A DNA stretch of 47,611 bases from Escherichia phage vB_EcoS_swi2: sequence record NC_054649.1; one strand, written 5' to 3'. The translations under genes were made by a program, and so were the position numbers. Position 1 is the stretch's first letter, and each line of letters begins with the position of its first letter. Positions 1 to 47,611 of this stretch are shown here, piece by piece. The notes below the pieces were generated by a model. The model was given only the letters and a program-made list of their open reading frames with translations. It did not search any database and was not told the DNA's origin.

Positions 1-84
1 CGACAACAACAGCCACCAAAACAACAAAGCACACAAGGAGGTAATGAGACTCCGATGGACTTTGATGATTCAATACCATTTTGA
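1..84 (+). CDS. ssb: Single-stranded DNA-binding protein, C-terminal part (continuation of the ORF that begins at 47210)
   Basis: Frame 1 from base 1 reads RQQQPPKQQSTQGGNETPMDFDDSIPF then stop at 82-84; the acidic DDSIPF tail matches the E. coli SSB C-terminal tip; frame is continuous with 47210..47611. Confidence 0.7.
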   Translation, partial: RQQQPPKQQSTQGGNETPMDFDDSIPF

Positions 85-94
85 TGATAAAACT

Positions 95-118
95 AACCCC
101 GCATAAGCGGGGTTTTAT
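95..118. terminator. Rho-independent terminator hairpin downstream of the tailspike gene
   Basis: Stem ccccgc / gcgggg with ataa loop at 97-112, T-run on plus strand and T-rich flank on minus strand. Confidence 0.6.
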
Positions 119-119
119 A

Positions 120-2312
120 TTAAATTGTTGGGAAGTTTGTTGATAATGGTACTATTGCATATTCAAGTTTTGTTGGTGGTTGATTTGCCGAGCTGTATGT
201 TGAAAGAGCCTCAAGCACAATATACCCACTCCCGTTGTAGCCTGCTTTGAAGCAACTTTGCAGGTTTGCTATGGATGTGTCTCCGGGGTTTAGACGCTGG
301 TCAATAGGTGGTTTAAGGTCAGTTGCGTCGGCTCTTGATGTTGCATCATGAGCACCAGAAGACATGATATATGTAGCGTAGTTGTTTTTTATCCCACCGG
401 TTACTTTTATGTGGAGAAGGTAAAGTGAACGGTCAGATGTGGCCCCTGTTAATATCTGATGGTCAAGAGTAATTCTTATCTTTGAACCATCTGATACAGC
501 TGGTATAGTCTTGCTCAACATTGCTATGCCATTAACAGTATTATCATAACCATTGCCGATGTAGTTCCCTGAACCTACAAAAGCTGAGTTCATTCGCCAG
601 ATATCTTCTGCAGTAAATAACCCTGACGTAATGAAGTTACCTGTCCATACGTTTCTGTTTCTTTCTGGTCTGGCGTTAAGCACCATTCCTACTCCGCCAG
701 CCATAAAATTACCTGATATAACTGCCCCAGACATATCGGTCGGGTTAATACATTGCAACCTTAGAGACGTGTTTACGGCAGGGTCTAACACCATTTGCAT
801 TGTGTTACCGGTGATACTAATACCTGCGCACCATGTTCCGTTGAAACCATTGTTACTATTGTTGAGCGCCTGTGATGCTATAAAGTTAAATATCCTCTGA
901 TCTGATGGAATGCTCGCACCTTTGTAATAAAAAACATTATTAGATATGCTAACAAGTGATGTCCGTAAGAATATTGCAAAGTCATTTAACGGATTTTCTT
1001 CAAAATGAAATACGTTATTCGATATTGAAGATCTACCACCTAATCCGACGCGAGTGCTGCTATCAAATTGCATTGACATCATTTTAATGGCAGTGTTAAC
1101 AAAACGGTTTGATGTTAAAGATACTTCAAGACCACCAGTAAAAGTGTCAAATTCGCATGCACATTCCGTATTCCTGTTGCAGAAAAGATTGCCGTTAACA
1201 TTGCCGCCTATCGTAGTACCACCAACTTTACCCAAATCTGCATTAGGACCACTCTGCATAAAAACATCAAAGGTATTATTGGTCACATGGAACATTGACT
1301 TGCGAGGCGTCCCAATGTCGACGGATGCAGTCGTGTTTCCAAGAATCATCAGATATGGATATACCTCACCCTGTGCACCTGACATTCCTGCATCAGAAAT
1401 ATACTGGTCTGTGTTGTCATCAGTCTTGCAGTAGTTATTATCAACTGAGATATGTACGCTAGTTGGGTCCTGACAGTTAACCATGATGTAGCCAACACCG
1501 CAGTTAAAGCATTGCATATCTTTTAACACCACGCGCGTTGGCAAATTCGCCAGCCCATCAGGGTAATCATTGAAAATTACCTGAGGACGCTGGGTGTGGT
1601 ATGCATTTGCGGTGAACTTACCGCCGATAATCTCTACTGATTTTGCGCCAAGCGGATGGAAAATATAATCAATGCCATTGAAGGTAAATTCTCCAGCGGA
1701 AGCATCAATAATGATGTCTCCTGAGATGGTGACGGGGGTTGTTACGTCATACACGCCTGATGCGACAAGTCTTGTTTTGTTTGCCACCGCATAATTTACA
1801 GCTGCCTGTAATTTTTCTGACGCATTACCTCCGGGGAATACCTCTGGGACAACCCATTTGATGGCGTCCTGTACCGTGCCATATGGCATAATCCCAACAA
1901 GATCTGCGCCAGTCGTGTTTGCTAACTGTGTTCTCAAAGCTGCATCACCAACACTAACCCAGGAACCAACACCAATACCACCAGCTGTTTCAGGTGTTGA
2001 ACCAGCGGTGACGATTTTTGGAAACTCCCCATCCCAGCGATAATATTCTCCGTTCGCTTCATAACGCAGGGTCTGATTGGGCAGCGTCAGCGTCGCACCA
2101 TCTTCGAAGCTGTCCATCGTAATGTAGCCATAGTTGCGGATGGCCTCTTCTGCGGTGTGTTGAAAGCCAGCAATTGTCCAGCGGCGTACACCGAATCTGT
2201 CGGTATAGTAATGCGCATCAGAGTTGACAACCTCGTCGATTTTTCCGGCATTGAACTTAAGGTCGCGTGGGTCTTCTGATGGAATTGGTTTATTAGTTGG
2301 TGTGGTGGCCAT
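120..2312 (-). CDS. Tailspike / tail fiber with parallel beta-helix (pectate-lyase-like) domain, probable polysaccharide depolymerase and receptor-binding protein
   Basis: 730 aa ORF at the distal end of the tail module; Asn/Gly-rich repeated segments (NNVF, SGNF, TGNT) typical of right-handed beta-helix tailspikes; terminator immediately downstream. Confidence 0.65.
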   Translation of the reverse strand: MATTPTNKPIPSEDPRDLKFNAGKIDEVVNSDAHYYTDRFGVRRWTIAGFQHTAEEAIRNYGYITMDSFEDGATLTLPNQTLRYEANGEYYRWDGEFPKIVTAGSTPETAGGIGVGSWVSVGDAALRTQLANTTGADLVGIMPYGTVQDAIKWVVPEVFPGGNASEKLQAAVNYAVANKTRLVASGVYDVTTPVTISGDIIIDASAGEFTFNGIDYIFHPLGAKSVEIIGGKFTANAYHTQRPQVIFNDYPDGLANLPTRVVLKDMQCFNCGVGYIMVNCQDPTSVHISVDNNYCKTDDNTDQYISDAGMSGAQGEVYPYLMILGNTTASVDIGTPRKSMFHVTNNTFDVFMQSGPNADLGKVGGTTIGGNVNGNLFCNRNTECACEFDTFTGGLEVSLTSNRFVNTAIKMMSMQFDSSTRVGLGGRSSISNNVFHFEENPLNDFAIFLRTSLVSISNNVFYYKGASIPSDQRIFNFIASQALNNSNNGFNGTWCAGISITGNTMQMVLDPAVNTSLRLQCINPTDMSGAVISGNFMAGGVGMVLNARPERNRNVWTGNFITSGLFTAEDIWRMNSAFVGSGNYIGNGYDNTVNGIAMLSKTIPAVSDGSKIRITLDHQILTGATSDRSLYLLHIKVTGGIKNNYATYIMSSGAHDATSRADATDLKPPIDQRLNPGDTSIANLQSCFKAGYNGSGYIVLEALSTYSSANQPPTKLEYAIVPLSTNFPTI

Positions 2313-4734
2313 TATAATAAATGCTCCTTTGTGAATTTGATGTATATTGTATCACGATGACTGAATGGCATATTCGTACATGTCGTCGCTGTATTCGCTC
2401 ATGGTCAGAGTTGTTGTGCCGTCACTTCCCGGATTCTTCTGGCTGACAACCCACAACGTGGTATCAAGCTCTTTCTCAGTGCTCAGCACGTAACGAGATT
2501 CTGATTGCACGTTTGTACCATCCCAGATGTTTAACTTGAAATCTGATGGCAGATTGCAGGTGAATGTATGCAATCCAGTTACTGTGGCTGGCAATCTGTC
2601 TGATACGCTGCCGTCAGAACTGGTAATCACAACATAAAGATTATCATCAGCCGTTAGCTGCTCGCTGGTTGTGAGTGCGTTCCCGTTACGCGCTTCAATA
2701 ACGCCAGTCTGTTGCACGTCATCGTACATATCTACAACCTGAATCATGTCACCTACGTTAACCCATTCACCATCTGCCAGCGCTTTAATTTCCATGCTGC
2801 GACGAGAGTAAATCAGCCTGCGACATTCAAGGATTGCCCGGTCAACAGCCTGATATCGATTGCGAACATAAAGCATGTCGAATTTCTTCGCTTTAGTTGG
2901 CTCGCCTTCTACAATTCCGCTGTTGGTAATTCTATAGTAAACGTTGGCCTGCTTATTCGTTGTTGGGTCTCGATATTCGACGTTAACGCCATCATAAGTG
3001 CCGGGAAGGCTGATATCGTAACTCAGTTTGTAGCCATCGCTCTGCGTGTTTCTGGTATTGAATACAGTAGCTGGATATTCGCGTTTTTCATCACGCGAGA
3101 AACTCATCACTCCATCATCCCAGAATGCGGTGACACGCGCCGCATCGCAGATGGTCTGCAGGCGTTCACCGATGCTCTTATCCTCATCGTCAAACGTATA
3201 ATCGAAATACCCAAGTCGCTCATCAGGCAGGCTATCGGCAATTTCATACAGCTTCACGATGTCGATCGTGTTTTCTGGATTGCCAGCGGTAATCAGCCAG
3301 TTATGCAGAACAGCATCAGCAAAGCTACGAGATGGTGCAAGTGTATAGCGCACCGTGCCAGTATCCCGGTTGTATCCGATGGTATGACGCATGATTAGCG
3401 CATTATATTTCCTGTCACGGCTTCCTGTTGCGTTCTCCGTTGCGCGCACGATAACCTTAACCACCGTATCATCTGGATACGAAACGTTTCTGCGCGTGAC
3501 GATTGAATGCACTTCATCAAGCTGAATGATTGATTCTTGGGTGCTGTTGTTTGTCCTTGTAAACTGAACTGCGTATCTGGCGCTACCATATGATGGCGTT
3601 ATTTTTCTTGTGTAATAGTAGGTATCTGCTCCTCCAGCCACAAAGGTATATGTGGTTGATTGGTATGAACCTGCAATCTGCACGTTATCATCATCCACCG
3701 CCCACCACTCAGCTTTGACAATAGCACCCTGATCTTCACCAAATTGAGCAACAAAGTGGAACCACAGCTGATCACCTTCTATTGGTGAGAAATACGGACC
3801 TGAAACAAGAGGTTGGTTATCAGTAAGGTTGAAGTAAGTGTTATTGATGGTTGCGCCACTCAAGGATGATATCGGTGCGCCTGAGTAGTTGATGTTATTA
3901 ATTATAAATGTATACCAGTAATCAACGGGTGGAATATTTCCATCATCCGTTTCTGATGCTGACACAAGACTACCTGACAAGGTGACGTTTTCAGTGACCG
4001 ACGTGCCGCCGCCAAGCGCGTAAGTGATGTTTAGTTTGAAAACCACATCATGAGGCATAACCAAATCAACAAAGTAATCGAAAGCGGAATTTTTTGGTAT
4101 TTTTACAGCTATTTGTCCGCCAGCAAAGTCAGTGCTGGTCACCGATGTTGTTGTGGCTGACTCAATGACAACAGAGTTAGTGTCGTTTGGCCCATACAGT
4201 TCCTGACCGTCAACGTCATCAAATGCGTAAGGTTCAAGAACAACAGGGATAACTTCTCCAGGCTGATAAATGGTGTAACTAGCGCCAGCCAGAGAGCCGA
4301 GGTTTGATTCCGAATAACGCACAGAAGATACATCATACTTACCGAGGCCAAAGTTCATGAACTCGGTGACGTATTTAATATTATTGATGTATTCGAATAA
4401 TGATTCCTGAAGTAAGTCAGGAAACGCACGAATCTGTCCGAAGTTATCAGGGCGCGCCTCGCCGTTACGAGCAATGTTAGTCTGTGCCTTCAGGCTGGTA
4501 TTTGGTGATGTTTTTGAGCTGGTATCCGTTTTGGGTGTGGATACCTTCGGCGTAAGGAAGGAGAAAATCTTCGTTACTGGTTTCAGTATCGCACCGATCA
4601 GGTCGCCGATTGCGCCGGATGGCTGACAATAAACGTTGACAACGTCGCCATCGCGCAGGCAGAAGGAAAGCTCATCATCTTCACCAAGCACTCTGCCATT
4701 TACCGCAATTGAAATGCTGGCAGGAAGATTTGAT

Positions 4735-6189
<1,455 letters not shown>

Positions 6190-6277
6190 TCATAAGTGCA
6201 GCTAGTCCGGCCAGATGAAAAGCGATTGGTTATCGCCTGCTGCATCACTTCAAACCACCTTTAACCGAGGATTCAAT

Positions 6278-7156
6278 ATGAGTAAGTCAACCGCTGAAGA
6301 ATTTATTATAAAAGCCAGAGGTATTCATGGTGATAAATATCTTTATGATGCTGTTTCTTATATAAAAAGTTCGATAAAGGTAAAGATAACATGCCGTAAG
6401 CATGGGCTATTTGAGCAGACTCCAAACTCTCATTTGAATGGAGCTGGATGCCCTTCTTGCTCTGGAAATAAGAAGAAAACAACGCGTGAATTTGTGGCTG
6501 ATGCGATTGCAAAGCATGGTGACTCTTATGATTATTCTAAAGTTGAATACAGAGGCGGTCACAAGAAAGTAAAAATAATATGCAAAGTACATAATTTTGA
6601 GTTTTCTCAGGAGGCCAACAGCCACCTTAATGGGTGTGGTTGCCCTGTTTGCGCAAGGGAGAAAATTACAGCATCTGTAACTAAGGGGTTCAATAAGTTC
6701 AAGAAAGATGCCATTATAATTCATGGGAATAAGTACCATTATGATTGCTTGTCATACATTAATGTGACAACAAAAATGAGAATAAAATGCCCAGAGCATG
6801 GGTGGTTTACAAAGACGCCAGATAAGCATCTCCAAGGGCAAGGTTGCCCTCATTGCTCCAAGGGAGGTTTCAAGCTGAAAGAAAAGGCCTTTGTTTACTT
6901 CTTGTTCTCAGGAAACGAAATTAAAGTTGGGATCACTAACAATCTTAGGCGTAGAGTTTGTCAGTTAAAGAAAAACACACCATTTGATTTTCACGTCATA
7001 TCAAAAATAAAGACAATAGGTAGTGATGCCCTTGCTATTGAAAAGTACTATCATAAGAAATACGAAAGTGCAGGACTGACAGGGTTTGATGGCGCAACGG
7101 AGTGGCTTAAATATTCACCTGAATTAATGGATGAGATAATGAACAAAGCCCCGTAA
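6278..7156 (+). CDS. T5orf172 / GIY-YIG-like domain protein with three tandem Cys/His zinc-finger repeats (putative homing endonuclease)
   Basis: Three about 45 aa repeats each with C-x-x-HG ... HL-x-G-x-GCP-x-C; C-terminal VYFLFSGNEIKVGITNNLRRR motif typical of T5orf172; GAGGA RBS before ATG 6278; AT-rich; opposite strand to flanking tail genes. Confidence 0.6.
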   Translation: MSKSTAEEFIIKARGIHGDKYLYDAVSYIKSSIKVKITCRKHGLFEQTPNSHLNGAGCPSCSGNKKKTTREFVADAIAKHGDSYDYSKVEYRGGHKKVKIICKVHNFEFSQEANSHLNGCGCPVCAREKITASVTKGFNKFKKDAIIIHGNKYHYDCLSYINVTTKMRIKCPEHGWFTKTPDKHLQGQGCPHCSKGGFKLKEKAFVYFLFSGNEIKVGITNNLRRRVCQLKKNTPFDFHVISKIKTIGSDALAIEKYYHKKYESAGLTGFDGATEWLKYSPELMDEIMNKAP

Positions 7157-7170
7157 GGGGCTTATTTTTC
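7146..7170. terminator. Bidirectional terminator hairpin between convergent genes
   Basis: agcccc gtaa ggggct hairpin followed by T-run; overlaps stop codon of the plus-strand gene. Confidence 0.6.
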
Positions 7171-9547
7171 ACTCTGTTGCTCTCCTGTTGGTATTAAAGT
7201 TTCTTGAGATAGATTGGCTCATCGGTCCGCCTTCATTCATATCGGATATAAATGTCTCAATAGTTATCGAGCCATCACCGTTATCAGTGGCTCTGCTTGT
7301 TGCGCTAGCATTGCTTGAATTATTGTAAACATTATTATAGACCACAACTCCGCCACCTCCACCGGAAATATCCTTATTGCTGATAACCTTTCCTGAGTTG
7401 CCAGGTATCATGTATTGCCTGCCTGTACTCGCCTGGAATATTTCTGGTGCATTTCCCTCGCCCACTTCGTACATACTTCCTGCACTAACAGGGCCACCAT
7501 TTTTTCGCTTGCCAGCAATTCCCATCGCCAGCGCCCCGAGAACAGCACCTACCCCAATTGCAGCCGCTCCACCGAAAGAACCGATTGATGCGACGATTGC
7601 CGCAGGAGTCCATGCTGCCGTTGTGGTGGCTGCCGCTGCAGTTGATGCTGCTGTTGTGGTTGCCAGTCCTGCCGTTTGCGCCGCTGTGGTGGTAGCTGTT
7701 GCCGCAACCTGCGCAGTCTGCCCCATAACGGCGGATTTAACCCACTGAACGCCCATTTCAACAAAGCTGTTTACCAGAGAATTCAGCACCGTAGAGCCGA
7801 GGCTGCGCATTGCATCCTGAACGCTCATTGTGCCTGTGAGCAATCCAGTGATGCTGTTTGATGCTGCACTCATCGCTGAATCAAGCGCCGTGCCGAACAA
7901 TTGCGCCCCGAGGCTTTGCTGCTGCCATTCAGCCCACATCGCATCCATTCTCTGCTGGCGATACTGCGCTTCAATTGCTGCGCGAGCCTGCTCAATCTCC
8001 GTGATTTTCTGCGGATATGCTGCGGCGTAGGCGTCAAGGTCAGCCATGCGTTGCTGGTATTCGCTATCAATGCCAGCCGTTGGCGACGCAATGGCGCGTA
8101 ATCCCTGATATGATTGTTCTACTCGCTGTCTTTCCTTCTCAGCTGCTGCCTGCTCCTTCAGTGCATTCTTCTGGTCCCAAATCTTGGCAGCGTACTCGCC
8201 AGCCAGTTTTATCTGCTCCTGAGTTGCCGACTTGCCAAGCGATTGCTGCGCGTTGAGGATGGCTTGCTCGCGGGATAGTTCGCTGGTAGATGTGGCATTG
8301 AGCATGGTTTGCTGGCGTAATTTCTCCAGCTTTTCAGCCACTGACTCAGCTTGCCGTTCTTCTGCACTTTTTCCTGTTGCTTTTTTCTTTTTCTCTTTCT
8401 CTGCTGCTTTTGGCACTGTCAAGTGCGCCTGCGCCTTTGCCGCTTCCCCTGTCGATTTGGTGACAGCATCCATATCCGCGACCAATGTGGCCGCCTGATT
8501 TGCTACCGCCGCTATGGCTTGATTCTGCGCAGCCCAACCATCAATTCCAATCCATGACCATGTTCTTGCTCTACGACTGAACATTTCTGCTGTTGATGTC
8601 AAATCAGAAATAACCTCTGCCGCACCTATGGTCTGACCAGTTAGTCTGTTGATTGCTGAGGTAATAGAGTCAATAACTGAAACAAAGGTAGAACTGGCTC
8701 CGGTTGCTTCGTTTATGCTTGCTATCATTTTTGCAAATGATGTTTCAAGACTGCCAGTCGCCTGAGATATAGAGCGCGGTAGCTTTGCGAACTCAGCATT
8801 GACGACACTCGTCCTGTCCTGAATGGCATTCAGTGCATCTTCTGCTGTCAGTTTGCCATCGAGCATTCTTGCGCGAAGTTCACCCATTGAAATGCCAAGA
8901 CCCGCCGCAATCTGGCGAGCAAGCTCAGGCATCTGTTCAAGGATGGAGTTAAATTCTTCGGCGCGGATTGTGCCAGATGCGATTGACTGACCGAACTGAC
9001 GTAATGCATTCGCCATTTCTTCAGTTGATGACCCACCTATTCGACCTATTTTTTGCAGGGTATCTGTAAGGTTCAGAACCTGCGCATTTGTCGCTCCAGC
9101 CTCTTTCAGTGATGACGTCAATGTTTCCCACAACTTCGTAGTGTCACTGAGGCTTGCGCCAGTGGTCGAGGCGATATTTGCCAGTGTGCTGAATGTTTCG
9201 TTCGCGGTTTTCGCATCAGTTGACAGGCGAGCAATCCTTGCCTGAAGCTGAGTCATGTTATCGGCAACCTCAAGGAATCGCTTTCCCCATTCGATAATCA
9301 GTGACACGGATATTGCGCCAGCCAGCATCGACATGCTGGTTTTAAGCCCTGAAGCTGCGCCGCCAGCATTCTTCATTCCGCTGCCAGCATTGCGCGCGCC
9401 TTTATCCAGCTTGTTGAACTCTCCTGTAGTCTTGTTTAGTGATGATTCAAGGTCATCTAAAGTCTTATTGGCTGTTGTCGCGCCAGCTTTCAGGCCTTTA
9501 ACATCCATCCCGACTTCATAGACAATTCCGCCGACTTCTTCAGCCAT
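7169..9547 (-). CDS. Tail tape measure protein
   Basis: 792 aa, Ala/Gln-rich predicted coiled-coil over most of length, Ala/Thr/Gly-rich hydrophobic segment near C-terminus, position between chaperone and minor tail genes. Confidence 0.8.
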   Translation of the reverse strand: MAEEVGGIVYEVGMDVKGLKAGATTANKTLDDLESSLNKTTGEFNKLDKGARNAGSGMKNAGGAASGLKTSMSMLAGAISVSLIIEWGKRFLEVADNMTQLQARIARLSTDAKTANETFSTLANIASTTGASLSDTTKLWETLTSSLKEAGATNAQVLNLTDTLQKIGRIGGSSTEEMANALRQFGQSIASGTIRAEEFNSILEQMPELARQIAAGLGISMGELRARMLDGKLTAEDALNAIQDRTSVVNAEFAKLPRSISQATGSLETSFAKMIASINEATGASSTFVSVIDSITSAINRLTGQTIGAAEVISDLTSTAEMFSRRARTWSWIGIDGWAAQNQAIAAVANQAATLVADMDAVTKSTGEAAKAQAHLTVPKAAEKEKKKKATGKSAEERQAESVAEKLEKLRQQTMLNATSTSELSREQAILNAQQSLGKSATQEQIKLAGEYAAKIWDQKNALKEQAAAEKERQRVEQSYQGLRAIASPTAGIDSEYQQRMADLDAYAAAYPQKITEIEQARAAIEAQYRQQRMDAMWAEWQQQSLGAQLFGTALDSAMSAASNSITGLLTGTMSVQDAMRSLGSTVLNSLVNSFVEMGVQWVKSAVMGQTAQVAATATTTAAQTAGLATTTAASTAAAATTTAAWTPAAIVASIGSFGGAAAIGVGAVLGALAMGIAGKRKNGGPVSAGSMYEVGEGNAPEIFQASTGRQYMIPGNSGKVISNKDISGGGGGVVVYNNVYNNSSNASATSRATDNGDGSITIETFISDMNEGGPMSQSISRNFNTNRRATE

Positions 9548-10293
9548 TATGTGTTCCTCGCTTTTTTCGCTTTGCGTTCAGCCAGTGCCTTCATGCGCTC
9601 ACGGTCTGCTTTAGCCTGATCGTACTCTGCCGCGCGTTCTTCTTTCGTTAACCCTTTCGGCTCTGGATATTTATTCTTAATCATCATCTGAAACTCTGTC
9701 ATGGACAGGTTTTCAGCCTCATCGCGCGTCATGTCGAAATGCGTGCGTGCTGAGATGATGTATTGCGATGCATGAAATTCGTTTGTGGTTTTCTTGCCTT
9801 GCTCTTCCAGACGCTCAGGAACTTTGAGTGGTGACTTGCCGATGATGCCGTGCTCCATTAATGAGCGGGCAATCTCAATAATTCCACCTGTTCCCCCTGG
9901 CAAATGCCCAGTGCCGCCAATTGGCATTACTCCCGGCACATATCTCACACCACGCGGAGTTGGCTTCCATCCACCAATCAGCACGGAAATATCATCTTCA
10001 CAGCATGACTGCATGACGATGTAGGCGGCGCTCAGTACATGGCGACCATACACGGGCTTGCTGATGGTCTTCATGACCTGCATCTGCGCGCCAAATGGCA
10101 GGTATTCGACGTGCTGCAATGGCGCAACATAATCAATGCCATTGAGCTTAGCGTACACCTCGACGATTTCCTTTGGTGTGCCGATTTCATTCATGGCGCG
10201 GAATGATGGCTTAAAGAAAAAACTCCTGTCAGAAAGCGAGATGCGCATCTCCCCGATTTCTGTTAGTGGCGTGCGATTGCTCATGTTTTGCAT
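9547..10293 (-). CDS. Putative tail assembly chaperone (G/T-equivalent by position)
   Basis: 248 aa ORF immediately upstream of tape measure gene; exact start uncertain (several in-frame ATGs). Confidence 0.4.
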   Translation of the reverse strand: MQNMSNRTPLTEIGEMRISLSDRSFFFKPSFRAMNEIGTPKEIVEVYAKLNGIDYVAPLQHVEYLPFGAQMQVMKTISKPVYGRHVLSAAYIVMQSCCEDDISVLIGGWKPTPRGVRYVPGVMPIGGTGHLPGGTGGIIEIARSLMEHGIIGKSPLKVPERLEEQGKKTTNEFHASQYIISARTHFDMTRDEAENLSMTEFQMMIKNKYPEPKGLTKEERAAEYDQAKADRERMKALAERKAKKARNT

Positions 10294-10313
10294 CCTGAAT
10301 TTGACTGATGTTG

Positions 10314-10319
10314 ATTATA
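10314..10319 (-). promoter_or_regulatory. Minus-strand -10 element (TATAAT) upstream of the chaperone gene
   Basis: Perfect TATAAT on minus strand about 20 nt upstream of ATG 10293. Confidence 0.3.
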
Positions 10320-10333
10320 TCATCTCAGTGGTG

Positions 10334-10362
10334 TTGACACCTGCTAGGTGGTGATGTAGATT
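10334..10362 (+). promoter_or_regulatory. Sigma70-type promoter TTGACA-N17-TAGATT
   Basis: -35 TTGACA 10334-10339, 17 nt spacer ending gtgatg, -10 TAGATT 10357-10362; 35 nt upstream of ORF 10398. Confidence 0.6.
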
Positions 10363-10397
10363 CAAGTCATGGAAGCAGATGAGGAATGAGGTGATTT

Positions 10398-10712
10398 ATG
10401 ATTAATAAGAAAATTATTATTTGTGGTTTGTCAGCGGTATTTCTGATTGGCGCAATGCAGGTAGCTGTCATGCTTGGGTTTATGAAGCCTCTATTCATGT
10501 TCAGTTATAGCGGAGCAATACAGAGCGTATCACTGTTATTTGTTATTGGTTTAGTTATTTTTGTGTACCTTTTGCCTGCATTTGTGGCGCTACAACGCAA
10601 GCATGTAAACACAACAGCAATTTGCGTGCTGAATATTTTTGCTGGCTGGTGTTTCTTTGGTTGGGTGGCTGCACTGGTTTGGGCTTTGGTTAAAAGTGGC
10701 GACAAGAAATGA
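10398..10712 (+). CDS. Small integral membrane protein (accessory gene; candidate superinfection-exclusion type protein)
   Basis: 104 aa with several long hydrophobic segments; own promoter; plus strand inside minus-strand tail cluster. Confidence 0.5.
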   Translation: MINKKIIICGLSAVFLIGAMQVAVMLGFMKPLFMFSYSGAIQSVSLLFVIGLVIFVYLLPAFVALQRKHVNTTAICVLNIFAGWCFFGWVAALVWALVKSGDKK

Positions 10713-10852
10713 ACGAACAAACAAAAGCTGACCTGACTTTCTACACTGAATTGTATGTTGATGCTGGTTATGACTACGAAGAAGCAGAGCGAATGGCAAA
10801 AGACCTGCTTCGTGTGATTGGTGTGATTTTTGATGAGGATAAGGTGATATGA
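10709..10852 (+). CDS. Small acidic hypothetical protein
   Basis: 47 aa ORF with ATGA start/stop overlaps to both neighbours. Confidence 0.35.
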   Translation: MNEQTKADLTFYTELYVDAGYDYEEAERMAKDLLRVIGVIFDEDKVI

Positions 10853-11049
10853 GCCAGTGGATTAAGTGTAGTGATAGGATGCCTGAAGAAGGCGAGATGG
10901 TTCTCACAGCATTTCGTGGTGTCGTTAGAACTGCGGTATGTAAAGTTATCGACAACATTGGCAGTAAGATTTTTGTTAGTGAATTAGAACGCTGTCACGG
11001 CATTCCAGCTACCCATTGGGCCAATCCACCAGAACCACCACAAGAATAA
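10849..11049 (+). CDS. Hypothetical protein (DUF551-like N-terminus MSQWIKCSDRMPEEG)
   Basis: 66 aa ORF, ATGA coupled, followed by terminator. Confidence 0.4.
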   Translation: MSQWIKCSDRMPEEGEMVLTAFRGVVRTAVCKVIDNIGSKIFVSELERCHGIPATHWANPPEPPQE

Positions 11050-11052
11050 AAC

Positions 11053-11078
11053 AAAGCCCCTTTCGGGGCTTTTTCTTT
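11053..11078. terminator. Bidirectional terminator hairpin
   Basis: aaagcccc tttc ggggcttt followed by T-run; between convergent plus accessory operon and major tail gene. Confidence 0.6.
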
Positions 11079-11079
11079 A

Positions 11080-11796
11080 TCAGGATACAGTGCAAGCTGT
11101 ACTGATGATAATTTCAGGGTCAGTAGATGAATCAGTCACTGTAACGGTATATACGCCAGCCGTAGGACTTGCCAGCGATGCGCCTGATTCACCACCAACA
11201 ACTACGCCATCTTTGCGCCACACGTAAGTGTAAGGAGAGATGCCACCTTCAACAACAACCGTTAACGGGCTTCCAGTCGTGCCAGTTGGTTGCAGGTCAG
11301 TAGTGAACTTCAGAGGCTCAAGGCTTTCGACGGTAACGCTGTCAGAATCATACACCTTAAACTCAAGGCTTCCGGTAACGATGTCGTTAGTGCCGCCTTC
11401 GTAGCTGATGCTGGTGATGTTGCAGTACGCGGTAACGATAGTCGCACCAGTCACCTCGCGAACCCACAAGGAAGGCTGGCGACGAGCTTTCAGTTCAGTG
11501 GTGTAAATCTCGACCAGACGATGGAAGCCAAACTCATCGCTCGGGTCATTCTTGCGGATTTCCACTTCTGCGCTGATGGTCATATCAGAGCTGGTAACGA
11601 GAGTGGAAACAAAGCCGCCAGCGGTATCAGCTTCAGACGTGGTAGTCTGCGGTGAGTAGTCAACACCCTTACTGGTGGTTGAGCCTAAATACTTCCAGTC
11701 TTCTGCCTCCGGAACTGCGTCACCGCATCCTTCAGCAAGGAACAGTCGAGTCATACGACCGACCAGAACGCCCTTATCATTTGCACAAATAGCCAT
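11080..11796 (-). CDS. Major tail protein with C-terminal Ig-like domain
   Basis: 238 aa, position at head of tail operon, C-terminal segment TVVVEGGISPYTYVWRKDGVVVGG...GVYTVTVTDSS resembles Big_2-type Ig domain as in lambda V. Confidence 0.6.
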   Translation of the reverse strand: MAICANDKGVLVGRMTRLFLAEGCGDAVPEAEDWKYLGSTTSKGVDYSPQTTTSEADTAGGFVSTLVTSSDMTISAEVEIRKNDPSDEFGFHRLVEIYTTELKARRQPSLWVREVTGATIVTAYCNITSISYEGGTNDIVTGSLEFKVYDSDSVTVESLEPLKFTTDLQPTGTTGSPLTVVVEGGISPYTYVWRKDGVVVGGESGASLASPTAGVYTVTVTDSSTDPEIIISTACTVS

Positions 11797-11831
11797 TTCG
11801 ATCTCCGAATTGTGTTAGCTGCTAACGTGGT

Positions 11832-11840
11832 GATTATATC
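11832..11840 (-). promoter_or_regulatory. Extended -10 promoter element (TGnTATAAT) on minus strand upstream of major tail gene
   Basis: Minus-strand TGATATAAT about 35 nt upstream of ATG 11796. Confidence 0.35.
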
Positions 11841-11847
11841 ACAGGTG

Positions 11848-11876
11848 TTGACAGTGATTATTTTGTGGTGTAGATT
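11848..11876 (+). promoter_or_regulatory. Sigma70-type promoter TTGACA-N17-TAGATT driving the noncoding/tRNA region
   Basis: -35 TTGACA 11848-11853, spacer ends gtggtg, -10 TAGATT 11871-11876; no plus-strand ORF follows, tRNA lies downstream. Confidence 0.5.
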
Positions 11877-12344
11877 GTATTTCAGATAGTTTTCGTGAGC
11901 GACTTTGCGGACTTTTTAGAAACTGATCACAAAGATAAATGCAAACGAAGAAATGTATCTGGCCGTAGCTTAACAGCTAAACACAAGTGAGGTATTCCAG
12001 TTCCTCATCAACGAATCTTGCGCACTGGCCCGGTGTGATTAATAATGGGCACACAACGGAAAGAGCATTACTGGTGACGGAGACTAGCGATTAGCTATAT
12101 GCGAAAGTTCTAGAAGCCAAGGCGGTTCGACTCCGCAAGTGCTCTTTCCGGTGTGGTGAATGCGCAGGCTGATGCGCGCAGGAGAGCTTCGGAAGAACAA
12201 GGTGCCTGTATACAAGCCGGAGATCAGCACCGGCCACCACAATACTTAACATCCAGCATTATCGCAATCATATGTAGGGGTATGTATGGGTTACGGGGCT
12301 GGATGTTAAGAAAGCACGCTGGCAATGCTTAAACCAGCACTTAT

Positions 12345-12421
12345 GGACGCGTAGCTTAATTGGTTAAAGCAACCGACTCATAATCGGCTGATTGAAGGTT
12401 CAAATCCGTCCGTGTCCACCA
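12345..12421 (+). tRNA. tRNA-Met (anticodon CAT; could alternatively be Ile2-type)
   Basis: Acceptor GGACGCG pairs with CGTGTCC, D-stem GCTT/AAGC, anticodon loop CTCATAA, T-loop TTCAAAT, 3-prime CCA encoded; terminator follows. Confidence 0.75.
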
Positions 12422-12427
12422 AATTAA

Positions 12428-12452
12428 AAGCCGCTTTATGCGGCTTTATTTA
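12428..12452. terminator. Terminator hairpin after tRNA
   Basis: gccgc tttat gcggc followed by tttatttatttc. Confidence 0.55.
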
Positions 12453-12866
12453 TTTCACGACCCGTAAAAGCAACTCATGCACAGGACGTTTTTCTTCCGT
12501 CAGCATTGGCCTACCAAGTGGCGCTTGCAACTGGATGTAGTTAACGCATGAATCAATCGGATGCGTCTTGATGTATTCGATAATCTCCAGCGCCTTCGCA
12601 TCAACATCAGCAACGTTGTACTGGCCTTGCTTGCCAACAACATACAGCGAGAAATAGAAGTCACCGCCGAGTCCATCCATCACCTGCGTGCCACCATTGG
12701 ATTGCAGAACAATAAATTGCTCACTTCCATCTCCGGTATCATTCCAGAACTGCAATTGCGAAGTCCAGCCATCATACAATCCGGCATCCTGAAGATATGC
12801 ATCAACCAGCTCAAGCATGTTCATATTAAACCCCAATATTGCAATATCGATGCACATATCATACAC
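12450..12866 (-). CDS. Putative tail completion / head-tail joining protein
   Basis: 138 aa ORF in neck-gene region between capsid and tail modules; function by position only. Confidence 0.35.
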   Translation of the reverse strand: MYDMCIDIAILGFNMNMLELVDAYLQDAGLYDGWTSQLQFWNDTGDGSEQFIVLQSNGGTQVMDGLGGDFYFSLYVVGKQGQYNVADVDAKALEIIEYIKTHPIDSCVNYIQLQAPLGRPMLTEEKRPVHELLLRVVK

Positions 12867-12994
12867 TACCTATGTCACGTAGGCGTGGAACCCGAAACGA
12901 CACACAGGCAACAATGAATTTAACGCCCTTGTCAGTATGGTTTGTTGCAACCATGTTCCACCTGACAGGGGCGTTTCCCTTTTGGAGTGAGTAA

Positions 12995-13486
12995 ATGATT
13001 TCAGAGCGGGATTACATAGCAATCGCGTCAAGGGTTAAATACGACCCGATTACCGGATTGTTCACCTGGGCTGTAAGTTGCGGGAAAATATCAAAAGGTG
13101 ATATTGCAAATTATCACAACGACGCAGGATACATAACACTTGGGAAGAAAAGATTAAGGGCGCACCGAGTGGCTTGGTTTATCCATTATGGATATGTCCC
13201 TGAGCATGAAATTGATCACATAAACAATATTCGTGATGACAATAGAATTTCAAACCTGAGGGAGGCCAGTGACTGCGAGAACGCAAGGAACACAAAGATA
13301 TCTAAATCAAACACGTCTGGATATAAAGGAGTTCATTTTTGCAAGTACACGGGAAAATGGAGAGCCACGGTAAAGATGCATGGGAAAAGCTATCATCTTG
13401 GTAGGTTTTCAGACAAAGAAGCCGCCCATAAAGCCTATTGCAAAAAAGTAGATGAACTGTTTTTGGAGTTCGCAAACCACGGCTAA
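12995..13486 (+). CDS. HNH homing endonuclease with C-terminal AP2 DNA-binding domain
   Basis: HNH_3-type motif AHRVAW...EIDHINNIRDDNRISNLR followed by AP2-like SGYKGVHF...GKWRATV...GKSYHLGRF; opposite strand to flanking structural genes; AT-rich. Confidence 0.8.
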   Translation: MISERDYIAIASRVKYDPITGLFTWAVSCGKISKGDIANYHNDAGYITLGKKRLRAHRVAWFIHYGYVPEHEIDHINNIRDDNRISNLREASDCENARNTKISKSNTSGYKGVHFCKYTGKWRATVKMHGKSYHLGRFSDKEAAHKAYCKKVDELFLEFANHG

Positions 13487-13944
13487 ATCTTCATTTCTTT
13501 TTTTATCACTGAATCAACGAGGCTGCGAGTTTTATCGGCAGCCTTTGTTAAGAATCTAGGTTCAGCATTAGGCGACCAGTACGTGCCATTACCATTACTG
13601 CGTGGTTTACCTGCAAGTTTACCGCTGGCATTGTGGACGTACAGCGCATATTTCGCAGAATAGCCAACCTTGCCAGTGATTCGCGTTCCGCTAACTTCCA
13701 CAGTATCAAACTGACTGTTAATCAGCGTTGATGTGTCAATTGGCGTCAACGTGGCTGATTCGGTGCGGATGATATATGTCGCTGACTTCAGAGCACGCAC
13801 CGCTTTTGTGGCGATTATCTCGTCCACAATCTGCGATGTTCTGGCGATGGCTTCGTTAATACCTTTGAGTTTGGCTGGCATGTTAGCACCACTCCATCCA
13901 TCCAAAGCATTTTTTGTATGCCCCACCACAGGATAAATCATCAC
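13483..13944 (-). CDS. Putative neck / head-tail connector protein (HK97 gp10-like)
   Basis: 153 aa ORF in head-tail joining region; family assignment tentative. Confidence 0.4.
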   Translation of the reverse strand: MMIYPVVGHTKNALDGWSGANMPAKLKGINEAIARTSQIVDEIIATKAVRALKSATYIIRTESATLTPIDTSTLINSQFDTVEVSGTRITGKVGYSAKYALYVHNASGKLAGKPRSNGNGTYWSPNAEPRFLTKAADKTRSLVDSVIKKEMKI

Positions 13945-14079
13945 TTTTTCTTGCGGCCTTGGATGCCTTTCTTTTCCAGTACCTGCCAGACGGTTTTACA
14001 TACGCACTAAACCAGATTCTTGAACCTGATTTGTTTCTGCTCTGTTTGTGGTTCTTGAGATTTAATTTTTCATCTTTCA

Positions 14080-14427
14080 TTATGTAATCAACGCAAAGTC
14101 AGGTGGCTCAGCGCGACTGAACGTATTGCCATAGTTAATCACATTCAGAATCTGGTTTGCGCCAGCCGACAGCGGGTCATCTTCTGTCACCGTGCCAATT
14201 ATGATGTAATCACCTACCTTAGCACCAGTGTATTCTGTCCAGAAAGTATTCTTCTGCACAATCTCATTACCTTTCGCGTCAGTCGATACATCATCGTTAA
14301 AGCCATAATCGCACATGATGCTTACTGGCGCATCAAAAGTTGGCTTGCCGTACTTGTCAGTGCCGCTTTTATGCCAGATGGTGCATGGTTGCGTATAGCT
14401 CCAGTTAGCCAGCGAAGTCATTTGCAT
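14080..14427 (-). CDS. Putative head-tail adaptor protein
   Basis: 115 aa ORF, overlapping-stop arrangement with neighbours in neck cluster. Confidence 0.35.
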   Translation of the reverse strand: MQMTSLANWSYTQPCTIWHKSGTDKYGKPTFDAPVSIMCDYGFNDDVSTDAKGNEIVQKNTFWTEYTGAKVGDYIIIGTVTEDDPLSAGANQILNVINYGNTFSRAEPPDFALIT

Positions 14428-14846
14428 TTACTCCCACGCACAACCGCAAACCACGGTTTACCGCTTCCATCAGGGTCTTCCACCAAATCGCCAGTGCATC
14501 CGGCTGTATCCAGTAGCTTCATCTGATTGTACAGCGCCACCCACGGCTTACTGCCATACGCGAATGATTGTGATGCGCCAGACGGTGCGCTCTGACTGGT
14601 AACGTAGCGACCAGCGGTATTTGCGCTAATCAGAATGGAAGCCCACAGCATGATCGCATTTTGTCGGCATTCATCGTTTGGATAGTTCAGCTCAAGGCAT
14701 TCACTGATTGATGCCACAAGACACAGAATGCCAGACGCATCCGTTGTGGTGATAGTCATCCCGCGCGATGCCATCTGACTAACCAGTTCTTCAGGTGTTG
14801 GTGCTGTCATTTCTCTTTGACTCCCGGACTTTCCACCACATTTCAA
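14418..14846 (-). CDS. Hypothetical structural protein
   Basis: 142 aa ORF in neck cluster. Confidence 0.35.
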   Translation of the reverse strand: MKCGGKSGSQREMTAPTPEELVSQMASRGMTITTTDASGILCLVASISECLELNYPNDECRQNAIMLWASILISANTAGRYVTSQSAPSGASQSFAYGSKPWVALYNQMKLLDTAGCTGDLVEDPDGSGKPWFAVVRGSKCK

Positions 14847-15075
14847 ACAGATTCTTTATTACCAGAGACAGAGCGCCGAGGATTGACGCTACTGCCGCCC
14901 ACTCCGTCAGGCTGTGTGGAATCATAGCCTCAAAATAAGACTGCGTGACAGGCGTTTGCTCTGCAACTTTCAGGCCAATGCCAGTACCAATAGAGGCATA
15001 TCCAGCCTTGTCAATCACCTGTCCTGTCGTTCCGCTTATAATCTGCTCTGCGACTTGCCTTAGTGCTCCGTTCAT
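14791..15075 (-). CDS. Hypothetical protein
   Basis: 94 aa ORF in neck cluster. Confidence 0.3.
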   Translation of the reverse strand: MNGALRQVAEQIISGTTGQVIDKAGYASIGTGIGLKVAEQTPVTQSYFEAMIPHSLTEWAAVASILGALSLVIKNLFEMWWKVRESKRNDSTNT

Positions 15076-15107
15076 TGTGTGTCTCGCTGATGATATGTTT
15101 CCAGCAC

Positions 15108-15548
15108 TTATAGATTTGAATCAGCGAAAAAACAATGGCGACCACGCCAAGAATAATGTCCAATTTCGCCGCCCCATTTAAAAGTGATGGAAAGGATGAA
15201 CAGATGGGTGCCGATAATAATAAATGCGTACTGCGCATGAAGCGGCGTTTCTACAGGCGTGATAAATTCCCATACGAATGACTCTATCGCTACCAGCCAT
15301 TCGTAAAGGCTCATCGTCAGCACGCAGAGAGCCATCTTTGTACTTTTGCGCAGTGCAATAGCCTGGAACAACCAGACCATAGACTGCGCAAGGTAATACA
15401 GATATTCGGCGGGAAATGAATCAACAAGCACCCATCCAAGATACACAGACATCACCATTGCCGGAATGAACACCAGAAACGCAACCATGCCCGTACAGGC
15501 GAAACCCAGCACATACATGATCATGATGGCAACGTCTGCGCCGAACAT
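15108..15548 (-). CDS. Integral membrane protein
   Basis: 146 aa with multiple hydrophobic helices. Confidence 0.4.
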   Translation of the reverse strand: MFGADVAIMIMYVLGFACTGMVAFLVFIPAMVMSVYLGWVLVDSFPAEYLYYLAQSMVWLFQAIALRKSTKMALCVLTMSLYEWLVAIESFVWEFITPVETPLHAQYAFIIIGTHLFILSITFKWGGEIGHYSWRGRHCFFADSNL

Positions 15549-15667
15549 TATTTCTTACCGCGCGATGGTGAGCTGGTGGAACCGTTTGGCTTCACTGCGC
15601 CAGTTTTGCCGCCAGTTTTAGTATTGCCAGTAGCGCGTGAACGAGACGGCGAATTGGTTGAACCCAT
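15549..15667 (-). CDS. Small basic Gly/Ser/Thr-rich protein
   Basis: 39 aa ORF (MGSTNSPSRSRATGNTKTGGKTGAVKPNGSTSSPSRGKK) with AGGAG RBS 5 nt upstream; stop overlaps next start (TAATG); not in ORF track because under 60 aa. Confidence 0.35.
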
Positions 15668-15713
15668 GTTTAAATCTCCTGTTGTTTGATTAGCATGATT
15701 TTAGCATATTACT

Positions 15714-15742
15714 GTTGACGTAGATTTGTGTGGAGTTTATAG
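15714..15742 (+). promoter_or_regulatory. Sigma70-type promoter TTGACG-N17-TATAGT
   Basis: TTGACGTAGATT then -10 TATAGT 15737-15742; second copy of GTGACGTAGAAAC motif just downstream. Confidence 0.55.
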
Positions 15743-15784
15743 TTAGTGACGTAGAAACAACAATAAATGTTAGAGGTGAGTGAT

Positions 15785-16093
15785 ATGAAAGATGAATTTA
15801 AAGGCACAAAAGGTCAGTGGACCAATCATTCTTTATTTACTGGTGAAGCGCGTACATCAATTTGGTCTGGTGATATTTATGTAGCAGAAGTAATGAGTGT
15901 TAGGGAGTCAGAATCGGTGAAGAAGGCTAACTCAAATATTATCGCTGCAGCGCCAGAATTACTCGAAGCACTTCGCCAGCTTCGCGATTATGTTGAGGAT
16001 GTTTGCGCAGTATCGTCTGATGATTGCCATGAGGAACACCCATTAAATCTGGCAAACAAAGCAATCAAGAAAGCATTAGGAAAGAAGCAATGA
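15785..16093 (+). CDS. Hypothetical protein, paralog of 28232..28525
   Basis: Shares EFKGT-G-W N-terminus and IAA-P-LL-AL-QL central motif with 28232..28525; GAGGTGA RBS. Confidence 0.5.
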   Translation: MKDEFKGTKGQWTNHSLFTGEARTSIWSGDIYVAEVMSVRESESVKKANSNIIAAAPELLEALRQLRDYVEDVCAVSSDDCHEEHPLNLANKAIKKALGKKQ

Positions 16094-16899
16094 AAACACT
16101 AAGCAAAATCTATTCAGACAAAGAAACGCGCAACGGTATCGCAGTCAACAAAACCTACCTCGTGCCAGTGGAGCAAATCTATCTGGAGCCGGGATACAAC
16201 ATCCGTGAAGCAGATGAGCAGCACGTTGAATATTTCGCACAGTGCTGGGAATCAGGTCAGCCACTGCCAGCATTAACAGTTATTCCTGACGAGAAGGGGA
16301 TACGCATTCTTGATGGTCAGCATCGCTATCTCGGCGCATTGCGTGCCATTGAGCGTGGCGCACCAATCGCTCGTATTGAGTGCAAGGATTTCACTGGCGA
16401 TGAGGCGGACAAAATTGCCTTCATGGTGTCATCCAGTCAGGGTAAGCAGCTTGACCCGTTTGAACGCGCAAAGGCTTACACACGACTGAAAGGCTTTGGC
16501 TGGACTAACGAGGAAATCGCCAAGAAGGTAGGTCGCTCAGTATCTGACGTGCAAATGCACCTGTCGCTGGGTGATGTTCCGGCCGAAGTAAAAGCACGCA
16601 TCAGTGCAGGACAAATCAGCTATGCAAACGCCGTAGCGGTAACGCGTGAGCATGGCGACGATGCGGTTAAAGTCATCGACGAGGCAGTAGAAGAAGCCAA
16701 AGCACAAGGTAAGGACAAGGTCACAGCGAAGGTGCTGAAGTCGAAAAAGATTAAGCCAGTAGACCGCCTGATTGAGCTGTTGAAGCAAGCAGATCACGTG
16801 ATTCTCCCTGCTGGTCATTTTGTGGCAGAGGATGAGGAATTTATCCAGATTCCTGTTGCTGATATTCACGAGGTCATGGCAATTCTGGAGAAGATGTGA
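16090..16899 (+). CDS. ParB-like N-terminal domain protein with HTH
   Basis: ILDGQHRYLGA motif (ParB/sulfiredoxin-type) and HTH-like WTNEEIAKKVGRSVSDV; ATGA overlap with upstream gene. Confidence 0.65.
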   Translation: MKTLSKIYSDKETRNGIAVNKTYLVPVEQIYLEPGYNIREADEQHVEYFAQCWESGQPLPALTVIPDEKGIRILDGQHRYLGALRAIERGAPIARIECKDFTGDEADKIAFMVSSSQGKQLDPFERAKAYTRLKGFGWTNEEIAKKVGRSVSDVQMHLSLGDVPAEVKARISAGQISYANAVAVTREHGDDAVKVIDEAVEEAKAQGKDKVTAKVLKSKKIKPVDRLIELLKQADHVILPAGHFVAEDEEFIQIPVADIHEVMAILEKM

Positions 16900-17102
16900 T
16901 GAATGAGCATGATGATAAATTAATTGCAGGATGGGGCGACCCATTACTGGCTAAGAAAGTTCACTATTTCCGTGATGGGAAGATTATCAGTGAATGTGGA
17001 AAGTGGATGTTTGGCGGTGAAAGAGAAGATATATCAGCATGGAAGCATGACGCAATATGCAAACAGTGTCTCAAGAAGTACGAGAAGATGGAGAAAATGT
17101 GA
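16896..17102 (+). CDS. Small Cys-containing hypothetical protein
   Basis: 68 aa ORF with C-x17-C-x2-C spacing, overlapping stops. Confidence 0.35.
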   Translation: MMNEHDDKLIAGWGDPLLAKKVHYFRDGKIISECGKWMFGGEREDISAWKHDAICKQCLKKYEKMEKM

Positions 17103-17353
17103 TGAGCAAGTATGAAAAACTTGATTCGATGATTATGGATATTCTTGATTTCAAAATTCCGACGCCATTCATGGCAATTCATTTTTCTGATGGCATCCAT
17201 AGTGGCATATACGCAGAGTGTGAAAAGCTGGCAACAAAACCACATGAGGGATTTCGAGTCCTTGATCGCCGACTTCAGGCGTTGCGAAAGAAAGGTCTCA
17301 TCTTATCGCATGGAGCAAGTAAAGGATGGGTGAAGATAAATCATGAACGCTGA
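17102..17353 (+). CDS. Hypothetical protein
   Basis: ATG overlapping upstream stop. Confidence 0.35.
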   Translation: MSKYEKLDSMIMDILDFKIPTPFMAIHFSDGIHSGIYAECEKLATKPHEGFRVLDRRLQALRKKGLILSHGASKGWVKINHER

Positions 17354-17516
17354 ACAATTCATCGAAAAACAACTTCGCGCCAAGCTGCCTGACATCGACC
17401 AGATGGCAATTGATGCGGCGATTCAGTACTACAAGCGCAATCAGAGCGCTAAGAAGGGCGGCATTTTTGAAGAATGCCTGAAGGTTGCAAAACAGCACAT
17501 GATTAAGGTGAAGTGA
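17343..17516 (+). CDS. Small hypothetical protein
   Basis: 57 aa ORF not in track; stop overlaps start of next gene. Confidence 0.3.
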   Translation: MNAEQFIEKQLRAKLPDIDQMAIDAAIQYYKRNQSAKKGGIFEECLKVAKQHMIKVK

Positions 17517-18052
17517 TGAAACTAAAAATCAGCAAATTATTACTTGAATCAGCATTAATCTTTCAGGCGCGCAATGATGTGCGATATTACCTGAATGGAA
17601 TCTGCTTTATGCCTGATGGTCGCATTGCCTCAACTGACGGTCATCGTGCGTTTATTGGTGGAAACCATGATAATAATCTGACAGAAAATGTGATTATCAA
17701 GATTGGCAAGTCACCAACAAAGCGTTATGAGCACGCCATCATTGATACAAAGTCGAAAATTGCAACGTATCATAATGAAGCTGGCGTGATGGTTGGCGCT
17801 GGTATCTGCGAAGAGATTGATGGTCGATTCCCTGACATTGACCGCGTGATACCAAAAGAAACAAAAGCAGCAGATGAAATTGGCTTCAATGCTGGCTATC
17901 TGGTTGATATCGAGAAAGCTGCGAAGCTGTTTAATCCTAAATTCTGTGGCGTCAAATTTGAACTGAAGGGAAATACAAATGCCGCAGTTTGCTGCCTTAG
18001 CGCGCCATCTGGCGAGACTGCGAAGATTGTTGTTATGCCGATGCGCCTGTAG
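17516..18052 (+). CDS. Truncated DNA polymerase III beta sliding clamp (DnaN) homolog
   Basis: 178 aa; NDVRYYLNGICF...TDGHRAF, DGRFPDIDRVIPK and C-terminal IVVMPMRL match E. coli DnaN domain II, the II-III linker and the extreme C-terminus; domain I is absent. Confidence 0.75.
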   Translation: MKLKISKLLLESALIFQARNDVRYYLNGICFMPDGRIASTDGHRAFIGGNHDNNLTENVIIKIGKSPTKRYEHAIIDTKSKIATYHNEAGVMVGAGICEEIDGRFPDIDRVIPKETKAADEIGFNAGYLVDIEKAAKLFNPKFCGVKFELKGNTNAAVCCLSAPSGETAKIVVMPMRL

Positions 18053-18056
18053 CAAT

Positions 18057-18085
18057 AAAAGCCCCTTTACGGGGCTTTTCTTTTA
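18057..18085. terminator. Bidirectional terminator hairpin
   Basis: aaaagcccc ttta cggggctttt plus T-run, between convergent genes. Confidence 0.6.
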
Positions 18086-18934
18086 TCACGCCAGATAAGT
18101 ATCATCCTCAAACCACGAGACATACGCATTGATATTCTGCACCGCAGTATCCAGTGATGTTATGCGAAGCAGATATGTGGTATTTGGTGCCATGATTATT
18201 TGCTCACCCAATCGAGCCTGCGAGTTACCCTGCCCCTGATTCGATGCATTCCCTTCGCTATACGTTGCTGCAACTGTCAGCTGTCCAATGTTTGTCACTG
18301 TAGAGCCAGTCAGCAGCTGTGCCGTAGCTGCCTGAGGCGTTATGTCGTTGGGATTATTAATCTCCGCAGCAGTACCGCCAGCGGCAACCGCGCCACGATA
18401 GATTGATGCTACGACACCTTTCCCTGTGTAACCAATAATCCGCTGGTTAAATATCACCTGTTTTGTTCCGGTGATAAAAACGCTGTCAAGGTTTGAGCCG
18501 CCAGCAACATCAGTCACCCTGCGCGATGCAGTAAACAGCTTGCCTTGCTTATTGGCGCGCTCAATATATGACTGTGTGGTAATGTCGCTTAACGCCACAT
18601 CAGGCTGAAGGTTTACTACCGATTGAGGAGACACGCCAGCGCGCCACACCGAAACGCGCAGCGAACTTACTGCTGCTGGCAATTCCGTTTTGATTATCTT
18701 CAGGCGCAGCGCTACGCCATAATAATTATTATTGTTGACGTCAATCCAGTAGTTGCCAGATTCAAATGGCGACACTTTCACTGATACGGTGCCACTGACA
18801 AGTGGTGTGTATGCGCCAGATGAATTAATCGGCATCACGTTAACCTGTAGTGCCGTCCAGTCAGCAGACATCAGCTCATCAAGTATCACCTCGCCATCTT
18901 CGCGCGTGGTGAATATGTCGTATCTTACAGCCAT
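18086..18934 (-). CDS. Hypothetical structural protein (capsid- or neck-associated)
   Basis: About 282 aa from first ATG (track ORF begins at alternative TTG 18946); downstream of major capsid gene. Confidence 0.4.
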   Translation of the reverse strand: MAVRYDIFTTREDGEVILDELMSADWTALQVNVMPINSSGAYTPLVSGTVSVKVSPFESGNYWIDVNNNNYYGVALRLKIIKTELPAAVSSLRVSVWRAGVSPQSVVNLQPDVALSDITTQSYIERANKQGKLFTASRRVTDVAGGSNLDSVFITGTKQVIFNQRIIGYTGKGVVASIYRGAVAAGGTAAEINNPNDITPQAATAQLLTGSTVTNIGQLTVAATYSEGNASNQGQGNSQARLGEQIIMAPNTTYLLRITSLDTAVQNINAYVSWFEDDTYLA

Positions 18935-18943
18935 AGAAACCCC

Positions 18944-18970
18944 CAATAAAAAACCCGCATTGTGCGGGTT
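18944..18970 (-). terminator. Minus-strand terminator/attenuator hairpin
   Basis: aacccgca / tgcgggtt stem followed on minus strand by TTTTATT. Confidence 0.45.
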
Positions 18971-18974
18971 CAGT

Positions 18975-19172
18975 TTACTCTGCTTTCTTTCTCTTTGTCG
19001 TCTTTTCTTGCGGGGTTGCGACTTCGAAAGACTTTTCCAGTTCTGGCATGATGCGCAGCTTTGGTAGCAGATGCTCGTCTGGTTCGGTAATCACCTCGCC
19101 AAGCTGCAACTCGCGAATCTTGCCTTTCTCCTTAACAAAGATTCCGCGTGCGATGACTTCGTATTTAGCCAT
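18975..19172 (-). CDS. Small hypothetical protein
   Basis: 65 aa ORF with GAGGTGA RBS. Confidence 0.4.
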   Translation of the reverse strand: MAKYEVIARGIFVKEKGKIRELQLGEVITEPDEHLLPKLRIMPELEKSFEVATPQEKTTKRKKAE

Positions 19173-19190
19173 TATTCACCTCAAATTCAT

Positions 19191-19216
19191 AAAGGGGCTT
19201 TCGCCCCTTTTTTTAT
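19191..19216. terminator. Hairpin immediately downstream of major capsid gene
   Basis: ggggc tttc gcccc with 7-T run on plus strand; weaker T-tract on minus strand. Confidence 0.45.
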
Positions 19217-20286
19217 TACACCGGAGTTTGCGTGCCGTAGCCGTTGAACACTTTGGACTTGCCAGTGAAATCCTTGCGCACCTGAAGCCCCATAGCTGAC
19301 CACACGAGGAAGTTGAAGTTATCGTGCGGGTTGACACGGGCTGCCGCATAGGTGGAAACAGGCTGGGCAACGCGCGGACGGATGTACATGTCGTTGCGAA
19401 CATAGCCAACAAAGTGGTTACCAGTCAGCAGGAAGTTGGTGCCAATCTTGCCAATGCGACCGTTGCCGAACTGCGTGATGTACTGCTCAACCGTGCCGCC
19501 TTTGAATCCTGCTGCATTAGAATACGGACGCATGAAGCTACGGCGCACTGCCGGGGAGACCCACAGAGTCACCTGCTCAAATACGTTCTGCGCATCCAGA
19601 ATAGCCTGGAAATCCTGATTGAAGAAGGTCACTATTTCGTCTGGTGTTGCAGTTTGCAGGTCGATATTCAGGCCGCCAGAAGCATTCAGGTTAACCTGAA
19701 CAGTGTTCGGGTGGTTGGTGATACCGTAGCCGGTGTAAACGCCGTTCACGTTCAGAGTCTGGTCGCCAGTCAGCAGGTATTGCGCCATATCGGAACGCAG
19801 GTTAAAGGTGACGTTGGCCTGATCGTCCAGCAGTGGGTAAAAACCTTCAGACTGCATACCAAGCAGTTCGCGCCATTCGCGGCTGTAGCCAGTCTTGAAG
19901 ATTGGAATCACATCGCCAGTGTAATCGTAGCGAGTTTTATCCAAATCTTCCGGCTCCTGACCAGACAGAGTGCGAACAACCTTGCCAGCATCAGAAGCAA
20001 TGCGGCTGATTGCCACAGTCTTACCAATGTTGATGTTTGCCGCGATACCCATCAGGTCAGCCATCATGTCCTGACCGGCTTCATTGCGGAAAACGCGGGT
20101 GGTAACGTTATCCACGTCGCGCCAGTAATCTTTCGTCACCAGTGCGGTGGCGTTAACTCCATAGGTTTTCGCCAGTTCAGCTTCTGCATTGCAGAACACC
20201 TTGCGGTCGATGGTGAGATGTTTCCACTGATCAGCCACCACTGCGGAGTTGGCTACCAGGTCTTTGGTAAAAATAATCTTTTCCAT
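19216..20286 (-). CDS. Major capsid protein
   Basis: 356 aa ORF in scaffold-decoration-capsid order; hairpin immediately downstream. Confidence 0.6.
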   Translation of the reverse strand: MEKIIFTKDLVANSAVVADQWKHLTIDRKVFCNAEAELAKTYGVNATALVTKDYWRDVDNVTTRVFRNEAGQDMMADLMGIAANINIGKTVAISRIASDAGKVVRTLSGQEPEDLDKTRYDYTGDVIPIFKTGYSREWRELLGMQSEGFYPLLDDQANVTFNLRSDMAQYLLTGDQTLNVNGVYTGYGITNHPNTVQVNLNASGGLNIDLQTATPDEIVTFFNQDFQAILDAQNVFEQVTLWVSPAVRRSFMRPYSNAAGFKGGTVEQYITQFGNGRIGKIGTNFLLTGNHFVGYVRNDMYIRPRVAQPVSTYAAARVNPHDNFNFLVWSAMGLQVRKDFTGKSKVFNGYGTQTPV

Positions 20287-20288
20287 TA

Positions 20289-22168
<1,880 letters not shown>

Positions 22169-22505
22169 GGTTAACTCTCCACGGTTAGTTTGTGGTCGAA
22201 TTATAACACAGGGAGATATAGCACCATGAGGCGGTAGCCAGCGCAAATAATGGCGAATTGGTGAGTGCGTATAGCGTGAGAAAGTAAGTGATAGGGATTA
22301 TGTTCATGGGCTACCTCCTGATTAAATGATAGCAGCCCATGATGAACAAAAGATATACGGAGTTAGTCTGAAATCACATCATCCATAAATGCAAGTGCAG
22401 CACCTGACAGGCAGAACAGAGCGCCATAGCAAATCATCTGGTACAGAGTGTCAGCCTCAAATACCCTTGCGAATGCGTAGGCTGATAATATCCAAAGCAA
22501 TGGAA

Positions 22506-22694
22506 TCATGGTCTACCCCTGTTTTCTTTATATAGAGAATCGCAAATCTTACGGTACGCAATGCCAAAGAAGTCGTATTTCTCATTATATCGACCACCTA
22601 CCGCGCTAATTTGATTTGCTGCAATGGTGCTTGCTGCATTAATCAATGCAACCTGAACCTCAACAGGCAGTTCTGGAAATTTTGGCTCGCTCAT
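22506..22694 (-). CDS. Hypothetical protein
   Basis: 62 aa ORF. Confidence 0.3.
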   Translation of the reverse strand: MSEPKFPELPVEVQVALINAASTIAANQISAVGGRYNEKYDFFGIAYRKICDSLYKENRGRP

Positions 22695-23017
22695 AACCCA
22701 GCCTCCTGTTTTGCGCGGTGCACGTATGACATAAACTTGCCAATCGGCATTTCCTTGCGTATTTGCGCCAGAATAGCTCCGTGAATCATCCTTTCCTCGC
22801 CAAAATAAAGTTTATCCAGACGAGTTTTAATAAGTGCTCGCTTGCGCTTCATGTGGTCGCGCGCCTTAAGTGCTTTCTCATGCCAGACGCGGTCGTTCTT
22901 CTTATCCGCATATTGCAGTTGACGATCAACGGTTTCGATTTCAAACGCCAGTTGCACGTCATAATCTTCAAGCTGAATGATGTCTGCTTTCATAATGTCG
23001 TTTAGTTGGATAATCAT
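22691..23017 (-). CDS. Hypothetical protein
   Basis: 108 aa ORF with overlapping start/stop to neighbours. Confidence 0.4.
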   Translation of the reverse strand: MIIQLNDIMKADIIQLEDYDVQLAFEIETVDRQLQYADKKNDRVWHEKALKARDHMKRKRALIKTRLDKLYFGEERMIHGAILAQIRKEMPIGKFMSYVHRAKQEAGL

Positions 23018-23394
23018 TTTTTCACCTCTAATCCTGCTTGCTCAATTACCATTTCATATGCATCCATTGCGTCACCAAATCCATTGGAGTAATCAACCGT
23101 GTAGCCTTTATTTAATGCCGATCTTGAATCAATGAAATCAGGAGACTCAATCTCAACTTCAGCGCGCGATGCCTGCCATGCTTTCCATGCCCATGCAGTT
23201 GGCGAATACACATAATCACAGTCACCATAAACAAGGCTCATTCCGTTCTCTTTGGCCCACCCTTCAAACTGCTTTCTGCTCGTCATCTTCATCTCCTCCA
23301 CTATCCAGCCCATCTTTCTACGGTTATTGGCAATAAACTTATCCGATGTTACAAAAAGAGTCCTGCCAGATTTATGATTAATAGCCCATCTCAT
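23014..23394 (-). CDS. Hypothetical protein
   Basis: 126 aa ORF. Confidence 0.4.
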   Translation of the reverse strand: MRWAINHKSGRTLFVTSDKFIANNRRKMGWIVEEMKMTSRKQFEGWAKENGMSLVYGDCDYVYSPTAWAWKAWQASRAEVEIESPDFIDSRSALNKGYTVDYSNGFGDAMDAYEMVIEQAGLEVKK

Positions 23395-23519
23395 TTAGTA
23401 CATCCTCAGCAAGTTTGCGGAACATAATTTGCACTCTTGCCACTTTGCGCCACTCAGCCTCGGTGAGAATCACATCCTCATGCTGCGGCATTCCCGACAT
23501 TTCGCATGGTGGCAATGGC

Positions 23520-24014
23520 TCATACTCTTGCTTCTTGCGTTTGGCTTTTCCCATGATGACCTCTTGCGCTGCGAAGAAGTGAATTAAACAGGTTGCTCAC
23601 ATTTACTTCCTGCTCCCGCCATGAGTAACGCCACAACTTCTTGTGGTGGTCATAACTTCTCGTCACATCGCCGTTGTGAAACATGATGCGGATGCGGCTT
23701 TTCACTATTCGGTAATCAATGCCAGTGGCTACGCTGATTTCTTTCACTTCCGCACCAGAGTTATCAAGCAAATGGCACTTAATCGCACCATCAATACCAG
23801 CGGAATCATCAGAGATAAAATATTTATACTGCCACTTCCCGCCGCGAATCACTGACTTCTCACGGCGAATAAAGCCAAGCGCAAGCATCTCATGTAAGCG
23901 ATGTGTTGTGGTGCTTGAATGCTTACCGCCGCAATGCTTTTCAATATATGCACGCGTTGCTCCTGGGTGATTCATAATCACGCGCATGATTTGTGATTTA
24001 TAATCCATAATCAC
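23520..24014 (-). CDS. Hypothetical protein, possibly winged-helix DNA-binding
   Basis: 164 aa ORF with two basic helix-rich segments; tentative. Confidence 0.35.
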   Translation of the reverse strand: MIMDYKSQIMRVIMNHPGATRAYIEKHCGGKHSSTTTHRLHEMLALGFIRREKSVIRGGKWQYKYFISDDSAGIDGAIKCHLLDNSGAEVKEISVATGIDYRIVKSRIRIMFHNGDVTRSYDHHKKLWRYSWREQEVNVSNLFNSLLRSARGHHGKSQTQEARV

Positions 24015-24249
24015 GCTCCTGTGCTGCCTGATTGAAGTCGTCGGCTGTGTAGAGGTGTCCGCCTCTTGTGTTCCATGACTTCACTGCTGATGCTTGGTGA
24101 GGCCACTCATCAGTACCACACCCACACTGCGAGCAAGCGACATAAAACGCTCCAGGACCATCGTTATCTATATACGCATGACTATCCCCACAAAACGGAC
24201 ACTCAAGCAGCATTTCATCATTCGTCATCGGCATATGTGGTGCGCTCAT
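23998..24249 (-). CDS. Lar-family restriction alleviation protein (putative anti-restriction)
   Basis: ECPFCG...C-x2-C zinc-ribbon signature typical of Lar-like proteins; GGAGA RBS before ATG 24249. Confidence 0.55.
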   Translation of the reverse strand: MSAPHMPMTNDEMLLECPFCGDSHAYIDNDGPGAFYVACSQCGCGTDEWPHQASAVKSWNTRGGHLYTADDFNQAAQERDYGL

Positions 24250-24440
24250 TTCAACCATTCTCCAAGATTATTAAATTTAGGTGCATCGCCAGACCAGTCG
24301 ATAACGTCTTTCTGCTGACTGCGCTTGCGTTGCAGGCGGTTTCGCACTTCCCGCAGCTCACATTCAAGCCATTCGCGAGTGCGTTCAACTTCATTCAGTC
24401 GCTTGATTAACGATTCCTCGTACAGCTCGTCATGCGCCAT
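24246..24440 (-). CDS. Small coiled-coil hypothetical protein
   Basis: 64 aa ORF overlapping downstream start. Confidence 0.35.
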   Translation of the reverse strand: MAHDELYEESLIKRLNEVERTREWLECELREVRNRLQRKRSQQKDVIDWSGDAPKFNNLGEWLK

Positions 24441-24500
24441 TTATAATTTCTCCCGTAGAATTTGATAACAACGTGCTCAACGCACAGATAACCTTCATCC

Positions 24501-24698
24501 TCAACCGTTACTGGTTGAACTATAAACCACCGCAGATATAAGTTCGTCAGCCTTTTCACGACCTGCAACCTCCGCTTCAAGCGCCAGTGAACACATGGCA
24601 GTTTCCACAAACTTAATGGTATCTTCGCGAACGTTAAGAATCTCCATAACCTCGCGAACTTCTTTCTGGTATCTCGCTGCTATTTCTTTGTATCGCAT
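24501..24698 (-). CDS. Hypothetical protein
   Basis: Internal ATG (MRYKEIAARYQ) preceded by AAAGGTGA RBS. Confidence 0.4.
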   Translation of the reverse strand: MRYKEIAARYQKEVREVMEILNVREDTIKFVETAMCSLALEAEVAGREKADELISAVVYSSTSNG

Positions 24699-24735
24699 TT
24701 CCACATCACCTTTTCCGTTGTGGTACAATCTACGT

Positions 24736-24773
24736 CAATAAGTATTGACTAAGTGATGTAGAAACGTCAAGAT
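24736..24773 (+). promoter_or_regulatory. Promoter-like region with conserved GTGATGTAGAAA motif
   Basis: TTGACT 24745-24750 and GTGATGTAGAAAC 24753-24765; exact -35/-10 assignment ambiguous. Confidence 0.35.
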
Positions 24774-24797
24774 GTTTTTCGAGAAGGAGTAGTAAAT

Positions 24798-24992
24798 ATG
24801 CCAAGACCACGACGCGAGCCGATGGACATTATCACCAGCATTGTTGAGAAGCGGCAGCCGCTGACACTCCGTGATGTTCGCTACTTTGCCCGTTGCTATG
24901 TGGCGCTGGCTGATATGCCAAAGGATGATATGTACCAGATGATTCGTGAGAATTTTAATGTTGATGAAAATAACCGGGTGACGATGAAATGA
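24798..24992 (+). CDS. Hypothetical protein
   Basis: 64 aa ORF with GAAGGAG RBS. Confidence 0.4.
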   Translation: MPRPRREPMDIITSIVEKRQPLTLRDVRYFARCYVALADMPKDDMYQMIRENFNVDENNRVTMK

Positions 24993-25480
24993 AAAAATGG
25001 AAATATCTGAAAGGTTATGAGGATGATTTTGTTGACCATGACACGGCTTGTCTTGTAGTTAAGTCAGGAAGTACTGGTGAGATTTTCTATCTAAGCATAG
25101 ATTACGCTGGTCGCATTGAAGTGATTGAGGGTTGCGGGGATGTTGTTATTGCATACCGCGAGCCAATTACCGACGAACAAGACCTCAACGATTGCATTGG
25201 AGCGCCGGAAGCTGACGCAACAGAGCAACTCATCACCGAACGCGGCAGTCGATACGGCAAATTCAAAGACGGCGCAGCCATCATGCAGGAGTTGAAATTC
25301 GTCATGCGCGAGGTTGACGGGTGGCATAACCTCACACCAAGCCAACGCGAGGCGCTCGACATGATTCAGCACAAGATTGGGCGTATTCTGAATGGTGACC
25401 CGACTTATGATGATAGCTGGAAAGACATTGCTGGCTATGCGACATTAATTGTTAATGAACTGAACGGAGAGATTAAATAA
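24989..25480 (+). CDS. Hypothetical protein
   Basis: 163 aa ORF, ATGA coupled. Confidence 0.45.
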   Translation: MKKWKYLKGYEDDFVDHDTACLVVKSGSTGEIFYLSIDYAGRIEVIEGCGDVVIAYREPITDEQDLNDCIGAPEADATEQLITERGSRYGKFKDGAAIMQELKFVMREVDGWHNLTPSQREALDMIQHKIGRILNGDPTYDDSWKDIAGYATLIVNELNGEIK

Positions 25481-25788
25481 TGTCATTCTGCGACATCACA
25501 ATCGCGCAACGAAACGCGAACTTTACCAATATTGCTGACACGTCCGCACAACTGGTGTCACTGAACAGCGACGGTAGCGCAGTGCTGAAAATCGGCACTG
25601 AAACAGCGCAATTCATCGTGCAGAATCTGTCACAGGCGAACGCAAAGCAGGTGCTGATTAGCACTGGTAGCGTTCTGTTTCTGGCTGGTAATTACAACGC
25701 ACCAAATCTTGAGTGCTCACTGGTGCGCATCGTCGAAACAACTGCGGAGGAGTCTGTTGATGATCCAACAACACTGCCAGCAGAGTGA
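25480..25788 (+). CDS. Hypothetical protein
   Basis: 102 aa ORF. Confidence 0.4.
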   Translation: MSFCDITIAQRNANFTNIADTSAQLVSLNSDGSAVLKIGTETAQFIVQNLSQANAKQVLISTGSVLFLAGNYNAPNLECSLVRIVETTAEESVDDPTTLPAE

Positions 25789-25915
25789 GCCACCAAAACC
25801 ATCAGCATGGTGCGAGAAAATGGAGCGCAATGCGAAAGATGGCGATGAAGCGTATGTTTATTTCCAGCTAAAGCAGATGTGGAAGCAACGAGAAAACTCA
25901 GAGCAAACCAATTAA
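25760..25915 (+). CDS. Small hypothetical protein
   Basis: ATG 25760 preceded by GGAG; followed by terminator. Confidence 0.3.
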   Translation: MIQQHCQQSEPPKPSAWCEKMERNAKDGDEAYVYFQLKQMWKQRENSEQTN

Positions 25916-25917
25916 AC

Positions 25918-25942
25918 ACAAGCCCCATTGCGGGGCTTTTTC
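25918..25942. terminator. Terminator hairpin
   Basis: agcccc attg cggggct followed by TTTTT. Confidence 0.6.
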
Positions 25943-26023
25943 ATCCCTTAAACTTTATCCAGCCGAACATCCTGACACCAAGCCACATAACGCCAGTTCT
26001 CAGTGATGAAACACCGCTATCCT

Positions 26024-26254
26024 TTAATGCCTGTCTGAATGGGTGGCATACAGATAGTCATGAACGGCTGCTGCTTTCTGACCAACATCACCAATAAAAG
26101 CGAACAGGTAAGGAAGCCGAGGAACACTGGCAAAATCAGTGCGAAATCCTGCTGGCACTTTTATTTCTTGATGCCTGAACTCATAGATTGGCGGCTCAAT
26201 CAGTGTCCACGTTGAGTCCTTGTTCAGCTTGACGATAAGATCGGATTTGAACAT
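26024..26254 (-). CDS. Hypothetical protein
   Basis: 76 aa ORF downstream of spanin genes. Confidence 0.4.
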   Translation of the reverse strand: MFKSDLIVKLNKDSTWTLIEPPIYEFRHQEIKVPAGFRTDFASVPRLPYLFAFIGDVGQKAAAVHDYLYATHSDRH

Positions 26255-26261
26255 TTATTTT

Positions 26262-26744
26262 TTATCTCCTTGTCAGTGATTCGTATTGCTTCTGGCATGC
26301 TAATCCCGCCTCTCTTGCTCTGTCAGCGTAATCTGCCAGTTGTCGATTTCTTTCGACAGATTCTGAGAGCAGCTGGGCAAGCAAAACTCCGGTTTCTGCG
26401 GCTGGATTGCCAATGGACTCAGCGGTGGAATATCCGACGAGTTGCTTGCGGATGTTTGCAAGTTGTTGCTGCAACCTGCCAGACTTAGCGGCAGCATTAA
26501 CAGCATCATTGCGCGCAGCATCAATCCTTTGCTGTGCGTTAGCCTGAATCTTTTGCAGTTCTGCATTGCGTCGTTGCTCCTCTTTTTCGTCTGCGGCCTT
26601 CTGTTCTGCAATTGCTTGAGCTTTGCCTTCTGCGTATCGCTGGTCGCCGTACTCTACAACCTCTCCGCGAATCCATAGCGCACCAGCAGCAACAATTATA
26701 ATAATTGCCAGTGGTTGCCAGTATTTAGCGAGAATTGACATCAT
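26262..26744 (-). CDS. i-spanin (Rz-like)
   Basis: N-terminal transmembrane segment then Ala/Gln-rich coiled-coil; downstream of endolysin and holin-like genes. Confidence 0.6.
   Translation of the reverse strand: MMSILAKYWQPLAIIIIVAAGALWIRGEVVEYGDQRYAEGKAQAIAEQKAADEKEEQRRNAELQKIQANAQQRIDAARNDAVNAAAKSGRLQQQLANIRKQLVGYSTAESIGNPAAETGVLLAQLLSESVERNRQLADYADRAREAGLACQKQYESLTRR
26300..26521 (-). CDS. o-spanin (Rz1-like) embedded in the Rz reading frame
   Basis: Alternate frame inside Rz; signal sequence MLRAMMLLMLPLSLAGC with lipobox Cys, Pro-rich mature part. Confidence 0.55.
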   Translation of the reverse strand: MLRAMMLLMLPLSLAGCSNNLQTSASNSSDIPPLSPLAIQPQKPEFCLPSCSQNLSKEIDNWQITLTEQERRD

Positions 26745-26964
26745 TGCGCAGCCTCCGGTTTTCCTTCCTCATGCCGTGCATTTTGCCGAGGATGCCAACC
26801 AGCATGATTGAGTAGCTCACCCCTTTAACCACGATTGGCGGCAGCGCTGCTTTCAGGTCGTCCGGCATCATTACCCACACATGCATCATTGCGTCAGGCC
26901 ATAGCTGCAATAGCGAACAGAATGAAATCCACGCGCCGAGCAGCCAGTTGCTTAGTTTTTTCAT
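26725..26964 (-). CDS. Holin-like small membrane protein
   Basis: 79 aa, two hydrophobic segments and charged C-terminus; ATGA overlap with endolysin stop. Confidence 0.5.
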   Translation of the reverse strand: MKKLSNWLLGAWISFCSLLQLWPDAMMHVWVMMPDDLKAALPPIVVKGVSYSIMLVGILGKMHGMRKENRRLRNDVNSR

Positions 26965-27428
26965 GCCACAACTCCGCCAGCCTCTTTGTATACCTGAATC
27001 AACTTATCCAGTTTCTGCTCATGCTGACCATATCCAGCACCGGGCAATGAAGCCCAACGTGAGCGGCATTTATGAATGGCATCAGCAATGCGGCCAGCCT
27101 CAACATCGGCGGTGGCTTTGCATTCGCGGATTAGCTGCATTGCAATAGCATCCTGCGATGCGGGGGAGAAGTCCGGTAAACGCAACTGCTTTTTGTACGC
27201 ATCATAAAATTTAGCCAGCACCTGATAGCGCCCAGCGGCAGTGGATTTGATGCCCAGCTTAGGCAGGCTAATCAGCTTGCGCGGGTGATCGGAATATTCG
27301 GTAAACAGTGAGCCACCTACAATCACATCATAGCCATGATTGTTGGTTTTCTGTCGCCCGTTATCCGTGCCCTCGCTGTACGCCAGCATATCCAGAAACG
27401 CCTTCATGTTTTTGCTAATATCCATACC
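26961..27428 (-). CDS. Endolysin, lambda R-like lytic transglycosylase
   Basis: MDISKNMKAFLDMLAYSEGTDNGRQKTNNHGYDVIVGG...AGRYQ closely matches lambda R along full length; start at internal Met of track ORF. Confidence 0.9.
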   Translation of the reverse strand, partial: GMDISKNMKAFLDMLAYSEGTDNGRQKTNNHGYDVIVGGSLFTEYSDHPRKLISLPKLGIKSTAAGRYQVLAKFYDAYKKQLRLPDFSPASQDAIAMQLIRECKATADVEAGRIADAIHKCRSRWASLPGAGYGQHEQKLDKLIQVYKEAGGVVA

Positions 27429-27693
27429 AGTAAACCTCTTTTTCAGCTTTACGTTTTGCCTTGTCGCCAGTCTTCTCGCCCCACAAGATGAAATGAGCAA
27501 CGGCACACGAGAAGCAGCGTAGATTGTGCTTCTTCAGAAGCGTTGATTTGCGGAAAGTGTCAATGCCGATGTCGGTGGCGAGGCTTGTCAGGGCATCAAA
27601 CTGATTCTGCGTTGTCTCGGCGGTGATGTAAGGCGATATATCCACGGCATCGGTGACATCAAGCGCCTCCATGCCGCGTTGCGATAGTTCCAT
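27415..27693 (-). CDS. Hypothetical soluble protein at head of lysis operon
   Basis: 92 aa ORF with AGGAGG RBS 5 nt before ATG; no transmembrane segment. Confidence 0.45.
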   Translation of the reverse strand: MELSQRGMEALDVTDAVDISPYITAETTQNQFDALTSLATDIGIDTFRKSTLLKKHNLRCFSCAVAHFILWGEKTGDKAKRKAEKEVYWYGY

Positions 27694-27736
27694 TCTGCCT
27701 CCTGTTCAAATAATGATTAATTCTATCACAACGACT

Positions 27737-27765
27737 ATTGACGTAGATTGAGTGGTGGTGCATAG
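27737..27765 (+). promoter_or_regulatory. Sigma70-type promoter TTGACG-N17-CATAGT
   Basis: TTGACGTAGATT followed 11 nt later by CATAGT; same architecture as 15714..15742. Confidence 0.5.
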
Positions 27766-27798
27766 TATCTACATCAAATGGTGAGTGAGGTGGTGGAT

Positions 27799-28077
27799 AT
27801 GTGTGATTGCATGAACAAAATGGAAGAGTTACTGAAGGAAAGATTGATGGAGCGCGTGCCAAGCGGTTCGGAGGTGAGTTCTAATGTTTTTGACAAAACT
27901 GGTTGGGATAATCAATTCATTAGCCTTTCGTCAGGAAAGGTTTTTGTGATGCTCAAATACAGGCTAGCATACAGGGCAAGAAAGAAAAACGGAGAACTGG
28001 CTAAAAACTTAACAAGATTGGAGTCTAACGTAAAAATGTCATACTGCCCATTTTGTGGCGAGAAGCAGGTGGATTAA
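27799..28077 (+). CDS. Zinc-ribbon hypothetical protein
   Basis: CDC near N-terminus and CPFCG near C-terminus; GAGGTGGTGG RBS. Confidence 0.4.
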   Translation: MCDCMNKMEELLKERLMERVPSGSEVSSNVFDKTGWDNQFISLSSGKVFVMLKYRLAYRARKKNGELAKNLTRLESNVKMSYCPFCGEKQVD

Positions 28078-28079
28078 AC

Positions 28080-28223
28080 ATGGTAATGGTCAAATTCAAA
28101 GAAAACGGACGCTGCGGAGTATTCGGTCTTAAGCAAATCAAAATCCGTCCGTGCGGCAAGGTGATCGCGCCATTTGGTCTTGTGCAGATGCGTGAAGTTG
28201 AGATTGTTGAATATATCAAGTGA
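28080..28223 (+). CDS. Small hypothetical protein
   Basis: 47 aa ORF not in track, fills gap between flanking genes. Confidence 0.3.
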   Translation: MVMVKFKENGRCGVFGLKQIKIRPCGKVIAPFGLVQMREVEIVEYIK

Positions 28224-28231
28224 GGTTGGTG

Positions 28232-28525
28232 ATGGAAGAATTTAAAGGCACGCATGGCCCGTGGAATTACTGTGCTGATGAGCCGGATTGGGTTACAGAT
28301 AGCAATGACAATATAGCGGTAGCAAGGGTCACTCGTTACAACGCGGATGCGGAAGCTCAACATGCAAACGCAAAGCTGATAGCAGCATCTCCTGACCTGC
28401 TCTCAGCACTCCAGCAACTACTGGAAATCTACGACGATAACTCCGGAAAAGTCTGGACAACATCAAGCAAGCGTCGCGCTCTGGATAATGCGCGCGAGGC
28501 GGTTAATAAAGCGTTGGGAGAATAA
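28232..28525 (+). CDS. Hypothetical protein, paralog of 15785..16093
   Basis: Shared EFKGT-G-W and IAA-P-LL-AL-QL motifs. Confidence 0.5.
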   Translation: MEEFKGTHGPWNYCADEPDWVTDSNDNIAVARVTRYNADAEAQHANAKLIAASPDLLSALQQLLEIYDDNSGKVWTTSSKRRALDNAREAVNKALGE

Positions 28526-28748
28526 TTATGTGGCTTGTATTTAATATTGGATGAATCGAATGCGGTGTTTCATCAAATGTTGTTGCTGTTTATCCAACTG
28601 AACAGGAGGCTAATGCGGTGGCTAAAAAACTGAATGAGGTTCACTCATGGCGAGAAGGAGGCCAAAACTCGTATGAGGTATTTAAGCTGGGTGATCTGTA
28701 CGAGGTTGAGGGTGAATATAAAGAAATACTTTCTGATGGAGAAACAAA

Positions 28749-29399
28749 ATGAAACTTATTGACCTGTTAGTTAAAGAATTGCCTAAGCGTGGTGGGTGGC
28801 CTCAAAACTCGCTGTCAATTACTCAAGATAATGACGGTTCACTGTGCGTATGGGACACGAATGACCCACACTACGAAGGGTTCTCATGGAAACACCACAC
28901 TGGCAATAGTCTTATGCATTTCTGGTGCGAAGAAGCGGCCATGCCATTATCTTCCGACCACAAGGAGTCAATAGTAACCTACTGGCAATACAAAGCAGCA
29001 CTCGCCGCATCGCAAAAGCCAACATGGGACGGCGAAGGTCTTCCGCCAGTTGGTGCAAAAGTAGAATTCTTCATTAATCCAAAGTTCGGATACCGCAATG
29101 CCTGGATTCCTGATGCTGGCACTGAAATGGAAGTTGTAGCGCACAAAACAACAACTGACGGGAACGATGTTGCTGTTTGCTATTGGGATGATGGTGGCGC
29201 TGGTCGGTCATGCTGCTTCATACCGGAAAGCCTAAAACCACTACGCACAGAAGCAGAAAGGAGGCGCGACGCATTTATAAATGCAGTTCTTGATGGTATG
29301 CGCGTAATCCCTTGTGATTTGTCGTTGCGTGATGAGGTTGCTGTTATTTACGACGCCATCGCAGCAGGAAAAATTCCCGGCGTGAAACTGGATGATTAA
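28749..29399 (+). CDS. Hypothetical protein
   Basis: 216 aa ORF followed by terminator. Confidence 0.45.
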   Translation: MKLIDLLVKELPKRGGWPQNSLSITQDNDGSLCVWDTNDPHYEGFSWKHHTGNSLMHFWCEEAAMPLSSDHKESIVTYWQYKAALAASQKPTWDGEGLPPVGAKVEFFINPKFGYRNAWIPDAGTEMEVVAHKTTTDGNDVAVCYWDDGGAGRSCCFIPESLKPLRTEAERRRDAFINAVLDGMRVIPCDLSLRDEVAVIYDAIAAGKIPGVKLDD

Positions 29400-29477
29400 A
29401 ACAATATTCAGCGTCGTAGAGATATTGTGCTATGCGATAATAATATTTGTTCTGTGCATGCTGATAAGATAAAGCAA

Positions 29478-29503
29478 AGCCCTCACTTAGAGGGCTTTTT
29501 GTT
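29478..29503. terminator. Bidirectional terminator hairpin
   Basis: agccctc actta gagggct followed by TTTTT. Confidence 0.55.
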
Positions 29504-30439
29504 TGCTGATTGCCACGCTTCTCGCTGCTTATCAAGCCTTTCCTGCGACGATTCCAGAATAACTGGCTTGCCATCCATTAATAACGCAGGGGTTTGTGCA
29601 CAATGGCAATTATATCTATTGCCATTCTCGCTATAAAACGTGTCAATCTCTTCTGGCGTGTAAAACCGTCCGTGACGAGCGGCGTGCGTCTGGCGAGTTG
29701 TACGCATTAATGCAGACTGCCACAGCATCACCGTCTCAATGCCTAATTCTTCGCGCGCCTCAATGACCTCTCGCCTGTTTGCCTGCCGAAGTGTTCCGGT
29801 GATTTCTGTCTGCGCAATCTGTTTTGCGTAGCTGTGGGAAACGTCAACTCGCTTAACAATGTCAGCTTCAACATCGCGAGGATTAGCGCCACGGGCAATG
29901 CCTTCCATAATGACAGACGCCAGTTGCTGACGGGAATAATCACTCAATCCGCGCCAGTCTGAGTAACCTTGCGTATAAGCCAGTTGCAGTCGATTCAGAT
30001 AAGGCTCACTGTAGAGTATCGCGGAAATCGGCCTTTGCTCGGCGTAAACCGGAGACAGGCTTGACAGTTCAGAGTTGGCCTTCTGCGTGCCTGCTTGATA
30101 CGCATCACCGATGAATACATTGGCCCACATCCTGCCGTGATCAAGATCATCACCTTCAAGAAGAATCTCGTCAATAAGTGCCTGCAACTCATCCATGAAA
30201 GTGGCAGCCCGCGCACTGCTGAAATCGTAGAAATACAGACCGCTTGATTCTGCGTTGGTCTGACCGTTCGGAATGGTGCGAAACAGCTCAAGTGCACGAG
30301 TCCTGAGCTGTTTGTATTTGCGCGTTATCACCTTATCCATCTTCGACAGGCGGGTTGCAGCGCCTAACGGGTCGGTCAGACTCTGCGATATGCGCGGTTG
30401 TGGTAGTCTTGCGTTAAACCGGAGTATCTTCATTTTCAT
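29483..30439 (-). CDS. Putative head morphogenesis protein
   Basis: Immediately downstream of portal gene and overlapping its 3-prime end; start at MKMK. Confidence 0.45.
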
Positions 30440-31826
30440 CTTCCGGCGGTGTGTCTTCGCGATAGCTTTCGTCAAGTTCAATCGGCTCCATACCAACCAT
30501 TCCGCGAGCCTCATCGACAGTCAGCAACGCAGATTGACCAGCATCAAAGAACGACTTGTTCGCAGTGGCGAGCTTGGACAGCAACTCCGCTTTATCCAGT
30601 TCTGAAGGCGCAAGCAGGTCATCCCACTTAACCTTGTAGCCATTTGCCGGGGCTTTATCGACAACACCAAACTGAATCATGCGCTCAACGAACATTGAGA
30701 TGACATAATCAACCCATGTTTCGCGGCGCTGCTTGGCTGTCATTGCCTCCTGCATCTTGTCTTCATCGCTCGCAAGGCGTCCGGTTTGCTGGCCAAAAAT
30801 GACGGTGAACGGAAGCGCCATTGATGCAGCGAACTGGTTGGCAGCAACTTCCCATGTGGGTTTTGGGTCGGCTGGCGTTACAGCAAGAACCTTAGCATCA
30901 GCCCCCATTGTGAACATAGCTGCGTCAATCCCGGAGTTCAGTGCCTCAATGTTCTCATTCATGATGTCGGTGAGTTCTTCGATATCGACACCCATTGACT
31001 GCGCAAGGCTTGCTGGTGTTACGTTATCCTTCGTGTAGTTTACCGCCAGTTGACGGCTGGCATTCTTCAGGAACCCTTCCGCTGAGCTACCGGAAACCTT
31101 AGCCATGTCGATAAGGCTATTGTAACCAGCGCGCAGCATTGGGATACCACTGAACATGCTGCCGTCAAAACTACCCTCAGCCAGAATGATGATGCGGTCA
31201 GGATGAATCTGCACTGAACGATCAGGCTTACCGTCGCTGTCGAAGTCTTCCACGGCGCTTTCCTGATATTCGTACATCTCAGGCATTCCGTAGTCTTCGC
31301 TGGTTTCATCGTTATTCCACGCACTGACTCGTAGTTGCTCCTCCCACACAGGAATAAAGCGAACGATGGATTTATCTTTAATACGTCTGGTTTTGGTGAT
31401 GTCAACAGGCTCGCTCCACTGGCGACCATCGCGGATTTGCAGGATAACGGCGGAATAGCGGTTGATGGCGTTACGCTTGTCAGCCTCCTTGATAAACGGA
31501 TAGGCTCGCTTCATCATGTCGTTGATGGACAATTCCCACGGCGTTGAATTCTTGTCATCCTCGCCATCTTCGACAACTTCAGGGTATTTCTGCCAGCATT
31601 TATTAATAATACGGTTAATGCCAGCGGCTGCGGCTGGGTGTCGCTCATAGGCGTAGCGGAACATCTCGGCGGTGATCTCCTGCGGGTAGCCGCATTCCGT
31701 CCAGAGTCTGTCGTGCTTCTGGTCGAGATTCTTCCCACCAGCACAAAGCCGTTGCTGCTGAAGCGCCCGGTTATTGTTCGCCACGCGGTCGCGTATATAG
31801 GCGTTTAATGCATCAATTTTGGACAT
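30414..31826 (-). CDS. Portal protein
   Basis: 470 aa ORF, acidic C-terminus, position between terminase and head morphogenesis genes. Confidence 0.55.
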
Positions 31827-31871
31827 ATGTCACCGATAAAAAATCCCTCACGATGGAGGGATTATAGCATG

Positions 31872-32120
31872 TCACTTGTTGCGATTTCGGTTTCTGTATG
31901 CCGGATAGAATTTTGACAGAGGCCACACCCAGAATTTCCAAAGCATCTCATCGTAGCTTGGTAGTGCCTCATGGAATCGCTTGCCGGCTGCGTATCCATC
32001 AGGGTCTCCTTCATAGAAGAACTTTATAAACCCAATTCTCGCGTCAGCGACCGCGCTATTTCTAATAAACATATAAGCAAAGAACGCCATAACAACAAAG
32101 CCGATAATAATAGTCACCAT
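31872..32120 (-). CDS. Small membrane protein
   Basis: Start at MVTIIIGFVVMAFFAYMF with AGAGGTG RBS. Confidence 0.35.
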   Translation of the reverse strand: MVTIIIGFVVMAFFAYMFIRNSAVADARIGFIKFFYEGDPDGYAAGKRFHEALPSYDEMLWKFWVWPLSKFYPAYRNRNRNK

Positions 32121-32130
32121 AGTCACACCT

Positions 32131-32292
32131 CTATTTGAAATACTGATACAGCAAGCATGGCACAACACCAGTCACCACAGCGAAAAATGAACCAACTATA
32201 AAGTGAATCCATCTCGGATCATTCACTTCTGCAGCCATAGCCCACCAGAACATAAAGTTTAGTGGAATCCAGAACGACCAGAATAGTGCCAT
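32131..32292 (-). CDS. Small membrane protein
   Basis: 53 aa hydrophobic ORF not in track; GGTGGAG RBS; start overlaps upstream stop. Confidence 0.3.
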   Translation of the reverse strand: MALFWSFWIPLNFMFWWAMAAEVNDPRWIHFIVGSFFAVVTGVVPCLLYQYFK

Positions 32293-32483
32293 CACTCCAC
32301 CTTTTCGAATTTGTCGATTACTACTTTGATGCCTTGAGATGTTAGAGATGACACCATATCATTACGCCAGAAATTCTCTAGAGCATCAACTGCGTTGGTG
32401 GCAACCATCACTCCACTTAACTTTTCTGCCGCACAGTCATTATTAACAAAGACTTCCGCATGAATAAAATAAACACTCATCAC
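32292..32483 (-). CDS. Hypothetical protein
   Basis: 63 aa ORF. Confidence 0.3.
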   Translation of the reverse strand: MMSVYFIHAEVFVNNDCAAEKLSGVMVATNAVDALENFWRNDMVSSLTSQGIKVVIDKFEKVE

Positions 32484-32649
32484 TCAATCTCATCACCATT
32501 TACCCAGCTTTGCAGGACTTCGATAAGCTGCGCGGCTTGTTTTTTATCAAGCTGAACCCAGTCGTCGCATTGCCTTAAATTTATTACTAGTTCTGTATTT
32601 ATATACAGACTGTGGCATTCATTTGTTTTTTCAATAATCATCACTCACA

Positions 32650-33093
32650 TCAACAAAGTTCACCATCAGTTACCATTAATAACTTCTGCCATTTGGCTAC
32701 TGGCTTGCACAGTTCAGCCTTTAGCCTGCTTAACGAACCTGTAATATCACTCCATTCAGTGAACGGAACGTATCGCACAAACCGGTAATCAGCACCAGAC
32801 CAGTGCCAGCCGAGCGTGTAATCAACATAAGAGCCGTCTGACTGCATGTTGATGTAATGAGCTGTTGCGCCATCATCATTAATCATAACCACCTCAACCA
32901 CTGCGCACGAACCACCATCGCGAGCCTTGTTTACTGCATTCAGATGACAGGCATGATTGTACAGTCCGGCGCCGTCGATGAATGATATATCAATCTTTTT
33001 GGTGTATTTCTTGTCCGCAGCGTCGCGGATTATTTTCTTTAATTTATTTCTGAACATGATTAATCCACCATGCGGCAATGTCATCACCGGCAA
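32650..33093 (-). CDS. Hypothetical protein
   Basis: 147 aa ORF. Confidence 0.4.
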   Translation of the reverse strand: MPVMTLPHGGLIMFRNKLKKIIRDAADKKYTKKIDISFIDGAGLYNHACHLNAVNKARDGGSCAVVEVVMINDDGATAHYINMQSDGSYVDYTLGWHWSGADYRFVRYVPFTEWSDITGSLSRLKAELCKPVAKWQKLLMVTDGELC

Positions 33094-33365
33094 ATCTTGA
33101 CCACATAGTCAATCTTGTTTGCATTAAAATGGACATCTTTAAATGCAGCCTCTACACTTTGATAAGTGCCATTATTTCTGCGAACGCCCAACTTCTTGGC
33201 AATAACCATTGATTTACCAGTCTCTGGCACAGCAATCCAATTGCCACAATCAATTAGCACATCACAGCCAAATACCAATCTGTGACGGGCTTTGCGATGA
33301 ACATGCAATCCACCAATGCGCTTCGGTATAATCTGACCTTTTTTAAATAGTTCGCCACTCATCAT
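33084..33365 (-). CDS. Hypothetical protein
   Basis: 93 aa ORF. Confidence 0.4.
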   Translation of the reverse strand: MMSGELFKKGQIIPKRIGGLHVHRKARHRLVFGCDVLIDCGNWIAVPETGKSMVIAKKLGVRRNNGTYQSVEAAFKDVHFNANKIDYVVKICR

Positions 33366-33366
33366 G

Positions 33367-33573
33367 TTACCCTCTCAAAAAATCATTCTTGCAGCAGATA
33401 CCTTTGTACCCGCGCTTCTCTTGCAGGTTAACGAAAACATCATCCAGAACGCGCAGCAGGAAATCCTCGTCGATATCATACCGACGGCAAATCACATCAT
33501 CAGGCACGCCAGCGCGCGCCAGTGAATAAACCTGCTCTTTTTCCTCCTGTGTGAATCCTGCATAGCTGCGCAT
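33367..33573 (-). CDS. Hypothetical protein
   Basis: 68 aa ORF. Confidence 0.4.
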   Translation of the reverse strand: MRSYAGFTQEEKEQVYSLARAGVPDDVICRRYDIDEDFLLRVLDDVFVNLQEKRGYKGICCKNDFLRG

Positions 33574-33670
33574 AGTGGTATCTCCGGTAAGCCTGATGTA
33601 GATATACTATGCGCTCGGTGTAGATTGGTCAAGTGTGGTGATGCGGATTTATCAACAATAATAATAAATG

Positions 33671-33699
33671 TTGAAGTGGATATAGTGGTGATGTAGAAT
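33671..33699 (+). promoter_or_regulatory. Sigma70-type promoter TTGAAG-N17-TAGAAT
   Basis: Spacer ends ggtgatg, -10 TAGAAT 33694-33699; three more copies of the TGATGTAGA motif lie within 100 bp upstream. Confidence 0.5.
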
Positions 33700-33733
33700 C
33701 ATCTTATCGACAAGAGATTAAGGAACAAAAGAA

Positions 33734-33889
33734 ATGTTTGAGACTAAAAAAGAATGCGAAGCGTACATTGCCGAAACTTATGGTGCTGATTACGTTAAAT
33801 TTGGCATCGTTACCGCCCAGAAGGTTGGCCCAACAGTCGCCAAGATGCTTGGCATCAAAGAAGGTTACTACCCATCAAATGCCTACTAA
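33734..33889 (+). CDS. Small hypothetical protein
   Basis: 51 aa ATG-initiated ORF (MFETKKECEAYIAETYG...) with upstream AAGGAAC; preferred over TTG-initiated track ORF. Confidence 0.35.
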   Translation: MFETKKECEAYIAETYGADYVKFGIVTAQKVGPTVAKMLGIKEGYYPSNAY

Positions 33890-33893
33890 TTAC

Positions 33894-34091
33894 ATGCCGA
33901 GATGCCTTCGTGAAATACCGAAGGCGAAAGTTAAACCAAGAAATCAAGCGATAAAAGAGGCAAAAATTGAGGCTTTCAATATTGCCATTTCGATAATAAA
34001 AGACAGATGCAGAAATGAAAAGTCTGAACGCATTAAATCAAACATGTATGCAGCTGTGAGTGATATATCAAGATTGAGAGATGAGCTTTAA
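33894..34091 (+). CDS. Small basic hypothetical protein
   Basis: 65 aa ATG-initiated ORF in frame of track ORF 33738..34091. Confidence 0.3.
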   Translation: MPRCLREIPKAKVKPRNQAIKEAKIEAFNIAISIIKDRCRNEKSERIKSNMYAAVSDISRLRDEL

Positions 34092-34117
34092 GCCCTCGAA
34101 TGAGGGCTTTATTTTAT
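34090..34117. terminator. Bidirectional terminator hairpin
   Basis: agccctc gaat gagggct followed by TTTATTTTAT. Confidence 0.55.
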
Positions 34118-35538
34118 CGCCTGCGCCGGATTAGCATTCCACTACCGCGCTGAACTATATGGTCATTAAGTGCGTAACGAACCGCGTCCCAATAGTGGTT
34201 GTATGCATCAACAATATCAGTCAGCACATTCCCTGTCAGCTTATCAACTTTGTAGCTGTACATTACCGCCTCATTCTGCATCTCCTTGCATCGCTCATGA
34301 ATGATGATGCTGTCACAGCCACGCAGCCACGTTACACCATCCTCAACGCTTCCCGGCCATTTCGTGCACGGGTGGATATCGAATCCAGAACGCTTGATGT
34401 GACTGATGGTTTCAGGTCGAGCGCAGTCGGCATACCATCGTGCGCGCTTAGCCATCGGGAATGATTGCTCCATCGCAGCCGGTGTATCGGTAATCTCAAG
34501 CCCCACCTTGCCGTACTCGCGATTAATATAAATGTTGCGCCGCCCACCTGGTAACTCCTCGATGTAAACCTCAACCATCGCGGTAGGGTCCGTGCTGAAT
34601 CCGAAGTCCATCCCGAAATATGGGCCATGCCATTCAGGTTTGACCTCGAAGTTATCAATTCGCCACTTGCCGCCGAAGACCTGTTCGTCGCTACGCTTGT
34701 TGAACTTGCCTTCCCATATCCACATGTAGCGGTCGAAATCGACGCGCTTCATTTGCTCCATAGCGGATGGCAACGGCGTATCCCAGAACCACGGGTTGTC
34801 TGAATAGTTACATTCGATAATCAGAATTTCATCATTTTCGAAGATGCCATCAACCATCTGTGAGTGATAGGGGGCAATCCAGTTTTTCCATGTGGGGTCT
34901 GTTTCCTTGTTTGGGTTGAATGAGCACCACAGTTCGGAATTGGCAGCACGGATGGTAGGCACAAGAATATCCCAGCTTGTCTGGCTGACGTTCTCTGCTT
35001 CCTCTACCCAACCGACGGTAATCCCAGCAAAACCCTTAACTGTAGTCTGATTGCGATACAACCCCTTAAAGCGAAATTTGGCCTTAGTCTTTTTGTGTGT
35101 TATCTCGTTGTTGATAACGCGAAACTCTGCCGATTCACCCTTGCGGGCTATCTCATCAACAAGCTCCTGATAGCTTGAGTCTTCAATGGATTGCTGAATC
35201 TCACGAAAACAGGCAAAGCGGTCAGGGCGAAACCTTGCGCGCTCAGTGAGTATAGTGATAATCGTTCTTGTCTTGCCTGACCCGCGGCCACCGTAGATAA
35301 ACTTGAATCGTTTTGGGTAAAGCAGGCGCTCCAGTTTTGCGGGAATCAGGTGGTCAGCATGAGTGGTTGCATTTGTCACGTCATCAACGCCAGTGGCGGT
35401 CATCCTTAGCCGTTTGATGACGTTTTTCTGTATGTCGCAGATGCCAAAAATGGCTGACTCGGCGACATCTGTCATTTCATCATCAATCTGCGCTTCCAGC
35501 TTTTCGATTGCCAGCGCGGAGAGGCGTTTACGAGCCAT
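34114..35538 (-). CDS. Terminase large subunit
   Basis: Walker A YGGRGSGKT near N-terminus, 474 aa, position upstream of portal. Confidence 0.85.
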   Translation of the reverse strand: MARKRLSALAIEKLEAQIDDEMTDVAESAIFGICDIQKNVIKRLRMTATGVDDVTNATTHADHLIPAKLERLLYPKRFKFIYGGRGSGKTRTIITILTERARFRPDRFACFREIQQSIEDSSYQELVDEIARKGESAEFRVINNEITHKKTKAKFRFKGLYRNQTTVKGFAGITVGWVEEAENVSQTSWDILVPTIRAANSELWCSFNPNKETDPTWKNWIAPYHSQMVDGIFENDEILIIECNYSDNPWFWDTPLPSAMEQMKRVDFDRYMWIWEGKFNKRSDEQVFGGKWRIDNFEVKPEWHGPYFGMDFGFSTDPTAMVEVYIEELPGGRRNIYINREYGKVGLEITDTPAAMEQSFPMAKRARWYADCARPETISHIKRSGFDIHPCTKWPGSVEDGVTWLRGCDSIIIHERCKEMQNEAVMYSYKVDKLTGNVLTDIVDAYNHYWDAVRYALNDHIVQRGSGMLIRRRR

Positions 35539-35666
35539 TGGCTAGCCCCTGAAGGATAGTTGCCACCTCTTCATCGCTCATTGCTTTGTCAAATGTAACG
35601 CTGCGAGCACTGCTGTTGCGTGGCAATAGCACCTCATCACATTTTGATTTATAGTTATTTGCTTCA

Positions 35667-36086
35667 TCATCCATTCTGCTGCTCCAGCAATTTCTCCAGT
35701 CGCTCAAGGCGCGCGGCGAGTTCGGTAACTTCGGCAATATCCAGTCCCGTCCTGATAACCTCAGCAAACGTTTTACCAATGTCCACAGGTATAACGCCAG
35801 CGGCTATGCCACGAATAACAGCATCAATCTTCTCGACTGGAGTTCCGTCATCAGGGAAATCCACCTCAAACACTGGTGCTACAGGCTTAGGCAGCGGACT
35901 GAATCGAACGATAAGCTCCTTCATCATTGACGTGTCACGCTCAATCATCGCCATCTCAACGATGGTGTCATAGAGCTTTTCCTCACTAAACCCCTTCCGC
36001 TCAAGAGCTTCAACGAGCAACTTGCGCTTATCTTTTCCGCGTTTATTTTGTGGTTGATTTTCTTTACTGAATAGCTTTTTAGCCAT
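35667..36086 (-). CDS. Putative terminase small subunit
   Basis: 139 aa basic N-terminus and C-terminal coiled-coil, immediately upstream of large subunit. Confidence 0.45.
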   Translation of the reverse strand: MAKKLFSKENQPQNKRGKDKRKLLVEALERKGFSEEKLYDTIVEMAMIERDTSMMKELIVRFSPLPKPVAPVFEVDFPDDGTPVEKIDAVIRGIAAGVIPVDIGKTFAEVIRTGLDIAEVTELAARLERLEKLLEQQNG

Positions 36087-36163
36087 AGATAAAACCTATC
36101 AATATTCCGCTTTTTTTCCGTTATTCGATATTGTAACAGATTCTACACCATGACGTTAATGGC

Positions 36164-36190
36164 AAAAAAAGAACCCGCACAAGGCGGGTT
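36164..36190 (-). terminator. Minus-strand rho-independent terminator separating early-left genes from packaging genes
   Basis: aacccgc / gcgggtt stem followed on minus strand by CTTTTTTT. Confidence 0.6.
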
Positions 36191-36394
36191 AAAGGTTGGG
36201 TGATGATATGAGTGAAGCAATGGTGGTTATGCGTTTATTGTACACCATCACTATCACGCTTGCCAGCATAGCACCATGCGTTTTCTGTTTGCGTCTGCAC
36301 ATGAACGATTTCAAGCGCATCAGGGAATGTCTTTGCCACCTTAGCGATGAAATCGTCCAGTTCGTGCTGTTTCGCGAGTTGCCAAACTTTCTGT

Positions 36395-36574
36395 TTAGTG
36401 GTTTGCATTAGCATAATCTCTCGTTGAGCACATGCACTTAATGTTATGCACGCCGTTATCAGGCACAACCTCAATGCGATTGCCGAGCTGCACCATCATG
36501 TAATGACAGGTCATCATGCAATCCCAGTAGCGTTTCCACATAAATTCCATTGCGGCGTTGATGTCGTCAAACAT
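36395..36574 (-). CDS. Small Cys/Met-rich hypothetical protein
   Basis: First ATG of the track ORF. Confidence 0.3.
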   Translation of the reverse strand: MFDDINAAMEFMWKRYWDCMMTCHYMMVQLGNRIEVVPDNGVHNIKCMCSTRDYANANH

Positions 36575-36674
36575 AATGCACAACTCCTGCAATAGCTGCT
36601 ACCAGCGCCAAAACATAAACAGCAAGGAAAATTTTAGCGCCAGTGGTGTATCGGCGTCGTTGGTGTTTGGTCAT
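36567..36674 (-). CDS. Small transmembrane peptide
   Basis: 35 aa ORF MTKHQRRRYTTGAKIFLAVYVLALVAAIAGVVHYV with GGAGAT RBS; not in track. Confidence 0.3.
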   Translation of the reverse strand: MTKHQRRRYTTGAKIFLAVYVLALVAAIAGVVHYV

Positions 36675-36720
36675 CTCAATATCTCCACTAAAGCGTGCGC
36701 CACATAGAGCGCACTGATAA

Positions 36721-37038
36721 TTAATATGAACGGGTACTATTCACTTTTAGCCAGGCTTTCGAATTGCTGAGCGCGATGTCAAACTGAAACCTCTTGACAA
36801 CATCGTCAAACATGACAAATTCGCCTTCATGGTCTTCAGTCATGTCAGCACAGCAGTTCGGACTGAATGTGTCGCAACCACCAGTATTAAGATCGTATCG
36901 CTTGAGTTTTACGATATTTGATAAATTAAGCGCCAATACAGCAAGGTCATAAACCTCTTCGGCGGTATAACCTGCACCATGTCCATACATTTTAATGCGC
37001 GATATTATTTCTTCTACTCTTTGTTTTGTGATTGTCAT
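36721..37038 (-). CDS. Hypothetical protein
   Basis: 105 aa ORF. Confidence 0.4.
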   Translation of the reverse strand: MTITKQRVEEIISRIKMYGHGAGYTAEEVYDLAVLALNLSNIVKLKRYDLNTGGCDTFSPNCCADMTEDHEGEFVMFDDVVKRFQFDIALSNSKAWLKVNSTRSY

Positions 37039-37451
37039 TTTTTATCAACTCCTTTACGAAGCTGGGCGGCGAACTCGTTAAGTGATATGTAGCAATCTCC
37101 AAATGTTAACGAACCGCTCGACTGCATATGCTCCATAGCCATCTCCACTCCCTGCGCCCGTACTTCAGCCAGGAAGGCGTCGGTTGCTGGTGTTTTGTTG
37201 TCGCACATCAATTCAATCGCGTCGTTCCCATCAAGATTGCAGAACTCCCATGCTGACGAATAGAACTCGATGCCAGGCCAGACCAAGATTCTATTCATTT
37301 TGTCATTTAGTGTCGCATTCTCCGCTGCCAACGCAGCGCATTTAGCTTCGAGTTCCGCGTAGTCCTCGTAATTAACATAAGCACCATCGCCACACTCATC
37401 CATAGACATGCTACCAAAAGCAGAAATGTCATAACGCTTAACTTCACTCAT
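37035..37451 (-). CDS. Hypothetical acidic protein
   Basis: 138 aa ORF. Confidence 0.4.
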   Translation of the reverse strand: MSEVKRYDISAFGSMSMDECGDGAYVNYEDYAELEAKCAALAAENATLNDKMNRILVWPGIEFYSSAWEFCNLDGNDAIELMCDNKTPATDAFLAEVRAQGVEMAMEHMQSSGSLTFGDCYISLNEFAAQLRKGVDKK

Positions 37452-37681
37452 ACCCTAACCCCAATAATTTCTTCATAATAACCATCTTCTTCAAACTCAA
37501 TCTTTGCGATTGTGAGAGCATCCTCATCTGTGATGTCAATTGCTTTGAATTTGCACTTTGCCAGCACAATGCAGCCTGACAGGATTAACCACTTATTCCA
37601 CCAGCGCGCTCGCTTGACTGTCTTGCACGCATACATTGCGTTCCGCACAAACCAGAACTCATATGTTTTTACTTTTGCCAT
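37448..37681 (-). CDS. Hypothetical protein
   Basis: 77 aa ORF. Confidence 0.4.
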   Translation of the reverse strand: MAKVKTYEFWFVRNAMYACKTVKRARWWNKWLILSGCIVLAKCKFKAIDITDEDALTIAKIEFEEDGYYEEIIGVRV

Positions 37682-37717
37682 ATCATCACCATTAAAAATA
37701 AGAGAGCTGAATCGATA

Positions 37718-37900
37718 TCAGAATACGATAATCAACTCATCCATTACTCTTCGCTTACCTTCACCATTAAAAACGCGCACAACGCGATTTACGCGAATAG
37801 ATTCCATTGCATTACGTGCTTTCTTGCTCATAAAGTTCTGCGCGCCAACGTGTCCAAGTTCTTGTTCCAGCTTCTCGCGACGATAGATAGTTTTTGCCAT
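37718..37900 (-). CDS. Small basic hypothetical protein
   Basis: 60 aa ORF. Confidence 0.35.
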   Translation of the reverse strand: MAKTIYRREKLEQELGHVGAQNFMSKKARNAMESIRVNRVVRVFNGEGKRRVMDELIIVF

Positions 37901-38080
37901 TTATTTCGCCTCGCAAGAGTTAGTGATTGACTTAATGCGACGGCGATACAGCTGCATTATGTGCTCGTTATGCCAGTTGCTCATTCTGTTACTCCTTATA
38001 ACCTGATTTGGAAACTGCTACTGCGATAATGATGAGCGCCACGATAACCAGACTGGCGATAATTTCAAATGATGCGCCTG

Positions 38081-38227
38081 TCATTTGCTCAACCCATACG
38101 CTGAGATTAAAGCCTGCATTGCTGCGTTCCAGAATGCTTCAGCAGGAATGCTGTTGTTTGTGCGCTCAACTGCAATGCGTGCCATAGCCTGCGCATCTTC
38201 AAATTCTTCACGGTCTTTGATTTTCAT
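38081..38227 (-). CDS. Small hypothetical protein, first gene of leftward early operon
   Basis: 48 aa ORF with GAGGGTGA RBS directly downstream of minus-strand promoter; not in track. Confidence 0.4.
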   Translation of the reverse strand: MKIKDREEFEDAQAMARIAVERTNNSIPAEAFWNAAMQALISAYGLSK

Positions 38228-38257
38228 CTCTTCACCCTCGTTTGTTCCGATGAGTTC

Positions 38258-38286
38258 AATCTACATCAACGATGATTCTACGTCAA
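38258..38286 (-). promoter_or_regulatory. Sigma70-type promoter on minus strand, TTGACG-N17-TAGATT
   Basis: Minus strand reads TTGACGTAGAATCATCGTTGATGTAGATT; drives leftward early genes. Confidence 0.6.
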
Positions 38287-38292
38287 CAGCAA

Positions 38293-38675
38293 GTTACCCA
38301 AATAACGCAAAATCCGGTAACTCGGAACATAAAAACCGGTAACTGTTACAAATCAATTACTTATGTTGTTTTATACCATTTTTGCCATTAAAAAGTTACC
38401 GGAGTTACCGGTCGTCCGGTAACTTGAAACCCGCGAACAGCAAGGCTCTCAGGCGAGTTACCGGATTTACCGGGTAACTCCTTACATATATAAAAGGGTT
38501 GAATTTCTTATTATATATATGATTTATAAGCATTTTATTCAATTTTGATACAAATTCTCATTTTTGAAATTTTTATAGACTCATATGCAAAAAATCCGGT
38601 AACTCCGGTAACTCTATATCTATCAGTAACTTGCATCGGTAACTGATCGGTAAAAACCCGGTAACTCCGGTAACT
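38293..38675. repeat. Iteron array: at least 12 copies of CCGGTAACT / AGTTACCGG in both orientations flanking an AT-rich core (putative origin or operator region)
   Basis: Copies at 38314, 38336, 38395, 38403, 38416, 38456, 38471, 38596, 38605, 38637, 38658, 38667 plus variants; AT-rich about 100 bp at 38485-38590; no ORF. Confidence 0.7.
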
Positions 38676-38715
38676 ACTGTAAAGATGTGTAAGTTAGAAC
38701 GTTATCTTGCTGTCG

Positions 38716-38744
38716 TTGACGTGTACATAATATTCATGTATATT
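38716..38744 (+). promoter_or_regulatory. Sigma70-type promoter TTGACG-N17-TATATT for rightward replication operon
   Basis: -35 38716-38721, -10 38739-38744, AAGGAGGA RBS and ATG at 38770. Confidence 0.55.
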
Positions 38745-38769
38745 TTTTACATCACAAAAGGAGGACTGA

Positions 38770-39048
38770 ATGTACCCAGATGGCACTAAATTAATGTTTG
38801 CATACGAGCTGTTATCTTCAATGAAATCTGGAGAACTGGTTGGTATTCACTTCGAGAATGAATACTCAAGCGAAATAATCAAAGGAGAAAAGGAAAATTG
38901 CTGTTGTGTAGTGATCGATGAAAAGTACCGCATGACGCACAACATGTTCAGGTCTTACTGCACCAGAATAGCCAATGAACAAGGTATGGTCATCAAAACA
39001 AAAACCAGTGAAAGCAAAAAATTCATGTATATCTGGAGAGTCCTCTGA
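38770..39048 (+). CDS. Hypothetical protein, first gene of rightward operon
   Basis: 92 aa ORF with strong RBS. Confidence 0.45.
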   Translation: MYPDGTKLMFAYELLSSMKSGELVGIHFENEYSSEIIKGEKENCCCVVIDEKYRMTHNMFRSYCTRIANEQGMVIKTKTSESKKFMYIWRVL

Positions 39049-40676
39049 TGACTGATTCAAAGCAAATCATTGAACTAAAGGAATCTCTTAAGCCAACAGG
39101 TAAGCCTGATTCTGGAAATCCACTTGATGAAATTGACGTGCCAGAATTCCGTGAAGGATACAAAATTCCTCCTGGCTCTCTTGGTGAATTCATGTGCGAG
39201 ATAGAGAATCATTTTGAAAATCGCGAAGAAGGAGAGGTATACCGATTGCCGGGTGCTATCGCGCTTGCTCAGGTGATGGCTGGCAGATACATCATTGGCC
39301 CAAGCGCAAAAAACAAGTGTGCGACGGGGACATTTATTGTTGGTCGATCTGGCGCAGGTAAGGGTGCTCCATCTGATTTTGTTAAGGCTTACGCAGAGAA
39401 TCTTGGAATAACTCCTCGCGTATCAAAAAGCACCGTAACATCATTGCGACAAATCAAAGAACGACTAATTGAGGCTGATGGTTTCTTGCTTTATATCGCA
39501 GATGATTGTCCTGAACACCTTCAGGCTTGGTCAGATACGCGCTCACCGCTTGGTGAAACAGCTTCATGGTTCAGGACGTCGATTAGTGGTGACTGGTTCC
39601 CTGAGTCTCCTGTCGTTACATTGTTTCAGGAGAAGCTGGCTAGTGCTCAAAACCCGAAGTTAATACTCTCTGCTGCGCAGGCTCAGGGGTGGATGATACC
39701 TCGCATAGGTGAATCTGATGGCGCTATAGATTATCGCAGACTTGCGAAAATGAACCATGATATTGGAAGAAGATTAAATCACGCCATGCAATGTTATGAC
39801 CTGTGCATTAACGAGAAGGGAATACAGAACGTAAGGTTCATTCCTTTCATAACTGTTACCCCAGAACAGGGGATTGCAACAGTAAGGAGATGGGAAAAGG
39901 ATGGCGGCATGGGCAGATCTCTTTTCATTAAAGGCCATGAACACATGCCAGAACTTAAGAATACTCCTGACATGGAAATCAATAAAACAATAATAAACGA
40001 ATGGAAACCAAGAATTCCAGGTGGATTCTTTAATGTGGAATATGCAAATGATGGCGTTTCGAAATACTATGAGATGTTGCGCAGGCGCATAGATAAGTCA
40101 AGCAACATTCCCGGTGTAATTGGTAGCGTCGGCCCTCGCTCTGCTCAGATGGTTATTGAGCTTGCGACTCTTTGCGCTTTTGCTGACTTATCATCGCGCA
40201 ATGGCATGACTCCGCAGATAAGGGAATGCCATATTGAATGGGCGTATGCAACAGTAATGAACAGCATGTACGATCTGCGTGATTATCTGGAGGGAGAAGC
40301 AGAGTTTGACGGACTTGAAAACACTGAGTGGGACAACATTGTTATGAAGGTTAAAAAATGCATTGAATCAAAGGCTTTCGCTGAAAAGCCTTATATTTCA
40401 GTGGTAAAAAACAAACTTTGTCGCGACAGAATCAGTAAGATAATTTCCGCCGCCGATTCAAACTCAATTCAGGTTACGCCGGATAAATTTACTTACGAGG
40501 TCATCATTGCCATCTCTGAAAACAGGCATTCACCAATAGAGCTTGACCCAGAAAATCCATCCAATATCCGGCTTTCTGGTGGCGGTTCATGGTCTGGGTT
40601 GCGGATGAACTCATCAGTCAGGAATATCCTGTCATCAGCAATGAAGCGAATGAGATTTATGAGGAACTTGAAATGA
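39048..40676 (+). CDS. P-loop NTPase, putative replication initiator or helicase-type protein
   Basis: 542 aa; Walker A-like GRSGAGKG; located next to putative origin and primase. Confidence 0.45.
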   Translation: MTDSKQIIELKESLKPTGKPDSGNPLDEIDVPEFREGYKIPPGSLGEFMCEIENHFENREEGEVYRLPGAIALAQVMAGRYIIGPSAKNKCATGTFIVGRSGAGKGAPSDFVKAYAENLGITPRVSKSTVTSLRQIKERLIEADGFLLYIADDCPEHLQAWSDTRSPLGETASWFRTSISGDWFPESPVVTLFQEKLASAQNPKLILSAAQAQGWMIPRIGESDGAIDYRRLAKMNHDIGRRLNHAMQCYDLCINEKGIQNVRFIPFITVTPEQGIATVRRWEKDGGMGRSLFIKGHEHMPELKNTPDMEINKTIINEWKPRIPGGFFNVEYANDGVSKYYEMLRRRIDKSSNIPGVIGSVGPRSAQMVIELATLCAFADLSSRNGMTPQIRECHIEWAYATVMNSMYDLRDYLEGEAEFDGLENTEWDNIVMKVKKCIESKAFAEKPYISVVKNKLCRDRISKIISAADSNSIQVTPDKFTYEVIIAISENRHSPIELDPENPSNIRLSGGGSWSGLRMNSSVRNILSSAMKRMRFMRNLK

Positions 40677-40864
40677 GAACAATATCAGGCGAACTTTGCC
40701 GCTCAGAAGGTTTATGGCATTTCAGGCCGTATGGTTATTCGACGTGGTTTTTCTGGAGTGGGATTAACAAAGTATGGATTCGCTCTAATTACCACGTGCT
40801 TAATGATTACTGGCACAGATTTTGTGTTGGTCACGTTGATATTTCAAAGATGATGATTAAGTGA
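40673..40864 (+). CDS. Small hypothetical protein
   Basis: ATGA overlap with upstream stop. Confidence 0.3.
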   Translation: MRTISGELCRSEGLWHFRPYGYSTWFFWSGINKVWIRSNYHVLNDYWHRFCVGHVDISKMMIK

Positions 40865-40954
40865 GTGTAAGGAAATAGATATGGAATATCACACAGGTAA
40901 GTCGCTGCGAAATGTAGACTTCTGGACTGAAGCGCCAGAGTTCAAGGAATAACA

Positions 40955-40982
40955 AAAACCCTCCGATTGGAGGGTTTTTGTT
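40955..40982. terminator. Bidirectional terminator hairpin
   Basis: aaaccctcc gatt ggagggttt followed by TTTGTTAT. Confidence 0.6.
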
Positions 40983-41934
40983 ATCTGATGACTGACATTT
41001 TCTCTATCAACTCGCCAGCGTCATAAATCTTTCTCCTGATTCTCTTTGCCATCCTGATTGTGTCAGCATCATCAGGTAGCATCACCGGAAGGCCTGCATT
41101 CTCTGCGGCGCACAGCTCGTCGAATTTATAATTAACTATGCAGCGTAACCGTGCTTTCGTCTCATCGCTAACAGAACGCACCACTTCCCACATGTTTTCC
41201 GGTGACCAGCAGCACCAGACATGGGCGCCAGTGAAGTAATGGCATTTCCACGCATCGGCATAATCAGATGCCAGGTAAATGAACTTTCCGTTGTCTTCTC
41301 CGATTGGACTTATCGCTCCGCGCGTGAGCTTTCCGTTGATAGCTGAGTCTTTGTTGTATCCAGCACGGAAAAACGTTCTGAATAAATCACCATCCATGCC
41401 AATGAATGCCACGTTGCACGGCTTCATTGTGTCAGCGCGCATCATCTCAACCGCAATAAGCTCTCCAGATTTACCTCTGGTGACATTAACGTCGCAACCA
41501 ATACCATTTATCAATGTCCACTCATTCATCGCGACACGCGTCGTTTTGGCCATGATTGCTGCGACTTCCTGCTCGGTGATGAAGTTATCGTTGTAATTTA
41601 TCTTCGGCAACTCCTTCCTAATTGCCTCCAGCTTTTCACGCGGGTGCATATTCAGGAATCCACCAAGTGCCTCCAGTGCTTCGGGAAAGCTCATGCCTGA
41701 AAGTTTCATCAGCCAGTTCATGCCGCTACCGGAACCGCACTGATTGCATATTGCGCCGCCGTCGCCTTTTGTTTCGAAGTTGTCATCGAAGCGATACCTG
41801 TCTTTTCCTGAGCATGACGGGCATGGCTGATGCTTGCCATTGAAAACTCTGCTATCCACATTGACGATAGACATGATGGCGGCTTGCCAGTTGCCAAGCA
41901 TTTTTGGCTCAATGTCTTTCCAGTAGTATCTCAT
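40981..41934 (-). CDS. Putative DNA primase with zinc-binding motif
   Basis: CPSCSG...CNQCGSG zinc-ribbon near N-terminus; start at MRYYW with AGGAAG RBS. Confidence 0.5.
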   Translation of the reverse strand: MRYYWKDIEPKMLGNWQAAIMSIVNVDSRVFNGKHQPCPSCSGKDRYRFDDNFETKGDGGAICNQCGSGSGMNWLMKLSGMSFPEALEALGGFLNMHPREKLEAIRKELPKINYNDNFITEQEVAAIMAKTTRVAMNEWTLINGIGCDVNVTRGKSGELIAVEMMRADTMKPCNVAFIGMDGDLFRTFFRAGYNKDSAINGKLTRGAISPIGEDNGKFIYLASDYADAWKCHYFTGAHVWCCWSPENMWEVVRSVSDETKARLRCIVNYKFDELCAAENAGLPVMLPDDADTIRMAKRIRRKIYDAGELIEKMSVIR

Positions 41935-41946
41935 AAAATCTTCCTG

Positions 41947-41975
41947 TTGACTGTGATGTAGAATCATTGTAATTT
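41947..41975 (+). promoter_or_regulatory. Sigma70-type promoter TTGACT-N17-TAATTT
   Basis: Contains conserved GTGATGTAGAATC spacer motif. Confidence 0.45.
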
Positions 41976-41981
41976 ACTCAC

Positions 41982-42026
41982 ATGAAACAATCAATCGTTA
42001 CTTGCAATGAAACAATTAATCGTTAC
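41982..42026 (+). repeat. Tandem 20-bp direct repeat ATGAAACAAT(C/T)AATCGTTAC x2
   Basis: Copies at 41982-42001 and 42007-42026, 19/20 identical, 5 nt apart, immediately downstream of promoter. Confidence 0.7.
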
Positions 42027-42041
42027 AATAGAGGATAAGAA

Positions 42042-42194
42042 ATGGCTATCACCGTTAAGAAGTGCGAGGTTTGCGGAAATGAGTTTATCGGAACTGCAAA
42101 AGCAAAATGTTGCTCAGGAAAGTGCAGATTGCGCAAGCACAGACAGAAGAAAAACCCAATTCATAACTCAAAAACAGATAATGGAATATCTTGA
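42042..42194 (+). CDS. Small zinc-ribbon protein
   Basis: 50 aa ORF with C-x2-C ... CC-x3-C; GAGGA RBS; overlaps HNH start. Confidence 0.35.
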   Translation: MAITVKKCEVCGNEFIGTAKAKCCSGKCRLRKHRQKKNPIHNSKTDNGIS

Positions 42195-42654
42195 ATATAA
42201 CCCTGAGACTGGTGTTTTTACAGCTGCAAAAACACATGGAACACTCTGGCGTAAAGGCAAGATTGTTGGGCATAAGAATAAGGCAGGGTACATCACCATC
42301 ACGCTACTGGGAAAACTAAGGAAAGCTCACAGGCTGGCATGGATTTATGTTTATGGAGAAGATATAGATGGGTATGAAATAGACCATATAAATGGTGACA
42401 AATCAGACAATAGAATTTGCAACCTTAGGATTTCTAGTCACCAACAAAACATGTTCAACATGAAAAAGAAATCAACAAATAAATCTGGTGTAAAAGGTGT
42501 GCATTTCGATAAAGGGTGCAACAAATGGAGAGCGCAGACATCAATAAACAAGAAGAGGGTTCATCTTGGTTTGTTTGACACCATAGAATCAGCAGAAAAG
42601 GCGATTCGTGAATTCATGGTTGCTAACCATAAAGAGTTTATTAATTTAGGGTGA
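42181..42654 (+). CDS. HNH homing endonuclease with AP2 domain (paralog of 12995..13486)
   Basis: AHRLAW...EIDHINGDKSDNRICNLR and SGVKGVHF...NKWRAQ motifs; track ORF starts upstream at 42007 without RBS, so internal ATG preferred. Confidence 0.75.
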   Translation: MEYLEYNPETGVFTAAKTHGTLWRKGKIVGHKNKAGYITITLLGKLRKAHRLAWIYVYGEDIDGYEIDHINGDKSDNRICNLRISSHQQNMFNMKKKSTNKSGVKGVHFDKGCNKWRAQTSINKKRVHLGLFDTIESAEKAIREFMVANHKEFINLG

Positions 42655-42657
42655 GTT

Positions 42658-44580
42658 ATGCATAAGATAGACAAAATGATTTCAGAGATTGACATTAACT
42701 TGCTGAAATCCTGCTTGGATACTGGTGATATCGAGCCAAGACCATATCAGTGGTTGATATATAAGTTAACTGGTGATGTGATCCGCCATTATGTTGGTCC
42801 AAGCTATGTAACAGCAAGCGTCGGTAGCGGAAAGTCACTGATGATTGCCATGATAGCAAAGCGTTTTCAGGAAATGGGATATTCAGGGATGATTTTATCA
42901 AGACAGGGCGAAATAGTGGAGCAGGATGCGGAAGAGCTATGGTCGTTTGGTGTTAGAAACTCGCTATTCAGTGCTTCGTTAGGTAGGAAAAGTTCTACGT
43001 ACCCAATAATCTGTGGTTCTGAGGGTACTGTTGTAAATGCTTTGTTTGATAAAAAGGATGGGTCAGGGAATGTTATTGCAAAAGGTGTGCTCTCTGACTT
43101 TTGCCCAAGATTCCTGCTGATCGATGAAAATCATATGGTTAATGACATTGATGTTGTTAATAATGGTGATACGCAGTATGCAGTGATAATTAATGAGCTA
43201 ATGAAAAGGTGCAAAGATAAGCACGGCCATGAGTTGAGAATAATAGGTTATACAGGCTCACCGTTTCGCGGAACTACATCAATAAAAGGCGCTTTCTGGA
43301 AGAAAGAGATTATCAACATAGACACCAAGTACATGGTTGAAAACGGTTTTCTTGTACCAACAATTTTTGGTCTTCATGATGTTGATAGTCTGCATTATGA
43401 CCTTTCAGATTTTCATGGTTCAGATGTTGATGGTACTCAGGACTTTACCGCCGAGCAGCTCAAGCAGATGCAGAAAGAAATTCTTGAGCAAGGTACGTTG
43501 ACGCAGAAAATCATGCTCAAGGTTATGGAATTGACTAAAAACAGGAACGGAGTGCTAATTACATGTGCTGGTAAAAAGCATTGCCAGGAGGCGGCAAAGT
43601 ATTTGCCTGAAGGAAGTTATTCAATAGTTACAGAAGATATGGGGTCAAAAGCCAGAAGGAAGGCTCTAAAAGATGCATACACCGGGCGCAAAAAATTCAC
43701 ATTCCAGATAGCTGCCCTTACCACTGGCGTAAATATACCGTTATGGGATACGAGCTGCATATTGCGAAAAATAATGTCACTCACTCTTCTTGTTCAGTTG
43801 CTTGGTCGCGGGATGCGCCTGCTGAAGAAAGAGCAAATTGATGCCGGGTATCATAAAGAGGACCATCTGGTTCTTGATTTCTCTGGCACGATGTTTGAGC
43901 TTGGTCAGCTATATGAAGACCCAATCCTTGAAGAGGCTGAAGCGCAACGTTCAAAACGCAGTGGTGAACAAGTTCCGTGCCCGAAATGCGGAACAATGAA
44001 CAGCCCATATGCGCGCCGCTGCATTGGCAAAGATGCATTGTCGCCAGATGGTAGATGCGAAGAGTTTTTCAGTTATATCCGTTGCGGTTTCGACAAACAT
44101 GGCATCCGTATTTTTGATGATGGATGCGGCACTAAAAACGACCCCACTGCGCGTTATTGCCGACATTGCGATCATGTTTTGCGCGACCCGAATGCGGCAC
44201 TTAATGAGCGTGCGTATACAGATAATGAGTGGGCTGATGTTATGGATTTCAAAGTCCAGTTAACGAAGGATGGAGAAGGTATTTTGTATCGCTACTGGAT
44301 TAATCGTTGTGATGGCAAAGAAGGCTGGGCTAACGAAGTTTTCTACCCTTATGGCGGCGCAACTCACATGAAAAACATGTTTAAGGCAAAGGCGGTCTTT
44401 CCTCACCTTGATGATAAGTCAATGGCGGGGAAGATCCTGAAATGCCAGAACGCCAAGCAATTCATGATGTATGCGGGATTGATTAAAGCGCCAAAACGCA
44501 TCACGCATCGAATTAATGATAAAGGTCGCGACATAATACACCGCAAAGAATTTAAAGGGGAACAAAGTGAAGCAGCTTGA
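42658..44580 (+). CDS. Superfamily 2 helicase with C-terminal zinc ribbons
   Basis: Walker A VGSGKSLM, DExH-like LLIDENHM, later motifs, Cys-rich C-terminal region. Confidence 0.7.
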   Translation: MHKIDKMISEIDINLLKSCLDTGDIEPRPYQWLIYKLTGDVIRHYVGPSYVTASVGSGKSLMIAMIAKRFQEMGYSGMILSRQGEIVEQDAEELWSFGVRNSLFSASLGRKSSTYPIICGSEGTVVNALFDKKDGSGNVIAKGVLSDFCPRFLLIDENHMVNDIDVVNNGDTQYAVIINELMKRCKDKHGHELRIIGYTGSPFRGTTSIKGAFWKKEIINIDTKYMVENGFLVPTIFGLHDVDSLHYDLSDFHGSDVDGTQDFTAEQLKQMQKEILEQGTLTQKIMLKVMELTKNRNGVLITCAGKKHCQEAAKYLPEGSYSIVTEDMGSKARRKALKDAYTGRKKFTFQIAALTTGVNIPLWDTSCILRKIMSLTLLVQLLGRGMRLLKKEQIDAGYHKEDHLVLDFSGTMFELGQLYEDPILEEAEAQRSKRSGEQVPCPKCGTMNSPYARRCIGKDALSPDGRCEEFFSYIRCGFDKHGIRIFDDGCGTKNDPTARYCRHCDHVLRDPNAALNERAYTDNEWADVMDFKVQLTKDGEGILYRYWINRCDGKEGWANEVFYPYGGATHMKNMFKAKAVFPHLDDKSMAGKILKCQNAKQFMMYAGLIKAPKRITHRINDKGRDIIHRKEFKGEQSEAA

Positions 44581-44983
44581 TAGCGGTATATGGGTATTTG
44601 ATAGCGGTTATCGCGGAGAATGCCCAAAAGAGGAGATCGACCAGATGGGTTACGGTACATGGATGCAACACCGTTTCCCTGATGTTCTGTGGTTTCACGT
44701 CCCGAATGAAACAGGAACATCCAGCCGCGTCCAGTTCGTACTGAAGCGCCAGAAGATGGGTGTTAAGACTGGAATAGGCGACAATGTGATAATGACGCCT
44801 GGAGTGAAGCACACTTGCGGAATGATTGAGGCAAAGCGCCGCGATAAAAGCAAAAGCAGAGTGAGCAAGGAGCAATCTACTGTATTAACTGAGATGTGCA
44901 GGCTTGGTCATTATGCCGCAATAGCTTATGGGCTTGATGAATTAAAAAAAGCTACTTTATTCTATTTTGGACTTGATGAATGA
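44567..44983 (+). CDS. VRR-NUC domain nuclease
   Basis: GTG start with AAAGGGG RBS; PD-(D/E)XK-like core with conserved Glu and Lys; adjacent to SF2 helicase. Confidence 0.6.
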   Translation: MKQLDSGIWVFDSGYRGECPKEEIDQMGYGTWMQHRFPDVLWFHVPNETGTSSRVQFVLKRQKMGVKTGIGDNVIMTPGVKHTCGMIEAKRRDKSKSRVSKEQSTVLTEMCRLGHYAAIAYGLDELKKATLFYFGLDE

Positions 44984-45001
44984 CGTAGATTGATGTAGAT
45001 T
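44973..45001 (+). promoter_or_regulatory. Sigma70-type promoter TTGATG-N17-TAGATT
   Basis: Two tandem TGA(C/T)GTAGATT motifs; -10 TAGATT 44996-45001. Confidence 0.45.
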
Positions 45002-45032
45002 CAATTACACAATGACAAGTGAGGTGATGAAG

Positions 45033-45209
45033 ATGGATATTGAGATTCCGGATAGTTTTGATGCTGAGTGGCAATGCGAAATGCTACGCAATCTTCTTGT
45101 TAAGTTAAACGAACTTGATGATGGAGGTTATGTTGTCAGCGATGGTTATTCATTGCTTGATGATGCAATGAAAATTGTCGAAGCGTTACGTGAATACAGT
45201 GGTGATTAA
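45033..45209 (+). CDS. Small acidic hypothetical protein
   Basis: ATG 45033 with GAGGTG RBS at correct spacing. Confidence 0.35.
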   Translation: MDIEIPDSFDAEWQCEMLRNLLVKLNELDDGGYVVSDGYSLLDDAMKIVEALREYSGD

Positions 45210-46148
45210 ATGAAAGTCTATTTCAATAATGAATTAACTAATGAGCAATACCACGCTGACACAGAGCACATCAACGGTTCTGGCCTGTGGAACATTTATG
45301 ACCGCTGCCCCGCAGCTTGGCGCTACAAAGACGAAGAAGATGAGCAGTCAAAAGCTCTTATCTTCGGAACCGGAAGCCATACGGCTCTACTTGAACCTGA
45401 GCGCTTTGATGCGGAATATGCTCGCATGCCAACCAAAGAAGATTTTGGTGATGACCTGCTTGTTACTGTAAGCGATATGAACTCATGGGCGAAAGAGCGC
45501 GGCATTAAAGGACTATCAGGGAAGTCGAAAGCTGAGGTGATCAAAATAATTCGTGCAACTGGCGAACCAGTGAAGATTTACGACGAAGAGCGTCTTATTG
45601 CTGAAATTAACGCCAATGGTCGCACTCTGTTAGAAGGTGATGATTATGACGTCATTCAGCAAATGCGTGCTGTAATTCACGCAAACAGCTATTACAGCAG
45701 CCTTCTTGCTGGTTCTTATGCTGAAGTATCAATCCTCGGTGAGCTTTACGGGGAAAAGGCAAAGGTTCGGTTTGACTGCCTGACAAAAGGTGGTGACATA
45801 ATTGACTACAAGACAGCGGTAAGCGCCAAGCCTGATGAGTTTTTCCGTCATGCTGCGCGACTTGGCTACTTTATGAAGATGGCGATGCAGCACGACATGT
45901 TTGTTGCGGCATACGGTCATGCGCCGCGTTCTGTAAACCTTTTAGTTCAGGAAAAGAAAGCGCCGTTTATTCCTGCGTTAATTCTCTTGACTGAAGAGCA
46001 ATTACGCATCGGTCGCATTCAGTTGAATGGTGCAATGGAAATTTACAAGGCGTGTAAAAAAGCCAATTCATGGCCGGGTTATTCAATGGGTAATCCTGTT
46101 ATCGAAATGGAAACGCCTGAGTGGTTCAAGAAACAGTTTAATTTATAA
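45210..46148 (+). CDS. PD-(D/E)XK family exonuclease (recombination exonuclease)
   Basis: 312 aa; D ... IIDYK catalytic-like motif; gene context with AAA_24 ATPase and SSB. Confidence 0.6.
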   Translation: MKVYFNNELTNEQYHADTEHINGSGLWNIYDRCPAAWRYKDEEDEQSKALIFGTGSHTALLEPERFDAEYARMPTKEDFGDDLLVTVSDMNSWAKERGIKGLSGKSKAEVIKIIRATGEPVKIYDEERLIAEINANGRTLLEGDDYDVIQQMRAVIHANSYYSSLLAGSYAEVSILGELYGEKAKVRFDCLTKGGDIIDYKTAVSAKPDEFFRHAARLGYFMKMAMQHDMFVAAYGHAPRSVNLLVQEKKAPFIPALILLTEEQLRIGRIQLNGAMEIYKACKKANSWPGYSMGNPVIEMETPEWFKKQFNL

Positions 46149-46165
46149 TTAATGAGGTGATGCAA

Positions 46166-47206
46166 ATGGGTATTCTCAATATCAAACCAGCAGAGCGTTC
46201 AGGTTCTCGTGTGGTCATCGGTATTTCAGGTCAGTCTGGTAGTGGTAAAACATATAGTGCACTTAAGCTGGCGCGAGGTATGGTTGATTCACCAGAGGAA
46301 ATCGGATTCCTTGATACTGAAAACGGTCGCGGTCGCCTGTACTCAAACATCCTTGATGGTAAATTCCTGCACGCTGATATGTATGCTCCATTCAGCCCGG
46401 CTCGCTACCGTCAGGCCATTGAAGAGTTTCAGGTTGCTGGCGTTAAGGTTCTTGTTATTGATTCTGGCTCGCACGAATGGGAAGGGGAAGGAAGTTGCAC
46501 GGAGATTGCTGAAAAGCCTCTTCTTAACGGTAAAAAGATGGCTGACTGGAAGCGCGCCAAAGCTGAACACAAGAAGTTCATGAACGCCATGCTACAAAGC
46601 AATATGCATATCATTGTCTGTCTTCGCGCTCGCCAGAAAACTGACTTCGCAAACCCGAAGGAGCCTGTATCACTTGGGTTGCAGCCAGTGTGCGAGAAAG
46701 ATTTCATGTTCGAGATGACCGTGAGCATGATGATGCACGATGGAGGCAAAATTCAGGAGTTCACCAAACTACCAGAAGAGCTACGTCCAATCTTCTTTGA
46801 GTCTGGTCGTGAAAGTGTTCGTCATGGATACATTGGCGAGGCTCACGGTCGCGGACTCATCAAATGGGTGGACTCTGGCGTTAAAGTTGACGAAGAATTT
46901 GAGTCATGGCGCTCACGACTTCAGCTTTCCGCCGCAAAAGGCATGGAAGGCCTGAAGGAAGAAGCAAAATCAATACCTGATAACCTGAAAGATAAAATTC
47001 GAGCAATCTGGCCTTCTCTGGCTGCTTCGGCCGCAGAATATGATCGCATTGAGTCTTTCATCAATGATGAGCAATTATCCCCTGTGGTAATAACTCCTCA
47101 GGATAATTTCAACCCTGCAAAACTGGCCAAACAGCAACCACAGCAGCCAGAACAGCAGGAAGAAACAAAAACCGAACATAAACCAACTCCAATTGAAGGA
47201 TTTTAA
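46166..47206 (+). CDS. AAA_24-type RecA-fold ATPase (putative recombination protein)
   Basis: Walker A GQSGSGKT, FLDTENG motif, GAGGTGA RBS before ATG 46166. Confidence 0.6.
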   Translation: MGILNIKPAERSGSRVVIGISGQSGSGKTYSALKLARGMVDSPEEIGFLDTENGRGRLYSNILDGKFLHADMYAPFSPARYRQAIEEFQVAGVKVLVIDSGSHEWEGEGSCTEIAEKPLLNGKKMADWKRAKAEHKKFMNAMLQSNMHIIVCLRARQKTDFANPKEPVSLGLQPVCEKDFMFEMTVSMMMHDGGKIQEFTKLPEELRPIFFESGRESVRHGYIGEAHGRGLIKWVDSGVKVDEEFESWRSRLQLSAAKGMEGLKEEAKSIPDNLKDKIRAIWPSLAASAAEYDRIESFINDEQLSPVVITPQDNFNPAKLAKQQPQQPEQQEETKTEHKPTPIEGF

Positions 47207-47209
47207 TAA

Positions 47210-47611
47210 ATGGCTCGCGGCGTAAATAAAGTAATTATTGTTGGCACTCTCGGAAACGACCCTGAAGTTAAATATTCAGCATCAGGCTCTGCAATTGCCA
47301 ACCTTTCTGTTGCAACATCTGATCAGTGGAAAGACAAGCAGACAGGAGAAAAGAAAGAGCAGACTGAATGGCATCGCGTGGTCATCTTTGGAAAACTTGC
47401 AGAAGTTGCCGGAGAATATCTTCGCAAAGGTTCACAGGTTTACATCGAAGGCCAGCTTCGAACTCGCAAGTGGACTGACAGCAACGGTGTGGACAAATAC
47501 ACCACTGAGATTGTCATTCCACAGATGGGCGGAGTTATGCAGATGCTTGGAGGTAAACGTGATGATTCTGGTCAGCAACAACCACGCCAGCAGTCAGGGC
47601 AACAACCGCAA
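47210..47611 (+). CDS. ssb: Single-stranded DNA-binding protein, N-terminal part (ORF runs off window end and continues at 1..84)
   Basis: [22 protein letters not shown]...[39 protein letters not shown] closely matches E. coli SSB OB-fold; no stop before window end. Confidence 0.85.

Follow-up and report, generated by a model that had tools for sequence, protein, structure and literature searches.

The 47,611-nt stretch of DNA analysed here (the window) is the whole genome of a Skatevirus-like phage in circularly permuted form, with 92% identity to Salmonella virus VSt472. The permutation is evident from the SSB gene, which runs on from position 47611 into 1–84; the 47611/1 junction is unbroken in VSt472. 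All the ORFs described in an earlier note on this DNA are present, on the plus strand and at the coordinates given there. The features of the region are as follows:

40981–41967, minus strand: primase (zinc ribbon and primase core), divergent from the block, context only (PF08273, E = 4e-12; phrog_510, 1.5e-81)
42007–42654, plus strand: HNH-AP2 homing endonuclease (PF13392 HNH_3, E = 3e-18; AP2, 6e-8; phrog_99, 8e-70)
42658–44580, plus strand: RadD-like SF2 ATPase/helicase, 640 aa (PDB 6JDE, NCBIfam RadD, phrog_16, motifs)
44567–44983, plus strand: stand-alone VRR-NUC nuclease, 138 aa (family profile, and AlphaFold fold compared with 4QBL)
45012–45209, plus strand: small acidic ORF, 65 aa, or 58 aa from the ATG at 45033 (pI 4.05; phrog_7393, E = 1e-25)
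45210–46148, plus strand: RecE-type PD-DXK 5'-3' exonuclease, 312 aa (PF12684, E = 1e-24; phrog_412 'exonuclease VIII', 4e-91)
46166–47206, plus strand: AAA_24 RecA-fold ATPase, 346 aa (PF13479, E = 6e-12; alternative GTG start at 46157)
47108–47203, plus strand: C-terminal tail of the putative annealase, aa 315–346, FNPAKLAKQQPQQPEQQEETKTEHKPTPIEGF (blastn; window-versus-seszw DNA alignment)
47210–47611, plus strand: 5' part of the SSB gene, 134 codons (OB fold), as far as the last letter of the window (PF00436, E = 7e-39; phrog_44, 3e-56)
1–84, plus strand: SSB, last 27 codons and stop (ending in MDFDDSIPF); the joined translation has 161 aa
95–114, both strands: bidirectional intrinsic terminator, 8-bp stem with 6 GC pairs, T-runs on both strands

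The genes of the block are consecutive, point in one direction and either overlap or lie at most about 50 nt apart (in front of the small ORF 29–50 nt, according to which start is chosen), and this operon-like run closes in the terminator, located where the block and the tailspike gene converge. The block is opened by the HNH-AP2 gene, which some relatives carry and others lack; in loci L024, L032 and L067 other HNH genes are inserted between the VRR-NUC and exonuclease genes. The HNH-AP2 gene is a mobile insert and no functional part of the recombination pathway. The small acidic ORF, omitted from the otherwise correct gene list of 42658–47206 in the earlier note, occupies a variable slot; only some of the close relatives have it, yet it is kept in a genome-reduced clone of phage seszw. 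In that clone, of 36.6 kb as against 45.9 kb before, all eight genes of the region are still there (PMC9825161); such retention is no proof of essentiality. The order divergent primase, RadD-like helicase, VRR-NUC, exonuclease, AAA_24, SSB holds down to about 50% AAA_24 identity, the T1-like Drexlerviridae have the same block, and many GenBank records already annotate it. It is thus an unremarkable, previously annotated set of DNA recombination and repair genes of a Salmonella/E. coli tailed phage. Our preferred reading is that it probably constitutes a double-strand-end recombination/repair operon, in which an exonuclease and an annealase recombinase are extended by the phage's own SSB, a branch motor and a junction resolvase.

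Domain searches support all five assignments made beforehand, namely the helicase, the VRR-NUC nuclease, the exonuclease, the AAA_24 ATPase and the SSB. The helicase, for which Walker A and DExH motifs and a Cys-rich C-terminus had been pointed out, contains GSGKS (56–60), DENH (156–159), TGSP (199–202), QLLGRGMR (380–387), CPKC (441) and CRHC (501). In Pfam, Helicase_C is matched with E = 2.4e-7, and the ResIII and zinc-ribbon matches fall under their cut-offs; the match to phrog_16 ('DNA helicase') reaches 2e-77. RadD itself (PDB 6JDE) is matched with E = 1.3e-32 over aa 28–515, and the NCBIfam model heli_RadD_YejH with E = 4e-55 over model positions 4–565 of 573, at 187 bits against an equivalog cut-off of 720 bits. 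A pair of RecA-like domains makes up the motor part of the protein, which also has a zinc-ribbon region and, at its C-terminus, a domain of RadD type. As judged from these comparisons, it is specifically a RadD homologue.

The VRR-NUC assignment fails in a plain single-sequence Pfam scan (VRR_NUC, E = 0.14, 12.6 bits against a cut-off of 23.8) but stands by family profile and fold comparison. A profile of 20 family sequences matches PDB 4QBL ('VRR-NUC') with E = 1.6e-4, and 10 of the 20 homologues match PF08774, the best with 4.9e-5. The six top matches of the AlphaFold model (pLDDT 79) are all to 4QBL, the best with E = 1e-5 and with TM of 0.62–0.72 over six chains. E48, D72, E88, K90 and Q103 are invariant and correspond to the E-PD-ExK + Gln signature (PMC4103454). 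VRR-Nuc proteins of the stand-alone type form dimers and cut four-way junctions (PMC4103454), and the phage protein is a putative dimeric resolvase of this kind. A 'RusA-like resolvase' at 17513–18052, recognised by a PHROG match only, may duplicate the resolvase function of VRR-NUC.

Matches to the VRR-NUC protein were found by tblastn in 787 phage records, and its pairing with the helicase, described earlier as recurring, does recur: the two genes lie side by side in those Skatevirus-like loci in which both were detected, in the Webervirus-like phage Roth75 and in Plesiomonas phage phiP4-7, where they are annotated as 'ATP-dependent helicase' and 'endonuclease', while in Loudonvirus DTL an HNH gene is inserted between them. 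In the window the VRR-NUC gene begins with GTG, preceded by an AGGGG Shine-Dalgarno-like sequence, and, as had been noted, overlaps the end of the helicase gene; the two share 14 nt. The overlap suggests translational coupling of the RadD-like protein to a recombination enzyme, and so argues against the view that this protein is a helicase which, together with the divergent primase, initiates replication or acts at the fork, as has been proposed for T1/TLS, with VRR-NUC trimming branches and only the exonuclease, AAA_24 and SSB engaged in recombination. That view can draw on the divergent primase/helicase layout, kept from Skatevirus to T1-like phages, on the re-annotation of TLS, according to which primase and helicase 'might initiate replication' (PMC11447400), and on the absence of a DNA polymerase from the annotation of VSt472, the closest annotated relative. 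A separate 542-aa P-loop protein, called a replicative helicase in some records ('replicative DNA helicase' in seszw), nevertheless adjoins the primase, and we regard a replicative role of the RadD-like protein as unlikely.

The exonuclease corresponds to the nuclease domain of exonuclease VIII only (NCBIfam exoVIII, model positions 612–875 of 877, E = 4e-11), and its D189 and D199-Y-K201 fit the 'PD-DXK' form of RecE (PMC11611040). Rather than phage recombination intermediates, the main substrate of the nucleases might be host DNA, degraded to shut off the host or to scavenge nucleotides: how T1-like phages break down the host genome is among the questions listed as open for them (PMC11447400), and certain VRR-Nuc domains are toxins making double-strand breaks (PMC9635880). 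The stand-alone phage VRR-NUC, however, matches dimeric resolvase-type structures and not toxin fusions, and an exonuclease gene immediately followed by those for an annealase and an SSB is the canonical recombinase arrangement, which makes host DNA a very improbable principal target. The SSB is real as well, although it lies beyond position 47206, where the earlier note ended the module, and is encoded across the junction of the window's last and first letters.

The AAA_24 protein most likely starts, by comparison with its homologues, at the ATG at 46166, which gives their length of 346 aa. It comprises a RecA-like core (about aa 1–210), a helical C-terminal domain (about 225–300) and a disordered tail (301–346), with Walker A GQSGSGKT at 22–29, the previously noted FLDTENG at 48–54 and Walker B VLVIDS at 95–100. 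The top PDB matches of its AlphaFold model (pLDDT 73.5) are nearly all RecA, Rad51 or RAD51 paralogues, with E of about 1e-6, and those in BFVD are 'RecA-like recombinase' or AAA-domain phage proteins. It matches phrog_1366 (8e-83), which has no assigned function in PHROGs, and phrog_124, 'Sak4-like' (4e-9). Direct similarity to the biochemically characterised Sak4 of HK620 is absent (hhalign probability 8%, with Walker A alone aligned), so the link to Sak4 is transitive, via PF13479 and phrog_124.

The same exact slot holds ERF in sister and T1-like phages. The window has exonuclease, AAA_24 and SSB in succession, whereas seszw, Roth75, EC3a, phi2457T and Koroua have exonuclease, ERF and SSB; herni and e4/1c show the latter order with one additional gene interposed. 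Since the slot is shared, the AAA_24 protein is best read as a putative ATP-dependent single-strand annealing protein. It could instead be an accessory ATPase, for instance one that loads a helicase or that serves the RadD-like motor or the RecA of the host as mediator or loader, with annealing left to the host; this would accord with the unassigned phrog_1366, the missing direct similarity to HK620 Sak4, the RAD51 paralogues (mediators) among the best structural matches and the additional helical C-terminal domain, which Sak4 lacks. Such a role is nonetheless quite improbable: in collinear genomes of about 90% identity AAA_24 is exchanged precisely, from start codon to tail, with ERF, a bona fide annealase family, which is hard to explain unless both do the same job, and the phage protein matches AAA_24 and the Sak4-like PHROG more strongly than HK620 Sak4 itself.

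In the DNA alignment of the window with seszw the gene bodies are unrelated and the final ~100 nt near-identical. By blastn, positions 47100–47212 match ERF-carrying phages at 85–95% identity, from query position 9 (= 47108) in all but one of the listed ERF carriers, and from position 13 in that one. The breakpoints of the exchange are the start codon and position 47108; therefore a 32-residue tail is common to two unrelated annealase folds. This identical short C-terminal tail on AAA_24 and ERF annealases is a new observation. In the tail (FNPAK…IEGF), a low-complexity linker connects an FNPA motif to the tip, [I/V]-[E/D]-x-Phe-COOH. The last residue is Phe in 91 of 116 members of the AAA_24 family, and 89 of 116 have the F-x-P motif; the tail was not found in the sampled AAA_24 and ERF family members outside the module. 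In one AAA_24 member examined outside the module (L050) a PD-(D/E)XK nuclease fusion comes next. The presence of one tail on unrelated annealases suggests docking of a common partner, and the tail is probably a portable partner-docking peptide.

Protein identities, catalytic motifs, operon-like packing, gene-order conservation and the AAA_24/ERF interchange in one slot were computed here; homology and gene context suggest how the products of the operon may act together. At a double-strand end, for instance that of a broken fork or of a terminally redundant genome, the RecE-type exonuclease would trim back the 5' strand, and the 3' overhang would be covered by the phage SSB. The AAA_24 C-terminal tail and the SSB tip (DFDDSIPF) would bring the RecA-fold protein to ssDNA, which it would anneal, ATP-dependently, to its complement in the other redundant end, a sister genome or a lagging-strand gap. 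Three- and four-strand joints would be extended or unwound by the RadD-like ATPase, probably activated by the SSB tip as in E. coli, and a VRR-NUC dimer would cleave the remaining four-way junctions to yield linear, packageable concatemers. If true, the pathway would provide for genome circularisation, concatemer formation and host-replisome fork rescue in a phage without an annotated polymerase; T1-like phages are also without a polymerase and package by headful from concatemers (PMC11447400). That the block drives replication, in the recombination-dependent strategy proposed earlier, we infer at most.

The T1-like phages (Drexlerviridae; TLS, Roth75, DTL, EC3a) share with the window the divergent primase, a RadD-like helicase of 41–46% identity (46% in Roth75, 41% in DTL), a VRR-NUC of about 33–40%, a RecE-type exonuclease (37% for the ERF-adjoining one of Roth75), an SSB with a DDDIPF-type tip, the exonuclease, annealase, SSB order and an annealase with the FNPA…xF tail. 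Their annealase core is, however, ERF (Rad52-like fold) and not AAA_24 (RecA fold), and their exonuclease-ERF-SSB genes can lie on the strand opposite helicase-VRR-NUC. The VRR-NUC protein has the fold of psNUC, saNUC and stNUC (PDB 4QBL, 4QBN, 4QBO), together with their E-PD-ExK catalytic residues and the Gln specific to the family (PMC4103454), and the β1-β2 insertion of psNUC is modelled the same way in it; it is only about 20% identical to them, its single sequence falls under the Pfam threshold, and its dimer and cutting are predicted.

E. coli RadD (YejH) speeds RecA strand exchange, and a pocket for the SSB tip mediates its stimulation (PMC8887467, PMC10238739). Its full-length architecture and DExH motifs recur in the phage protein, which of the three arginines in the SSB pocket keeps two, as R43 and R194 (PMC10238739), while the third, R49, aligns with Q71; identity is low, and the protein is phage-encoded and nuclease-coupled. 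The partner of RadD is RecA, whereas that of the phage protein may be ERF or AAA_24; its role cannot need a RecA-fold partner, because the RadD-like helicases of T1-like phages pair with ERF.

Sak4 of HK620, like its lactococcal and staphylococcal counterparts and the protein here, is a RecA-fold P-loop protein of the AAA_24 superfamily; it adjoins a phage ssb whose product ends in a hydrophobic-Phe tip, and anneals ssDNA with ATP, dependent on the last six residues of the cognate SSB (PMC5928155). Sak4 is required for S. aureus phage replication (PMC5499656). HK620 Sak4 has 226 aa; the protein here, with a further helical domain and its conserved tail, has 346 aa, a length exceeding the 'core-only' definition of Sak4. 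HK620 relies on Abc2-modified RecBCD and not on a RecE-type exonuclease of its own (PMC5928155). No Gam-like gene was identified in the phage. With lambda Red (Exo-Beta) and RecET the block shares a PD-(D/E)XK 5'-3' exonuclease gene, here with the RecE-type PD-DXK motif, beside the annealase gene; in those systems the C-terminal part of the annealase is thought to contact the exonuclease and SSB (PMC11611040). Unlike them, the phage has a RecA-fold ATPase in place of a Redβ/RecT/Rad52-type ring as its putative annealase, and its block adds a helicase and a putative resolvase.

The 4.95-kb region that carries the recombination genes of vB_EcoS_swi2 has nucleotide matches in 183 phage records, the best being Salmonella virus VSt472 of the genus Skatevirus, with 92% identity over the full length. 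The ssb gene is cut at the end of the window (47210-47611) and resumes at positions 1-84, the junction being unbroken in VSt472; the window is therefore considered the complete, circularly permuted genome of a Skatevirus-like siphovirus, of about 47.6 kb. An earlier note had placed in this region genes for a helicase, a VRR-NUC nuclease, a PD-(D/E)XK exonuclease, an AAA_24 ATPase and SSB, and had read them as pointing to recombination-dependent replication. The ORFs were found at the positions it had claimed and every one of its domain assignments was borne out, while its interpretation held in part only. The block is another copy of the recombination module annotated in more than 100 Skatevirus-like genomes and, by homology, in T1-like ones, and as such it is of little importance. 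Its features are as follows.

39048-40676, + strand: protein of 542 aa, P-loop-like motif GRSGAGKG
42007-42654: HNH(-AP2) homing endonuclease gene; in the viral contigs L024, L032 and L067 of relatives such genes lie between the VRR-NUC and exonuclease genes
42658-44580: RadD-like helicase
44567-44983: VRR-NUC nuclease
45012/45033-45209: small acidic ORF between the VRR-NUC and exonuclease genes, 58-65 aa, pI 4.05, phrog_7393
45210-46148: RecE-type exonuclease
46166-47206: AAA_24 putative annealase
95-114, bidirectional: terminator 3' of ssb, between ssb and the convergent tailspike gene

A promoter scan of positions 38000-47611 found σ70-like sites to be rarer than in shuffled sequence (13 vs 19.7), and no promoter is therefore claimed.

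The helicase, an SF2 motor, contains GSGKS (Walker A) and DENH (DExH) motifs, two CxxC pairs in a zinc-binding region, and the C-terminal domain of RadD. Its residues 28-626 match positions 4-565 of the 573 in the NCBIfam RadD model NF053632 (E=4e-55), that is, nearly end to end, and the alignment with the RadD structure 6JDE (E=1.3e-32) takes in the Cys clusters. Helicase_C and phrog_16 were matched, and the ResIII and zinc-ribbon models were hit below the Pfam threshold. As its score of 187 bits lies under the equivalog cut-off of NF053632 (720), the protein is regarded as a homologue and not an orthologue of RadD. In RadD the pocket for the C-terminal tip of SSB is framed by Arg21, Arg49 and Arg145 (PMC10238739). 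The 6JDE alignment pairs R21 with R43 of the phage protein and R145 with R194, and these two phage positions are conserved, the T1-like homologues having either Lys or Arg there; R49 falls opposite Q71, beside an alignment gap and close to K68 and R69. In one close relative, L013 (IMGVR_UViG_3300015156_000005, 1391-4471), the helicase is split exactly at the DExH motif (…MDE/CLTGDALILTSDG … NGFVAHN/CHQ…, slashes marking the borders) by an insert whose sequence resembles an intein carrying part of a homing endonuclease of the LAGLIDADG type (…LAALAGDGC…). In L013 the helicase is encoded in three pieces in two reading frames, and the insert may be degenerate or mis-assembled; the helicase of the window is free of such an insert. 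The cellular role of RadD is still debated, and a full-length homologue whose operon is compact and supplies defined partners (SSB, an annealase and a junction nuclease) offers a simpler system in which to study RadD-type motors.

For the 138-aa ORF downstream the start codon is GTG, with AGGGG ahead of it and a 14-nt overlap with the helicase stop. This protein had no significant match in plain Pfam or NCBIfam scans and a single-sequence PDB search was likewise empty, so its identification required a family profile and a comparison of folds. The window protein itself stays under the PF08774 gathering threshold (12.6 bits vs 23.8, E=0.14, level with Hjc), and its 42 homologues, all from close relatives, are without precomputed Pfam domains; 10 of 20 homologues match PF08774 at E ≤ 1 (best 4.9e-5), and the profile of the 20-sequence family matches the VRR-Nuc structure 4QBL at E=1.6e-4. 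In the AlphaFold model (pLDDT 79.3) helices at residues 21-36, 101-112 and 123-133 and strands at 42-44, 73-75, 85-90 and 116-121 form a restriction-endonuclease-like α-β-β-β-α-β-α fold that resembles Holliday junction resolvases. The six best PDB matches of the model are 4QBL chains (best E=1e-5, TM 0.62-0.72), followed by 4QBN at E=0.08. E48, D72, E88, K90 and Q103 are invariant in all 20 aligned homologues, the residue before D72 being Gly instead of Pro. An E-PD-ExK signature with a family-specific Gln hydrogen-bonding the catalytic Lys was described for psNUC, which, like saNUC and stNUC, is a homodimer cleaving four-way junctions (PMC4103454); the invariant set is this signature, Gln included. 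By tblastn the protein matches 787 phage records, among them those of T1-like Drexlerviridae, in which the gene is annotated as VRR-NUC or Holliday junction resolvase. Elsewhere in the genome, a 179-aa ORF (17513-18052, + strand) adjoining a ParB-like gene (16090-16899) matches phrog_3007, 'RusA-like Holliday junction resolvase', at E=9e-63 and, weakly, a 'processivity factor' PHROG, and no Pfam family; if it is truly a resolvase, the phage has two junction nucleases.

The 312-aa exonuclease belongs to the DUF3799/RecE type (PF12684, 88.1 bits where the cut-off is 26; phrog_412). D189 and D199-Y-K201 are present and are conserved in the T1-like phage Roth75; the RecE-type form of the motif is PD-DXK (PMC11611040). 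It aligns only to positions 612-875 of the 877 in the NCBIfam exoVIII model (41.9 vs 1269 bits) and lacks the full-length RecE architecture of that model, with its large N-terminal region; on this alignment it is a nuclease-domain-only protein of RecE type. The small ORF upstream, found in some relatives only, has 15-16 acidic and 4-5 basic residues, and its product could conceivably be a DNA mimic or nuclease inhibitor analogous to Gam or gp5.9. The ssb gene begins 4 nt past the annealase stop; its product has an OB-fold domain (PF00436, E=7e-39) and, once the gene is joined across the window boundary, an acidic tip ending in …MDFDDSIPF.

Homologues of the AAA_24 protein are 345-346 aa long and the ORF in the window 349 aa, hence ATG 46166 is the likely start. 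The protein scores 46.3 bits against PF13479 (cut-off 27) and matches phrog_124, 'Sak4-like', at 4e-9. It belongs to the AAA_24 superfamily and combines both Walker motifs, A and B, with the RecA/Rad51 core fold: the top PDB matches of its AlphaFold model (pLDDT 73.5) are nearly all RecA, Rad51 or RAD51 paralogues, and among viral models it matches 'RecA-like recombinase' or AAA proteins. A single-sequence PDB search gave noise only. PF13479 and phrog_124 are also matched, less strongly, by the experimentally studied Sak4 of HK620, and membership in the Sak4 family was considered; direct comparisons gave E=0.17 in BLASTP and a probability of 8% when family alignment A2 was run against HK620 Sak4 in hhalign, with Walker A as the sole aligned part. 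By definition a Sak4 is short (fewer than 290 aa) and 'core-only', lacking a C-terminal domain (PMC2896510). Sak4 annealases are also encoded beside a phage ssb, and their annealing is stimulated via the C-terminal tip of SSB. The AAA_24 gene does adjoin the phage ssb; its product has 346 residues, of which those at about 225-300 make up a C-terminal region of four helices and the last 46 a tail. Membership was therefore dropped, and the protein is termed Sak4-like in function and superfamily only.

By the biochemistry of homologues and gene context, it is rather probable that end resection would be followed by SSB coating, ATP-dependent annealing, branch processing and junction resolution, a series which would circularise the terminally redundant genome, make concatemers for headful packaging and repair forks. 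The recombination-dependent replication proposed in the earlier note is compatible with this pathway. Rival readings would make the RadD-like motor a fork helicase, the AAA_24 protein a mediator instead of an annealase, and host DNA the target of the nucleases. The phage also has a primase and the 542-aa protein, whose true role, primase-associated or as a replicative helicase, bears on how replication starts. The matches of the 542-aa protein are confined to the C-terminal part of 'DNA primase' PHROGs, with none in Pfam, NCBIfam or the PDB; in GenBank it is named either 'DNA primase' or 'replicative DNA helicase'. A homologue search found it in 11 close relatives only, none with a Pfam domain, and single-sequence PDB searches with it and with the primase gave noise.

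From one close relative to the next, HNH(-AP2) homing endonuclease genes are present at or missing from several of the module's junctions, which marks it as a hotspot of mobile endonuclease insertion. In the tail-gene region, on the strand opposite to its neighbours, a gene at 6215-7156 (+ strand) encodes a 313-aa protein with a treble-clef zinc finger (DUF4379) and T5orf172/MUG113 domains, probably a further mobile nuclease-like insert.

In seszw, an ERF-carrying Skatevirus, the place between exonuclease and ssb is taken by a protein of the ERF family (222 aa; PF04404, E=2e-26), an unrelated Rad52-like annealase. When the two DNA sequences are aligned, they agree in the 3' end of the exonuclease gene, the ribosome-binding site and the start codon ATG, the bodies of the annealase genes are unrelated, and the final ~100 nt are near-identical again, so that both proteins end in FNPAKLAK…KPTPIEGF. 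A blastn search with window 47100-47212 returned 147 records, in which carriers of the AAA domain match from query position 1 and ERF carriers (Seszw_1, C1, KlebP_265, Vi II-E1, Akira and others) from position 9, where the Phe codon of FNPAK lies (window 47108); in one ERF carrier among the matches listed the alignment begins at position 13. Among 116 full-length AAA_24 members a terminal Phe is found in 91, mostly as [I/V]-[E/D]-x-F, and an F-x-P motif in 89. These features occur in loci with a RecE-type exonuclease and a RadD-like gene, and similarly diverged members in other contexts lack them, with one exception, contig L034. On the ERF side, all eight sampled proteins of module-bearing phages (from Skatevirus, from five lineages of Drexlerviridae and from phages of Plesiomonas and Pectobacterium) have (G)FNPA (GIRPA in one), then a linker, and Phe at or near the C-terminus, and the features are absent from the four sampled ERF proteins of module-less phages and from HK620 Sak4. 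In samples that are small and phylogenetically non-independent, the tail thus follows a consistent pattern, tracking the module and not the annealase fold.

In the tail, a low-complexity linker joins FNPA to an [I/V]-[E/D]-x-Phe-COOH tip. The C-terminal domain of Redβ binds λ Exo and SSB via overlapping sites (PMC11611040), and by this analogy the tail would most simply serve as a peptide that docks onto a partner common to both annealases. Whether these 32 residues act as an autonomous, portable peptide linking either an AAA_24 or an ERF core to a common partner in the module is a tentative proposal, held with slightly more doubt than conviction. The most likely candidate partner is the RecE-type exonuclease. 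The tip resembles that of SSB (…D-I-P-F-COOH), and for this reason the RadD-like motor, through its putative SSB-tip pocket, is the second candidate; SSB itself is a further alternative. Self-docking of the tail (autoinhibition) was judged less likely, as the same tail is borne by two unrelated cores. The β-clamp-binding consensus is QL[SD]LF; FNPA does not match it and was set aside as such a motif. A distant AAA_24 branch (contigs L078-L080, L083, L085 and L086), whose genes adjoin a divergent RecE-like exonuclease, has a …[LV]DDLN.Q[IV]LG… motif instead of the FNPA…F tail, which suggests lineage-specific docking tails. No description of the shared annealase tail was found in the literature searched. 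If the proposal is true, this is a natural domain swap, and partner coupling is separable from the annealing fold in two-component recombinases. It is an open question in recombineering whether annealases other than Redβ bind their exonuclease and SSB via a C-terminal element (PMC11611040), and a tail shared by two unrelated annealases bears on it; such a small transferable peptide might help in pairing an annealase with a given exonuclease or host.

Gene order was scanned in 80 viral contigs encoding AAA_24 relatives. All close relatives retain the order primase (- strand), optional HNH gene, RadD-like helicase, VRR-NUC, optional small ORF or HNH gene, exonuclease, AAA_24 and SSB, which is also held in several AAA_24 relatives at 50-57% identity. 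In one of the three distant members whose neighbours were examined, contig L050, a different PD-(D/E)XK nuclease follows. The only experimental pointer for this lineage, no more than a hint, comes from a seszw clone (300L.2, MZ375355.1) reduced from 45.9 to 36.6 kb over 300 transfers of CRISPR-driven reduction: it retains the 542-aa homologue, primase, RadD-like, VRR-NUC, small ORF, exonuclease, ERF and SSB genes, and has lost flanking genes (tags 47, 48 and 53-59) (PMC9825161). In the T1-like phages Roth75 and DTL a VRR-NUC gene also follows a helicase, which is 46% and 41% identical to that of the window, respectively, with a divergent primase upstream, and in Roth75 a RecE-type exonuclease (37% identity), ERF and SSB come next. 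By this shared gene set and arrangement the module is of the T1 type. No polymerase is annotated in the VSt472 genome, and the re-annotated TLS has the same components, likewise without a polymerase, together with headful packaging from concatemers (PMC11447400).

Follow-up and report, generated by a model that had tools for sequence, protein, structure and literature searches.

The sequence record of Escherichia phage vB_EcoS_swi2 (NC_054649.1; 47,611 bp, 46% G+C), which was analysed over its whole length and is called the window here, very probably holds a complete unit-length genome, namely a circular assembly that was opened at an arbitrary place inside the linker of ssb, the gene of the single-stranded DNA-binding protein (SSB), and the phage DNA that it represents would be a terminally redundant and permuted genome packaged by the headful mechanism. 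The closure of the map and headful packaging are both supported by comparison with related phages and by the type of terminase. The 5' part of ssb lies at the end of the window and its 3' part lies at the beginning, and the acidic tip PMDFDDSIPF stands at the C-terminus of the SSB only once the two ends are joined. The features on which the analysis draws are listed in Table 1.

Table 1. Features of the 47,611-bp window of phage vB_EcoS_swi2 and what their assignment is based on.
Feature	Coordinates	Strand	Basis or remark
ssb, 3' part	1..84	+	Codons 135-161: remaining linker, acidic tip PMDFDDSIPF, TGA stop at 82-84
Bidirectional intrinsic terminator between ssb (+) and tailspike (-)	95..114	.	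8-bp stem with 6 G-C pairs, T-runs on both strands
Tailspike, 730 aa, convergent with ssb, first gene across the junction	120..2312	-	Pfam Tail_spike_N; PHROG tail fiber/spike anchors
J-like tail protein, 824 aa	2352..4826	-	Profile searches
Tape measure protein	7169..9547	-	Profile searches
Major capsid protein	19216..20286	-	Profile searches
Mu-F-like head protein	29483..30514	-	Profile searches
Portal	30414..31826	-	Profile searches
Large terminase subunit (TerL)	34114..35538	-	Pfam Terminase_3 and Terminase_3C; sets the type of virion DNA end
Helicase	42658..44580	+	Profile searches
Exonuclease (exonuclease VIII-like), first gene of the recombination module	45210..46148	+	PHROG 412, E 4e-91; annotated as exonuclease in Akira and ASO78B
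Sak4-like/AAA_24 recombinase	46157..47206	+	Pfam AAA_24, E 6e-12; PHROG 1366, E 8e-83; Sak4-like PHROG 124, E 4e-9
ssb, 5' part	47210..47611	+	Codons 1-134: OB-fold DNA-binding domain, residues ~5-106, and start of the Q/P-rich disordered linker; Pfam SSB

When the reading frame at the end of the window was examined it was found to run from its ATG to ...QQSGQQPQ over 402 nt, or 134 codons, without meeting a stop, and its coordinates were exactly those that an earlier note on this DNA had given. An AAGGA ribosome-binding site stands 9-13 nt before its ATG, which lies 3 nt downstream of the stop codon of the recombinase gene. Since 402 is divisible by three, the ssb frame resumes as frame 1 at position 1, where it reads RQQQPPKQQSTQGGNETPMDFDDSIPF over 27 codons and then terminates, and the terminating TGA is followed by a further in-frame TGA and a TAA. 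The earlier note had described this continuation to DDSIPF and to the stop, and the peptides that it quoted are correct to the residue. The chance that a run of 27 codons stays open is about one quarter and therefore the continuation alone is not significant. The predicted identity of the joined 161-aa product as an SSB, however, is far beyond chance. Against Pfam the joined protein matched the SSB family (PF00436) with 132.1 bits and an E value of 1e-38, the cut-off being 26 bits, and the match took in residues 5-106 and profile positions 1-101 of 104. In tblastn it aligned in one piece, over residues 1-161, with the SSBs of phages ASO78B (UAW58767.1) and Akira (QBZ71415.1), which also have 161 aa each and are 96-97% identical to it over the full length, and residues 2-161 aligned with the solved enterobacterial-type SSB 7f2n with the tip included (PMDFDDSIPF in the phage and PMDFDDDIPF in 7f2n). 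At the DNA level, nucleotides 1-124 of the window matched the 3' end of ssb in ASO78B, Akira, S192, and C1. The earlier note had proposed that its reading would fall if the translated end-to-start join did not align with SSB proteins, and the join aligned with the Pfam family, with the SSBs of both phages, and with the solved structure. Because the length of the joined SSB is that of its relatives, the CAA/CAG-rich linker has not been collapsed.

The gene is thus intact, and its product is a phage SSB of the common bacterial type, built of an OB fold, a Q/P-rich linker, and an acidic tip. The OB fold is strongly conserved with that of the E. coli SSB structures 1eqq and 4mz9 and with 7f2n (E 1e-57 to 1e-60), and in the PDB alignment the segments SDQW, TEWH(RVV), VIFGK, and RKWTD are all identical to those in solved enterobacterial SSB chains. 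The W of SDQW, the WH of TEWH, the F of VIFGK, and the W of RKWTD stand for the ssDNA-contacting aromatic residues of E. coli SSB, W40, W54, F60, and W88, and for His55 of the tetramer interface, and all of these are conserved. The identity of about 70-80% in the OB domain to solved tetrameric SSBs suggests that the phage protein would be an ssDNA-binding homotetramer. The order of domains, which is OB fold, disordered linker, and PMDFDDxIPF tip, is the same in host-type SSB and in the SSB of the window. The two differ in that the phage protein has 161 aa whereas the enterobacterial host SSB has about 178 aa, in that the linker, which is G-rich in the host protein, is shorter and Q/P-rich in the phage protein, in that the tip reads DDSIPF and not DDDIPF, and in that this ssb, unlike that of the host, is phage-encoded and stands beside the gene of a Sak4-like annealase.

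That annealase gene is the middle one in an operon of exonuclease, Sak4-like annealase, and SSB, of which ssb is the last gene. The true start of the recombinase is probably the ATG at 46166. From the start listed in Table 1 the protein has 349 aa with an AAA_24 domain, as in phage Skate, where it is called an 'AAA domain protein', and in ASO78B and Akira a different allele with a 219-aa 'recombinase' is found in this place. Relative to ASO78B both this gene and the terminase region are mosaic. In phage HK620 the last six residues of SSB are needed for the stimulation of Sak4, and ssb usually lies next to sak4 (Hutinet et al. 2018, PMC5928155). The same synteny is found in the window, where the AAA_24/Sak4-like gene ends 3 nt before ssb. 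As in HK620, ssb adjoins a gene of the Sak4 family (core-only RecA-like, AAA_24) and the SSB carries an acidic C-terminal hexapeptide; unlike Sak4 of HK620, the annealase of the window is extended at its C-terminus by about 180 aa and its match to the Sak4 PHROG is weak (E 4e-9). By this analogy the C-terminal hexapeptide of the SSB may stimulate the adjacent Sak4-like annealase.

The module appears to have been lost from one related contig, IMGVR_UViG_2974775380_000001 (46,454 bp). In its segment 1223-1800 the homology to ssb starts only in the Q/P linker, and an in-frame TAA before this homology ends an unrelated 155-aa ORF that lies downstream of the helicase gene. It seems that the exonuclease/Sak4/ssb module was deleted from this genome and that a 3' remnant of about 35 codons of ssb and the terminator were left behind. 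The endpoint of the deletion lies about 45 nt upstream of the place where the window opens.

The surroundings of ssb are alike in ASO78B, Akira, and the window, with a recombinase gene, ssb, a bidirectional terminator, and a convergent tail fiber or tailspike gene, but in the records of the first two phages ssb lies in the interior (34245-34730 and 8030-8515, respectively) whereas here it lies astride the record ends. When a query of 1,212 nt, composed of 47000-47611 followed by 1-600, was searched against phage records, query positions 1..729 aligned as a single piece across the junction at 612|613 in the interior of dozens of related records. The base-level alignment is free of gaps at the junction both against ASO78B and against one IMG/VR contig. 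The 26-mer centred on the junction, with 13 nt from either end of the window, has an exact match in two other phage contigs in IMG/VR, and the 43-mer across the junction is absent from IMG/VR and JGI metagenome contigs. No overlap or repeat of at least 6 nt was found between the two ends of the window. In the whole-genome collinearity, which was computed against ASO78B alone, window 1933-34920 corresponds to 13680-44560 of ASO78B and window 36165-47611 corresponds to 48-11905, and after position 47611, which falls at 11905, the alignment continues with window position 2 at 11907. This alignment makes the window a clean circular permutation of ASO78B: nothing is missing or present twice where the ends meet. 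It also yields the complete circular gene order of ASO78B, which supports the earlier claim that the window carries the full gene complement.

The window belongs to a cluster of small enterobacterial siphoviruses around Skate, IME207, Vi II-E1, Akira, C1, ASO78B, and the BASEL phages Bas77-81, which are about 89-93% identical to it over 50-77% of the query, and no identical deposited record was found among the related phage records. Humolli et al. (2025, PMC11990801) described this cluster as 'Skatevirus and relatives', phages of 46-48 kb in which one enzymatic tailspike is encoded just downstream of the J-like central tail fiber gene. The window has this size, it is about 89-91% identical over 60-77% of the query to Skate, Bas77-81, IME207, E1, and others, it is collinear with ASO78B, and its tailspike gene stands directly after that of the 824-aa tail protein. 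From these comparisons the window is classed as a virulent, Skate-like (Jersey-related) enterobacterial siphophage.

Several differences from the relatives were seen along the map. Four ORF-bearing segments, 6215-7156 (+), 12995-13486 (+), 18086-18946 (-), and 42007-42654 (+), have no DNA counterpart in ASO78B and are probably mobile or accessory insertions; 12995..13486 matches the position of a homing endonuclease that is annotated in Akira, and at the place of 42007..42654 ASO78B has an HNH endonuclease. In a megablast search with 1-22611, eight phage records each had a best-matching place of 99% identity or more, compared to a whole-genome identity of about 90% to every relative, which suggests a short segment that may have been exchanged recently. 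A tRNA-Met gene (CAT) was found by ARAGORN at 12345-12421 (+), between the major tail and head-tail connector genes, and the Rfam tRNA model scored 63 bits over 12345..12418. The same slot holds a tRNA-Met in Akira and a tRNA-Ser plus a tRNA-Arg in ASO78B, and since the tRNAs of the window and Akira differ from those of ASO78B, the slot carries variable tRNA cargo. A tmRNA that ARAGORN reported at 12047..12421 is probably false, as the only Rfam support within it is for the tRNA at 12345..12418.

The type of virion DNA end was approached through the large terminase subunit. Its best solved match in the PDB is Sf6 gp2 (4idh, E 3e-43), and the nuclease domain of SPP1 G2P (2wbn) was matched with an E value of 1.5e-8, so that these two enzymes are the nearest relatives with a solved structure. 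P22, Sf6, and SPP1 are the classic headful, or pac, packagers, and in these characterised phages pac lies in or beside the small terminase gene. TerL of these headful systems belongs to the same Pfam family as that of the window, but the window phage is a siphovirus whose virion module is unrelated. No pac site was located in the window, and the small terminase candidate at 35667..36086 (-) gave no Pfam match by which to place it in a family. The N-terminal half of TerL and the putative small terminase have either no DNA identity or only 68% DNA identity to ASO78B. As TerL diverges from the ASO78B allele (68% identity over a portion of its gene), what is known of packaging in relatives can be carried over at the level of the family only. 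Such data were found for KlebP_265, a phage of the same cluster and proposed family, in which PhageTerm found no termini, and from this its authors deduced a terminally redundant, permuted genome (PMC11769527). KlebP_265 was the only close relative for which termini data were found, there being none in the papers on Skate, ASO78B, ZK22, and vB_CECAV_048, and more distant Guernseyvirinae-like phages have been predicted to use pac, or headful, packaging (PMC6776780; PMC9409062). From these data we infer that vB_EcoS_swi2 would package its DNA by the headful mechanism. The headful-type terminase, together with the lack of fixed ends in KlebP_265, supports the reading that the genome is circularly closed, terminally redundant, and permuted. 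Of the two alternatives in the earlier note, a circular permutation of a complete genome or a circular assembly of a terminally redundant one, the second is, by the terminase type and the PhageTerm result for KlebP_265, the better-supported physical picture. One further difference was seen in this region, namely that ASO78B has an HNH endonuclease gene between the two terminase genes which is absent in the window.

A different account of the circular map is that the ends of the virion DNA are fixed and carry an exact direct terminal repeat in the style of T7, T5, or N4, that this repeat lies elsewhere in the genome, and that it was collapsed by the assembler. A collapsed terminal repeat would also yield a circular assembly, so the map would still be circular and would still open at an arbitrary place in ssb, and short repeat regions near both ends of the Akira record were annotated by its depositors. 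We consider this account improbable, considering that TerL is a Terminase_3 protein and that the solved proteins nearest to it, Sf6 gp2 and SPP1 G2P, are both headful enzymes, that PhageTerm found KlebP_265 to be without fixed termini, and that the repeats of Akira correspond to the internal CCGGTAACT iteron cluster and not to a terminal duplication.

In the window this cluster consists of ten exact CCGGTAACT motifs in both orientations, all within 38314-38675 (about 360 bp); the chance expectation for the entire window is 0.09 copies. Degenerate copies are also present, so that the cluster extends over 38290-38685, and the copies are often adjacent 9-nt tandems. The cluster lies in a stretch of about 1.1 kb without long ORFs, upstream of a 92-aa ORF (38770..39048) and of a 542-aa primase-like ORF (39048..40676). 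The arrangement resembles an iteron or operator array and may mark the replication origin. The Akira record opens in the region homologous to this cluster, and it is there that its depositors marked short repeats.

The place of the opening was also compared with that in related records. Positions of ssb in these records are 618, 881, 8030, 10346, 14880, 28115, 34-36 kb, and 39059, which means that their openings are scattered. There is one record, that of Escherichia phage C1 (MH717097, Deseoctovirus), which belongs to the same cluster and has the same orientation and in which ssb is likewise split by the record ends; its depositors annotated the split gene with a misc_feature and described a circularly permuted genome. 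C1 opens 100 nt further upstream, at what is position 47512 of the window, and it is a different species with about 89-90% identity over about 65% of the genome. It could be argued from this that the ends of the window are real or preferred physical ends, such as a pac site or the start of a packaging series in the ssb linker, since two records of the cluster, the window and C1, open inside ssb within 100 nt of each other and several others, for example EI_sp1, SeSz-2, and ZBSTP8, open within 2 kb. However, ssb makes up about 1% of the genome and there are about 150 related records, and therefore one or two random openings inside ssb are to be expected. In addition, the openings of the other relatives are scattered over the entire map, the small terminase gene, which is the usual place of pac, is about 12 kb away, and no repeat or terminal overlap marks the site. 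That the ends are physical is for these reasons very unlikely. Just as little credence is given to the related proposal that the opening is not arbitrary because the ssb linker (47512-47611/1) is a preferred packaging start or a recombination hotspot of the cluster, which would fit the openings of C1 and of the relatives within 2 kb as well as the deletion endpoint of IMGVR_UViG_2974775380_000001 in the same linker.

That the window ends are not contiguous at all, and that an incomplete or mis-joined contig brought together two gene fragments whose frames are continuous by coincidence, is highly improbable and on the sequence comparisons effectively refuted: no identical independent assembly was found, as exact-product look-ups with the tailspike and exonuclease proteins gave no match, but homology runs without gaps through the junction to several independent genomes, the joined SSB has the length of its relatives and is about 97% identical to them, the circular gene order of ASO78B is fully recovered, and 47,611 bp is within the range of 45-48.6 kb of the relatives. 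A prophage or a plasmid-like circular replicon was rejected, given that the related siphophages are virulent and given the collinearity of the window with the virulent phage ASO78B, among whose listed features there is no integrase.

Across the junction the map continues as it does in the relatives. The order of ssb, terminator, and tail fiber gene is also that of Akira and ASO78B. The RNA fold of the terminator has -15.4 kcal/mol with z = -4.1, and in ASO78B terminators are annotated on both strands at the homologous position. When the receptor-binding part of the tailspike (residues 127-730; 120-1934) was searched by tblastn against 50,697 phage records no homologue was found, the only match of the protein being a 56-residue match of the anchor, and no homologue of the receptor-binding part was found in the PDB. 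In 6 of 5,426 E. coli genomes, however, this part matched the DNA of prophage tailspikes. In E. coli E62, M9, and M6 these are tailspikes with a 'phage head-binding domain' (P22-type) and with 86-90% DNA identity over 99% of the length, and in three further E. coli genomes the DNA identity was about 73%. This points to a receptor-binding module that a virulent siphovirus and temperate prophages of podovirus-like type may have exchanged, and it also points to E. coli of matching O-type as the likely host.

How a headful-packaged genome would come to be recorded with a split ssb can be explained as follows. A terminase of the P22/Sf6/SPP1 type would start at a pac site on a concatemer and would then cut by headful measurement, and the virion DNA would be linear, above unit length, terminally redundant, and circularly permuted. 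Reads from such a permuted population would assemble as a circle, and no gene would be truly interrupted. After injection the redundant ends would recombine and thereby restore the circle, and the exonuclease/annealase/SSB module would be a plausible agent of this. P22 Erf and lambda Red are analogues for recombining redundant ends into a circle. The acidic tip of the SSB would probably recruit the adjacent Sak4-like annealase, by analogy with HK620.

The split ssb is very probably an artefact of bookkeeping, which arose when a headful-packaged genome was written as a linear string. The phenomenon is already well known and no new feature is involved; that genes span contig extremities once circular assemblies are trimmed has been described explicitly (PMC9409062). 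What is known of SSBs and of phage packaging is therefore left unchanged by it. A linear annotation of the record, however, misses or truncates ssb, as it leaves a fragment of 134 codons without a stop and without the functionally critical acidic tip, and it is best to handle the record as a circle or to open it at another place, such as upstream of the small terminase gene. Since the window holds the full gene set, the absences of an integrase and of a DNA polymerase are real properties of this phage and not edge effects.
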